DNA of 64,000 bases, taken from NCBI GenBank assembly GCA_010015585.1, contig ML975153.1; one strand, written 5' to 3'. Numbering within the stretch: the first letter of the stretch is position 1; every line of letters starts with the position of its first letter. The notes below the pieces were generated by a model that searched no databases, had not been told where the DNA came from, and saw only the letters and a list, made by a program, of their open reading frames with translations. The position numbers were made by a program, and so were the translations under genes. This document shows, piece by piece, positions 1 through 64,000 of the stretch. The DNA is from Eremomyces bilateralis CBS 781.70 (Eukaryota).

Positions 1-1114
1 TTCTCTTCATCCTGGAAGAACCAGCCTTGCGCATCCTGCACCAACCGCTCCCGCTGCTGCGTCTCGATGTTGCACTCGGAGTGCAGCTTACCCACGTAGC
101 GCGTCTCGGCATGCTTATCCAGGTCCCGCCATTGCCGCCGGCCAAAGTCTTGAACATCTCGAGGATTGACGTAATACGGAACCTTTAGGTTCGACGAAGT
201 GTGCTGCATCGTATAGGGTGGGGAGACAGAGTCGAAGCGAACTTGCGGGCCTGATGGTTCGGAGTTCCCGCTAAAAATGGAGGAAAGGAGGGGGAGGACG
301 AAGAGGAAGAGAAGAGGGAGGAGAGACGTGAGGGTGCTGTAGGCGCTGGGTGCGGGTTCGTTCTGAGCTCCATTCGCACGCCGCCGAGGTCTTCCATTAT
401 TGAACTGATGGACTCGGATCCCCGGTCCTCCTCCCATGTTGAAACTGAAAACGGGGCCGTCGAAAAAGTCGCCTCCTGGAACTTTTGGTAAGCGGGGGTT
501 ATAATTTGATAGGGGTGCGATATGCACATACCGAATCCTCCGCCGCCAAATGCGCCACCGCCGCCGAAGAACTGCCTGAACATTTCCTCCGGTGATATCT
601 CCTCCTCGAACATGGAGCCGCCTCCGCGTGCGCCTGGTGATCGCGCGAACCCGCTAAAGGGGGACGTCGCTGGGCCGCCGCCGCCTCCGAATCTGCTGTC
701 GGGATCCCCGCCGAACTTGTCATATTTGGTCTTCTTGTCTGGATCGGATAGGACTTGAAATGCCCTTGAGACCACTGCGAAAGCATCAGTCAGCTTGGAC
801 GACTTCCTTATCGGAGACGATTGCCAATACTCACTTTTGAAAGCCTCATCCGCGCCATCGTAGCCGTTCTTGTCGGGGTGAGTTAGTAAACTTAACTTCC
901 GGTAGGCTTTCTTAATATCCGAGTCCGAACACGACGCGCGGACTTCCTCCAGCCCCAAGATATCGTAATATCCTGTTGCTGCACATTTCCGGACTCTTAT
1001 GACGGCGGTCTTCTGCTCCGCGGTAAATGCCCTCCCGGCGCTGCCATCGTGATGTGCTCGGTGCTTTGCGTCGCCATTCGGAGTCGCATTCGACCCGGTG
1101 GCCTTTCCCGACAT
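1..1114 (-). CDS. HLJ1: ER-membrane DnaJ co-chaperone (Hlj1/DNAJB12-like): J domain, G/F-rich region, TM segment and DUF1977-like C-terminus; 3' end runs off the window edge
   Basis: J domain YYDILG...YRKLSLLTHPDKN with HPD motif, followed by EEEISPEEMFRQFFGG. Introns at 775-834 and 476-531 restore the frame into a C-terminal region (…LKVPYYVNP…AQGWFFQDEE). Confidence 0.85.
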
Positions 1115-1680
1115 TACTAGCGGCGACCCTGGAAGTTATAGCCCGCTACAAACGCTCGGGAGTTCGAAGATTGCGTTTGATAATCGGTTGGGAACGGAAG
1201 TCGAGGCGCTGGTGCAAGGTACGGAATCGAATCGTGGGCTTTAAAGACAGTTGTCCATATGGCATAAGAGGGGTGGACACAGGGTTTGCGGGTCGGGGTG
1301 TGGTGATAAGTCCTTTTCGGAGTTATGGATGAGTCCAGATTGCATATCGCAATGAGGATTGTTCGTCAGTTGTTGTCACTCCAGTCCAACGTTGCGCCAC
1401 CTAACACTCCTAGTCCACAGATCTTAGTTCTCGAAGACAGGACACCGAATTGATGGTTATGTCAGCATATTTTCCTTGTTATCGGTATCAAATCCCTGTC
1501 TGTTAGTCCAGAATGGCTTCCACACGTGAGACCTAACCCTGACGGTGATAGCGTGTATTGAATTTCGTAGGGAATCACCATCCATATTGAATGCTGAGTA
1601 AGTACTCAATTCGTTCGACTTCACTTCAACGTGTTGCTGTCAAAACGTCTCCGTTCGCTAGAATTAACAGGATCGCCATC

Positions 1681-2166
1681 ATGTCTAAAGCTCCATCGTC
1701 AGAGGATACAAAGACCAATGTTTTTGAGTATGCGAGGAAATGGGGTGGTACGTCGACGGCTATTTCGCCCTCACCAATGACCTGGAGCTCATTCGTGTGT
1801 AGAAAACCCATTGCCTCCCACTGTGCTGGCAACTCTGATCACAGCTCAACACGCTCGACCTCTGCAAAAACTTCCTATGGTCTTCGCTCCCCTATTTCTG
1901 TTCACCTCGTACATGAACCTAGGTGGTTACAAAACGGAGGCCGCAGGAACGTCAGCCGCATGGAGCGCCCTCTATATGCTCCTAGCCAGCCGACGCAAAC
2001 AAGTACGAACCACGCTCTCCCATTCGGATGGTGTGTATCACCTGCTTACTTATACACACTGTAGAGTATTAAATCGACCTTCTCTGTAAGAGGAGTCGTA
2101 AGAGGGGCGACCATGGCCACATGCGCGGTGCAAGTCGCCGGAGGTGCACTGGCATATCTTACTTGA
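1681..2166 (+). CDS. Small conserved fungal membrane protein, AIM19-like
   Basis: Three exons (introns about 1748-1803 and 2003-2064) give MSKAP…PPTVLATLITAQHARP…GYKTEAAGTSAAWSALY…VVRGATMATCAVQVAGGALAYLT*. The AG..A.WSALY motif resembles yeast Aim19. Divergent from HLJ1. Confidence 0.6.
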
Positions 2167-3559
2167 ATCTGCAAATTCCAAGTCAATAGAGCACCAGTCA
2201 CCCACTGGGGATTCACTCGCTCCCGTTTACACCGTCCTTTTGCTTTTAATATCTTCAGACGGGTCGATTGATACCCTTCTCCTTGTCCACAAAAGTTTTA
2301 TGCCGATTGCTACGTCAATGCTCCGTACGCTGCCCGTATATACGCTGAGCTTCGTTTGGAGTCAATGGAGTATGGTCATGTCTTCACGCAGACTGGTTCC
2401 GGTCGTTGAGATTCCACGCTTTTTCTACAACTTTTTTTGCATGAACTCTCGACCCCGAGGATATAGCTGCTCTCGTGCTCGTGGAGATCGCCTGTTGCTG
2501 CACTGGAACAGCACCGTGCTTGTGTGGGCGGCGAAGAAGGTCCCCGTCAGCGAATGCGTCGTCTCAGGGCACGAATGGTATGCGAATGGATGGATCAAAT
2601 ACCTGTTATTATCGAACAGTCCAAGCTGTGCTGGGCCGATCCGGTTTCGAACGGTGCCAGTGACAAAAAGGCAGAATTTACCCTCGAACAGAGAAAGATC
2701 GCATTCTTATGAGGCAGATGCTTTGTCCCCTAAATTGTTCCAAATACTCCAAATATATAACTAATACTACCGAGTACTACTCGAAGGCTACGGTTGACGT
2801 GATTAGTGCCACCATTTTACTATATATCATGGGTCCGAGACTGGGTAGTGTTGCCAAGCTGAACGCCTTTCTAGTTCATGGAGGCAGCGTTCAAAGCGAA
2901 ACGAAAAAAAGTGCGGGTCTCTAAGCAGATGTCTGGATGCATTGGATTCGATAAAGACCATTCAGATGGCCATCATTATTTGCAGTTTAATTTATCGAGA
3001 TCAAGCTACCATCCGACATCCTCTACCCAAACCAACTCGCTCCTTTGGAGCCCTTCACTCGTGGCTCCAAGATGCTGGGATCCGGACATGTCTTCCAACT
3101 GGCCGAAAGGGTTCTACAAATATGCCGGATCGTGAACGGATTTAACCAGTACTGAGTGTTGGTGAGATGTCGAACCTGGACGTTACCCTACCTGTACCGT
3201 CCCTGTAGTTTAGGAACACATGACCTTGATGTGCGATAGGAGACCTAGGCGAAGTTCCCTTCAGCGTATCCTGAACTAGTTAAATGCGGGCTGCTGATAT
3301 CTCCATGGCGAAACAATTGGCAGGCTCTAATCAGAATTTTGAAACACTTTCCAACTGGGGAGCCATGGTGGTTGCATCCTTCTTCAACAATCGATGGCGT
3401 GGTGACTGGTGTGTCCTACATGACTATGCTGAGTGACAGTCGTTTAAGACATAAAGTCATATGATACAGGAATACGGGCCACGCATGTGTTCGCACAATG
3501 CGTTCTGATATAAAATAGCGAGCATACAAGCCATTCTGAATCATGATCCAACCGACAAA

Positions 3560-3802
3560 ATGTGTAACTACGTGCACTTCGCTCACGGCACGTGTGGGAA
3601 AGAGGACTACCGGTGGAGGTACTGTGAGGGCTCCTCACCAGCCAGTCACGATTCTAGGCACAGTCGTGTACGATGCAGCACTGTTGGAGAGGAAGAATTC
3701 GAATTGAAGCCATGTCATGCTGGAGCATGCAGAGCATGCAGGAGGGTCGAGAGACAGCGCGGAATGTCAAGCTGGGCTCGCCTGGTGGATCGGCTCTTCT
3801 GA
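3560..3802 (+). CDS. Putative small Cys/His-rich protein (80 aa)
   Basis: ATG in good context (ACAAAATG), with TATAAAA about 50 bp upstream. MCxY…HxxC…C N-terminus and CHAGACRAC near the C-terminus. Confidence 0.4.
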   Translation: MCNYVHFAHGTCGKEDYRWRYCEGSSPASHDSRHSRVRCSTVGEEEFELKPCHAGACRACRRVERQRGMSSWARLVDRLF

Positions 3803-4024
3803 CGTAGGCGAATACCTGGTGCAGATGAACGCTGAACCTTCACGCTAACCATGAATGCTCGTTTAGATATCGCATCTGCTTGTGATAGCACAGAGGCAGT
3901 CTATATTCTGAAAGCCAACGCAGCATGCCCCCACCTACTCGCCTGAAATGCGGAACGACCCTGGAAACCTCCCTTTTCCGAGGCAGAAGCATTGGCCGAC
4001 ATGCGGAATCCCAGCATTGGCTAG

Positions 4025-7000
4025 CTAAGATGTGTCCATCGGCTCACCCTCCCCTGGAACAGCAGCGGCCAACTTTTGCTGCAGTTTCTCCTGCTTGAAT
4101 GCCTCGATCCGAGCGATCATCTCAGTGTCCGGAAGGACGTCTTCGATCTTCAACGGTGTCCGATTGAAAGGGTCGTGTGGATCACTCAGCAAATGGCTCC
4201 GAATAGTGCTGCGATCGATCGTGACGCGACTCGTCGGCAATATCACGGGATCCTCCATCAGCGTGTAGACAAGGGGATCCAAGAACTCGTCGGGGATTTC
4301 TCCCAAGTCTTCCTCCGCTTGCTGGTCCGCTTGTTTCGCGACCTGGACCTTGGCGGCCAGGTCCTCCCACTTCTGCAGGTCCTCTTGCGACTTGTAGCTA
4401 AACCGCTTCATGATATTCGCCGCTTGGATGAAGTTCTGCGGCTTGTAGGATCGGCCGTCGCGGGCGATGGCGGTGATGAAGTTCGGCCTTTCGCGCAAGT
4501 TCAGGTATACGTCGAATATATCGGCTAGCAGGTCTTTGGGCCGGAAGCCGTATTCGGCCGGGTTGTCGACCTTGAGATTGGTTTGTTTGGGGCCGACGAG
4601 GGCATCAAGATTGTAATCAAGCATATCTGCTAGTCGCTGAACAATTTCCGGCATTGTAAAAGACTTAGCTAAAGTTTCGGTGAAGAGTGTGAGCATGGAG
4701 ACCGTCTCATTGGTCAATTGCATGTATCCCTTCGCTCTGCCTTGCGCGGAAGAAAGGGCTTCTTCTTTCTCCCTTCTTGTATTCTCGTCCATACCAGTGT
4801 TCCCTGGTTGGTTCAGTTCTCGTTGTAGGTCGTGTATGGTAGTGAAGGCGTTGAACGACTCATCGAGGACGAAGGTGACGTCGTTCAACAGGAGATTAAC
4901 AAACCGCACGAAAAAGTCTAGATTGACCCTGCGAAACGAAGGTTAGAATGGTTCCCGCACGCTGGTGATGAATACTTACTTGGCTTCGGTCCCAAGGTTG
5001 TCCCGATAGATGGTGTTTGACCAGACAGATTTGATGATCTGAAAGATCTCGTACCGAATGTTGAATTTGTCAAAGAATTGCGTATGAGCTCCGGTACTTT
5101 CCACTTCAATAAAGAACTGCATGAGCGCATGGAGGAGGTGCTTCAAGGCGAACGGCGACCCAATGAGAAGGTCCCCTAGGACTCCTTTAGGGCGACCCCT
5201 GAACCCGAAGGTACCGTGGAACAAGATACTGACCAGGCCCGCTTTGAGATAAGGGTTTTTGATGTATTCGGAGCTGCGGAGAAAAGTGATGCAGATCACC
5301 ATGAGCTCTTCACACTGTGTTGAGGTGATGATGTGAGGCATGGTCCGGGTGATGAACTTGAAGTTATCCACGATCACCTCCAAGAAGTATTCGGGTAAAC
5401 ACTCGAACACTTCGGGGACGTCCTCCGGGAGCGGGAGTTCCAATGGTTTGGTCGGATAACTGCAAGTCGGGGACGCCAGCCGAATTAGGAAAACAATGAC
5501 ATATCGCATGAACTGCATCGAACGAGCCTGGGTGAGTTCATCGAGAAGCACACCCTGATGAGCGCGGAATACGGAGTAGCCTCGCTCGATCTGGTCCTTG
5601 TACTTCTTCAGTGCCGCTTCGAACAGCCGCAACTGCCCAGGATTATGGGTGTATTTGTGCCTTTCGGTTTCGAACTTCTCTACCATCTTTTCCATGCGCT
5701 GCAAGTCCTTTTGGTGATCTGATAGCTTCGAGCTCACGGCTTCCATCCCATAGCGATGAGCCGCGACAGTGAGGAAGAACAGCTCGGAAATGAAGTTAGA
5801 CGTGCCTTCGACTTGCTCCGTATAGAATTCGTCCGACTTCTTTTGATCTGCGTTGAACTTCGTCTCGTCGCTGATGTCGAGCCGAGGTGATCGTCGGAAA
5901 TACGCCACGTCGATTCTATCAATCTTCGAGAACGTAGCGTCCATGAAAGGCTCGCACAATCGATCCAGAATGACCGTCACATTGACCATAAACGGATCCG
6001 TTGCAACAGCCGCAGGGTCGACTTGTATGGCTCTTCGCTTATGGTTGAGGTTGACCGTCATGGCGAGCCAGTCCAGCATTCGCTCCCGCGGCTCCTTGGA
6101 TGCCTTGATGATGAAGTTCGCGATATCGAATAACTCGTCCTGGTGGGTCTGAAGGGTCATGCGCAAGGCGCGTTGCGCCTCCAGGATCTGATTCTCCGGC
6201 TTGTTCCGCGATCCATTAAAATAGTTCTCGGCGACGTCTCCAGAAAGGGGAGAGAGGCGGAAGAACGGGCCGAGTAACGTATCTGTTTCGATTGTGGATG
6301 CTGTGATGCTGGAGGGGAGGAACTGTGGTGACTTCGTCATAGCATCGACGACGAGGGGATAACGGACCAGGTTCCGGATCGCTAACATATATGGCTTGTA
6401 GTTGTCGTTCATGGAGAGCTTCTTCAGTTTCTCACTGAGTTGCTCGACCGCAGCTAGCAGAGCATCTTTGATACTATCGTCCTCTTTGAACCGCAACGAC
6501 GCCTCGGTAAGGAAGTCATGACAGATGCCTGAGTCACACTCGGGGTCGACAAGAAGATGCTCGATGAGCGGGCTCGTTTCGGGGGTATCCCGGCCGAACA
6601 TCTCCGGCATCGTGATGGCAAAGATGCAATAGCTCATACACAGCCGCCTGGCTTCTTTGATCACGGCGAATTTGGGGTCGTTGGGACCCAACGAACTCAT
6701 GCTCCTCCACTGCCGCGACACTCGTTTCCAGCATCCAAGCAAGTAGTTGAACGGCTCTTCTTTGGAAAGATTGGAGGCCGCCTCCACAATCGCTCCATCC
6801 AATACCCCGACGCTGACCCTCAGCGGCTCACCCTGTTCTTCTAAATCAGCCTTCACTCCTTCGACAAAGTGTAGCCTCTGCCCGAGTCCGTCCGCCGTGT
6901 TCTGTCCTTTCACCGTGAGCCGGAAGATGCTGCTCAGTGTCCGGTCTTCCCATGTCTCGAGATTTTCTCTCTCGCCTTGCCGCGAAGCCGGCTGCTTGTT

Positions 7001-7412
7001 GCCCTGCGGTGTGTGTTGTGGAGTGGTGCTGTTGGGTGTCTGCGGTGTGGAAATCGGCTTCGTAGGCGTTGGTGTTTCCGGTTTCATGCTCAGCGGCGCA
7101 ACCGAGTCTCCTTTCGGCGCTGACATCGCGGCACGAGGCCCTGATGGCTCGACTGGCGGTGTCCGCGTAGGTTGCTGTTGTGGCGGCTGCGAAGACAGGT
7201 TGTCCTCTACCTTCGGCACTCCAGAGGGAGGCGCTTCAACTTGCGAAACGTCGCTTGTTGAGGGAGTGACGTTCGAGCCTGTAAACCGTCCTCCACCTAG
7301 TTTGGCCAGGCGTTTATTTCGGATCTGTCCAGCAGCATTAGAGGTCTGGTCGCAGTATGCGGATAGCGGAAATGCCCCTCACCTTCTCCGCATCGGACTG
7401 CGCGTCTCCCAT
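4025..7412 (-). CDS. UFD2: Ubiquitin conjugation factor E4 (U-box E3/E4 ligase)
   Basis: MGDAQSDAEK|IRNKRLAKL start, Ufd2P core (…QFFDKFNIRYEIFQI…) and C-terminal U-box IPDEFLDPL…DPFNRTPL. Introns at 7325-7382 and 4929-4979. Confidence 0.95.
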
Positions 7413-9097
7413 GGTGACTATGCTTATAAATCACACCAGTAAAGAGCGGCTGTGGTGTGGGAACGCTGGGACCTGTGGAATCCCAAAGAAGAACAGTTGT
7501 GTGGTGGTGGGATGTGTAGAAAGGAAGTCCCGAAGTATGGGAGACGCAAGTAGCTCTCGGTGTATGGTGTGGTTGTAGACAGAATGACGGCAAGGTCAGC
7601 GGTGAAATAGTTCATGGGTTTGGACCTCGCAACCAAACACTCATGTGGGTTTATAGGCAGACACCGCACTAGAATTCGGAATTCTCTGGCGACACAGCCT
7701 TTATCGATAATAATGAGGGACAGTGTGGTGATGAATTATCGACATGTGTTTCTGTGTTGAGAGATGGGTAGCTTTCTGGACAGGGCGACGACTTAACGTT
7801 TGATATGGCCGTCATAAGTGTAGCACGGTATTTTTTAAGTCATCAAATAAGCCTTATCAAATACCTATTAGAGGGCAGATTGCGATTTTTGAGTTTTTTG
7901 ATTGCGTAGAGAATGTATCTGTCTTTATCCTCCGTACTTAGATATGCTTTGCTAAAGCTCGTGTATGCGTCATACTAGAGTGCCAGGACTGGGGAAATAC
8001 ATCAACACCTAGAGCGAGAAGTAGTGTTGATGTGTTTCTACCGGATGCCGTCGTCAGGGGCACAACACTACAGGCCTTTCGGAGGGTGGTAACATTCATT
8101 CGGTATGTGCATTCACGATAAGTCACACTCGGATGTTCGCCAGGTGCCTAAGAGTCATCAGGTTATATCACCGGCACGTACAGTGGCATCAATCCAAATG
8201 TACGATTGAACGCTATAGAAAGGGGTGGGGGGATGGAACTATTACATGGTGAGCACGCGTGGATCTAGTCCCTTGACGTGAGGATAGGAAATGGAGGAAA
8301 CATGAACTGAGCACCGAAGCAGCCCTGAGGGAGTAAGACAGCAGCAGATGGGGAAGGGAATGAGGAAGGGGACGGAGCGTTGTGTGACCGCAGGAATGTG
8401 TGCAAGAGCAAGTGTAAAACCACCTATGGCTCGCTCTCCATGGCACATTCCCATTCATAAAATTGGGCACTTTCATCGGTAGCTGGGCGACGTCGAAAGG
8501 CAGTCAGCAGTTCCATTCACTCGGAAGTCGCTACACACAATCGCGGTCAGAATCAGAAGGATTCTCGCAGATGTAAAGCCCATGTGGAAGGCAGAAGAAG
8601 CTTGAGTTGATTTTCAGCCTGGCAGAACCGCCATCTCGCATACACGCTGAGGCTCTGGACGTCCAAATCCACCTTGACCACGCCAGCAGAAACCTCCAAA
8701 TGCCGTCTCATGAATGCTGGACGAGAACCCACGTGCTTGAAAACGCCCCATCCCCACAGCCAAGAGCTCTAACGCGTTAAGGGGGTCGGAAGTTGGTGGA
8801 GAAGGCAAGTTGATGGGGAATTTGATTGGCGATCGAGATCAACTGCCGAGATCGTTTCCTCGGGGGTCGCGCGGTAGATTCTAAGGAATAAAGCCGGTGC
8901 ACAAGACTTTCAAATTAAAGGCAAACAAGACAAAGAAGGATGGTTAGGGTGCGGAACGATTGCACAGTTCATTGTTCCCTCGAATGCAAGAGAAAAGGTA
9001 TCGTAGAAGTTTTGCTCAAGGTCCGAGCAGAGAAGCCAAGCCGTATGACGGACCGGCCAGTCGATCGCATATTATGCGAGATGCATCGGAAACCCGT

Positions 9098-10086
9098 CTA
9101 TAGGATGGTGCACTTCTTCTTCTTCTTGGTGGTCTTCGTCAAGGCGGCACGCGTGGCATGCTCGAACACCTCACGGACACCATCGTTGGTCTTTGCGGAG
9201 CACTCGAGGTATTTGACAGCACCGATTCGCTTGCGGACTTCCTCTCCCTGCATCATGTCAGCATTAGGCCGGAGCATTGCCGGAGCCAACGGATTGACGG
9301 CGGAGGGGTGACACGAACCTGTTCAGGGGTAACGGGCTTCTGCGAAGTCTTGTGGAGTTCCTCGATAGTCTTCTGATCGAAGCGGAGATCCTTTTTGCAA
9401 CCGACGAGGATGATGGGCAAGCCTTGGCAGAAGTGAAGCACCTCGGAGATCCACTATCGATGACATAACAGTTAGTGCAAGCTTCGAATAGCTACAAGTG
9501 AGCGATAAAGATGGAGAGGGAGTTTGTGTATGTATTCCGATAACGAAAATGAATCGCACCTTTTCCTGAACGTTGTCGAGAGAGTCGGGAGAGTCAACGG
9601 CAAAGCATATCAGGATGACATGGGAGTCGGGATATGAGAGCGGTCGCAGACGGTCGTAGTCCTCCTGGCCGGCCGTGTCCCACAGGGCCAGTTCAACGTG
9701 TTTGCCATCGACCTCGACATCGGCAACGTAGTTCTCGAAGACGGTGGGCACATATACCTAAAGAGATTGCAGTGTTAGCTGGAGCTCCTTGCCTAATGGT
9801 GTCCCAAATTGCGGTAATGTCCGATTTGGGTGAGGAGACGTGTGGACGCGTGGAGGGCTCAAGAACTTACCTCCGGGAAAGTACCCTTGGAAAAGACACT
9901 ACACGATGAAGATTAGTCTCTTGTCCAGCTCTATCTCATGGATGCATAACGGGCCGTATCGATCACTGATGAAAGGGGTGGATGGAAGTCGATGAGAGCT
10001 TTCGAGGATGGAACTCACATGAGCAAGCAGGTCTTCCCACAAGCACCATCGCCGACAATGACGAGTTTGCGACGGAGTTCCGCCAT
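9098..10086 (-). CDS. RHO1: Rho1 small GTPase
   Basis: [50 protein letters not shown], polybasic tail and CAAX box CTIL. Four introns. Confidence 0.97.
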
Positions 10087-12358
10087 CTCTGGTGATGGAG
10101 AAGAGATTGGAATGGGATGGAAAAGAATTCAGACGAATGGAGGTTATGAGCGAGGAAAGTGGTTGATGTAAATTGTGGAAAGTCAAGCAGGAGACGGAGA
10201 GCGGTGGGTGGTGGTGGATATGGAGAGGGAAGTGTTGTTGAAGGGGATCTTAGTTTGGGTGTGGAGTGTGCAGATGAAAGATTTCAAGTGTTGGAACAGA
10301 ACGGAACGATTGCTGTCAGAGCAATTCGCAAGACGCAACCTAAGTACCGTAATATTACTGGGGATTAGCCACCATTAGGCTAGACCTAGGGTCACCTAGG
10401 GCCACCGCAGCCAACTGGTTCCATTTTGAGGGGAAGGGGGAGATAGAGCCACACTGCCAGAGAGAGCCAGAGAGCGGGGAGGGGAGGGGTGCCGCGGCGG
10501 ATGCTGCTGGTCGCTGGGCTGTGACTCTGGGCTGTGAACTGGCTCCTAGCTGGGGTGTTAGGCCGTGGCCTGCGAGGCGGGAGCCTGTGCAGTAGTTCCC
10601 TGTGTAGACAACAGCGAGTGCTTGGCTTTGAGTTCAGAGTTCATATCTCTGGTGCTCCATTAGCCAGACAAGACTGGCGACTGGCAACTGGCAACTGACA
10701 TAACAGACAGGCGACAACAGTAGTACCTTCCTACCTAGTTTCTACATCCTCTGTCATATCTTGTTTCTGTACTGGTACCTAGCCTTCTCAACAGCCCACA
10801 CACAAAGAGCTTCGGAAAGTGAGAAGCGGAGGACTGGTCAAGGCCCAAGGGTTACTGCGGCTGTGCAAGAGAATGGCCGCAGCACAGCGGTTCAAGTGGA
10901 GTTAGGCTCATTGAGGCTCAGGATAAAAGCTGACATTCTTGCTGCACTGCCAACGATCACTTCAAGTTTTGATCCCATTTATGATATCACCGATCAGGTT
11001 GTCAGTTGTCACATCACAGAACGTTGGCAACTTCACGTTGCTCTGTTCTTGCGCCTGGAGATCGTGCCAGGAGCGCTGGCTTAAACTCTCAGGCTTAAGC
11101 TCCCTGTCCCTGTCCCTCCCCTCGCCAACGCCACAGCCTCGTGCAGTTGAGTGGTTCTGCAATCTGCATGCGCTGATCATCCTACTCTGGACTTCTATTA
11201 TTCTAGCATGAGTGGGACCCTGGCTGAGTTCTGTGCATGAGTCTATGAGATGATACACGCATCGTATACTGTCTGATGGGACCTCATAACCATCAAAGGA
11301 TAATAGAAGGGACGGAGCTCACGGCGGATATTCACTAAGGGTGCTGGAGACGCAGCCGTGAGCAGATGAGACAACCGTTCAACACCGGTATTTGTTTGAC
11401 TGTACTCTGTAATATTGCAATGATTTGATATGTAATCTGTATGGCTGTAATATTGATTCTCAGCTGTACGTCCACCCCACCCAAGCTGTTGCCTGTTGAG
11501 TCCCGACTCCTAAAGGGGGGCGGCCAACTCTCACAAAGGTCAAGTCTTGAGGATGCCCGCATTCTTCTGGACTTTATTTGAACAATACAAAGGTGGAACA
11601 TGTCGTCTTTCATTCAATGGTTAACACTCGACAGGTTCTTTTGACAAGCGTAATGGGCCCGGACTGCCTCGACAAACATGGTAATCACGTGCTCTTCAGG
11701 ATGAGAGCCCCGTGCACGTGACTCTTGTCCTTCTTCACCAAATGATCAAAGGACCTATCGTTGGCTAAGACAGATATATCCCCACATGGGCCTCGCTGAG
11801 AGGCCTGACGGGCGTATGAATCTCTCTCTCTCTCTAAGACAGATATATATATACATGTGTCAAATGTCAATTGAATAAGAAGAATTGTCAGGATCATTTC
11901 CAGTTTGATCTGAGATTGTTGATCAGATTCCATCGATCAACTACGTGACTTGAGATTACCGATGCAAAACGCCACGCTAAAAGACACAGTCATGCGCTAG
12001 GCTCTTGTATATGCAACCATTCCATGCTGCACCGTCTTCACGGTATTACGTACTTTCCAATCAAAGTAACAGCTTCGGTGTTACAAGATGAGGCAACCTC
12101 TATGGTTGTTGAGCCGCAGCTTGGCGACCATGCCATCTTCTCGAGAGGCGGAGAAGGTTCGCCTGATTGTTCGACACACAAGCTAGGACAAGGCATCTCT
12201 CAAAGATGTACCCTGCCATCATGTAGGTCTTATCACTTGGACTATCGACGGTCCCTGGCCCCTCGTGGGAGCCAACATTGGCTGAGCGCGACCTTGTCGA
12301 GACTGTGCCCGAGTCGCACTGAGCTCAACCACATCACACCACGGAGGAGGATCCCCCA

Positions 12359-14448
12359 TCATCGCACGACAACGGCGATGACCAAGGCCAGGAACATGGC
12401 CCATTGGCCGTTCTGATTTCGCTGGATTCCCGCACCGGAAGCTCCACCCTCAGAAGCTGTTGGGGACGCGTCCTCGGGGTTACTGCTTGGATCAAACTCG
12501 GCGCCGGACACGTGGGCAGAGCCAGGGAGTAACGGGGCCGGTAACGTAGAGGCCGTAGTCGAAGCTGTGAGGAGAAGGGAGTTAGATATAGTTGTTGAAT
12601 CGGACAAAGTCAGTGTGATGGGAGTAGATGCGTGGTTAGGACTAAGCTCAAAGATGCGGAGGGGCAGGGGGACCTCAGAGCAGGTGCCAGCCGAGACTTA
12701 GGGGGATGGAAATGACTAGGAAGGCATAGTAGTGGTGGACAACACGGGAACTGTAGATCATAAAGTCTAAGAGTAGCTGCTTGAAGAAGCCGTTTGTGAG
12801 GTTTCCTCAGAGTAGATGTGCTGGGGGCAATTGGTGGAGGCAATGGGATCTCTGTGACAAGGGCTGAAGAATTGGGAGCTAATGCCGTATAGGCATATGG
12901 TGTGGGGATCATGATTGTGGTTGGTATGAAGGGACACCCAATGTACCTTGCCAGGTAGCTCTTGCGGACAATGGAGGAGAAATGGAATCAGAGAGTGTTA
13001 TCATGCTGGCTGCGGTGGGGGAGGAGGTCGCTAGGGAAGCTGGTGCTGTCGGCAACTGTGCTTGTAGAATGGGGTGGTGATGGAAAGAACAGGGGAAGAT
13101 GGACTGAAAATGACCGTACCTGTTGGGCTGAGCGTGGTAGCGGAGGAGGGAGGCAGTGAGCTAGAGCTACTTGGCCCCTTAGTCCCCAGTCCCACTCGTT
13201 TCCCATCAAAGTCGAAGAGGGCATAGACGTTCTTGAAGAACACATCGCCCACAAGCCACTGGCCTTCGTCGAAGGTCTGACGGCCAATGATGTAGCTGAA
13301 GCATTTGCCATCGTTCGCCCCGCTTGGTCGTCCGACATAGTCCTTCGGGGAGATACCGAAATTCTTGCCGTCGATCTGCAGCTGAACAATCTGCCTCGAC
13401 GAACACGGGATCAGGAAGTTCTCGCCATTTTGACTGGAGCCCGATATCAAGGAGTGGAACTTCACCGCATCCGGTTCGGGAAGCAAAATGAAAGAGGTCC
13501 CGGTATCAAGGATGACCGAACGACCAGTGAGCCCAGCGGTTTTACCATCGACCGCAATGTCGTCCACGGCGACCTCCCAAAATCCATGGCGATTGGTGAT
13601 TGCCGACGCGTACGTGAGATCGCCGCTGTATCTGGAGCGGTCCGGAGCGCCGAAGTTCAGGACCCCATCATTGGTTCCCCCATCCACCGCTCGCCACAAG
13701 GTCACGCCGTACATCTTCGCCGGGATCAGTTTCTGCGTTGCTAAAACGTCCATTACGGTTGGAGCGTTGATGGTGCCGGGATCGGAGGACGTATCCGCCC
13801 GGCCGAGTCCAAGAATGCCGTCCATTGGGTAGGAGAAGAACTCCTTAGATACTTCCTCGGCCAAACCGAAGGTTAATGGGACAGAGAACCCAGCGAATTT
13901 GGCGGTATCGCTGACAAGTACACCGCTCACCGTGCCAGTGCCGTATTTGATTTCAAAGCCACCCGTTGTTACCTTCTCCTCCGTTAGCATCGAAGGTATC
14001 GACCGCATGTGGATACGGGATTCGTACGTACAGTTAGAGAACTCGATTTCTGCGGCCCATATGTATTGTGAGAATTGCACGCCTGGTTTGTACAAGCAGC
14101 ACTCATAACCCATGTGTTTGAAGCGCCGGAGTCAACCAGTAGATGGTAGACATCCGGACTCGATCCAAATTGGAACTTCGCCATGTACGAGAAGTCCGTC
14201 CCATCTTGATCTATGCCAATGCTGTTCTTCGTCGATGGTTCAGCAGCGCTTATTATGTTATATTGGTTCGCTCGTGGTGACACTACTCGATGTATCGGTA
14301 TTCGGAGGTTGACGATATCGCCCTTAGGTACGCTGATGATACCCCGTCTATGAGATGGAGGCTCACTGCCCGGTTCCGCATAGGGATAGAATGCCGTGGC
14401 ATATGGTATCAGAAGCCCAATGGCAAGTGCTGCCCATGTCGGATGCAT
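12359..14448 (-). CDS. Secreted, probably GPI-anchored pepsin-family (A1) aspartic endopeptidase, CtsD/yapsin-like
   Basis: Signal peptide MHPTWAALAIGLLIPYATA, catalytic LVDSGAS and ILDTGTS motifs, GDVFFKNVYALFD. Intron 13973-14031 and an inferred long intron 12565-13119 lead to an S/T-rich exon ending in a hydrophobic tail (WAMFLALVIAVVVR*). Confidence 0.88.
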
Positions 14449-16765
14449 TATCGTAGTTCTATGAGTATCGCATTACCGATCTTATGGGCGGGGTGGATTG
14501 CGATTCCACAGCTTCGAGGATATGATCGGGGTCTCGAAGAAATATAAACCGAGAGCAAAACTCATGTCGCGTCCAACTGGGTGCAAGCAATTAAGCAGTC
14601 TTAGCAAGGCAATCCTTTTATTCTAGTTTCCATTGCTCGAATCGAGGACGACTTGGAGGGATCGATGTTCAGGGTCGGATCCAAACAAAGAATGGAAAAG
14701 CTGCGGTACAACAATCGAATACGACGCAAAGTCTAGTAGCGGGGGAAACAATGCAGGAAATGCAGGAAACGCGGGGGACGATAAAGAACAAAGGCCACAG
14801 TGCTTCTTCGCTTTATGCTATTGATGGGAGATGTTTGAAGATGCGTGATAACTGAGGTTGTCAAACACAACATGAGGTACGTACCCACCATAGACAGGCA
14901 GGTGGTGCATGTGGACACTGGACTCGAGACGCTCAGCTTCAACTTTTACGACTCCAACCCTGCCATAACTCCACTCGGCTTCAAAAGCGGCTGGATTCGA
15001 GAGCCAGGGCTTATGATAAATGACTATTATTGGCGACACATCGGCGAGAGGAGCAAGTCGGCCAGGGGCGGTACATAGTACGCAGGCTGGGGCATAGAAG
15101 GCTTAGGCGCTTGGCAGGCGGGCAGGATTGGCGTCCAGCCATCAACATTCGACTCCTTTTCGCTGCCGATCTGGGACGAATCCCGACAATTGATGATGAC
15201 AATCCGCATGGACAGAAACACTGGTGACTGAAGGTTCTGGGTTTACCGTGAAATCAGAAAAGTCAAGCGTCAAGCGTCAAGACACAGTCAAGGGCGATTC
15301 AACCCGACTATTCCCTCCGGTATTCCGCTGTTTGCTAAGGGTAAATACTAGAATGTCGAATGGACGATGTTGGTAAGGGGAAAATACTGACCGTAATTAT
15401 ATGTGGTACAAGCATAGGCAATTATGGTACTCCTTGATATCGTATAACTTATACCAATATGCATGAACTTGAAATTGGTATACTTATCAGTCTTAACACC
15501 ATTCTCCAAACCCACCTACATCACAGTTGCGCCATGCTGGCGGAAATCGGAATTGACCCATTGATGAAACGGTGGAGGACGTTTGTTTCACTGGGAATGG
15601 CTATCTTTGTTCCCAATTCCCAAGGTCCTCAACCATCTCATTTCTCAACAAAGTCAACAAGGGGTTGCGGATCCGGGGGTTGAAATCAGGGTACAATTCC
15701 GGCCCCGATCAGCCACAACCCTCAGGTGGGACTAACGCTGTCTAGATTTTGGAGTCTACTAATAGAGTATCGTCAATTCGTCATGAACAGAACAAAAAGT
15801 CAATCATGGGGTTTTCAATTCAATTACTATAATGGTAGACAGCAGTATCAAGCCATTGTATGGAATAACCCAGTGCCAACGGTGGATTCATTAGGCGGTT
15901 GAATGAGGCATCGTATGAGACACCACCATCGATAAGATTCCCGCATCCCGCATATTGAATCTCCTGACCGAGTGTCAGGATCGCTTCGGAGATAGGAGTA
16001 AGGAACCCCAGACATAACAGGTAATTCAGCCAACTGAACCAGGATGCACTATCGTTTATTAAGTCCGATCTCGTCCCCAAGCGCGCGAGGCGGTCAAGAG
16101 CTCGAGAAAAAATGGGTGATATGATTTGTCTACCTGAGCTTCGAACTTCGAACCACCGTGGACCGGACTCGTTCTCCCTATCGGATCCCGAAGCGGCGCG
16201 TCATTTTTGGTGATGCTTCGTCCGCTTCTTGCACGACTCGTCGGACAGGGAACCGGGGAGGAAGTAAAGGGTTCCGCGTGGACGGGACCGCTGCTTTAAC
16301 AACACCACACACCCAAGTACTTAAATACGTCGACCCCTCGTGTCTCGCGGAGTCGCAGATGATCTCATGATCTCATGATCCATTCGGGAGAACGACTGGT
16401 TACCATCCCTCTCAAATCTCATTCATCGGGTTGAGCCGTTGAAGGAGCTCAGTACTTACCTATCATATATCTTCAACTTCGCCTCCTCCCCAAACCCTTG
16501 GAAGCTCAGGCTGCTTAGCTTGATTTCCCCGCATTCTTTGACCCCTTCATGTTATGGGGCTGCTAGCTTGTGCATATTGATTATCACTGAACATTGTTGC
16601 TCGTCGGTCTGGACTCCGGACTGCTCCTTCACTCAATTGTCGTCAAGTTCTCAAGTCCTTCCTTTGCCTATTAATTGGCACTCTGCCCTGCCGTTCCCCC
16701 CTTTTCGACATCCATCCGCCCTCTCCATTCCGATCCGGATATCATAAATAAGCAGGAGAACCATC

Positions 16766-17521
16766 ATGGCCGCCTCCCGAGCCTCCTCGATCCGTGCTCT
16801 CCGCCGCATGGCCTCCAACTCTACCCCTTCCACTACTCGCTCGCTCCATATGACGGGTCCGGCGACATATCCGTCGTCCCTGTTGACTAGCGAGCGCACT
16901 GCCGCCACTACCGCCGTGGAACAGTCCAAGCAGTCGAAACCTGCTCGTCCCGCCGAGTCCAGCCCTGCGACGAGCGCCACCCCAGCGCGTCACTTCAATA
17001 CCAGTCGCGCCTTGAAGGCGGTGAATGACACCTCTCCCATTGACTTCGCGTATCTGCCGGAATTCGATCCGGATAGCCAGGTCACGCCGGTGGCGGTCCG
17101 TGTCCCGCTGTTGCCAGTCGGGTTATATCCAAACACGTCCACGTATGAGGATAACACTTCGGAATCGGTATGACCCCTTCGCGTTTTTCCTTTCTATGAC
17201 AGTGAATGTTCACCTCTGAGATATTGGGAGTGCAAAGCGTGGGGTCACCTTTTCTCCATGCTAACATCATCACCACAGGTCATGCGTCCCGAAATCTTCA
17301 CCGCGTCTGCAGACGGAACCCACATCTCCGCCCCGTCGGCGTTCGCGGATATCCATGACAACGGCGCCGGTGAGATCGACTACAATAAGATCGCCGATGG
17401 CCTATCGGCAGCGGTGGGCAGCATCCGCGGTGCCCTTCCCACCGAAGAAGTTGGAATGGTGAAGCAGGTGTGGCATGACCTGCTGGACGACGTGCTCGGT
17501 CCGAAGAAATCCAGCGCGTGA
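16766..17521 (+). CDS. Conserved fungal hypothetical protein with a mitochondrial-presequence-like N-terminus
   Basis: R/S/A-rich N-terminus, motif RHFNTSRALKAVNDTSPIDFAYLP, in-phase intron 17168-17278, C-terminal VWHDLLDDVLG, coding-like codon usage. Confidence 0.8.
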
Positions 17522-18147
17522 AGCAAGCACGAGATGAGATGGTTCTAAGATGCGTCAGGGTCGCATGGGGAAAATGATTCAATGTCTCTTACTACCTGTA
17601 TGTCACACAAGGTGGCGTGGTCACCGAAGTTTGTTTGAGAGCGTCCTGGTAATGGAAATTAGCGACGGGTCTCATCCAAGTGCTGGACGGCTACTCGATT
17701 GCTATTCCGTACTATTAATGAGATATGACTTCATCCCTATGGTCAAGCCTTTTAACCAAAGTTCCCCGGTCATGGCGTTGCGTGTATTGTAGAGCTTCGG
17801 TGACATGGACATGCTACTCGGACTTTTTCCGCCTATTATGTAAATACATACCCAACTTCCCTTTCGACCACAAGCCAGCCGGGAAATACAGAGGGAACAG
17901 TAATTATCAGAGTTGAGAAAGATCTTGATTCTGAATTGTCTAAATGAACCGCTAACTATGCGTTGCTTCATATCATCCATCCTCGGGTCACACTTCCCCT
18001 TCCCTATGTATCCCTTGCTTCTATTCGGTCCAATCAGACCACAATGTGAATCGAGTGAATCCAGTGAATCCAGTGAATCGATGGCCAGAGCAACAAAACC
18101 AACGCGAGAGGAGCCACCCCCTTCGACCTAGCCAATCTATTTGATAT

Positions 18148-18202
18148 CCCGTTTCTTTCCCGTTTCTTTCCCGTTTCTTGCCCGTTTCTTGCCATTTCTT
18201 TC
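18148..18202. repeat. 11-bp tandem minisatellite (CCCGTTTCTTK) x ~5
   Basis: Directly visible tandem units downstream of the kinase stop codon. Confidence 0.8.
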
Positions 18203-18519
18203 CAAACTCGGTACTGGTACACTGGAATGTCCATCTCGGACAAAAAATATAAATGACCCAAAAAAAGCATCCCTACATGCTCCCGATTCATCCCATGCCG
18301 TGTGTCCGGTCGTAAATGTAGCACCAACTACGTCCCATGAGTGCAAATACGCCAGATCTCGCCTCAACCAAACGTGCGCCAAGTGAAAACTGTTCGAACA
18401 AGATATTCGAGCAGAAAACGAAATCATCATGAACGAACAAGGGGTGCAAGCTGGTACCGATAATGTCCAAACCAGTTTGGTGAGTGGTGTTTGTGTTTGT
18501 GTTTAGGGTGGATGGGAGA

Positions 18520-21500
18520 TTAACTTCCCCCTTCTGCTTGGAGCTCCCCCTCCTGGCGCTCTGCCTCATCGCCTATCGCCGATTGTCGATCGATCTTCTT
18601 CATGGTGTTGTTGCTTCCACTGCGCGTGGTTTTCATGGATGAAATGGTTGTGGCTCGTCGGGTCCTCCGCCGGGCAATTTCGGCATTCGACACGCTCTGG
18701 CTTCGCGAAAGCCCTTGTTTGTTCCGGTGATTACGACTCATGACGAGGAAGTCGTCAGAGTCGTCAGAGTCGACCGCATCGTCCCCAGTATAGTCGTCCG
18801 GTGCGTAGCCGTCATCTTCCTCATGAGTGTTTCGAGGAGCCGACGATTGGGGAACGACAAGGCTTGGTGACATCGGAGAAATTTGGACAACCGGCGCAAC
18901 ATTCTGCTTCACTTCCTTGACTGTATATTCTTCTTCTGGCACCGACGAATTGGCGGACGCAACGGACGGCATCGATGGGTGAGAGGTCGATTGGGACATG
19001 CCTGAAGTGAACTGGTCTTCCGACGAGCTGGAAGGTATATGACTCGATGAACCCGCACCAGTGTGTTGCGATGCGCCATCCAATGCAACCGCAGGCCCCG
19101 TTCCCTCTGCGCTTTGCCTCAGGAACAAATGGTCGTCCGGACTAGGAGGACAAACCGGATTCGCCGCGTTCAGAGCCTCGGCCTGAGCCCTTGACGGTGG
19201 CCGGTCGCGGACATAATTCTCTTTCTGCACCTTCCGTCGAAGTATGTCTTCTTTGGCCTTATCAAAACGTTCGTCGGACGCTTGCCGCGCTTGCCGGCTG
19301 CTCGGTCGAGGCTCAGGGTCGAAGCTCAGCGGCAGGAACCGGTCGTTCGCAAGGGAACTGCTCGATCCTTGCTTGGAGATTTCGTTGTAGGCGACAGAGG
19401 GGGCGCGCGAGGACATGGGGCTCGCTGCAGCGGAGCTGGTAGGAGTCGACGTGTCGCGAAGGAGAGCCGGAGGATCTAGGTAGCCGCCAGCGACCGTTCG
19501 GCTAAACCCGACGCTCGGTTCCCCGTGTTGATAATCACTGGCTAGGCTCTCCTTGGATCTCGAACGTTCATCTTGCCGCGATCGATCTCGGCTTCGGACC
19601 GTGCGGAGGAGGGTGCTTGCCCCTTCCCAGATCCCGCCGAGTGCGGATAGCGAGGGGGGCTGCTCGGACGAGGTCTGGGCAAGGCCTTCCGGAATTGTCG
19701 TAACCGTTTCTTCGCCGCTGCTAGATGGTTTCAGCGTCCGCGTCGATCCAAAGGAGAGGTCGATGGGTGGTTCATGCTGACCGTGGAATGGCCGAGATCG
19801 TTCGTGATCGTACGATAGACTCTCAGAAGACTGGACTGAAGGGAAAGGGGATTCCGGACGGGAAGCAGGACCAAGGAAAAAGTCCCCGCGCTCAGTAGAC
19901 CCGGGGCTTGCCACCACGCTCTGGGACAAAGGATGATCTCCTTCACGGGATGGCTTGATCACGGTCGGTAAAGTCTCGTCGATCCTTGACCCGAGACGGC
20001 GGCCATCTTGACTAATAGTACTGCTGGATGATGTGGCCGAGGGAGGCCAACCATCGGCATTCGAACCACTTGCTGAGCTCTTGGCTCGTCGCCGAGACGA
20101 CGCACTTCGGTTGATACTGACGCCAATGGCGCCCCCGATCTTGCTGACGATGCTGCGCATCCGTTCCACGACTGTGAGCGGGACAACGGCGTCGGCAACA
20201 TCCTCCTTGGAAACTTCGATTCGCTTGCCTTTCGTTTGGCGCGAAGGATCGGTTTCGTCTAACCACGCCGGTGCATCTTGGATACCTTCAAGGATCCACG
20301 GATGATGCTTCACCTCGGTCAGATTGATACGGCGCGTGGGATCTTTGATGAAGAGACGGCGGAGGAGATCGTAGAGTTCGTCATCGATGTCTTCATATTC
20401 GAATTCATGGGGTAATCGCTTGCCAGAATTCAGCGGTCGGAGGCCCCGAGCCGCTCGGTCGTCCACTGCCTTGAGACGCTTGCGGGGAATGTAAACGTCC
20501 TGTTCGGCAATCATCCGCATCAAAGCAAAGGCATTGTGGTCGTGAAAGGGAACACGTCCGTACACGAGGCAATAGAGAGTCACGCCTAAGGCCCAGACAT
20601 CGATCTGCTCGGTGATGGGCTTACGTTCGGTGTCGAGATCGGTATCGCAGAGTTCCGGAGCATAGAAAGCAGGGGTTCCGACGGTTTTGGCGAGCTCGAT
20701 TGCTTCATCCACATCAGGCGCATCCGATTCTGATTGGTCTTCGCCCGGCGGGCGCGCTTCACGCCCTAAGTATGAGACCCCAAAGTCGGAAATCTTGATG
20801 CGCCGATCTTTCGTTTCGAGCAGATTTGCCGGCTTGATATCCCGATGGATGACTCCTTGGTAATGCAGATATTCCAGGCCCAGTACGGTGTCTCGGAATG
20901 CGGTTCGCGTCGCCTGAAGAGTCATGAGGGGAACATATTTGAAGTGCTCGGGAACGTAAGGACCAACGTCCAACCCCAGCACCGGCGAGGAGGCACCGCT
21001 AAGCGAACTGGGAGTACGTCGGCCGGAGAAGTTCGATTCATAGGCTCCGTACATTGTGCCTTCGAGTCCAGTCGCGTTGAATTCGCTAGAAGATGGGTGA
21101 TGATTTTGAAGCTTGCCCTCGATCTCGGCATAAGCTGCGTCCGCCCCATCGTGGCTGAGGGGACCCGTGATAGTCCGTTCCCCCGCCAGCGGGGACGGCG
21201 GAGCGACACTGTTGCGGCGGCTGAAGTCTGATTGGTAAGCATCGTAGTCAGAACCAGAGGAGTCAATATTCGTGGGATCTCCCATCATGGACGGGTTACG
21301 GGACCCCGCTCCATCACTGCTGGCCTCGTCTTCTGATTCTGCACCATGCTCGATACTCCATAAATCGGGACCCGACAAGGAGTGCTTCATATGTTCATGC
21401 TCTTGAGAACGACGTTTTTCCTCTCTCTCGCGTCGTCGGGAGGCTTCCTCGATGATGCGATCGTCTTCGATTAAAGCCGCCTGGTCTTCGAACCGGCCCT

Positions 21501-22764
21501 GTGATTCCCGCTGGTAACGTCGATACTCGATTAACGTAATTTCGGGCTCGCCTTCGGTCCGCCATTTGATCTCACCCATCTCGACATGTTCGAGGACAAT
21601 ATAGACCTTCTTAAATGACGGATCGTCGATGACCTCAAGCAGACTGACGATATTCGAGTGTCGAGCTTTCTTGAGGATGGCGATCTCTCGTTTGATTTTG
21701 TCCTCGTGGCTTCCGGTTTTCCCCAGTCGTCTCCTTTTGGAATACCGTTCTACGATCTTAATGGCCACATTCTGGTCCGTTTCAAGATCTCGGCCCAGCT
21801 TGACCTTTCCGTGCACACCACGGCCCAATTCATCAATGATTTCGTAGTGGTTGATGATCTTGCGACCGGAGATCGGGTCGACATCCTTTTCGGCGACATG
21901 AGTTTCTCTTGGTGTTTGGCGATGTGTGTAATGAAGGAAAGGGCTGGGGTACCCTTCCTGTATTTCCGAGAAGTCGTTTCGCATGGGAGAACCACCAGGC
22001 GTGAAGAGACTGGGGCTACTGATCGGCGAATTGCCTACAGTCTTGGAACCTGTCTCTATGGAGTGTAGTAGATCTTCACTGCCACGCAGAATCGCAGATG
22101 CTGACGAGGTGTGAGACGGCCGATGAAATGGTTGCGAGCTGTGAGTTCTGAGGTAGGGACGTGGGTAGGGGGTGGGGTGCACTTGATGTTGCAAGGCAGC
22201 GTATGATTGATCAGGAAATATAGGGAACCCATTCCAGTCCTTTGCGTAAAGCTGACTCAATGGTCGCGGGGGGCGGATGGTGCTGGTGCTGATCGTGGAC
22301 GCTCCAGAAATATCTCTTTGGATTTCGGGGCGACGGGGAACGTGCGAACTCTCGGAACTACTCGTGTGTTCATGCTCGTCTTCGAGCAGAGAAGCTGACG
22401 GAATCATCGCGGTCGTTGGAGTTTCGGCAGAGGAGAGATCGTTATCCGCCCTCTCTGGAACCAGCCGTTGGGTCGTGTCGAGCGAGGGGTGATGGGCGAC
22501 ATCTTCTGCGGTATCCGTCCACTGCCCATGGACTGACCGATCTTGCAAAGCATCTAGCACAGGCTCCTTCTTCTCTAGACCCTTACCCGCGGTCGACTCA
22601 GAAGACTTCGTCGCGAATTCTTGGCCGACATCGACAAAGTGCGGTGGATATTCTAACGAAGCCGAGCCTGATACTATTGCACCTCCGAGTGTGACTCGCT
22701 GCTCGTCGAGCGACTCCGAAGGCACCGTCACCGGTTCGGAGCGCTCGGGTATTTCCTCACTCAT
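18520..22764 (-). CDS. SAK1: CAMKK-family Ser/Thr kinase, Snf1-activating kinase Sak1/Tos3/Elm1 (S. pombe Ssp1)-like
   Basis: Single 1414-aa ORF with INHYEIIDELGRGVHGKVKL, VAIK, IHRDIKPANLL, KISDFGVS, TVGTPAFYAPE and DVWALGVTLYCL, plus a long insert inside the kinase domain. Confidence 0.88.
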   Translation of the reverse strand: MSEEIPERSEPVTVPSESLDEQRVTLGGAIVSGSASLEYPPHFVDVGQEFATKSSESTAGKGLEKKEPVLDALQDRSVHGQWTDTAEDVAHHPSLDTTQRLVPERADNDLSSAETPTTAMIPSASLLEDEHEHTSSSESSHVPRRPEIQRDISGASTISTSTIRPPRPLSQLYAKDWNGFPIFPDQSYAALQHQVHPTPYPRPYLRTHSSQPFHRPSHTSSASAILRGSEDLLHSIETGSKTVGNSPISSPSLFTPGGSPMRNDFSEIQEGYPSPFLHYTHRQTPRETHVAEKDVDPISGRKIINHYEIIDELGRGVHGKVKLGRDLETDQNVAIKIVERYSKRRRLGKTGSHEDKIKREIAILKKARHSNIVSLLEVIDDPSFKKVYIVLEHVEMGEIKWRTEGEPEITLIEYRRYQRESQGRFEDQAALIEDDRIIEEASRRREREEKRRSQEHEHMKHSLSGPDLWSIEHGAESEDEASSDGAGSRNPSMMGDPTNIDSSGSDYDAYQSDFSRRNSVAPPSPLAGERTITGPLSHDGADAAYAEIEGKLQNHHPSSSEFNATGLEGTMYGAYESNFSGRRTPSSLSGASSPVLGLDVGPYVPEHFKYVPLMTLQATRTAFRDTVLGLEYLHYQGVIHRDIKPANLLETKDRRIKISDFGVSYLGREARPPGEDQSESDAPDVDEAIELAKTVGTPAFYAPELCDTDLDTERKPITEQIDVWALGVTLYCLVYGRVPFHDHNAFALMRMIAEQDVYIPRKRLKAVDDRAARGLRPLNSGKRLPHEFEYEDIDDELYDLLRRLFIKDPTRRINLTEVKHHPWILEGIQDAPAWLDETDPSRQTKGKRIEVSKEDVADAVVPLTVVERMRSIVSKIGGAIGVSINRSASSRRRAKSSASGSNADGWPPSATSSSSTISQDGRRLGSRIDETLPTVIKPSREGDHPLSQSVVASPGSTERGDFFLGPASRPESPFPSVQSSESLSYDHERSRPFHGQHEPPIDLSFGSTRTLKPSSSGEETVTTIPEGLAQTSSEQPPSLSALGGIWEGASTLLRTVRSRDRSRQDERSRSKESLASDYQHGEPSVGFSRTVAGGYLDPPALLRDTSTPTSSAAASPMSSRAPSVAYNEISKQGSSSSLANDRFLPLSFDPEPRPSSRQARQASDERFDKAKEDILRRKVQKENYVRDRPPSRAQAEALNAANPVCPPSPDDHLFLRQSAEGTGPAVALDGASQHTGAGSSSHIPSSSSEDQFTSGMSQSTSHPSMPSVASANSSVPEEEYTVKEVKQNVAPVVQISPMSPSLVVPQSSAPRNTHEEDDGYAPDDYTGDDAVDSDDSDDFLVMSRNHRNKQGLSRSQSVSNAEIARRRTRRATTISSMKTTRSGSNNTMKKIDRQSAIGDEAERQEGELQAEGGS

Positions 22765-25700
22765 CTCGGCACACCTATCCGATCGATGTTCGATAGGTTG
22801 AAGGTCGGTTGACGGCTATCACCTTCGCTTCCATTTACTCCTCCACTGATTGTCCTCTAAGAATTTTCGAGTCCGTCCGCCCTCCGCGGCCCAGACATAA
22901 TGGGCTTCTCAGCCCTGGTACTAAGGCGCGGGGCGAGGTGAGGATGGGGGTTCGATGGCGCTCGAACGGACGAGGAATAGTATGGATCGGCAGGTGCTTT
23001 TGGTACTTGACGGTTGAGGTCGTGAAGAGTCGCGCCGTAGAGCCGCTGTACGTAGTGATTCCAGTCTGCGGTCGTCTAGGAACGGGGTGGCTGCAATAAG
23101 CGCGTCCGCTAATGGTGAGGGTGGTGATCGGATATGTGCCAGATGACTGTCAAGTGAGAGGACAAACTAGGACAAAGCGAAGGGAATCGTTAGCTGTGGA
23201 GCTCGAAGCACGCAATTCAACAGGACCAAGAATGCAGTCAATCTCAAGAAAGAACCAATTCACAGCGAGTGCTGTCTATTGAATGATCAATTGGGTGAGT
23301 GCGTACCTTTTCAGCGGGGGAGGGCAAACCGGGTGGTTGTGGTTCAAGATGCTCAATAGGCTTGAGGAGGGGCGGGCAACCAACTCAACAACGGAATCGC
23401 TAGGAACTTGGGAAGGATGATCAACGGGACCAGCAAGTGGACGAGGGAGCCGAAGCCAAAAGCAGAAAACTGTGCACGGGGACGGGGAAAGGGAAAGGAT
23501 GCAATTGCACAATGAGGGACAAGTATTAATACACAGATGTCGAGGAGAAAAGAGGGAGGAAGCGAGATGAAGAGTGGGAGGGTATCGTCATCACGATGGG
23601 AGGAAATGGACTCAAATCGTGAAATAGAGGATGAAAGGCGGCGGGCCTGGGATTAAGTTTACTGTACGGAATAATACGGTACAGGATCCACTGGCAATCC
23701 ACTGGCAATCTGACATGGATCATCAGTTCATGTTCGATCATTGATGGGAAGTTGGGAACTCATCACTCTTAAGCCTTAACTGTGGGATGGTTGAGACGAA
23801 GTTGGGAACTTGGGACTGGTGGGAATTAGGGGGGTGCTGGGGGGGTGCTGTGGTTATTTCACAGTGATATACGGATACTGATATTTTGATTTGGGGGGGA
23901 GGGATCTGGGAGGAAGGGGTTGCAGGACAGAGCCCAAAGTAAGGAGGATTTCCAGGTAATATTCGCGTAACTTTGGCGGTTGCCACCTCTCAACCATCCG
24001 GGTATTCGCAAGTGATGGATGATAGAATCAGGCCACTTTAGGAACTGCAGCAGTGCAACGGGACCATGGGTTCATTGTTCTGAAATATATTCTTTGGTAT
24101 TCTTTGACTTTTCATTCGACAAAACACTGGGCTTGATGACGAATGGAATTGTAACGACTCCTGTCCACACAGATGACGAGCCAACAGGCTTGGCATAGAT
24201 TCATCATCCATTAATTATAAATTACAATACCGTATAAAACTAGAATTACACCCCACACCAGCGTCTTGCATCCATGGGACTTGGCGGATGGGCGTCTTCT
24301 GTGTCGGCTCTCACCAGATTCTGCTGCCACATTCCAAGACTCCAACGAAATATAAAAGTCCCAACCACCCTGAGTTCTTCACTCCGCCACAGCGTCCTTG
24401 ATTTGATGCTTCCGGGTACAGGAAAGAGAGAGAGAGCACAATGAGAAATCTTCTCTTGATTACGGCTATGAGCCTTCACGACTTGATTGTTCGTTCAGTG
24501 ACGGAAGTGCTGTAGATAACTAGGCTGTCGATGTCATCCACCATACCTGGTCAGTACAGTAGACAGTTTTAGCAGCCCTCCTTATCAAGACTTTTGCCCC
24601 TCCTCACCCATTGCACTGTGGTGTGGGCTCTCCTGAAGACAGAAGTCCTGATCAATAAAAACACGCTCACAGTCATCATGATTTATTCCATTTTTGCCCT
24701 CCAAAGCTGAATGCTCTCGATGATAGGCAGTCGTGTCTCTGTCCCGTGTGCCACACTCTCGCAACACCCTCCAGGCCTCCACTGTGGTAGATCGCAATAC
24801 CTGGCCAAGGAGTCTGTTATCTGTCGCGGTCCTGATTACTGACATGGGCCCCTTGAGCAGTCGACATCGCAATGTGTACGGCAGTTTGCCCTCCAGCCGC
24901 GTTCGCCGCGCAGATTCAACAGTAAGGTCCGGGTACCTATCGTGAATACAGTACTTACCCGAGTCGGTTTCCAATTGCCGTCAGTATCATGGAATTCATG
25001 GTACACCCTAGGTTGCGAAAGGCTCTGCCGAGTAAATGCAAAGGCCAAATAGACCTGACAGATCCCCAGATTCTGTTCCTCCAAAGATTGGTTTCTTTTC
25101 TTCTTCCCGCTCTTGCGCCACGCGGAGAAAGATGCTGCCCGATTGAGCGATCGACCAGACCACCAACCAAGCTCTCCGAAGTCTGAACGGCGAACAATGA
25201 ATGGACTGGAGTCTGGACCTCTTTGTCCTTTTTTCCCGCGTCTCTCGTCATTTCGTCACGCCGATTTGCCTACCACGCGCTGCATTGCACTTTGTTGGGA
25301 CCATCATTGGCTCCTCATCTAACTCAGCCCTGGCATTTAATCCTGCCACCATCGTGGAGGTGGATGGCTCACCCAGTCATACCTCAGTCTTTACAGCCCT
25401 TAGGCTTCATCTTCAGGCCACTCAGGCATTCAGCACCATTGATCGCCCGGACCACCTGTTCGACAGCCTTATCCAATAGGCCCTGGGTTAGGGGCGGGGT
25501 TACTACTCGCGAATTCCGAAGCAGAGCCTGATGAGATGTCTCGGACCAAGATTCAACTCCCATTTCTTATGAGGATCTAACCATCCGTAATCAGATGTTT
25601 GCGCGCTGTGCCGGCTGGGACCTACACGCTCCACAACGTGAACGCGGATATCAGGAAGACGAGGCTAACGCCTACAAGGAACCGGATCCTATCCCTGTCC

Positions 25701-26019
25701 CGATGCAGTGGTTCCCGTACAACATGACTGGAGACTATCCTATTGCAGCCCGCAGAGATTCTGTTGGGCTGGAGATCGGAGCACTTTTGCTTGTACCTAC
25801 CGCTGTACCGCACTTACCGTACCAATTATGTGTAACTTGGCAATTACAAGACGGACAAAACGGTGGAGTACGAAGATAAGGTGTGATTCTTTTCCCCAGC
25901 CAGTACCCTATACAGAGTTCAGAGTTCAGAGTGTTCAAACTTCAGTGTTATCCCTGGCAAATCTGTAGATGATCATACTGGACGCCTTGGGAACGGTAAG
26001 TCAACAATGGATGGGTCGT

Positions 26020-26055
26020 CATCCGTATCATCCGTATCATCCGTATCATCCGCAC
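26020..26055. repeat. 9-bp tandem repeat (CATCCGTAT) x3 plus a degenerate fourth copy
   Basis: Directly visible in the intergenic sequence. Confidence 0.75.
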
Positions 26056-27753
26056 CATCTTGCGATATTTGTCTCACTACGGCTAGTAAATGTATTACTT
26101 ACTATATACTAGTTACTACCACGCTTTCGTCTTGCTTCACTTCGCATTAAGGAACCTTACTTCGCAGGGCCGACTTTATTGAGACGGAGATGTGCCGAGA
26201 TACACACATACCTTAGCTGAGAGCACATATATCCCATAAGCTCTGACCATCCCCATAGTCTTAATGCTTTCTTGTCCTTATCTTTCTTTCGAAATATCAA
26301 ATAACTCGCGCTCATGTTAGTCGCATATTAATTAGTATATGCATCGGCCGCAAGTTTGAGAGCCTCGAAGATTGACAGACCCCCGTCGTTTGTGCCCTTG
26401 TCCATACCTCCATGGATTCCTTGATTTGGTGCAAGACGAAGGGGTTAGATTCCTGTTCCTCCGGATCCTCTGCGTTTATTGGTGATGATCCTGCCAGAAG
26501 CGCAACGGGGAGCCAAATGCGCCTGCAAGACATCCCGTCGTGTTTCGGTTAACCTTTGCTACCTGTTCATGGACACGAGCATGGTGACAAAAGTCTGTGG
26601 CACTCATCACACTGGCTAAAGTGACGACGCTGCTTCAGAGTATCGCTGTGTGTACATGCAACATCAGCCAAGGATGTTGAGAGGCAGTGAGAAGCCTAAT
26701 TGTCGTCCTTCTCCGCGTCGAGGCTGGCCCCTAGCTCGTTGCGGTTCTCTCCACGGCGATTCCGGTGTGCAAACTCGCAAAGCAATTTACAGCCATCTTT
26801 GAGGGTAAGGATCGCGCTAGTCGGACGTTGAAGCGGCGAATGCCGCGGCTGTTCCCTGGTTCGTATCGACCATCACAGTTGTTGAAGCGGAATCGTGTGC
26901 ACGTCGCACTCATCGCCGTAAACTGTAAAGGCGCAGACCATGCTCGAATGACCCTGGAGGGTTTGGAACATGCCCAAAAACAGCGACATGCAGAATCCAT
27001 CCTGGTCCCGCCCAGCATCAAGCATGCAGCTTCCCGGCGTTCGTCCTTCCATGTCTTTTCAACCCTGCAGGCGAATGCGGAGCAGAAGTGCTAGTCATAA
27101 ACTCGTAATAATAATACAGAGGTACTGGCGTACGACGGTTAGACACTCGGGGTTCCTTGTCCGAGAGTGGTAACGATGCAGAAGGGAGAACCTCCTTCCT
27201 CGATACAGGCTCAAGATTCCATTGTTTGACGAAGGACTTGGTAATCGTAGATAAATATGTACAGAGTACCATACTGGTTGATGTGGCTGCGGTCTGGAAC
27301 TTTGTTGAGGGCCCATTTCCTTTGTCGCCGTATCTGGGCAAGCGGACGGAGAAAAGTCTGCTTGCACAGGTCAGAATCTACATGACGTGCATCCACAGGG
27401 ACAGCGACACGACCAGACGATGTGCATCAGTGCAGCCCAGAAGCGGGATCTGCGTCTGCTCGTAATATATTTTCGTGTTTCAGTTGAGGATCTTCAGTGG
27501 AATGTTGATGCATATCAGTTGGTGATGAAAATCATGAAATTGCTTGGATGTCTGACTGTGAACGCCTTACTGCCTGACTTGTCTGACAGTGACCTGGACC
27601 AGTCCAGACAGTGACTATGACTCGCATCCCGGTCCCATCTGAACAGTCGAAAGATGACAACTGACAAAGACGACAGGCAACATACTGTTCCATTCTATAT
27701 TCGTCCTTCAAACTCATCCACAATATGAGGCTCGAAGTTTCCAAGAAACAGGA

Positions 27754-29818
27754 ATGGGGATAATGGATTCTCAGTTGGACGGTTCCACGTGGTCCCATCA
27801 GAAGGTGTTCTCTCTTATCCTCGCCTTCCGACTCGTCAATGCCTTGACCATCAGGACCTTTTTCCAACCCGATGAATACTTTCAATCGTTGGAGCCAGCT
27901 TGGGAGCTTGCCTTTGGGCTACGAGCAAAGGCTTGGATAACTTGGGTAACCTAGACTGATCGGACTCGCATTTTTAAATGAGGAACTAAGCGGACAATGG
28001 CAGGAATGGCACCACCGACTCCGATCTTCGCTGCATCCCTTCTTCTTTTCGGCCGTCTACATGATAGCTGGGAGAGCTGCCCAAGCGTTGTCTTTGTCGA
28101 CGGCAAATCACAGTGCATTGCTTATAGCAGCCCCTAAACTCACCCAAGCAATCTTTGCCACGTGCACCGACTACTTCACATGGCGACTCGGTGCAACGCT
28201 CTTTGGCGAGAAAAGCGCCGCAGCGCGAGCTTCTGTAAGAATCCCATCCTCATCGTTCCATCTGAGAGTTCTAGCAAGTTAGGAGACGGAAGTGTATCTA
28301 ATATTTATCCAAAGTTGCTAACCACGGTATCGAACCCTTGGCAATGGTTCTGCTCCACTCGAACGTTCTCAAATTCGATCGAGACCACCCTAACCGCGTT
28401 CGCCCTGAGTAAATGGCCATGGGAATTGCGTTCGGACCGTTCTTCGCCAACCCAGCCATCGGCTAACAGGATTTTGGAGAGCCGAAGGTATCACTAGTCA
28501 TAATAGAGATCTATACCTGGGCGCTGACTAATGTGTCCAGGGCGCTGGCATTATCACTTATTGCAGCCGCAATAGCTTGTGTACTTCGGCCCACAAACCT
28601 CCTCGTATGGGTTTGTGTAGCATCGATGTCCCTATTGAGGGCTGCAAACGTGGACCGACTTTTTCTAGTGTTCAGTGCCGCCTTATACGGGTGAGTTGAC
28701 TGAATATACCAGGAACTACCCTCGAGTGCAGTTGAGCCATGTATGCTGAAACTCGCAGTTTATTGGTCCTCTCCATCTCCGTGCTACTTGACAGAGCATA
28801 TTACGGGGCGTGGACGATGCCAGCCCTTCGATTCCTCGGACTTAACGTTGGCCAGTCAGTTGCATCTTTCTACGGTCGCAACCGATCCGACTATTATCTT
28901 ACGGAAGGTATCCCGCTGCTCTTAACCACTGCCTTGCCGTTTGCGGTTCACGGTGTCGTCTCATCCCTGAAACCAGTACGGAGTGGAGTGACTGCTCAGG
29001 AGTCGGTGAAACACCAAACACTGAAAACACTCTCTTATACCTGCGTCCTTGTGACAATCGCCTTCTCGTCTATTCCTCATAAGGAAGTCCGCTTTTTGTA
29101 TCCTTTACTGCCAGCCTTCATCGTTCTTTCTGCTCCTTCAATTGCACATTTCGTCGACAGAGCCAAACGCAGCAATAGGTATCGGCCTGCAGCCTTTGTA
29201 ATGATGGGTCTCAATGTTGCTATTGCCATTTATACGACTCAATTCCACCAACGTGGGGTTGTGGATGCCGTACATTTTCTTCGGCAGCAATATGAGATGA
29301 GCGCCTTTACCGACCGGCCCTCGCCCGCCATATCCGCGGTCTTTCTCATGCCATGTCACAGCACGCCATGGCGCTCTCACCTTGTATACGCAGATATCAA
29401 TGCATGGGCACTGACATGCGAGCCACCAATAGGCTTGCCTGAAGATACGAGGGCGGGTTATCTCGACGAAGCCGATCAGTTCTACGATGACCCTCATAGC
29501 TGGTTGTTATCGAATATGGCGGATGATGAAGGAACAATTCGCCGGGATCGTTCAAATGCGGGGAGGGACGGAAGTCGGAGCAACGAAAGCACCATTCCCG
29601 GTCAAAGGGGGCCTGGTCAAGATAAAAGGCCCTGGCCGGAGTACCTTGTGTTCTTCGAGCAACTCGAAGACAGCTTGCTCCCGTTCAAAAGTGATCTTGG
29701 TTATGAGACACGTCAAAAGTTTTTCAACACACATTGGCACGACGACTGGAGAAGAAAAGGAGACGTTGTAATCTGGCATCGTCCGCAACCTGTGGTGGAT
29801 TCGATTGCAAATCAATGA
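27754..29818 (+). CDS. GPI10: GPI mannosyltransferase 3 (PIG-B, glycosyltransferase family 22)
   Basis: [63 protein letters not shown] and [16 protein letters not shown]. Four introns. Confidence 0.93.
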
Positions 29819-29888
29819 ATTGCGTACTCTGCATTTTACGCTTGAGAGTTTGCGCTCAAGCACGTGTGGAATCATGATACGATGATAC

Positions 29889-31091
29889 TCATAGAATGAC
29901 CTTCGATGCAACCCCAAGCAACCATGCCGCGTCCCTCCATCCACCGTCCTGCCCAGGGGGTGCGATGTCAGCAGCAGGCAGTGCTTTAGAATCCGAACCT
30001 TCAGCAAACGGTGGCTGTCGTTGGTCACCTGTGCCGTCTGCAGCCGGAGGGGAAACTTCGAAGCTGTTATTGTCATCGCCGTCCTCCTCGACCTCAAACA
30101 ACGTCCAGCCCATCAGCCGGTCCACCCAACCACCAAAATTCGCACTCTGGTCCCGGGCGAGCCTCGCCACTTCTTCCTCGTCCCGTCCGTCTTGTTCGTC
30201 ATCGCCATCGTCCTGCTCAAGGCTTTCCTGCAGCACCCGCTCGTCCACAAAGTCTGGGCCAGTTACGGAATCTCCAAAAAAGTAATCCCCATCACCACCT
30301 GCTGGGGCTGGCCCCCTCGTCATTGGCGTCAGCATCTCAAGCCGACTCCCGGCTCTTGACCCTCTTCTGCTGATCCTCGCGCTCCCAGGCGCACTCCCAG
30401 GCCTGCTCCCAGGCGACCAGCGTTTGGGAGTGGTCGGGGACGCTTCATCGTCGCCGAAGCGGGTCCGTCCTTGGCCGTTGAGTCCATGGTGGCTGGTCCC
30501 CTGGTGGATTCTCTGTGGGTCCGCATTGTCGCCTAGCATATTGGTGCTGCTCTCCCGGCTCACCAGCCAGCTTTGGCCCTTCGATTCCCGCGTTTCGGAC
30601 GCAATCGCCAGACCGGCGCGGTAGAACCACGTCGCATCATTCCCCGCCCGAAGGAGTCGCGGGCCGGTATGTCGGCGAACATGATGCCGCCCGGCCGGAT
30701 CGGTAGTCAGGATCGCGGCGCCTCCCTTGTGAGCGACCGGATGAGCGAAAAGCAGAGCCGATGAGCTCTTCGCTTTGGTCAATGCGATTTGGTCGGGTTC
30801 GGCGGTGCCCGTCTGAGCTACCACGTGTCCTTCATGAAGGTACTGCGAGCGACGCGTCCGGCTATGTCGACTCGGGGAGCGGCTCAGGATGCCCGGCGTT
30901 GAGGGTGCGGATCGGCCCTGGATGTAAGAAGCTTGTGGAGGGAAGGATGGCGAGGTCGGATCGTAGGGTGCGTCGTCGTCGTCGATGGGGAAACGGGAAC
31001 TGAGAGGCGCCAGGGACAGGTGGTTGAGGTTCGGAAAGGACCTGCGAGATGAGGGTCGGGACAGAGGAGGAGTGGTCTTGGAGAACTCCAT
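29889..31091 (-). CDS. Conserved fungal protein, DUF3984-like
   Basis: RRSFPNLNHLSLAPL, SYIQGRSAPSTPGILS, ETRESKGQSWLVSRESST and GGWRDAAWLLGVASKVIL C-terminus. First ATG at 31091. Confidence 0.75.
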   Translation of the reverse strand: MEFSKTTPPLSRPSSRRSFPNLNHLSLAPLSSRFPIDDDDAPYDPTSPSFPPQASYIQGRSAPSTPGILSRSPSRHSRTRRSQYLHEGHVVAQTGTAEPDQIALTKAKSSSALLFAHPVAHKGGAAILTTDPAGRHHVRRHTGPRLLRAGNDATWFYRAGLAIASETRESKGQSWLVSRESSTNMLGDNADPQRIHQGTSHHGLNGQGRTRFGDDEASPTTPKRWSPGSRPGSAPGSARISRRGSRAGSRLEMLTPMTRGPAPAGGDGDYFFGDSVTGPDFVDERVLQESLEQDDGDDEQDGRDEEEVARLARDQSANFGGWVDRLMGWTLFEVEEDGDDNNSFEVSPPAADGTGDQRQPPFAEGSDSKALPAADIAPPGQDGGWRDAAWLLGVASKVIL

Positions 31092-31556
31092 CTCGTCCGA
31101 CAAATGAGGGGAGGGTTTCAAGAATGATGTTTTCGAATTACTTTAGGCAACGGATTTAGGATCCTTCAATTTGAAAGAAGTATTAACACTGGTGTGGGCG
31201 GTAAGATAGCTTATTATTCTATTATTGAGATGTGAGTTTGATATCCTGACGTTGAATGTTGGGGAAGTTGGCGGCGCGGCTTCCACTCATGCCAACCTTG
31301 ACTGGTCCTGCATGGATGTGTTGCGGCCATATCCCTGTAGTTTGCCTGCAAAGAGTAAAGCTCCCGGTTATATAATTCAATTACAAATCAACTATCTGTA
31401 CATTACGTATGTAATCACGTCCATCCATCACATGTATCGGGGAGCAGTTCGGTTTAAACGTCTTGATGGATTGTATCAAAATGCGTACGGAGTATCCGAA
31501 GGCCAAGACTTAACCTAAACATGCTTCAAAACTCCAACATGCTCTAGATAAAATCT

Positions 31557-32800
31557 CTATTGCGTTGGAAGCCCGGATTCTGAAACAAGATGATCCGATG
31601 TTGCAATAGGCCCTTCACCAACGCCCGTCAATATCACTCGGCTGACTCCCGACTTCAACACGGCCACCACACGTTCGTCGAGGCCTTCTATAGGTGCTTC
31701 TTGGACCTGTGTCCCTCTATCCCCTGCCCAACCATCCTTATCGCCGAGGAGTGACTTGAAAACCCCCGCAACTTGCCCTTCGTTCTCCGCCAGGTAGTAG
31801 ACCACCGCGTTTGGCCCGGCGTCAAAAGTATATGCGGCGACATTCCTGCCTACCCGTTCGTTGATGGCTTCCACAAGACGCACGGCGGCCCTGGAGGTTT
31901 CGTTCATGTAGAAGATAGGGGGAACGGTGTCCAGGCACACCGCATGGAAACTATTGCTGTCCTGCATCGTCAGGTCCGCAAACGTTGCGAAGTCCTTCTT
32001 CGCAATCGCCTCCTTCATAGCGATCATCCGTGCCGGCACCAACTTCTCCACACGCAGCGGGAAGAGCGTGCTCGTGGCGGCCGTCTGCTGCATGCCGGCC
32101 GTGCTGGGCACGCCTTTCTTCTCGGCACTGGCGACCACGACCAGAGCGCGCATCTCCGGCCAATGCGATGCCGGCGCAACTTCCACGGCGACGCTGTCAT
32201 TCCCATCGGCAGCAGTGCCAGCATCCCACGCCACATATCCTCCGAATAAGCTGCGGCAAGCCGAGCCGGACCCTTGTCGTGCGATGGCAGAGAGTTCGGT
32301 GGGTGACTGAGGCAGCTCATAGAGATTGGCAATGGCGCGAATGAGGGCAGCAAATCCAGCGGCGGAGCTGGCAAGCCCGGCTGCAGTAGGGAAGTTGTTG
32401 ATCGAAACGATGCGAAGCGGCCATTGCGAAAGCTTGGGGAGGGAATTGTCTCGGTCCTCGAGAATCTTGCGTAAGGCTCTTAGACGAGCAAGGCATGCTT
32501 GCGATCGCGGCGTCGTAAGAGGGGACGGTTCCCCATTTAGTATTAAGCTGTCGTCGTCGGAAAAGGCTTGGGAGCAGGAGGCCGTGGTGTGCGCTTTGAG
32601 ATCGGATTGGGCGAGAGTGACGGATAAGGAGGAGTTCGTGGGGAGGTTTAGTTTGGCGTCTCGTTTGCCCCAGTACCTTCAGATACAAGCGAATCAGTCA
32701 GCGATTCAGAGTCGAAGTTGAGGCGAGGAAATCCATACTTGATCACTGCGATATTGACTGGGGCGGTCGTACTCGCACGGTAGACTCGGGAGTCTGCCAT
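31557..32800 (-). CDS. MVD1: Diphosphomevalonate decarboxylase (GHMP family)
   Basis: ASTTAPVNIAVIK|YWGKRD, NNFPTAAGLASSAAGFAAL, ARQGSGSACRSLFGGYVAW and YTFDAGPNAV. Intron 32677-32738. Confidence 0.96.
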
Positions 32801-33307
32801 TGCGATGTGAGATGGAGAGCAAGAAGTGGGAGCCGATCAGTGAAAGGCTGCGACTACTAGAAATGAAGAAGATGAATTCGTAAGTCAATTGTCGCGGAAA
32901 GAAGGCTTTTCAATCTTCAATTGCAAAAGCAGCGAGCAATCCAAGAGACCTGATTTCAGCGATTTGGGCTTCAATTCCTTGTGGTCTGGTGAGCGCCGAG
33001 CGGTGAACATTAGCAGGGTCTAATACTACGAACCGTACAGTATTCTATGGAAATTCTCGGTATTTATGGATTAGTCATCGTCAACAGGGATATGGCGTTC
33101 CCGACTTCATGTTATCATGGATCAATTTATTGTGGAAGGACTGTATAGTAATTAATTATCGAATTGCAGTCCGTCATCCGTGGCAATATCACAGCAGCGT
33201 AAATCCACCTCAAGTTTCTGGATCTCTTGCCTTCAGACATCGCACATAATCGGAACTCTACCGCTATCACTATCTCAGACGTCAACTGCTGGCGTGCCAT
33301 CGCCGTC

Positions 33308-34184
33308 ATGAGCAACAACTCGGACAAATCTTCAGCCACATCATGTCCAATTGATGACAATGCTCGCGCAGCCTGGCTGCGACAGAACAATTCCAACTCC
33401 TCCTCCCCCCCGCCGTCCAATAAGCCGGATACGTCACCAGACCCATCATGTCCAGTCGATCACAACTCTCGCTCGGCGTGGCTGCAGATGAACAAATCCA
33501 ACCCGTCCCCTCCCTCGCCACCCGACGCGTCGACCATCCTTTCGCAACTCCCTTCACCGCACCCGAAACTAGGATCGACCCGTGAGGTCTCCACCATACC
33601 GCGCGGAGAATCCTCGCCCTCGCAAGGCAGCTACCCCTCGAACCATGAGATTGAGTCCGGCATTGACAAGTCGGGCAAGTGGATCTACCCGTCCGAAAAG
33701 ATGTTCTTCGATGCGATGAAGCGGAAAGAGCACGATCCGAGGGCGGAGGACATGCGCGCGGTCGTACCGATACATAACGCGGTCAATGAGCGGGCATGGA
33801 AGGAGATTATAGCATGGGAGAAAGGCCAGGGAGCGGAAAAGTTGGTCGTCCATTTCACGAGTATATCATCATGGCGATAGATAATGGCTAACATGAGCTC
33901 GGAGCAGATGCGGTGGCCCGAAATTGCTATCGTTCTCGGGCATGTCTACACAACTGACACCTCGCGCCCGCTTTAATACATTACTCGGTTACCAAGCGCC
34001 GTTCGATCGACATGACTGGGTCATCGACCGCTGCGGAACCCGAGTCGAGTACGTGATTGACTTCTACCAGGGCCGAAACGAAGGAAGGGAAGGGAAACCC
34101 CTCAACTTTTACCTCGACGTGCGACCCAAACTAAACAGTTGGGAAGGATGGAAAGCGAGGGTGGCGCGTACGATCGGTCTATGA
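33308..34184 (+). CDS. CYT2: Holocytochrome c/c1 synthase (heme lyase), most like Cyt2
   Basis: Two CP heme-regulatory motifs, REVSTIPR, WIYPSEKMFFDAMKRK, IHNAVNERAW, PFDRHDWVIDRCG and YVIDFY. Intron 33841-33907. CYT2 versus CYC3 is a judgement from the CPVDH..R.AWL style. Confidence 0.85.
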
Positions 34185-36698
34185 TGGAGCGGAAAAACGT
34201 GAGCGTAGGTGTTGGGATACGAGGGACTCGGTGATATTTTGTATTCATATACTGTAAGATATGTTGAAATGAAGGCGAGCAGGTCACCGTGGTGCTTCGT
34301 TGGGTCTATTTCGCTGATATGGAAGTGTTGGATGCCCAAAAGCCAATGGGCATTGGCTCCTGTGTCTAAACACCAACAGTCAACCCGATGGGTAAGGTAG
34401 GTAATACCTATTTTGAATTGATCAAACAATCCCAGCTCATGAATCAGACCAGATCGACAGTTAATAGCATCGCCACATACCATATACCAACCAGCGATGG
34501 GCAACACAGTGACAAGACCGTCAAACCCCCAAAGCCACAGATATCGCCTGCTATATCTCTGGTTTCGAATACCCAAGGATACATCATCCTGCTGTTTTTA
34601 AACCCCTGCATGCCATTTGGGGTCCTGCAAACTTGAAGTTTGCCATCTCATGAAAGACATTCCAACGGACGTTGCACGATACAGCTGCTTCATGTTATAC
34701 CGACCTCCAGTGAGAACCGAAGAGCCCCCAATGGAGCGGAACCTGTATTACCAAAGAATGGCAACTTCAATAGGTATACAAACCTCTTGCTCAGCCGCCT
34801 TGACAATCCATTCCAGCTGTCTTCGTCGTGTTGTTTTCATTCTTGTCGCTGTCAACCCGCGCTATCATAAGCTCCCGATTTTGCATTGATCGCGTTTGAT
34901 ACGGTGGATCCGTTTCATGCGAATATGTCGCCTCACCATTGATGGGGTTCAACCATTTCTTCCCTGAATTTTTGGCTCTGGCCACACACGCATCATGCAG
35001 CAAGTTCTCCGACTCTCATCCGATGCTGCCGCCTCACTGCCGTGGATTCGCAAGTGGAGATGGTTACGCGATACGCGGCGTATATGTGCGCCACGAGATG
35101 AAGATCGCTTGGGCAAGTGGAGGAGTTCTGGGTAGTCGAAGATGACCGCACTTCATGGACGCCGCTATATGGATGGGAAGGCACGAGAGGATCGTCCGGT
35201 GATCATCTGGACCGCCACATTCACCAATCGACAGTCCAAAGCCCTAGTGGTCTATCCTACAGTGCGATAGCGTTGGATCCGAGTCTAGCGATTCTGAGTG
35301 ATGAACGAGGCGGCATTTCACGAACGAAACCATGGTTATTTGACACGGAATGCATTCGAATCTGCACCATGGCACGCGAGGTTGACCGTCGCACAAGACT
35401 GGGGACGGCCGAGGCTGGGATGCGAGTAATGAGTCTGTACGCCGGCTTGTTGCAATCCTGTATACTTGTCATCATCTTATTCTCCCTCGTCCGGCGAGTG
35501 AACAAGACGCAGAAGAAGTTTTGAAAACCATCGCTAATGTTGAATCTCTAGCCCTCTGTCTACGCGGAATGGATGGCTGGCGACATCCATGGACGGCTTG
35601 GTGGCCGATGGCGATCCCGAGCAGATACGATTGGAGCATGACGATATCTCGTCTGCAGTGATTCCGGCCATATCAGACCTCTGATCGACCCCCCCACCTG
35701 TCTCATATATTGCACAAATGGTTCTTGTTGTCTTCTTGTCTTCCTTAGTAACAACACACATGTTACCAACCGTGGACGTACTGTCGACGAGCAAAGCGGC
35801 TATAGGATGGCACCCGGAGATTCGATGGAATCCCGGTCTCGGATTTGTGACTTTCATCTCTAGTTCTGTTCTCGATATCTGTATATATAAGTATGTATGT
35901 GCCATGCAGTGGCGATGAATTGATATCTCCTGAAGCCATGTGACCTGCCTATAAATCTGGTCCTCGATCTGATATTGACCGAATATTACAGGTATTAAAA
36001 CGATTAATACGTTAGTTACTGGTACGGAGTTACTATGGGTTAAACTGGCACCGCGGTATTCCCCTTGCCATTCGCAGCTGCGTGTTACCTGCACCATTCC
36101 ATAATTACGATAGGTCTGGATCTGAACATTGGAGCTCCACGTCTGAAGTCATCTATCTCCCTGCCAGCCTGCCAGCATGTAACCAAGCCAAGGACTCCTG
36201 TGTTTATATTACTGTGCAGGACCAGTAGCCTTGTCACAAGTAATCCCGAGCAATGAACTCATCAACTGCGACTAAGTTAATGTAAGTTTACGATACTAGC
36301 AAACTGCGGGGAAGCTGAGAACTATCATCGCTGCGGCGACCCCCCTGCCAACTTCCAACTTCCAAGGACGCCAAACCACAGCTATCTACGGCCTCCAACG
36401 CAGGAAGTTGTTATTATTCCGACCAAAGAACTAATCCCCCAGACCGGGACAGAGTTACAGGCAACGGGCAAAGGCGGCAACCCCAATATCAAGTCAATTA
36501 TTCCACATCCCCTTCTCCATCCTCTCGAACCCTACCACCGTTCCACCCACGTCCTTTCGCGTCCACGTCCAACTGCGTATACTACGACGTTACCACGACG
36601 TTTGCTACTCCCATCCGCTCATTGCTCGCCTCCAATTCTCTCGATTCACGCTTGAATCACCTTTGTTAGACGCGTCAAGCTTGCAAGACGACGCAACG

Positions 36699-37891
36699 AT
36701 GCTCGTCCACCGTACCCGTCCCCTGGCCGCTCGCCTTGCCCATTCGCCCGCTTCGATCCCTCTCTCTGCCACATTAGCCCTCCGTACCTTTTCTTCCGGC
36801 GCCTCTCTTAACGAAGAGCGCGCCCCGGCCCTGGCTGACATCACTGTGGACGGCGTGGATCGGTTCAATGCGAGGCAGCAGGACTTCCGTACCCAGCTCG
36901 CCGATGCACAGAAGCGCAAGGACCAGCTAGAAAGTGCGTTAGATACCCTTCGTTTATTTCTACCTTGGGGACTGCAACCGTTTTCTTGTCTCTGCCGACC
37001 CCTTCTTCGTCGAAGCTAACCGGTATCCTCTCTCACAGAAGAAGCACGCGCTCGCGAAGTGGGCGAAAACGGTTCCAAGAAGGGCCGCCTCTCCACTCTT
37101 CTCCACGGCACACCCGAAGGCCGCGATTACGACAAACAGATCGAACAGAGCTTCAGCCAAGTTCTTGCGCGAGGCAAATACGTCCATAGCATCGTCTTTC
37201 ACGAGGTCAAGCCGGGAAAAGTGGACGAATACGTTAAGTTGGTGGGTAGCTGGTATCCGCGTGTAGCCACCAATCCGCAGTTCAAGGTGAATCTTGTGGG
37301 TAGCTGGAGAACGGAAGTCGGAGATTGCGATACCTTCGGTACGTTTCTATCCTACAGCTCACACGCAGGCGTCATCGGACTCAGATCCTAACACTGCGCT
37401 CAACAGTCCACATCTGGGAGTACCAGCGGTATCAAGGCTACCATGCCTCTCTGCACGCCATCCAGCGGGATCCGGGGTTCGGTCCATTTGACGCGCAACT
37501 GAAGAACTTGATAACCACTAAGAGCACCTCTCTGATGCAGGAATTCTCCTTCTGGCCGACCACGCCTCCCCGCAATCTCGGCGGCCTCTTCGAACTCCGA
37601 TCCTACACCCTCCACCCCGGCAACCTTCTCGAGTGGGAGACCCATTGGCGCCGCGGCCTGAAAGCCCGCCGCGAGGTGATGGAAGGCGTGGGCGCCTGGT
37701 TTGTCCAGATCGGCGACCTTAACACCGTCCACCATCTCTGGCAGTTCGCCGATCTCGAGGAGCGGAAGGTTCGGCGGGAGCAGAGCTGGAGCATCGAGGG
37801 GTGGGGCGAGACGGTACACAAGACCGTGCCGCTGATTCAGACCATGCGGAGTCGGATTCTTATTCCGATGCCCTGGAGTCCCGTTGCCTAG
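36699..37891 (+). CDS. Mitochondrial NIPSNAP-family protein
   Basis: Presequence-like N-terminus, SFSQVLARGKYVH, LVGSWRTEVGD, FELRSYTLHPGNLLEW and GAWFVQIGDLNTVHHLW. Introns about 36934-37038 and 37339-37406. Confidence 0.92.
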
Positions 37892-38580
37892 ATATTTGGG
37901 CGGGCGTAGACTTTACTAGGAAAAGGCCTTGAGCACCTCAGGAACCTCGACGAGTGGTGAGCTGCGAGATTGGAGACCTGTCCTCATACTCGGGCTTTAT
38001 TCTAGTCTTGCTGGGAGGCGTTCGCGTTGCTTCGATCATTTGAAGCCCATGGGATCTGAAGCGGTAGCGGAAAAGCCCACAAATTGAGTTACTGAAGATG
38101 GTGATTGAGCGGTCTACCACAACGATACCTTTGTACTGAGAGTCTCTTCCGGGATCAACACTAGCAGGAGTTAATTGAACAAAATTCAAGCGATGGTTTG
38201 CAATGAAGTCTTATACATAACATGCTTCTGATCGTTGACTATGCTAGAACTGACATGCCCACGTATTCGTCTGATGATAATCTATCAACCCTCGGTAAGG
38301 CACACATGCGGTTTTTGTGCCAGAGAGACACGGAAAATTCTATCCACACCCGCCCGGCGACGATCTCGCCAACTCCTCAATACTGATCAACAACCATGGA
38401 TAACCCCGAACTATAGTACATCATGCCCTCCGTAGTCGTGCACTCGAACACCATGCGATTTTAAAGAAATGGAATCATGCGGCAAAGGGGATGCGAACGT
38501 TGGAATCGGGGAAACAGCGGATGGATCTCGATTTCCTTGCTTCCACGCCATATAAACTTCGGTGGTGCTCATGCTCACCC

Positions 38581-41500
38581 CTATCGGTTTCCGCTCAGCT
38601 TAGAATAGCCCATCGGCTTGAACGGCAGCTTGCTCTGCTTGAGTCGTCCGGCCGCGACCGCGAGCGAGGATTTGGTGGACATCGAGAGCCGCGAAGCGGA
38701 CGCCGCCGTCTGGGATCGGGACGTCATGCCGGTGGTCGGGCGCGTGACGGATTTGCGACGGCGGGGAGGGGTCATCGCCGCAGCGGCAGACATCGGTCGG
38801 GATGAAGCCGATGGCCCACTCTCGAAGTCGTTTACGTCGGTCGACGGCGGTTCGGCTGAGAGCGGGGGGCCCACGAGAACGGACGGCCTCGGAGAGATCA
38901 GGTTGGAGATCATGGACTTGAATTTTCCAAGGCCGGTTGGCTCGCTTTGGGCCATTGGAATCATGGGTTCGGCGGTCTTGGCCGGCGTGGTGGCAGGGGT
39001 ACCGCCCGCGGAGGCGATCACCTTCTTGTGCATCGGCTTGATGCCTCGTCGTTGGCGAATCTTGCAGGCGGCCCATTCGACATTCTCGCTCTCGCCGAAG
39101 ACGCATCCGGAGCAGAACCACAGACGATGATCCGGGTCGTCGATGTACTTCCGCGTGATGAACGGTATGTGGCACTGTTGATGCCAACGGGAATCACATT
39201 CAGTGCACGTGAGAATGTGATTCTTATCGTTCCACTCGGTCTTGGTGCAGCCCTTGCACTCGACATCGAGATTCTTCTTCTTCTTCCTCAGATGCTCACC
39301 GAGCACCGCCTTGTGCATGGGTTTGATCCCGCGTCGCTGGCGAATCTTTGAAGCCTGCTTGACCGGATCGCTGTCCTCCTCGAAAACGCAGCAGTTGCAG
39401 AACCAATAGCGTTCCTCATCATCAATGTACTTCTGTGTGATGACGGGGATGTGGCATTGCTGGTGCCATGGCTCATCACATTCGTCGCAGAACACAATGT
39501 GATTCTTGTCGTTCCAGTCGGATTCCTTGCAGCCCTCACATGCTTTACCACGGGATGCCTTTGATACCTTTCGAGACTTGGTAGCGGATTCCGGCACGTG
39601 TGGCTGGACTTTCGGTTTCTCATTGGAAGCAGAGACCCTCTTCCCCTTTGGTTTGTCGCAGTCGGAGCAGAACCACTCGCTGTCCTCATCTTGAACGACC
39701 GCCTTCGGGATGGCAGGGTCATGGCAGCGTTGATGGAACGTGCGGTCGCAGGCAGAGCAGTAAACGATTTTGTTGGCAGCTGGACTGTTGCGTTTGCTGC
39801 AAATCGTGCAAGCAACATCCTCCTCGTCGTCGCTTTCGCTTTCGCTGTCGGAAAGGGAGTGGATGCTTGCGTTGGCAGCTGGAAGTGGATCTTTGCTGCG
39901 TTTGATCAGGCGCGGGCAGTACGAACAGCACCATTTCTTGCGTTTATCATTGATAACATCCTTGCCAATGACCGGATTGTGGCATTTTTGATGAAATGCT
40001 CGTGGGCAGTTGTCGCAGAAAACGATGAGGTTGGAGGGGCGGCTGTCTACTCCGCCGCAGATTTCGCAAGCCGGTTCCTCGATCGTAGAGTCAGCTACTT
40101 TCCGCTTTCGACTGATAGGGGACGGCTTCGACGTCAAGGTGACAGATGATGAGTTCTTCGACATGCTGGCCCCCTTCACGGCGATCGAGTTGGATCGAGA
40201 TACCGAATGTACCTCCTTGCCTCCTTTCTTGTTCAAGACTTTCTGTACAAGCGTCTGAACCTTGCGTTTCTTGGATGGCGGCCCATCAGACTCTTGAGCT
40301 GCCCTGGTTGCGCCGAAGGAATCGTTCAATTTTCGTTTCGCAAAGACTTTCCACTGGGATGCCGATGAAGAGATAGTTGCGGTGGTAATAGGCCCGCCTT
40401 TCTTCGGTTTGGGCTCGTTCGGTTTAGGTCCTAGGACACCCCGGCAATTTGGGGAACCGCATAGACAACTCTGCACGTTGTCGGCAGAGAACGGACTGGT
40501 ACACCTGTTAATTATGGTTTGTTGTGTTTTTGGTGAATATCTTACCTGAATTTGTAATCATAAGTCAGTTCATCTCCAGTGGAGATGCCAAAGTCACCAG
40601 CAAAGAGCGCAATTCGTTCTTCGCCACGGACGGTCCATCGATCCATATAGCAGTTCGGATCGCATGAGTGGTTCACAAACCTAGCGATTGATCCTTTTTT
40701 ACCCCCAGCATCGATGATCAAGTTCTCTTGCAGAGTCATCATATAAAAGTTCTTCGTTACAGCGTCAGCAGTCCGATATCCGGTGACTGATAATCATCAG
40801 TGACAGTAACTCACCTTGTGATCTTTATATTCTTGGTTCATCCGTCGATCAGCTTCTTCTTGGGTGATGATGTCTCCCGTGTATTCGATGATAATTTCAT
40901 GAGGCCGATAGCTGCGTACCGAACGTACACCAAAACCGCGGTCTTTCGTTTCCATGACTTCAACGCCTCGTTCAAACGCATTCAAGCGACGAGGACGAGA
41001 AAGTACGGCAAACTGGCGATTCTGGCAATGTTGAGCACCGACGTTGCAGTTGTTGTCGTCGCATTCAAAATGCATAGTCCGGTTCATGCAGTCTTCCGCA
41101 CAGCCTGACGCGAGAGTGCAGCGGCAGAATGACTGCCCGTGGTGATCGATGAGTTTATACTCGGCAGCGTAACCCATGTAGCGGCCTGTACATTGTTTGT
41201 TTAGGAACAGGCTTTGATATTCACCCACACGTGGGGCGACTTACTCTTAGGTACTGTCTCTTTCAACACCCAGCCATCTTTAGGCTTCGCTTCGTAAGGC
41301 AGCAGACTCAGAACATCATATGGCAACCGGAAATCCTGGCCTTGCCGAATTTTGAGTTCCCCTACGAACATGGGCATCGGCAGATATTTCCGTTCCTTCC
41401 CAGGAGATTCTAGAAGCTTTGGCTGCTGGCCTCCTCGATAGGTCGGATGATCGAAGTTCGGCTCATAGAGGCGGACCTGCCCAGCATACAGACCATGCTC

Positions 41501-42223
41501 TTGCCACATCTTGCGCTTCGGCTCTGGCGCCGTCAATTCCACGATCTCACTTGATGCAGAACTGCTGACCAGGTTGTCGGCGTGGGAAAGCCTGCTTCGT
41601 TTCGCCCGGGACGTGTCATGCTCAGTCCCGTCTTGGTCGTAGAAATGCGTTCGCTGCCCTGATCTTGACGACATGCGCCGCAGCACTGAAAGACTGTTGC
41701 TGTTCTCGACTACATCTCTTGCTCGTTTTCCGAGGGACGACGCAATATCGGATACGGCGCCAATGACAGTGTTTCGTCGAGATGGTCTCCGCTCGCGTTC
41801 AGAGCGTCCTAGGCTCGCAAGCGGACCACTCATCTCATTGCCATTCAACAAAGCGTGATTATCATTCAAGGGCTGCAGCTGATCCTCTGCTTGGCTAGGA
41901 TTCACAAGGGTAGCCCCACTGACAGACTTTCTTACCCCATGCTTCGCAGTTCCCGAGAGGACGTTCAAATTATAACTTGTGAGGGTATGGCGCTCTCGCA
42001 CGCTCCTTCGCCGGGATTCTCCGGCTTCATGGCCTTGGTCGATATTTGTGATATTCGTGTCAGGGGTTGGCTTTTGACACGGAGGTATGTCGCTCTCGAT
42101 GGTGGTCGGTGGAGTGGAAGATGATGCGGAAACCGACCGGGAGCTCAAAAGGTCGTGGGCGCTTGAGGAACGACTCTCCTGGTCGATCTGCTCCACTACG
42201 CCCCTGCCCCTTACTATAGCCAT
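38581..42223 (-). CDS. ASH1: ASH1-like histone-lysine methyltransferase (AWS-SET-postSET) with four C-terminal PHD fingers
   Basis: GLYAGQ and LPMPMF…DFRLPYDV motifs typical of fungal Ash1, AWS C..C…CMNR…ECD, SET RGFGVRS…IIEYTGDII…ARFVNHSCDPNC…ELTYDY, post-SET CLCGSPNCRG. Introns 41186-41244, 40752-40814 and 40496-40545. Confidence 0.88.
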
Positions 42224-43300
42224 ACTCGAGATGTGCGGTGGAACTGTCGCATTCGAGGCAAGATGATGTTAACTTGGATGGAAATAATGCAATGAACTGG
42301 TGAGTTCGAGGCTGACAAGAGCGTAGAGGCGAAGGCGTTCCTCGTCACTTGGTCCGGTGTGGAGGAAGGTGGTAGGATGATGGAAGGCGCAACTGAAAGG
42401 TTGGGCGTAGGCACACCACACTGATCAATCACTGATCAATCACAGTGCACGTGCAGTGTCTATTCCGACAAGTCTGGCTAATGATGCGACCGAAAGTGAA
42501 GATGTCAGTGGTGAAGACGCAGTAAGCAAGTGTGCATCGACGCGCAAGGAGTAGTTGGAAGGGCTGGAATGGATCGCGTCGCGACTGGAGCACTGGACCC
42601 CAAAAGTGACGGGAATAGCGCGTGGATTTTGAGTTTAGAATATTTTGGGGGGGAAGTTAATGAAGTTATTGAAATAGTTCACAATAGCCAGCAACTGAAC
42701 AATGGCGGTTGCGCGCGTGGGTGAATTATATGGAGGCAGGCGGCGAGAGAATCCGGAGGAGATGAGACTGACGGACGTAAACGCGGATTGAGGTTTGCGC
42801 GGTTTTGATGGAACCCGACCACGGAAAGGGAGTAATAAGGTGGTAGAACAATAATAATCATAATACCTGAATACAGCTAATAACGTGCTAGGAACTCAGC
42901 TAGGTCCCGTAATACCTGGAGATGCCCCGTGCTTCAGCATGTCATCAATAACACGATCCGTTTCGGGGTTAGCCCTCCCTGACTCCCTCCCACTCATTCA
43001 CCCACTGAATCTGTCAGTCATCCACCACCACCTGTCCCCAGCAGTGTCACATCATAAGGACAGTGGAAGTTGAGCACGTGAATGAAACTACCTTTGCATT
43101 GACTCCTCTCTGATTCCTTTTTACAAGAAATCTCCTCTTTTCGACTTGCAAACGTGAAAGGCGCGTCTGATATGACTGAATTGCTGAAACGCACTACGGC
43201 CTGGGGACTAACTGAGGCCCCCGTGCATCACTGAAATTGGCCCCTCACGCTCTGTTCATATTGCCCGATCCTACTGTCGCCTAATCGTAGAATATCCGCT

Positions 43301-45176
43301 TTATAACTTCGCCTTCGGATTGGTCACGTTCGTCGCCTCTTGGTTCAATGTGACATTGCCTGGCTTGTCATCTTCCCCGAAGAAAATTACCTCCACGGTG
43401 AGATCGTCCCTAAACCCAGTCACGTCAGTTATTTCACACGCAAATATCTCATCCACATGGGATCATACCTGTATCTCCGCGAGAACGGACTCGGCAGGGT
43501 GAGCAGTGCGCAAAGCGTGTCTTGATCTTTACCTCCTAGCGCGTTCCTGACTAGGTGCGTCGCCGCGTTTTTATCCTGGACAATGAAGCGTTCTCCCCAC
43601 GATGCCGTGACACCCCACTGCTCCTGTCTGATTGGAGCACGCTGGCCACTTCCGTCACCATCAGATTTGGGCACCTCCACCGGAAGCGTTCCTTGCGCTC
43701 CAAACCAACTACGCAACCAGGATTGACTCTTCCCATTTTTCGCGTCTGCTTGGGCCTCGAGCCACTGCCCGACGAGTCCGACCACTTCCTCGTTCGTGAG
43801 CATTTCCCATAGCCCGTCAGTCGCCATGACCACAAAATCGCCTTTCCCAGGCTCGACTTTCGTGGTGGTGACGACTGGCTCGGCCGTCACGTATGGTGGC
43901 GTCTTGAGCAGCTTGTTCCCCGCCCTACCAAAGTAATTTTGCTTCATCTTTTTTTGGGTCTCCAGACTCCACTTGTAGGAAGCATCGCCGAAAGCTCGGC
44001 TCGGCTCCAGTCCGCCTAAGACTCGGCCTGCAGATACAACGTGGGGTTCCCCTGGATGCTCTCGCCGCAGTCGCGCAGCCTCCTCGGGCGTACCGCCGGT
44101 TTGATCCACCGATAGAGGCGTTGCAGTCCACTTCCCATTCGAACCACGGCGCCCTATGATGGCGCGTGAGTCGCCAGTGCATGCAACGCGTAAAAGCTTG
44201 CTCTGGCTATCATAGAACGAAAGTAGCGCGCAAGACCCCGAAAGGGCGGGAGCGAGGAGTTCCGCAGCGGCGCGTTTCGACTTGGCCTCTAGCACTTTAC
44301 TCACTGATTTATGGACGATCTCATTGTCGAGACGAAGAAAGCCTTTCTTAATCGCCGCATCGATCGCCTCGGGGGTCGGTAGGGCTGGATACTGAGCGGG
44401 ACCGGACTTTTGAGGTGATGTATATGTGTCGTTCAGCTCCCGGGCTACGTACGAGATGAGCGTCTCACGGAGCTTGGCTGAAGTGGTCCAACCGCTAGTC
44501 AAAGATTAGCCATATGAAACAAAGAGGAAGCTTGCAGTGCATACCTGTGACCGTCGAATACACCCCAAAACATCCAATCACTGCCACCCATGGGGTCAGT
44601 GTCCTTCGATGGCACCTCCACAATCTTCTCTGCATGGTCGTCTTCGATGGGATCGTTGCTCGGTATTTGAACCACGTCATATCGCACCACGCCCTTGCCT
44701 CTGCCCACAAGCCAGGACTGTTCGTTCTTTCGCAGCCTCTGCGTTGCTTGCTCGGGGGTCATCATCTCTAAAACCTTCCGCCCTGCGTCGTCCGTATCTT
44801 TAGACAAAGGGCCGTCTCCAACCAGTTGCCCGGAATATAACTGTCCGTGCTCGATAAACAAGGCTTTCCTCGTCGCTTCTGCCTGCGAGGTCGTGTGTAT
44901 CGATGCGTCACCTGAAGCGGACTCTGCCAGTCCGGTCTTTCCTCGAAACGCGTAATAAGCGCCAGAAGCAACGAAGCCTGAAAGCAAAGCAACGGAGAGA
45001 TTGCGCATATGCATCGACGAGGTCAAAGCGGGGAACGCGGCTCGCTCTCGACGAAATGAGAGCGAGCGCAACCCATTAACATAGCTTGGAGATACGACGG
45101 GGGATCGAATGGAGACGGTCTTTCGCAGGGTCGGACGTCGAGCAAAACGAAGCACTTGGCTGGTCGCTCGCCGCAT
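43301..45176 (-). CDS. PTC5: PP2C phosphatase / pyruvate dehydrogenase phosphatase (Ptc5-like)
   Basis: Arg-rich presequence, SNDPIEDD, GVFDGHSGW, GDSRA, LEPSRAFGD, MATDGLWE and RDDLTV. Introns 44495-44544 and 43410-43468. The protein ends …NPKAKL*. Confidence 0.93.
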
Positions 45177-45779
45177 TGGAATGTGTGAATGGGATGTGTA
45201 GTTAGTTTGACGAGGGCGGTCGAGGAACCGTCCGATTGATACAATGGTAACCAGTACCGAGGATTTAGGACGGTAGAGGTTTGCGGCGCTGCGGTGGATC
45301 TCCGCTGTTTTAATTGTCAGCAGTCGCTATCGTACTTCACAGCACCTATAATAAGTAATAAGTAGTACGTACCGGTAGTATTTGATTCAAGTCTCAAATA
45401 CACAAGCACTGCAAGCACGACAGGCACGTAAGAGTTGTCGAGTTGTTGTAGAGAGGAAGAGGACGAGTGCAAGGATGGCTGCTGAGCTTAGCCCGATGTG
45501 GTTTAGTCAGATATTTTGGGATCCTCTTTCTCCAATTGTTCACCTGCATGTAGTTGGTCACATATCTAATCTGCACAGATTCGCGTGCAGCTTGATGCTA
45601 TTGAATCCTCGACGTTGAGCAGTGGGAGCAGTGGGAGCCAATGGATCCGCGGTAATCTGATTGATATGCGCTGCGAAAGTGTCAGGCAAGGGTCGGTTCC
45701 GATATCATAGCGGATGCGTACAGTTCACCCAGGACTCGCTCATCGAGTATCCTCAGTTGTGACAGCAAGAAACTGCGCT

Positions 45780-47099
45780 ATGGCGGCTTATTCATTTAAA
45801 TATCATTTGGTTGGGGGTTATAAAGGTATATCAAGAGCTGCGTCGTTCAGTGGAGCCCGGAATCCCGCTCCAAGGCAATCAAGACTTTCTTTCATTGCAG
45901 GGAAGCTTGTTCCCTTTTCAGCACACCAAATTCGCTGGTATATAGAGGGGCAGAGGTTTGCATTTTCAACCGAGAACCTTCTACACTCCTCGAAATGCAA
46001 GATTGTTCTCCCGCCGGCGCGGCCTCTGGCTCTCCAATCCTACCAAATCCGATGCACGGCGCTCTCCCCTCGACACCAGTCCACGGCTGCTCCTGCACAC
46101 GGTTCCTCCCTTCCACCCTATCAACCACCGACCAATGGTCTTCTTTCGGTCCTACCCCCATCCCTCATTCCCTACGCCGAGCTCATCCGCCTGGACAAGC
46201 CCACGGGGACCTACTATCTATTCTTTCCATGCCTCTTCAGCACCCTCCTTGCCGCTCCCCTCGCCACCCCCATCACACCCCCCTCCACCGTCCTAGCAAC
46301 GACGGCGCTTTTCGCTACCGGCGCTCTCATCATGCGTGGCGCGGGTTGTACCATCAATGACCTCTGGGATCGGAATCTAGACCCACATGTCGCCCGTACG
46401 AGGCTCCGACCGATTGCTCGCCGTGCCATCACCCCGTTTCAAGGTGTGGCCTTCTTCGGGGCGCAATGCCTTGCGGGATTAGGCGTCCTGGTGCAATTCC
46501 CCACGGAATGCTTATGGTACGGCATCCCCAGCCTGCTGCTCGTGGGGACGTATCCGCTCGCCAAGCGGATCACGCACTATCCTCAGGTCGTCCTGGGCCT
46601 CGCATTCTCCTGGGGTGGAATCATGGGGTTCCCGGCGCTGGGGGTCGACTTGCTGTCGAATCCAAGTGCCCTCCATGCCGCCGCTGCATTGTATGCGAGT
46701 TGCGTGGCGTGGACCGTGGGGTACGACATGATCTACGCACATATGGATATCAAAGATGACAAAAAGGCGGGAATCAAGAGCATCGCGCTTCGCCACGAGA
46801 AGGAGACCAAGGGGGTGCTGACTGGCCTTGCCGCTGTGCAGGTCGGGCTATTGGGTGCCGCTGGTTGGGCCGTTGGCGCCGGTCCCATCTATTATCTTGG
46901 AACCTGTGGAGGTGCAGCAGCGACGATGGGCATTCAAATCATCAAAGTCAAATTGGACAGCGTTGCGGACTGCTGGTGGTGGTTCAAATGGGGTTGCTGG
47001 TTCACTGGAGGTGCGGTTACAACGGGGCTGCTTGGAGAGTACTTGGTGAGATTCAATGCTGAGGCGCATGAGAATCAGAAGCGAGAAACATCGTTTTGA
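45780..47099 (+). CDS. COQ2: 4-hydroxybenzoate polyprenyltransferase (UbiA family)
   Basis: LIRLDKPTG, MRGAGCTINDLWDRNLD, RTRLRPIA, YPLAKR and YDMIYAHMDIKDDKKAGIKSIA. Start is uncertain (in-frame ATGs at 45714 and 45780). Confidence 0.93.
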   Translation: MAAYSFKYHLVGGYKGISRAASFSGARNPAPRQSRLSFIAGKLVPFSAHQIRWYIEGQRFAFSTENLLHSSKCKIVLPPARPLALQSYQIRCTALSPRHQSTAAPAHGSSLPPYQPPTNGLLSVLPPSLIPYAELIRLDKPTGTYYLFFPCLFSTLLAAPLATPITPPSTVLATTALFATGALIMRGAGCTINDLWDRNLDPHVARTRLRPIARRAITPFQGVAFFGAQCLAGLGVLVQFPTECLWYGIPSLLLVGTYPLAKRITHYPQVVLGLAFSWGGIMGFPALGVDLLSNPSALHAAAALYASCVAWTVGYDMIYAHMDIKDDKKAGIKSIALRHEKETKGVLTGLAAVQVGLLGAAGWAVGAGPIYYLGTCGGAAATMGIQIIKVKLDSVADCWWWFKWGCWFTGGAVTTGLLGEYLVRFNAEAHENQKRETSF

Positions 47100-47205
47100 A
47101 CTGTGTCTATAAATGTATAACATTGAGTATATTTCATCCATTTCCGCCATTCATATGCATTTTTTCATCACAATCATAAACCCAACATCGTGTGCACATG
47201 CTAAA

Positions 47206-48918
47206 TCAGACCCGAAGGGTGCGCAACTGCACCTCTTGAACCGGTGCTCTAGGTTCCATTTGTACGTCCATATCGTCCAAGAGACGTCCTCCTTCTTCAT
47301 CTGTATTTCCGGCTGTCCTCTCAGACTCTTTCTTAACACTCAAGTCTTTTTTAACTGCCACGAAAATCGCCGATCCAAGGATCAAACTTGACCCTATAAG
47401 AGACAGAACTCCAGGCGTAGTACCAAATATGAGCTTGTCGAAGGTCAGTGCGAAGAGCATCTGCGTGTATGTCATATTGGTCGCACGCGAGGACTTTTCG
47501 TACTGCAGCCCGGCAGCGAGGAGGAATTGCTGATTGAACACGTTAGTGCAAGTGGGAAAGAATTCCAAATGTAAGACGAACCATGATAAACCCACAGGTC
47601 CCGAGAAAGATCAGATAGGACCAATCCCTCAGACTACTGGGAAGAAGAAAACCGACATCTGGAAGAGCCATCATCATCACGATGCTGACAAACGTGCACC
47701 AGGTAGCGAAGTAGTTGACGCTGATAAGTGGGTGCGCCCGCTTTCCAATCCACCGGATCGTGGTATATGCACAAGCTGCACCCAAGACACCAAGGAGTGA
47801 CATCCCCACAGCGCTCGCCCGTTGAGCGGGAGTGACATCTTCATAGTTTCCTGCTTCGTGCCCACTGGAGGGCATGGCTGCTGTCCCGTTTGTGGTTATT
47901 GGAGAGACGTCTCCGTTCCCTGCGGCAGGGATTTCCGCTGTGTTGTGCGAGGGGAAGAAGAACGACGTTGGCCGAGCAATGAGGACGACCCCGATGAACG
48001 AGACTCCTGCCGCAATCTGTTCCAATCGAGTAAATGGCTCGTTTATGAAGATGCTACATGCCCAGCATGCTATGCTTGGGGCTAGGAAAGTAATGACCGT
48101 AGCTTCGGCGAGAGGTAGGTAACGGAGGGAATCTGCTTCAGGATTAGGGCCGGAGAAGGTGATCGTACGCTCAACGTTTACATACAGTACTATTTCCTTG
48201 GTTAGCAAACACGTCATGGATGGTGAGGGCATGGCATACCATTCCAAAGACTCCAAAGAACCCTCCAATACCTCGAGCAATAAGAAGGCCTCGAACTTCT
48301 TTGGCTCCAAATGGGAAATGTGGGGTCCTAACCCAGTACATGTATATTGATGCGATTACTACGGTAATACTCATCCGTGCGAAGAGAATCTGTTAACCGG
48401 CTATCGTCAGAGCTGGGTATCGATCAGGAACCTCCATATCTATTACGCACCTGGAATGGATGGAACCCTTTACCATTATTCCCCTCAATTTCTAAGAGTC
48501 GTGTCGTGACATTCATCAAGGTACCAAATATTTGCGCCAGTAACACCAGCCCCAACCCCTTGTTTCTCACCCAGGATGCTTTCAATTTGTCTCGAATGGA
48601 CTTGCTGTATCCTGAAGAGGCAGAACGTGTACCGTTAGCCTCCGGAGTTTCAGTCCACGCACCATGGTTCGGCTGAGATTCGTCGAATGAAAGGTTCGAT
48701 ATCGTATCTGGTGATTGAGAGCGGGGAAGGCCTGTTAAAGGAATGTTTAGGAATGTGTTCCCATCCTCAGTGGATTTCGGCAGGATCTTTGTGGAGGGGT
48801 CGACTGAAGAATGTCGAAAGAATGGGGACTTCACTCGTTGAATCCCGTTGCCCATGATTTCTGGACCTCCCTTCTCATTGTTTTCAGGTTCCGTCCCAGG
48901 TGGCGGAAATATAGTCAT
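47206..48918 (-). CDS. EamA/DMT-superfamily (SLC35G-like) membrane transporter
   Basis: NKGLGLVLLAQIFG, HPFQ|ILFARMSIT, SLRYLPLAEATVITFLAP, YTTIRWIGKRAHPLISVNYF and RATNMTYTQMLFA. Several introns and multiple hydrophobic helices. Confidence 0.88.
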
Positions 48919-51285
48919 TGTGTTTCATTAGAGTCGACAACCAAACGCCGAGTCTACTTCTATATCTCGCCGCAGACGAAGTGAAGACTCGATACCAAGA
49001 AGGAATAGCGATATAAGACGACTTTGAGGAAACCAGACTTGAAGACTAACAGTCTACCTCAATATAAAGACCGACGGCATCAGAATTCAAAATTTGGCGT
49101 ATGACAGATGTAGACGAAGAACAGAAGAAGACTCAGTCCAGTTGAAGGGTAGAGGTATCGAGTAAGCATTAGTTGCATTCGTAAGTACTAGAGTCCTCAG
49201 TCATGGTACTGGCGGAGTCCGCCCGCAATCGGCTTCCATTTGCGAGTCGAGGTTAGCCAGTCCCCGCCTCAACCGGGCCAATGAGAGCGGGGAAATAACA
49301 CTGGATATGTGGGAGGAGTGAGCTGCATCGGTTCTTTAGGTTAGTTTTCTAGTTGATGGGGGGGATGGAATCCATCCAGTATGGTTGGGACGAAACTATT
49401 CCGCCGCTACGAGTGGAACTGCAGCCATGTCGTTTGCCGAACCCCCGAACGGTACGGGACGGGAAAGCCAACAGGAGCCTGATGGCTGAGCGGGGTTGGG
49501 GTTCTGTTTTTACTGCGGCAGCCGGGATTTGGTGACATTGGGCGGGTTGATGCAATAATAGCACGTGACTCCATCACACGGCCAGGCCGCCAGACAACCA
49601 TAGACCTGAACCTCTGATTTCAGTGTGGTTTTTTGCAATACATTTACGCATCATATTTTTGGGGAGAGGGTGTAGGTATGTCTTAGTAAGAAACTTAGTG
49701 TTGCATCAAATGGCTTTTCAGCTAGTCATATTGGCTTGTTACCTATATCATTTAGTACTAAACTGCTAGAGTATTTTATTATCCAATCATATTAGTCCAA
49801 CCACGATTTCACCTTTCTCCCCTCAGGCACAGTGAATTGAATAATCAGAGAATCAGTGCTCCACAAGAGTCAGTTGCTTCCAGACGGTTATGTTTCTATT
49901 CGATCCTGCCCTCCTATTCTACATACGGATATTTTAAATGCGTCCCAATGATCGTTGCCGCTGATATTTGCCACTGATTTTCCTGCTCGAAAAAGCATCG
50001 ATGCCGTAATAATATAGAACAGACCATCGGAGAATAGCATGCATAGGTAGAATCAGAAGAACAGGGTCTTATATTCACTACAGTAACTTCCTAGCTATTT
50101 AGCTGACCGAGAAGTGTTGGAGACAGCCCATGGACCTTCTCGACTGTCGCCTCTGACACCCGATCCGATTGATCAAAGTAGGCGGACAACTGACCTCCGT
50201 CCAAATAACGATGGGGTTCTCGACTTTCTAGATCTAGCCAAATCTCCTAAGAAAACCCGATGGCCCAATAGCTTGCAGATTGTTGCTGTAGGTTGACTCA
50301 TCCCCATACTAGGCACTAAGTTCGGCTCCTGGCAGCTCCGTTGCAGAATGTTCTGTAAAGAATCCTACTCCTCCCCCAGGGACCACAAGTCATAGTGGTT
50401 TTCACTGAGGTACCCTCCTGTGTTCATCACCTAAACGACCAACCTCATCCTGAAGACCAGGTCTAATGAGACCGTTGGCCCTTTGGGCATAAGAATTGCT
50501 GTGTATAGACGTTACAGGGATTGTTTCAACCATAGCAGGCGAAACATCAGTCTCGTTCCCCCTTTTCAGGCGGTTTGGTCGTAGCGAAACCGTAAGAAAG
50601 CCTGCAATTCATCATAAAGGAACTCCGATCAGGTATATGCGGAGCCTCCACAGCAGGCAGACTGAATATTCGCATCTTGTGCAGGTATAACTGGCGCAGA
50701 CATGAAATCCTTTCCACCCTCCACGCAGAAGAATTTAAAGTAGCTCCAGAATCTAGTGGTACTTCCTAGGGCTGCCTGAGTTGCGTGATGGACAATTCCG
50801 AGTGGTTGAGGAGACTTTTACCAGTAAAACAGTCAAAGCAGTCAAAACAGTGTGCGTCAAGAAAACGAAATTGGAGGTCGAAATAGTCCACATTGTTCAG
50901 ACTTAGAGATCATCCGAAGCTCTTCTTTAAATTGACAAAGCTTTCAAATCTATGACTGGGAAGTGGATTGCATTGAGTAAAGGCCGGATGAGATGACCGA
51001 AGGACTAGAATTGCACGCCACTGAAACCTGAAGCGACAGAAAGCTAAGAAACTACATCATTTGTTAGCCTCAAGAGCTACAACTATGTGACAATGACACA
51101 ATGTAAAGAGATGTATACAAGTTTTGAAAATGGAGAATTGGCAAGTTAACATGAGTGAACAAGACAGAACAGACGCCTAGGAGAGATCACGTGCTGTGGT
51201 GATCCAGGATGCATCGATTGAATGACCGCATCAAATCAATTATTTTGTATTTCTAATTCCACTGATATTCCACCATAACGTCGCC

Positions 51286-51884
51286 ATGTCTGCTATATCA
51301 ATATTCTCATCCGTATGCACTATTCCTTTTGCAGCACTGAACCTACAGAAAGTAACCATGCATCACAGGCCCTGCGGCAAACCGCCCGCCCAACCCGTCT
51401 CCTCACATCCCAACTCTCCCGACCGACATGGACTCCTTCCTTTTCCCGCCTCGCACCCCTTCAGGCCCGCCTCCTCTCCGACTCCACGAAACAAGCCATC
51501 AACCAAGCTGTGGCGACCTCGCCGGTCGTCTTGTTCATGAAAGGGACGCCGGAAGCCCCGCAATGCGGCTACTCGCGCGCCTCGATCCAGATCCTGGGCC
51601 TCCAGGGCGTGGACCCTGCGAAGTTTACGGCGTTCAACGTCTTGGAGGACGAAGAGCTGCGGCAAGGTACGGAAGGAGTGCGCCATGCGTTTGGTCCGAT
51701 GGAGTGCTAACGGTGCTTAGGTATCAAGGAGTACACGAACTGGCCGACGATCCCGCAGCTTTATTTGGAGAAGGAATTCGTGGGCGGTGCTGATATCGTC
51801 ATGTCCATGCATCAGGACGGATCATTGGCGCAGCTTCTGGAGGAGAAGAAAGTCCTCGTCCCTGCAGAAGAGGAGAGCAAGTAG
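51286..51884 (+). CDS. GRX5: Mitochondrial monothiol glutaredoxin
   Basis: Presequence, [35 protein letters not shown] and EFVGGADI. Introns 51313-51368 and 51667-51720. Confidence 0.95.
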
Positions 51885-52503
51885 CCTGGTCTCCGTATGG
51901 GCCGTACGCCCAGTGGAGTCGATGGTTCTACTTCTGTACAACATGTGTTGTATACGACGGATCTGTATGCTACGCGGGCTTCAATTTCTCAAACAGGCCA
52001 CCATCCAATCTGCCGAATGACATCTTAGGAATATATTCTTCTAAATGGATTGGAACGATGGGTTCAACACGCAGTGGCATAACTTCGGTTCATAAGGCTC
52101 AAGTCAGGTCTGGGGATATCAGATCGAGAAAGAACGATTCGAAGTCCTAATAGAAGCACGTAATCCTGAACAATAGTTGTCCCCAATGTGCTACAGTCTA
52201 CCAACATTCGCGTATCGCTTGCCTTTTGCACCAATGAAAACCATTGCTCGCCAAACCAGGTCAAAGTGCGTCGTCTTCACTGTGCCGCGACAGAACCGCG
52301 GCGAAGAATACTGATGCATTCGTTCACACCGTCAATTAAGAATCCGAACCCACACGATCTCACCACGACACCGTCGCAATGAGGGGACGACAGCAGCGGG
52401 TACTCATAGCGCAATTCATCGGAACCTTTCCGAGATTCCGCAAGGAGAACTGACTCATAGGACACTTCCAAACTACCAAGGAGCCTTTCTGTTCACGTCC
52501 ACT

Positions 52504-55391
<2,888 letters not shown>

Positions 55392-57266
55392 GACGACCGT
55401 TGGGTCGGATGGAATCCGAGTCGATTAGCGGAGGTCCAGATGAAGATAGCGATGAGGAGAGATTCCCACAATCTCGGAGGACCCCGGCAACGATATGTGG
55501 AAGGAAAGCCTCAAGATGCGAGAGGCCGATGATGGAAGGAGAAAGTGCAACTCAGCACGACCACGTTCCCGTTCTGGTATTCCAGTGTGAGGGTGTCGTT
55601 GGAGGTGGAGCGAGCTGTGGAGGACGCACGAGGCCAAGGGTCGATCGGAGCGACTGAAGGAGAGAACAAGCCGCCAGTCAGCCAGGGAACTCAGTTGGGA
55701 CTTGGGACTTGGGGCTTGGCTTGAGAATGAGGTAGGTAAGTTGGCTAGTGCGCGTCGTGAGGAAGTGCTAACTGTGCTAAGGAACAAGCGCCTAGTGGCG
55801 ACGTGGGTGAGTTTGACGGTGCAAAGTGGGCTGTGCAGCTGCCCGTCCAGGTGCTATTGATGTATTCGGGGCTGTATGTCGTATTATAGGTTCGTGGAAG
55901 GCCGTGACGAATTAATTAAGGCAGTGCCTGATATGGTCAGGTCGGTAGGGGACGACTCCTGACGAGGATTCGAACTTTTCCTCGAGTTTGCAGATGACGC
56001 TTTGGTGAGAGAGAAAAGGATGGAAAGTTGGTACTGTTCAGGTCCAGTTCCAGTTCGGCGGTTCAGAGGATCGGTGTAAGACTTCAAGTTCCCCGTCCCT
56101 CACACTCTCTACTTCTAAGAACCACCGAAACTGGGACTCGAGATGTCCTAATCGCAGGAGACATCAGTTGTCGCATGTCACTTGGATTTTGTGGTAGAAG
56201 TTATCCAATGGGAAAATGAAGAAGGTTATCAGAACAGAATCAGATATTGGTGGAAAAAGAGTTTATTTACTTGGGCAAGTACTTATCTCTACTCCGTACC
56301 TACTTATGTCCCAGACTCCCAGTTAACTTAAATACAGTAGCACTTACTAAGATACGAAGATCAATAGCAGTGTGCCTAACGACCAGACCAATGAAAGCCG
56401 AGTTTTGCTTCTCGAGTATCCAGGCGCCTCTAATAATCCAGCTGCTGGATGGCGAGATGTAAGCAGTAAGCAGGCACTTTGATCGACCGTAGACCTCCAT
56501 TTGTGGACGATGAAATTTCCACGTCCACAGAACAACTATTTTTAATAAATCCATTGAAGTGAGAACCGAGAGGTGAGAAGTGAATTGGAGACCATCCGAT
56601 GCCGGATTTCTCGTGGTGAGAGATCCATGCCATTCTTGTCTGTTGGGACTTCTGGAAACCGCTGGAAAGGGACTGTTCCGAACGCAGTACGTACGTATCG
56701 TTTTCGTATCCGGCCGCGAGTTAATGGATGCCCTACAGAGTAACGTTGAGTGCTACAGAAAAGACCTCCAAAAACGGAGGTTTCTGACGCCGTTTTCTGC
56801 GGTTTTTCCACCTAGGTGAAACGCCCTCGTTTCGTTACCAGCATTGCCCAAAACTCCCTGGCATTGTGCCAAGCCCTGCACACGCTCACCAAAGTCGGAT
56901 CCCTACTTTGGTCCATCCAACCAGCCCAAACTTGGTGGGGGGCCGATTTTGGACTTCCTGTTTTCAGTTTTTTGACCTTCGCAACTTCAATGCCTCCATG
57001 CTAATTTCGGAAGCATGGTTGGTGTCAAGCGATATGGCTCCGCTGCAGAGCCTTCCTCTGCTTTCGTATATAATAACAACCAATGTCCAGGCCCGTCGCT
57101 TGATGGATCGTTCCGTCGTGCCCGCTTGTCTTCTCTTCTCTTCCATACTTGGGCCGTCGCTCTTTCACTCCTCCAGACGCATCTCCGTTAACCGGCTGCC
57201 TTTGGCTGAATTGCACTTCGCTCTCTTAGGCGACCGCTCTCTACATCGAACTCCGAGACCATCGTA

Positions 57267-59591
57267 ATGGGAAGAGGAAACAAGTCGCGCCCCCGCGGCA
57301 AAAAAGATACGCCATGAGACTCTGCGTACTATGAATCGCTCTATGCCGACGATCTAACCCCAGCATTGCGCCCTATCACAGCCGCAACCGAGAGAGGAGT
57401 TGACTATGTGTGGAAGAAGTGGACAAAGTGTGTATTCGCTAGGATTTCCCAAGTCTATCCATGACTGGCTGTCTATCCCTCTTTGATCAGATACTGTTCG
57501 CTCCGAGTCCTTAACCCGGATGCTCTTGACCGCCTGCGAAACATGAGCGTAGCCGAGATCCGGCGATTCATGCACTGGTATCTGGAAAATCATGCTATGA
57601 CGAAGCTGAATTCCTTCTATGTGCTGATGCGTTACTGGCGGATGATGTACGCTCGGAAGATATACCAAAGCCTAGACCTTGTCATCGCTTCGGATATGAA
57701 AGACGTAAGGCTGTGGTTCCGTCTAGAGACCGTCTCTAACAGCATCGCTAAGGTATGGTTAGTTCATCGGCACCGTCCTTAAAAAGCGAGTACAGTTTGA
57801 GTGAGGGGATGAAAGAGAAGCCTGTCATGAACGTAGACGATGGGTACCTGCTCCTATACCACCATTACGCGCTATCGAACGAATACTACGCACACGAGCG
57901 GGAGCGAGTTCAGCACAGTTTGATTATTCTCTTCATGATAGGCACCTCTGCAAGGCCGTCGACGCTCGTCGAAGGGGGCGGCTACTACAACACAAACGAA
58001 TGCCTTAAGTACAACGATATTGAGATATTCAAGGTTAGAGATCCAAACCTCCCCTCTCAACAAGTCTTTCTTATGAGAGTCCGGCTTCGGCTTCTCAAGG
58101 GCAAAAGAGACAAGGGCCTGCCGTAAGTATTCCATATCCTCTTGAGTTCACGTCGGCTAAGGTCATTAAGGATCAAGGTGGTGTTTTGTGAGCGAGACGA
58201 TAATCTTGCTTTTTGCGCCATTCTGCAAGTTTTCGGGCTCGCCTTCGCAGATGACGCCTTCGACAGTGACTGGATCAAGCAGCCAAAGGACTTGTATACA
58301 TTTTCGGTCCCACCTCACCTGCAAAGTGTGCAGCTACATTGGAAAGAGTCAATGCAGGACATTCCGATTTTCCGGCGATCTGTTTTTCGCGGCGGGCAGG
58401 CGACCATATCACCGAATAGATCGGTTCAGTACATGAATCTCTATTACCAGAACGCGCGACTAGGTAAATCTGCTGGTTTTGCAGATCCTCTCGGGCTATA
58501 CAGCTATCGTAGAGGCGCTGGTGAAGCGATTGATTGTAAGGGCACACTCTTACTCCTACGCTGGCAATCTTCTTACATCTGCGTGCTTCATAACGTTTTT
58601 GAGGCCTTCCTCGCTAACATCATTTCTAGGCGTAGCTGGTTCAGATATGCGGAGCTTTATGATGGGCCATGCTCGTGCAAGTCTCTTTGAGCGCTATTAT
58701 CGTAATAGCGTTGTCCAGCTCGATTCGGTATCCACGTTCCTCGAAGTGCCTTCCAGCGACGCGCTGATCAAACTGGCTGGGCATATGAGCTTGACCCGGG
58801 ATCTCTCTGCGGCCGATTCCATCAACGTCGAGGATTCTGCGGTTGACAGCGACCCTAGTATCCAAGAAATCGAAAAGACGTGCCTCCGGTTTCGGAAAGA
58901 CCTCATTGAAACTTTTGGGAAGATCAAGAACGGAACGGGCACGGAGCTCTACGATACGTACCGGCGCGAGCGAAGCCATTTACGCAGCGAGAGGATTAAG
59001 GTAAAACGGGCGCTCGAGGAAGAAGCCCGGCAACAGTATTTCCGGACCGCCGGGACTAGGTATATCGATGAACAGCGACGCGGCATCGCTCGTGAATATG
59101 TCGAACCGAAACCTATATTCCAATTCGAGGAACAGGAGAGGCTGGCAGCGCTCCTCTTCCAGAATCGAGATGTTCGGCAAGTATCTGAGGAAGAGATTTA
59201 CGGGGTAGCGCATTGCAGCGATGGATAACCTAATCAGCTTATGCGGTCGGCATTTGCCCCGCCATGCGCCCCGTCGTCATCTCTCGTTGCGAGATAAATC
59301 TGTGGAAGAATACCGGAGGAGGATGAGAAAGATTTTGACCCCGACCTCTTCCCTTTGGTGTGTCTGGGCACCCAATGCCTGTTCTGTCTCGGCAATCAGA
59401 GCCTAGGGCCACAGTCTAGAACCTTCGCATTTGCTCGAAAGGATGCTCTAAAGGATCACGTTGAGAAGCATTTACGCCACCACGACTGGTCGAAAGAGCC
59501 GGAATGCCCTCACCCGCTCTGCGAAGAGGCTTTGAGCACTGATATGCACTTCAAGAACCATACGGCATGGGTTCACAACATTTTCTTGTAG
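57267..59591 (+). pseudogene. DUF3435 tyrosine recombinase (Starship captain), disrupted
   Basis: KPVMNVDD…HERERVQ…GTSARPSTLV…CLKYNDI…LLKGKR…LAFADDAF…IPIFRR…LGKSAGF…YSYRRGAG…MMGH…FERYY, with a C-terminal QCLFCLG…HVEKH…CPHPLC…FKNHTAWVH zinc-finger tail. Introns 57428-57490, 57705-57762, 58123-58170 and 58536-58629. In-frame TGA at 57315 and frameshifts near 57781, 59205 and 59310. Confidence 0.85.
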
Positions 59592-60035
59592 CGAAACTGC
59601 CAATGAAAACACTGTTCGGAAAGTCCTTGACTGCCAAGACACATCTGGAGCTTTGTTTCAACCTCCAGATGTGTCTTGGCATCACTCCAGTCTCTTGTCG
59701 CTCCACCTTTCCGTATCATTCCAGACTCCATGTTCCTACTTGCGTTGTCTCATGGGTGTACTGATTTGTATCACACCGATCTCCGAAAATGAGCTCAGAC
59801 GCAGGCAACCTGAGCTTCAGAAAGATATGCATGAACGAGAAATGTCCAATTATGTTGGTGTCATGTACGGTTACGCCACTTGATACTCTGTTCTGTTGAG
59901 AGAGCGTCGGTGTGAGATACTCGAGCGACTGTGGAGCGGGAGTGCTTTCCTCGCGGATACATCAACCGCCGACATCCAATACTGGTGTCTGAACATCCTG
60001 GCGCTTGCAATTGCACATCCACCATCCTAACCATC

Positions 60036-60941
60036 ATGAAAGCGAGAATCATTCTTCTGGGCCTGCGTTTTGCAGCCTCAACTCTAGGAGCCTCGGCTCC
60101 CAAGGACGCTCCGGAAATCCTTCTTGCAGGACCACGACCTCCAGAGACCCCAAATCTTACTCCTCCGACAGGTGCTTCTTCGTTTTCGAAGCCGTACTGC
60201 ATCTCCCAACCGCCCCAAGGTAGCTGCTATACCGCCAAAGTCTGCAACCAAGGGCCCGTAGATCTTAAACCGTGCGATAAATACACCGTCACTTATGACA
60301 AGCATGGAAATCCTCTGGAGGAGGAATTTACAATGAGTCCGAACCGTCCAAGATGTGGGAAACAAGCGAATGGTATCACCTGCGACCCGTAAGTTTGGCA
60401 CTGCGTCTGATATTGAGAGGTTCTAACGCAGAAAGCCATAATGGATGGGTAGTTGTTGTTCAGAGGATGGGTATTGTGGGAGCGACGAGTATATCTGCAG
60501 TATCAAGAAGAAATGTCCTGCTTGTCCCACTGAAGGTGGTTGTCAGTCAGGGGGTAACTACAATTTCACGCATCACCAGCTTTTTAGAGGCATAAATCAG
60601 ATATCTAACTGTGAACCAGACTACTACCCACGGCCTCCGGAGACTTCTGAAAATAAATGCGGCCCACAGTTCGGTGGAAAGCTGTGTGATGTCCGTTTCA
60701 ATACAGGACCATGCTGCTCAAAGGAAGGGTAAACCCGACCACCCCTTGAGGCAGAATTCCGCTGACCAGTGAATAGTGAATGCGGCTAAACGGCAATAGA
60801 TATTGTGGGTCTTCTTCACAGCATTGCGGTACAGGGTGTCAGAACGGGTTAGTCAACTCGCAAGACACAGAAGACGACAGATATTGATTTGCACAAGACT
60901 TTGTACCGCCTAGGAGGAATGCTGAGGGTTGTCCAGCATGA
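60036..60941 (+). pseudogene. Secreted Cys-rich protein with two hevein/CBM18-like chitin-binding modules and an in-frame stop
   Basis: Signal-like MKARIILLGLRFAASTLGA. Modules CGKQANGITC…GSCCSEDGYCGSDEYIC…GCQ and CGPQFGGKLC…GPCCSKEG|YCGSSSQHCGTGCQ. Introns 60389-60431, 60729-60799 and 60848-60913. TAA at 60439-60441 is in frame after splicing. Confidence 0.75.
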
Positions 60942-62514
60942 GCGGATCTGCGGGAGCCTGCATATTAGATGATAGATCCATTGAGAAGCGCGGACGCGGA
61001 CGGACCACACTTTCAGAATACCGAATCTCTGATTCCAAATTCAGGAACCGGTTTGGGCAGATTCCTGGAACAATGGTTGGCATCATGTTCTAGTTCGAGA
61101 CCAAGACCGATGCCAGGGGCATTAACGAGGAAGCACATGGTGCGGGAAGTCGCTAGGCGACAGGATTGCTCAATGACATGACGTCAATCTAGGGGACCAT
61201 TAATATGCAAGAAAGTCGTCATTGCTACTGCCATCCCCCCCGGTCCATCCATCAGAATTCTGGAAGCGATGCCACGACTTGGGTTTTGCCCAAACCACAG
61301 GAACATTCTGCCTCATTTCAAATCGATTATCAGACTGGTCCACGGTTTTAGGAGAGAAGCAAGTCCATTTCTGAGCATGTTTGTCAATTTTGCAGGTGCT
61401 CCATGACTTCTCGAACCTATTCAAATTCCTCCCGGAGTCAAAGCACACGGCTCCGACGATAGCTTCATCTTTCGCGGTCGAGGCTATGAGGACTGCTTCG
61501 AGAATTTCTCAGCAGCACAATTGCTTGTGCATCGTGCTAAACTTTTGACTGGTTACAGAATCATATCAGCTTTTATTCCGAAGTGCGCGGACCGGTTGAC
61601 GCTTACATGTGTCGACACAGCTGGCATCTCCGCTCCCGTTGCGGACACAATTAACGTACTCTCGTTTCGTCGAAGCACACTGTTCCGAATTGGCGCAGTT
61701 TTTTAAACCGTCAGTGCTGTTGTCGGGACTTGGGGCGCAAGGTGCTCGTACCATATTCAAGACGACTTTTCAAACCCAGAGGATCCGACACTCCACCATC
61801 TGCGCCAGGAACTGCACCGCCCCTGTTCTCACTTGCGTTTCGATTCCCTCTAGGGCTACGGATCGCATCCTTCTGAGGTTTGGCATCCTTTCTGTTGACG
61901 CTTTTTTCCTCGTCGCTTTCCTGGGGCGAATGCGCGGGCGTACTCGTCGAGGCTCCTCCACGGAGTCCTATGCGTCTTGGATCGTTGGGCAGCATTTCGT
62001 TGTTTAGGCTCTAAACAGGCGTGCAGCAGTATGGAAGAGAGATGATTGTAACGCGAAGGATCGGGTGGTTTCTTATGGACCATTGGAACGGAGAGGCTCG
62101 GGTAGTTAAGGCTTTCAGAGTTTGCATTATATGACATCTTAATGATATATCCCTGATTTCCGGGTTTTTCGGCATCTATCATGAATAGAAAGGGAAGAAG
62201 TTTGATCATGTGCTACTGAGCGAACGAAATTGGCGTTGACATCCAGCTTTCATGCGGTCCCTGGAAATATACCAATGGTTTTACATGGAATACTGAATGA
62301 GATTTGAATTTGTTCGCATGATGTTTTATGGTAACGGCGCGCAAATTCTGCCTGAACAGAAACGAGAGCGCCGACGATGCATGACGTCACAGATAGACAA
62401 TCTGCTGACAGAGAGGCAAAGTCACTTCAGAGTTCAGAAGCACGAAGGTCTACCAAACCATTCCAATTCAGTCTATAGAAGGATTACTGCGGACTTCGTG
62501 TTCCTGTACTAAGG

Positions 62515-63816
62515 CAACTAAGCCAAAAGTCTGCGCACAGACCCCATTCTCACCTGAATATCTCTACACCCACCCCTTACTTTGACAATCAATAACTTTA
62601 CCAAAATGAGGTCTTTTGGCACAAAAATAAGTGGTAATCGAGGGCCTAATAAGGAGTTATCGGCCGCTTAAAGAGTTGGATTGTTCAGGCTGCTGAAGAT
62701 GGGAAACCAAAGACTGAAATCGCGCGGAACTTTCGCGTCTCTAGAAGCGCGGTGCATGGGACTCTAGAGAGGTGGGAAGAACATCAAACCACTGTATCTT
62801 TACCCCGTGAAGGGTGTCCCCATAAGCTATCACGCCCTGACGAACGGCATATCGTTCAAATCGCGCGTCGATTTCCTAAAATGGAGTATGGAGAGCTCCT
62901 CGCAGGTATTTTGTACCTCCGCATTTCTAGGAAGACTATCTACCGAACCCTTAAGAAATATCACCTTACGAAATGGCGAGCGAAGAAGAGGCCTTACCTG
63001 AAGCCCCACCACGCAAAAGACCGCCTCCAATTTGCCCACGAATTCCTTGAATTCGACTTCTCCCCGACCCACTCCATGGACGAGTGCTCGTATGAGAAGG
63101 GGGCGGGCGGTAAGCAGGTATGGGTATGGCGACTGTACCACGAGGCATATGATCCGCAAATGGTAGAGCCTAAGACCTCTGGCAAGGCCATTTCACAGAT
63201 GATATGGGGCTCAATCTCGCGTGATGGGAGGTCAGGCCTGGTGATCATGGACCGCGACGAAACCTCCGCAAGACAGGGCTATTCCGCGAAATCCTACATC
63301 GCTACGTTAGAGGAGGGACTTCTCCCTACGTACGAACCCGGGGATATTGTTATCCAGGATAACGCAAGGATCCATACGGCTAAAATCACCCAAGAATGGC
63401 TGGAGACGCACGGCATTTGGGTCATCGATTGGCCGGCCAATTCCCCAGACATCAACCCCATCGAGCATATATGGCATCTGTTGAAATCAAAGGTCCTAGA
63501 GCTGCACCCCGAATTGAAGACGATGGGCGCCTCGGAGGAGGCACGGGAGGCCATGAATGCGGCGTTAAAGGAGGCGTGGTGGGCGATCCCTCAGGAGACG
63601 ACCCGAGAGCTGATCGACTCAATTCCGCGACGTCTACGGGCGGTAATCAAGGGAAAAGGGTGGCATATGAAATATTAGATATTTCCCAATTAAGAAATCA
63701 AAAAAGTAGACTGAATTTGCATTTGTATGTGTTTTGCAGCGTATCTCAAGATACGGTGTATAGCGATTAGATTTGGTGATTTTCGGGGGTGTGTGCAGAC
63801 ATTTGTCTACTTAGTG
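62515..63816 (+). mobile_element. Tc1/mariner-superfamily DNA transposon, about 1.3 kb, with imperfect terminal inverted repeats
   Basis: Left ACTAAG-CCAAAAGTCTGCGCACAGACCCC versus reverse complement of the right end CACTAAGTAGACAAATGTCTGCACACACCCCC. TA follows the right end (63817-63818). The left terminus is degenerate. Confidence 0.8.
62606..63678 (+). pseudogene. Tc1-type DD34E transposase with 5' nonsense and frameshift lesions
   Basis: HTH TEIARNFRVSRSAV, then MDEC…IWGSIS…IQDNARIH…WPANSPDINPIEHIW, with 34 residues between the second D and the E. The ATG at 62606 is followed by TAA at 62669 and a frameshift near 62680. Confidence 0.9.
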
Positions 63817-64000
63817 TATCTTGAGCCATGATTTCGCCGTGTTTTGGGAGAGCTTGGCCTCTTCGCAAACATCTTTGAACGTTTTGCCTTTCGGTCAGTC
63901 GTCGTACGCTTGAAAAAACCGGGGTTTTTTGACTGTATCGTACTCCCGGCGCTTTATTTGCCTATCAGGAGTATGAGGGCGTTCCATACTGATAGGAAAT

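Follow-up and report, generated by a model that had tools for sequence, protein, structure and literature searches.

To what kind of DNA does the recombinase gene upstream of an RSP5-like gene in Eremomyces bilateralis belong, and how far does that DNA extend? The window analyzed here is the whole 64,000-nucleotide stretch carrying both genes, and the initial annotation had read everything from position 56267 to its right edge as the start of a Starship giant transposon, possibly of a new family. The sequence was compared with contigs from a DNA run (X1), from a run taken as RNA from its behavior (X3), and from a related organism, C (X5). The RNA-like character of X3 was evident at 51.6-55.4 kb, in the WW-domain gene, where nine intron-like joints lacking in X1 were present, the first of them on the opposite strand. 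A further sample, X4 (share, 0.06), contained few low-depth contigs, mostly on repeats, and was left out of the conclusions, as were several X5 bins without cover.

A dead but transcribed captain gene

The recombinase gene, a captain pseudogene, lies on the + strand at 57267-59591 and is made up of five exons (57267-57427, 57491-57704, 57763-58122, 58171-58535, and 58630-59591) separated by four GT..AG introns. The gene model was obtained by tblastn with paralogs P0002-P0005, together with RNA joints and splice sites. Three of the introns are seen as joints with GT..AG ends in X3 contigs (57704>57763, 58122>58171, and 58535>58630); for intron 1, a paralog joint ends at 57491, and a donor GT is present at 57428. 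Searches against Pfam confirmed the proposal that the gene encodes a DUF3435 tyrosine recombinase, with PF11917 matching the + strand open reading frame pieces at 57755-58126, 58352-58690, and 58647-59228 (E values of 4.4e-14, 4.7e-12, and 7.4e-30, respectively) and scoring 1.5e-83 and 1.1e-64 for captain paralogs. Over the query stretch 58647-59228 (193 amino acids), identity to one protein record, P0001 (P152DRAFT_447870), is 100%.

The catalytic motifs picked out in the initial annotation (TSARP, LKGKR, YSYRRG, MGH, and ERYY) held up in an alignment of 10 proteins. There, TSARP, KGKR, and RRGA fall in conserved columns, M415, G416, H417, and Y427 are invariant, and the R, K, R, H, and Y motifs are retained. 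The zinc-finger tail reported at the C terminus was also recovered as a Cys/His stretch coded at ~59330-59588 and is common to 5 of the 10 aligned relatives. The gene has the DUF3435 domain and the catalytic residues of a Starship captain, although the frame of the E. bilateralis copy is broken.

This copy is transcribed but dead, being interrupted by two in-frame stops and by three frameshifts, all given on the + strand. At codon 17, an in-frame TGA (57315-57317) replaces an R of the paralogs. A +1 frameshift follows at 57780-57785, where the window reads CTTAAAAAGC and a paralog transcript reads CTCAAAAGC; the site is covered without gaps by X1 record 5. At 59201-59208, a G run with a surplus base is followed by TAG at a position where the paralogs have Q, and one letter at 59201 is absent from a paralog contig. 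Finally, a -1 frameshift at 59309-59310, where two paralog contigs carry an extra G after 59309, restores the frame of the zinc-finger tail. The X3 contig over the end of the gene (record 13, 59139-60388) has no differences from the window. Since its captain is dead, the element is unable to move by its own enzyme and could be mobilized only if a different copy provided the captain.

A strong hairpin (59632-59681, + strand; z = -5.4) lies 41 nucleotides past the captain stop codon, near where the copies cease matching, and loose ends in X3 fall exactly at its edges, 59632 and 59681. The one match in the Rfam search, to mir-219 at the hairpin, was rejected at 30.8 bits against a threshold of 54.5, and the same search found no tRNA or 5S target.

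The left terminus of the mobile unit

Next to the RSP5-like gene, the locus very probably contains the left-hand end of an element of the Starship superfamily. Copies with unlike flanks begin their exact match to the window at 56734 (six contigs in X1, five in X3, and five in X5, with further X5 contigs starting at 56738 [three] and 56760 [five]), placing the start of the mobile unit at 56733/56734, which is ~470 bp rightward from the 56267 start originally assigned. These copies sit at several sites in two organisms. At the boundary, on the + strand, lies the motif CTACAGAGTAA (56733-56743), which resembles an upstream direct repeat or target site, forms the 5' terminus of the element, and agrees in 9 of 10 letters with the published upstream direct repeat of the Tardis family, TACGGAGTAA. 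The sole exact occurrence of CTACRGAGTA in the 64 kb is at this terminus. Because ~0.24 exact matches are expected by composition in the whole window and the boundary was mapped independently, a motif within 1 bp of it is very unlikely to have arisen by chance. No inverted terminal repeats involving 56734 were found within the window.

Just inside the boundary, the captain ATG at 57267 opens a gene that faces inward, as in the Starship superfamily, with a terminus-to-captain spacing of 524 bp. The intervening 5' leader (56744-57266, + strand) includes a 463-bp stretch, 56771-57233, without a counterpart in some copies; joints corresponding to leader deletions (56770>57234 and 56789>57253) are present in both DNA (X1) and RNA (X3) contigs. 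At 56844 within the leader, cover amounts to 10 X1 and 11 X5 contigs, and at the listed gene-body positions between 57403 and 58962 it amounts to 1 to 4 X1 contigs.

The orientation given in the initial annotation proved right: the captain points away from the RSP5-like gene, which was recognized by three WW stretches (Pfam; E value, 1e-36), and the insertion point is ~460 bp upstream of the RSP5-like transcript. The motif TACGGAGTA is over-represented in host DNA, with three exact occurrences in the window versus 0.22 expected. One exact copy of the target motif is located 16 bp upstream of where the RSP5-like RNA contig ends.

Assignment to the Tardis family

The captain is a member of a known family, Tardis, and the suggestion of a new family can be set aside. 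In the supplement of the starfish paper, the window gene is already catalogued as erebil1_447870, a Starship recombinase of fam03, and family 3 is Tardis. The nearest HMMER relatives that are present in starfish Table S4 are all fam03 as well (5 of 5; a sixth accession is absent from the table). Membership of the Tardis clade is used here in this sense, as the published fam03 label together with the labels of the relatives. The E. bilateralis genome has 15 classified recombinases, four of which are fam03; in the JGI Erebi1 assembly these are on scaffolds 3 (974626), 5 (1105199-1108054 in starfish coordinates, the window captain), 17 (208026), and 20 (286362). No elements were called by starfish for this species, which is represented by one genome; overall, its authors counted 10,212 "solo" recombinases versus 559 with element boundaries. 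A full-text literature search found no paper mentioning both Eremomyces bilateralis and Starship. For fam03 elements measuring 27-113 kb, the published upstream direct repeat is tacggagtaa, located 326-768 bp before the captain and in the same orientation as here.

DNA to the right of the captain

Only the stretch from 56734 to ~59600 (~2.9 kb) is repeated. In X1, the summed depth over bins 56201-59800 amounts to 911-1,555 versus 252-266 at 59801-62200, and the DNA from 59.8 to 62.2 kb is single-copy. The GC content right of the captain resembles that of the host region. As had been anticipated, genes and a transposable element follow on this side. A gene at 60036-61000 (+ strand; 3' end approximate), encoding a hevein-like (CBM18-like) secreted protein rich in Cys, is single-copy (X1 depth, ~252-266) and transcribed, as seen in RNA contig record 13. 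Its product has a signal-peptide-like start and CCS..GYCG motifs, and its Chitin_bind_1 match is weak (E value, 0.006, below the cut-off). No homologs of exon 60036-60392 were found among longer proteins, which is weak evidence. This gene is a candidate for the first cargo gene or for an ordinary host gene. Farther right, a separate Tc1/mariner copy (62518-63818, + strand) with DDE_3 and HTH_Tnp_Tc3_2 domains, imperfect inverted ends, and TA flanks is unrelated to the captain element; it is high-copy, with a summed X1 depth of 7,210-16,663 versus ~245, and loose ends lie at 62517 and 63818. The open reading frame pieces scanned in the visible 4.4 kb included none of the accessory genes conserved among Starships (DUF3723, ferric reductase, patatin, and NLR).

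A downstream direct repeat with at most one mismatch to the terminus motif was not found in 56743-64000, so a compact element closed within the window is not seen. Candidates for a 3' repeat with two mismatches, such as CCACGGAGTC at 61958 and ATACGGTGTA at 63751 (inside the Tc1/mariner copy), occur at chance-level frequency and were rejected. Similarly, no short repeat pair flanking the 2.9-kb unit was found within the window. The claim of a Starship start survives in part: an inward captain ~0.5 kb from a terminus with a Tardis-type repeat is present, but the reach to the right edge is no more than slightly likelier than not, given the ~2.9-kb repeated stretch, the single-copy DNA at 59.8-62.2 kb, and the lack of a downstream repeat in the window.

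In organism C, the contig of the RSP5 region is collinear with the window over 46168-55321 and then continues for 8.9 kb unmatched to 55.3-64 kb. Like the copies in unlike flanks, this break in synteny is an indirect sign of insertion polymorphism. The homolog of the gene at 60.0-60.6 kb is on a different contig, with ~84% identity (80-82% for housekeeping genes), and no captain was found beside it among the matches listed. The organism C match to the captain region stops at 59591.

How much of the locus is element DNA

On balance, we lean slightly toward the downstream block being cargo of a Tardis-family element. Such an element would start at 56733/4 with a terminal repeat that mimics the family target site, followed by the 0.5-kb leader and the inward captain. 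By analogy with Hephaestus and Tardis, an active captain would recombine the target-like sequence in the element end with TACGGAGTA at a genomic site, leaving one motif copy at each end of the element. The single-copy DNA from 59.7 kb to beyond 64 kb would have arrived as cargo, and the 3' end would lie past the window. The element would thus be an old, decaying Starship.

We consider it less probable, though a serious contender, that the 5' terminus and captain (~2.9 kb) alone are element DNA, left as a solo or remnant captain by a Starship that lost its cargo and 3' end through deletion or rearrangement, or belonging to a lineage that spreads cargo-less. The genes at 59.7-62.5 kb would then be host genes, and the Tc1/mariner copy would be an independent insertion. 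The ends of the repeated stretch and of the organism C match (59591), both at about the stop codon, are consistent with this, as are the single-copy state, normal GC content, and transcription of the DNA at 59.8-62.2 kb and the host-like divergence of its homolog in organism C, beside which a captain is absent among the matches listed. The excess of 5' ends over captains (10 X1 contigs at 56844 versus four family-3 genes) fits many decayed copies, and published work has yet to decide on the existence of "solo" captains. However, the captain is not followed by a downstream repeat in the window, and a shared, sharp right end is absent among the best-supported loose ends listed, while the left end is marked by six contigs. 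RSP5 and the 60-kb gene are, moreover, not adjacent in organism C. Known Starships span 15-511 kb, and the smallest in the starfish paper has 15,020 bp.

A ~2.9-kb repeated unit with one intron-bearing recombinase gene is also of Crypton-like size, and earlier studies initially labeled repeats with DUF3435 as Cryptons. Nevertheless, a compact Crypton-type transposon is most improbable, as the recombinase is a DUF3435 protein placed in Starship family 3 of a tree in which CryptonF is the outgroup, and the flanking pair of short repeats expected of CryptonF was not found within the window. Transcription and splicing of the captain would suit an immobile, domesticated host gene, but this is the least credible reading of all in view of the two stops and three frameshifts, the copies in unlike flanks in two organisms, and the target-site-like terminus.

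The mapped 5' terminus gives a recombinase catalogued previously without an element a handle for locating, along the full scaffold, the 3' end and any cargo. The Tardis-type target motif, so far reported from Eurotiomycetes, is extended to a Dothideomycete, which supports target choice being conserved within a captain family. Conservation of this motif between Eurotiomycetes and a Dothideomycete, together with its marking a host regulatory site, is a proposal that we hold to be about evenly balanced. It is more likely than another proposal, which we think improbable, that family-3 copies of E. bilateralis spread as cargo-less ~3-kb units (terminus, captain, and 3' hairpin) with a Crypton-like lifestyle; if true, this would settle whether a solo captain can transpose autonomously. 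Otherwise, this is an ordinary decayed copy, and the visible 4.4 kb holds no evidence of new cargo biology.

Comparison with known systems

CryptonF elements are tyrosine-recombinase DNA elements of a few kilobases with one intron-bearing gene, and the repeated unit of E. bilateralis is of that size. They differ in having 4-6 bp repeats and a recombinase outside the Starship clade, whereas the gene in E. bilateralis is a fam03 DUF3435 gene. The superfamily mechanism was shown experimentally for Hephaestus (HhpA) of Paecilomyces variotii, whose captain is active. There, the captain is described as essential for mobilization, target-like sequence in the element as the source of the end repeats, and target preference as conserved within a family; the starfish paper cites the Hephaestus captain as "necessary and sufficient." Hephaestus belongs to family 2, with the target TTAC(N7)A, whereas the E. 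bilateralis element belongs to family 3.

The nearest representatives in the HMMER search are only 32-37% identical to the E. bilateralis captain. Among the nearest full-length relatives is TGJ70084.1 of Orbilia oligospora (33% identity; E value, 1e-62), a fam03 captain that occupies the 5' end of an 87-kb annotated element. The Orbilia element has the repeats TATTTG/TATTGG, so the target motif is not common to all fam03 elements, and it possesses 16-17-nucleotide inverted ends and a captain 1.85 kb from its end; no inverted ends were found in E. bilateralis. Tardis h1 of Aspergillus fumigatus and the Aspergillus family-3 elements (starfish Table S7) also have fam03 captains. Tardis h1 averages 81.7 kb, with copies aligned across 14 genomic regions, whereas the E. 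bilateralis element is known from its left end. The Aspergillus elements come from another class of fungi, and the E. bilateralis captain is dead; nevertheless, their repeats agree in 9 of 10 positions (TACAGAGTAA versus TACGGAGTAA) in the same orientation, and the 524-bp spacing in E. bilateralis compares with 326-768 bp in Aspergillus.

A DUF3435 captain with a broken reading frame

Three plus-strand open reading frame pieces between 57755 and 59228 matched Pfam DUF3435 (PF11917; E-values of 4.4e-14, 4.7e-12, and 7.4e-30), covering profile positions 2 to 84, 149 to 210, and 219 to 404. The recombinase motifs that the initial annotation had assigned to such a gene fell in conserved columns of a 10-protein alignment, in which MGH and the tyrosine were invariant, and the zinc-finger tail that it had proposed is a Cys/His tail common to 5 of the 10 proteins; several relatives are labelled "C2H2-type domain-containing" or "FluG domain-containing" in the source databases. 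The source organism of the window is Eremomyces bilateralis CBS 781.70, whose annotated protein P152DRAFT_447870 (P0001; 443 amino acids, 1.53-Mb contig) was 100% identical to the query stretch 58647 to 59228 (193 amino acids), over which three paralogs of the source genome (P0002, P0003, and P0004; 655, 670, and 429 amino acids) showed 78 to 91% identity. Comparison of the paralogs with the window by tblastn placed the captain's start at the ATG at 57267 and its stop codon at 59589 to 59591. Contigs of X3, a source-organism run showing RNA-like behavior, gave GT..AG intron joints at 57704>57763, 58122>58171, and 58535>58630, together with a paralog joint ending at 57491; the exons lie at 57267 to 57427, 57491 to 57704, 57763 to 58122, 58171 to 58535, and 58630 to 59591 (all plus strand).

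Set against the proteins and contigs of the paralogs, the window copy shows five defects. These are, on the plus strand, a TGA at 57315 to 57317 (arginine in the paralogs), an extra base in CTTAAAAAGC (57780 to 57785) that throws exon 3 out of frame, a TAG at 59206 to 59208 (glutamine in the paralogs), and, from the paralog contigs, an extra base at a G run near 59201 to 59205 and a missing G after 59309. RNA contig record 13 (59139 to 60388) matched the window with 0 differences, so the two 3' frameshifts are not assembly errors; DNA contig record 5 spans the first frameshift without a gap. Since the window copy is broken, the public model P0001 is a truncated reading, starting at a methionine within intron 2 and ending at a stop created by a frameshift. 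The captain is transcribed, yet this copy cannot yield a full recombinase.

A perfect hairpin with a 19-bp stem (59632 to 59681; fold z = -5.4) lies 41 nt past the captain stop. RNA contigs have loose ends exactly at both of its borders, so it may also be present in another context elsewhere; it could be a 3' processing signal, a terminator signal, or a feature of the element.

Left terminus of the mobile unit

Assembled contigs of X1, a DNA run of the source organism, were aligned to 46001 to 64000 at 80% likeness. Against a baseline summed depth of about 245 in unique DNA, 56201 to 59800 reached 911 to 1,555 (several copies), 59801 to 62200 gave 252 to 266 (single copy), and 62201 to 64000 gave 7,210 to 16,663 (high-copy repeat). 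The match of contigs from other copies started exactly at 56734, the preceding sequence being unlike, in six X1, five X3, and five X5 contigs, X5 being a related organism (organism C) with about 80 to 82% identity in housekeeping genes; further X5 contigs started at 56738 (n = 3) and 56760 (n = 5). These contig ends move the boundary, previously put at 56267, to 56733. On the right, copy matching faded about the captain stop codon, the X5 copy ending at 59591, and no well-supported shared loose end was found among those listed (203 more exist). The first ~110 bp of the element (56734 to 56842) occurred in more contigs than the captain body (10 X1 and 11 X5 contigs over 56844, whereas the gene-body positions listed had 1 to 4 X1 contigs), and 463 bp of the leader (56771 to 57233) were absent from some copies in both DNA and RNA contigs. 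Together, this surplus and the leader gap suggest many captain-less or decayed ends. Run X4, labelled as another organism, gave a few very low-depth contigs, mostly over multi-copy parts (56937 to 57085 and 62743 to 63818); two of the eight listed (56937 to 57085 and 63706 to 63818) were identical to the window.

The terminus mapped by contig ends coincides with the independently located CTACAGAGTA (56733 to 56742, captain's strand), which matches CTACRGAGTA exactly, as no other site in the 64-kb window does, and lies 524 bp upstream of the captain ATG. The following base is A, giving TACAGAGTAA here versus TACGGAGTAA. From composition, about 0.24 exact occurrences are expected in the whole window, so chance placement within a base of the mapped boundary is very unlikely.

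The Tardis target 9-mer TACGGAGTA has three exact copies in the window, at 5570 to 5578 (+), 31486 to 31494 (+), and 56290 to 56298 (-), versus 0.22 expected, a count reached in 1 of 100 shuffles. The minus-strand copy sits 16 bp upstream of the point (56274) where the RSP5-like RNA contig ends. This fits the published idea of the motif as a host regulatory site.

Sequence to the right of the captain

A multi-exon plus-strand gene at 60036 to 61000 has a secreted, Cys-rich product, in whose sequence hevein-like (CBM18-like) motifs were read. Its Chitin_bind_1 match was below threshold only, and it had no match among longer proteins; one intron spans 60389 to 60452 and another begins near 60730. 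The region 61000 to 62500 is transcribed (X3 depth, 160 to 340) and showed no convincing ORF, family match, or organism C match at 80% likeness; an untranslated region, a non-coding RNA, and a rapidly evolving gene are all possible. The Tc1/mariner copy at 62518 to 63818 (+; about 1.3 kb; DDE_3 and HTH domains) has TA flanks and imperfect inverted ends (27/40); its stop-to-stop frame spans 341 codons and contains no start upstream of 62881. The same transposon was found in organism C, and summed depth suggests tens of genome copies.

We slightly favor reading this block as cargo of an element extending past the window. No second motif copy with at most 1 mismatch was present in 56743 to 64000, and thus no compact element closed inside the window was seen. 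In addition, the organism C contig carrying the RSP5 region is collinear over 46168 to 55321 and then runs for 8.9 kb without a window match, while the homolog of the 60.0- to 60.6-kb gene is on a different contig; this synteny break is weak evidence because gene order is poorly kept at this divergence. Against cargo, the sequence common to the copies is only about 2.9 kb, and 59.8 to 62.2 kb is single copy, of ordinary GC, and transcribed. Its sole recognisable gene, the hevein-like one, has an organism C homolog of about 84%, a host-like divergence, with no captain on that homolog's contig among the matches listed. Moreover, the available 4.4 kb shows no member of the usual set of Starship accessory genes, and 62518 to 63818 is an independent Tc1/mariner. 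A solo or remnant captain adjoining ordinary host genes is possible, if the less favored reading. A Crypton is highly improbable, and a fixed host gene marginally more so. Very probably, a Tardis-family element of the Starship superfamily has its left end here, and its captain is dead. The initial Starship reading holds in part: a new family lacks support, and the start coordinate has moved.

Relationship to known Tardis elements

The captain, initially read as possibly of a new family, proved to be catalogued already. In the available parts of the starfish study (PMC11162782), where the source genome carries the code erebil1, the gene erebil1_447870 is entered in Table S3 as a Starship recombinase of scaffold 5 and in Table S4 under fam03, with 475428, 192051, and 140144 (4 of 15 classified recombinases of erebil1). 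Family 3 is the Tardis family of the starfish classification; for the species, represented by a single genome, Table S8 counts 15 recombinases and 0 elements. Independently of the catalogue label, an HMMER search with P0003 returned 1,060 representative proteins (E up to 0.001), and 10 of the best full-length matches were looked up; of six accessions from these sought in the available Table S4, five were present, all in fam03.

Work on Hephaestus, as far as its available text goes, found the captain essential for element mobilization, end repeats derived from target-like sequence borne by the element, and a conserved target preference among family members (PMC10104507); the starfish paper cites it for the captain being necessary and sufficient (PMC11162782). 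The accessible account of Tardis h1 in Aspergillus fumigatus (mean length, 81.7 kb) gives a predicted target TACGGAGTAG and a conserved direct repeat of 9 to 11 bp (consensus, CTACGGAGTA), a motif over-represented in the host genome (PMC12153272). In the portion of starfish Table S7 at hand, Aspergillus elements of 27 to 113 kb carry tacggagtaa upstream and tacggagta downstream; 27 of the 29 occurrences of that repeat are listed, all 27 in Aspergillus, and the three Aspergillus captains checked in these tables are all fam03, 326 to 768 bp from the upstream repeat (PMC11162782). Unlike the window motif, the repeat of an annotated 87-kb fam03 element of Orbilia, whose captain is among the five relatives, is TATTTG. 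The element described here belongs to an already known kind, the Tardis family of Starships, and adds to it a mapped element terminus and a Tardis-type target motif in a Dothideomycete.
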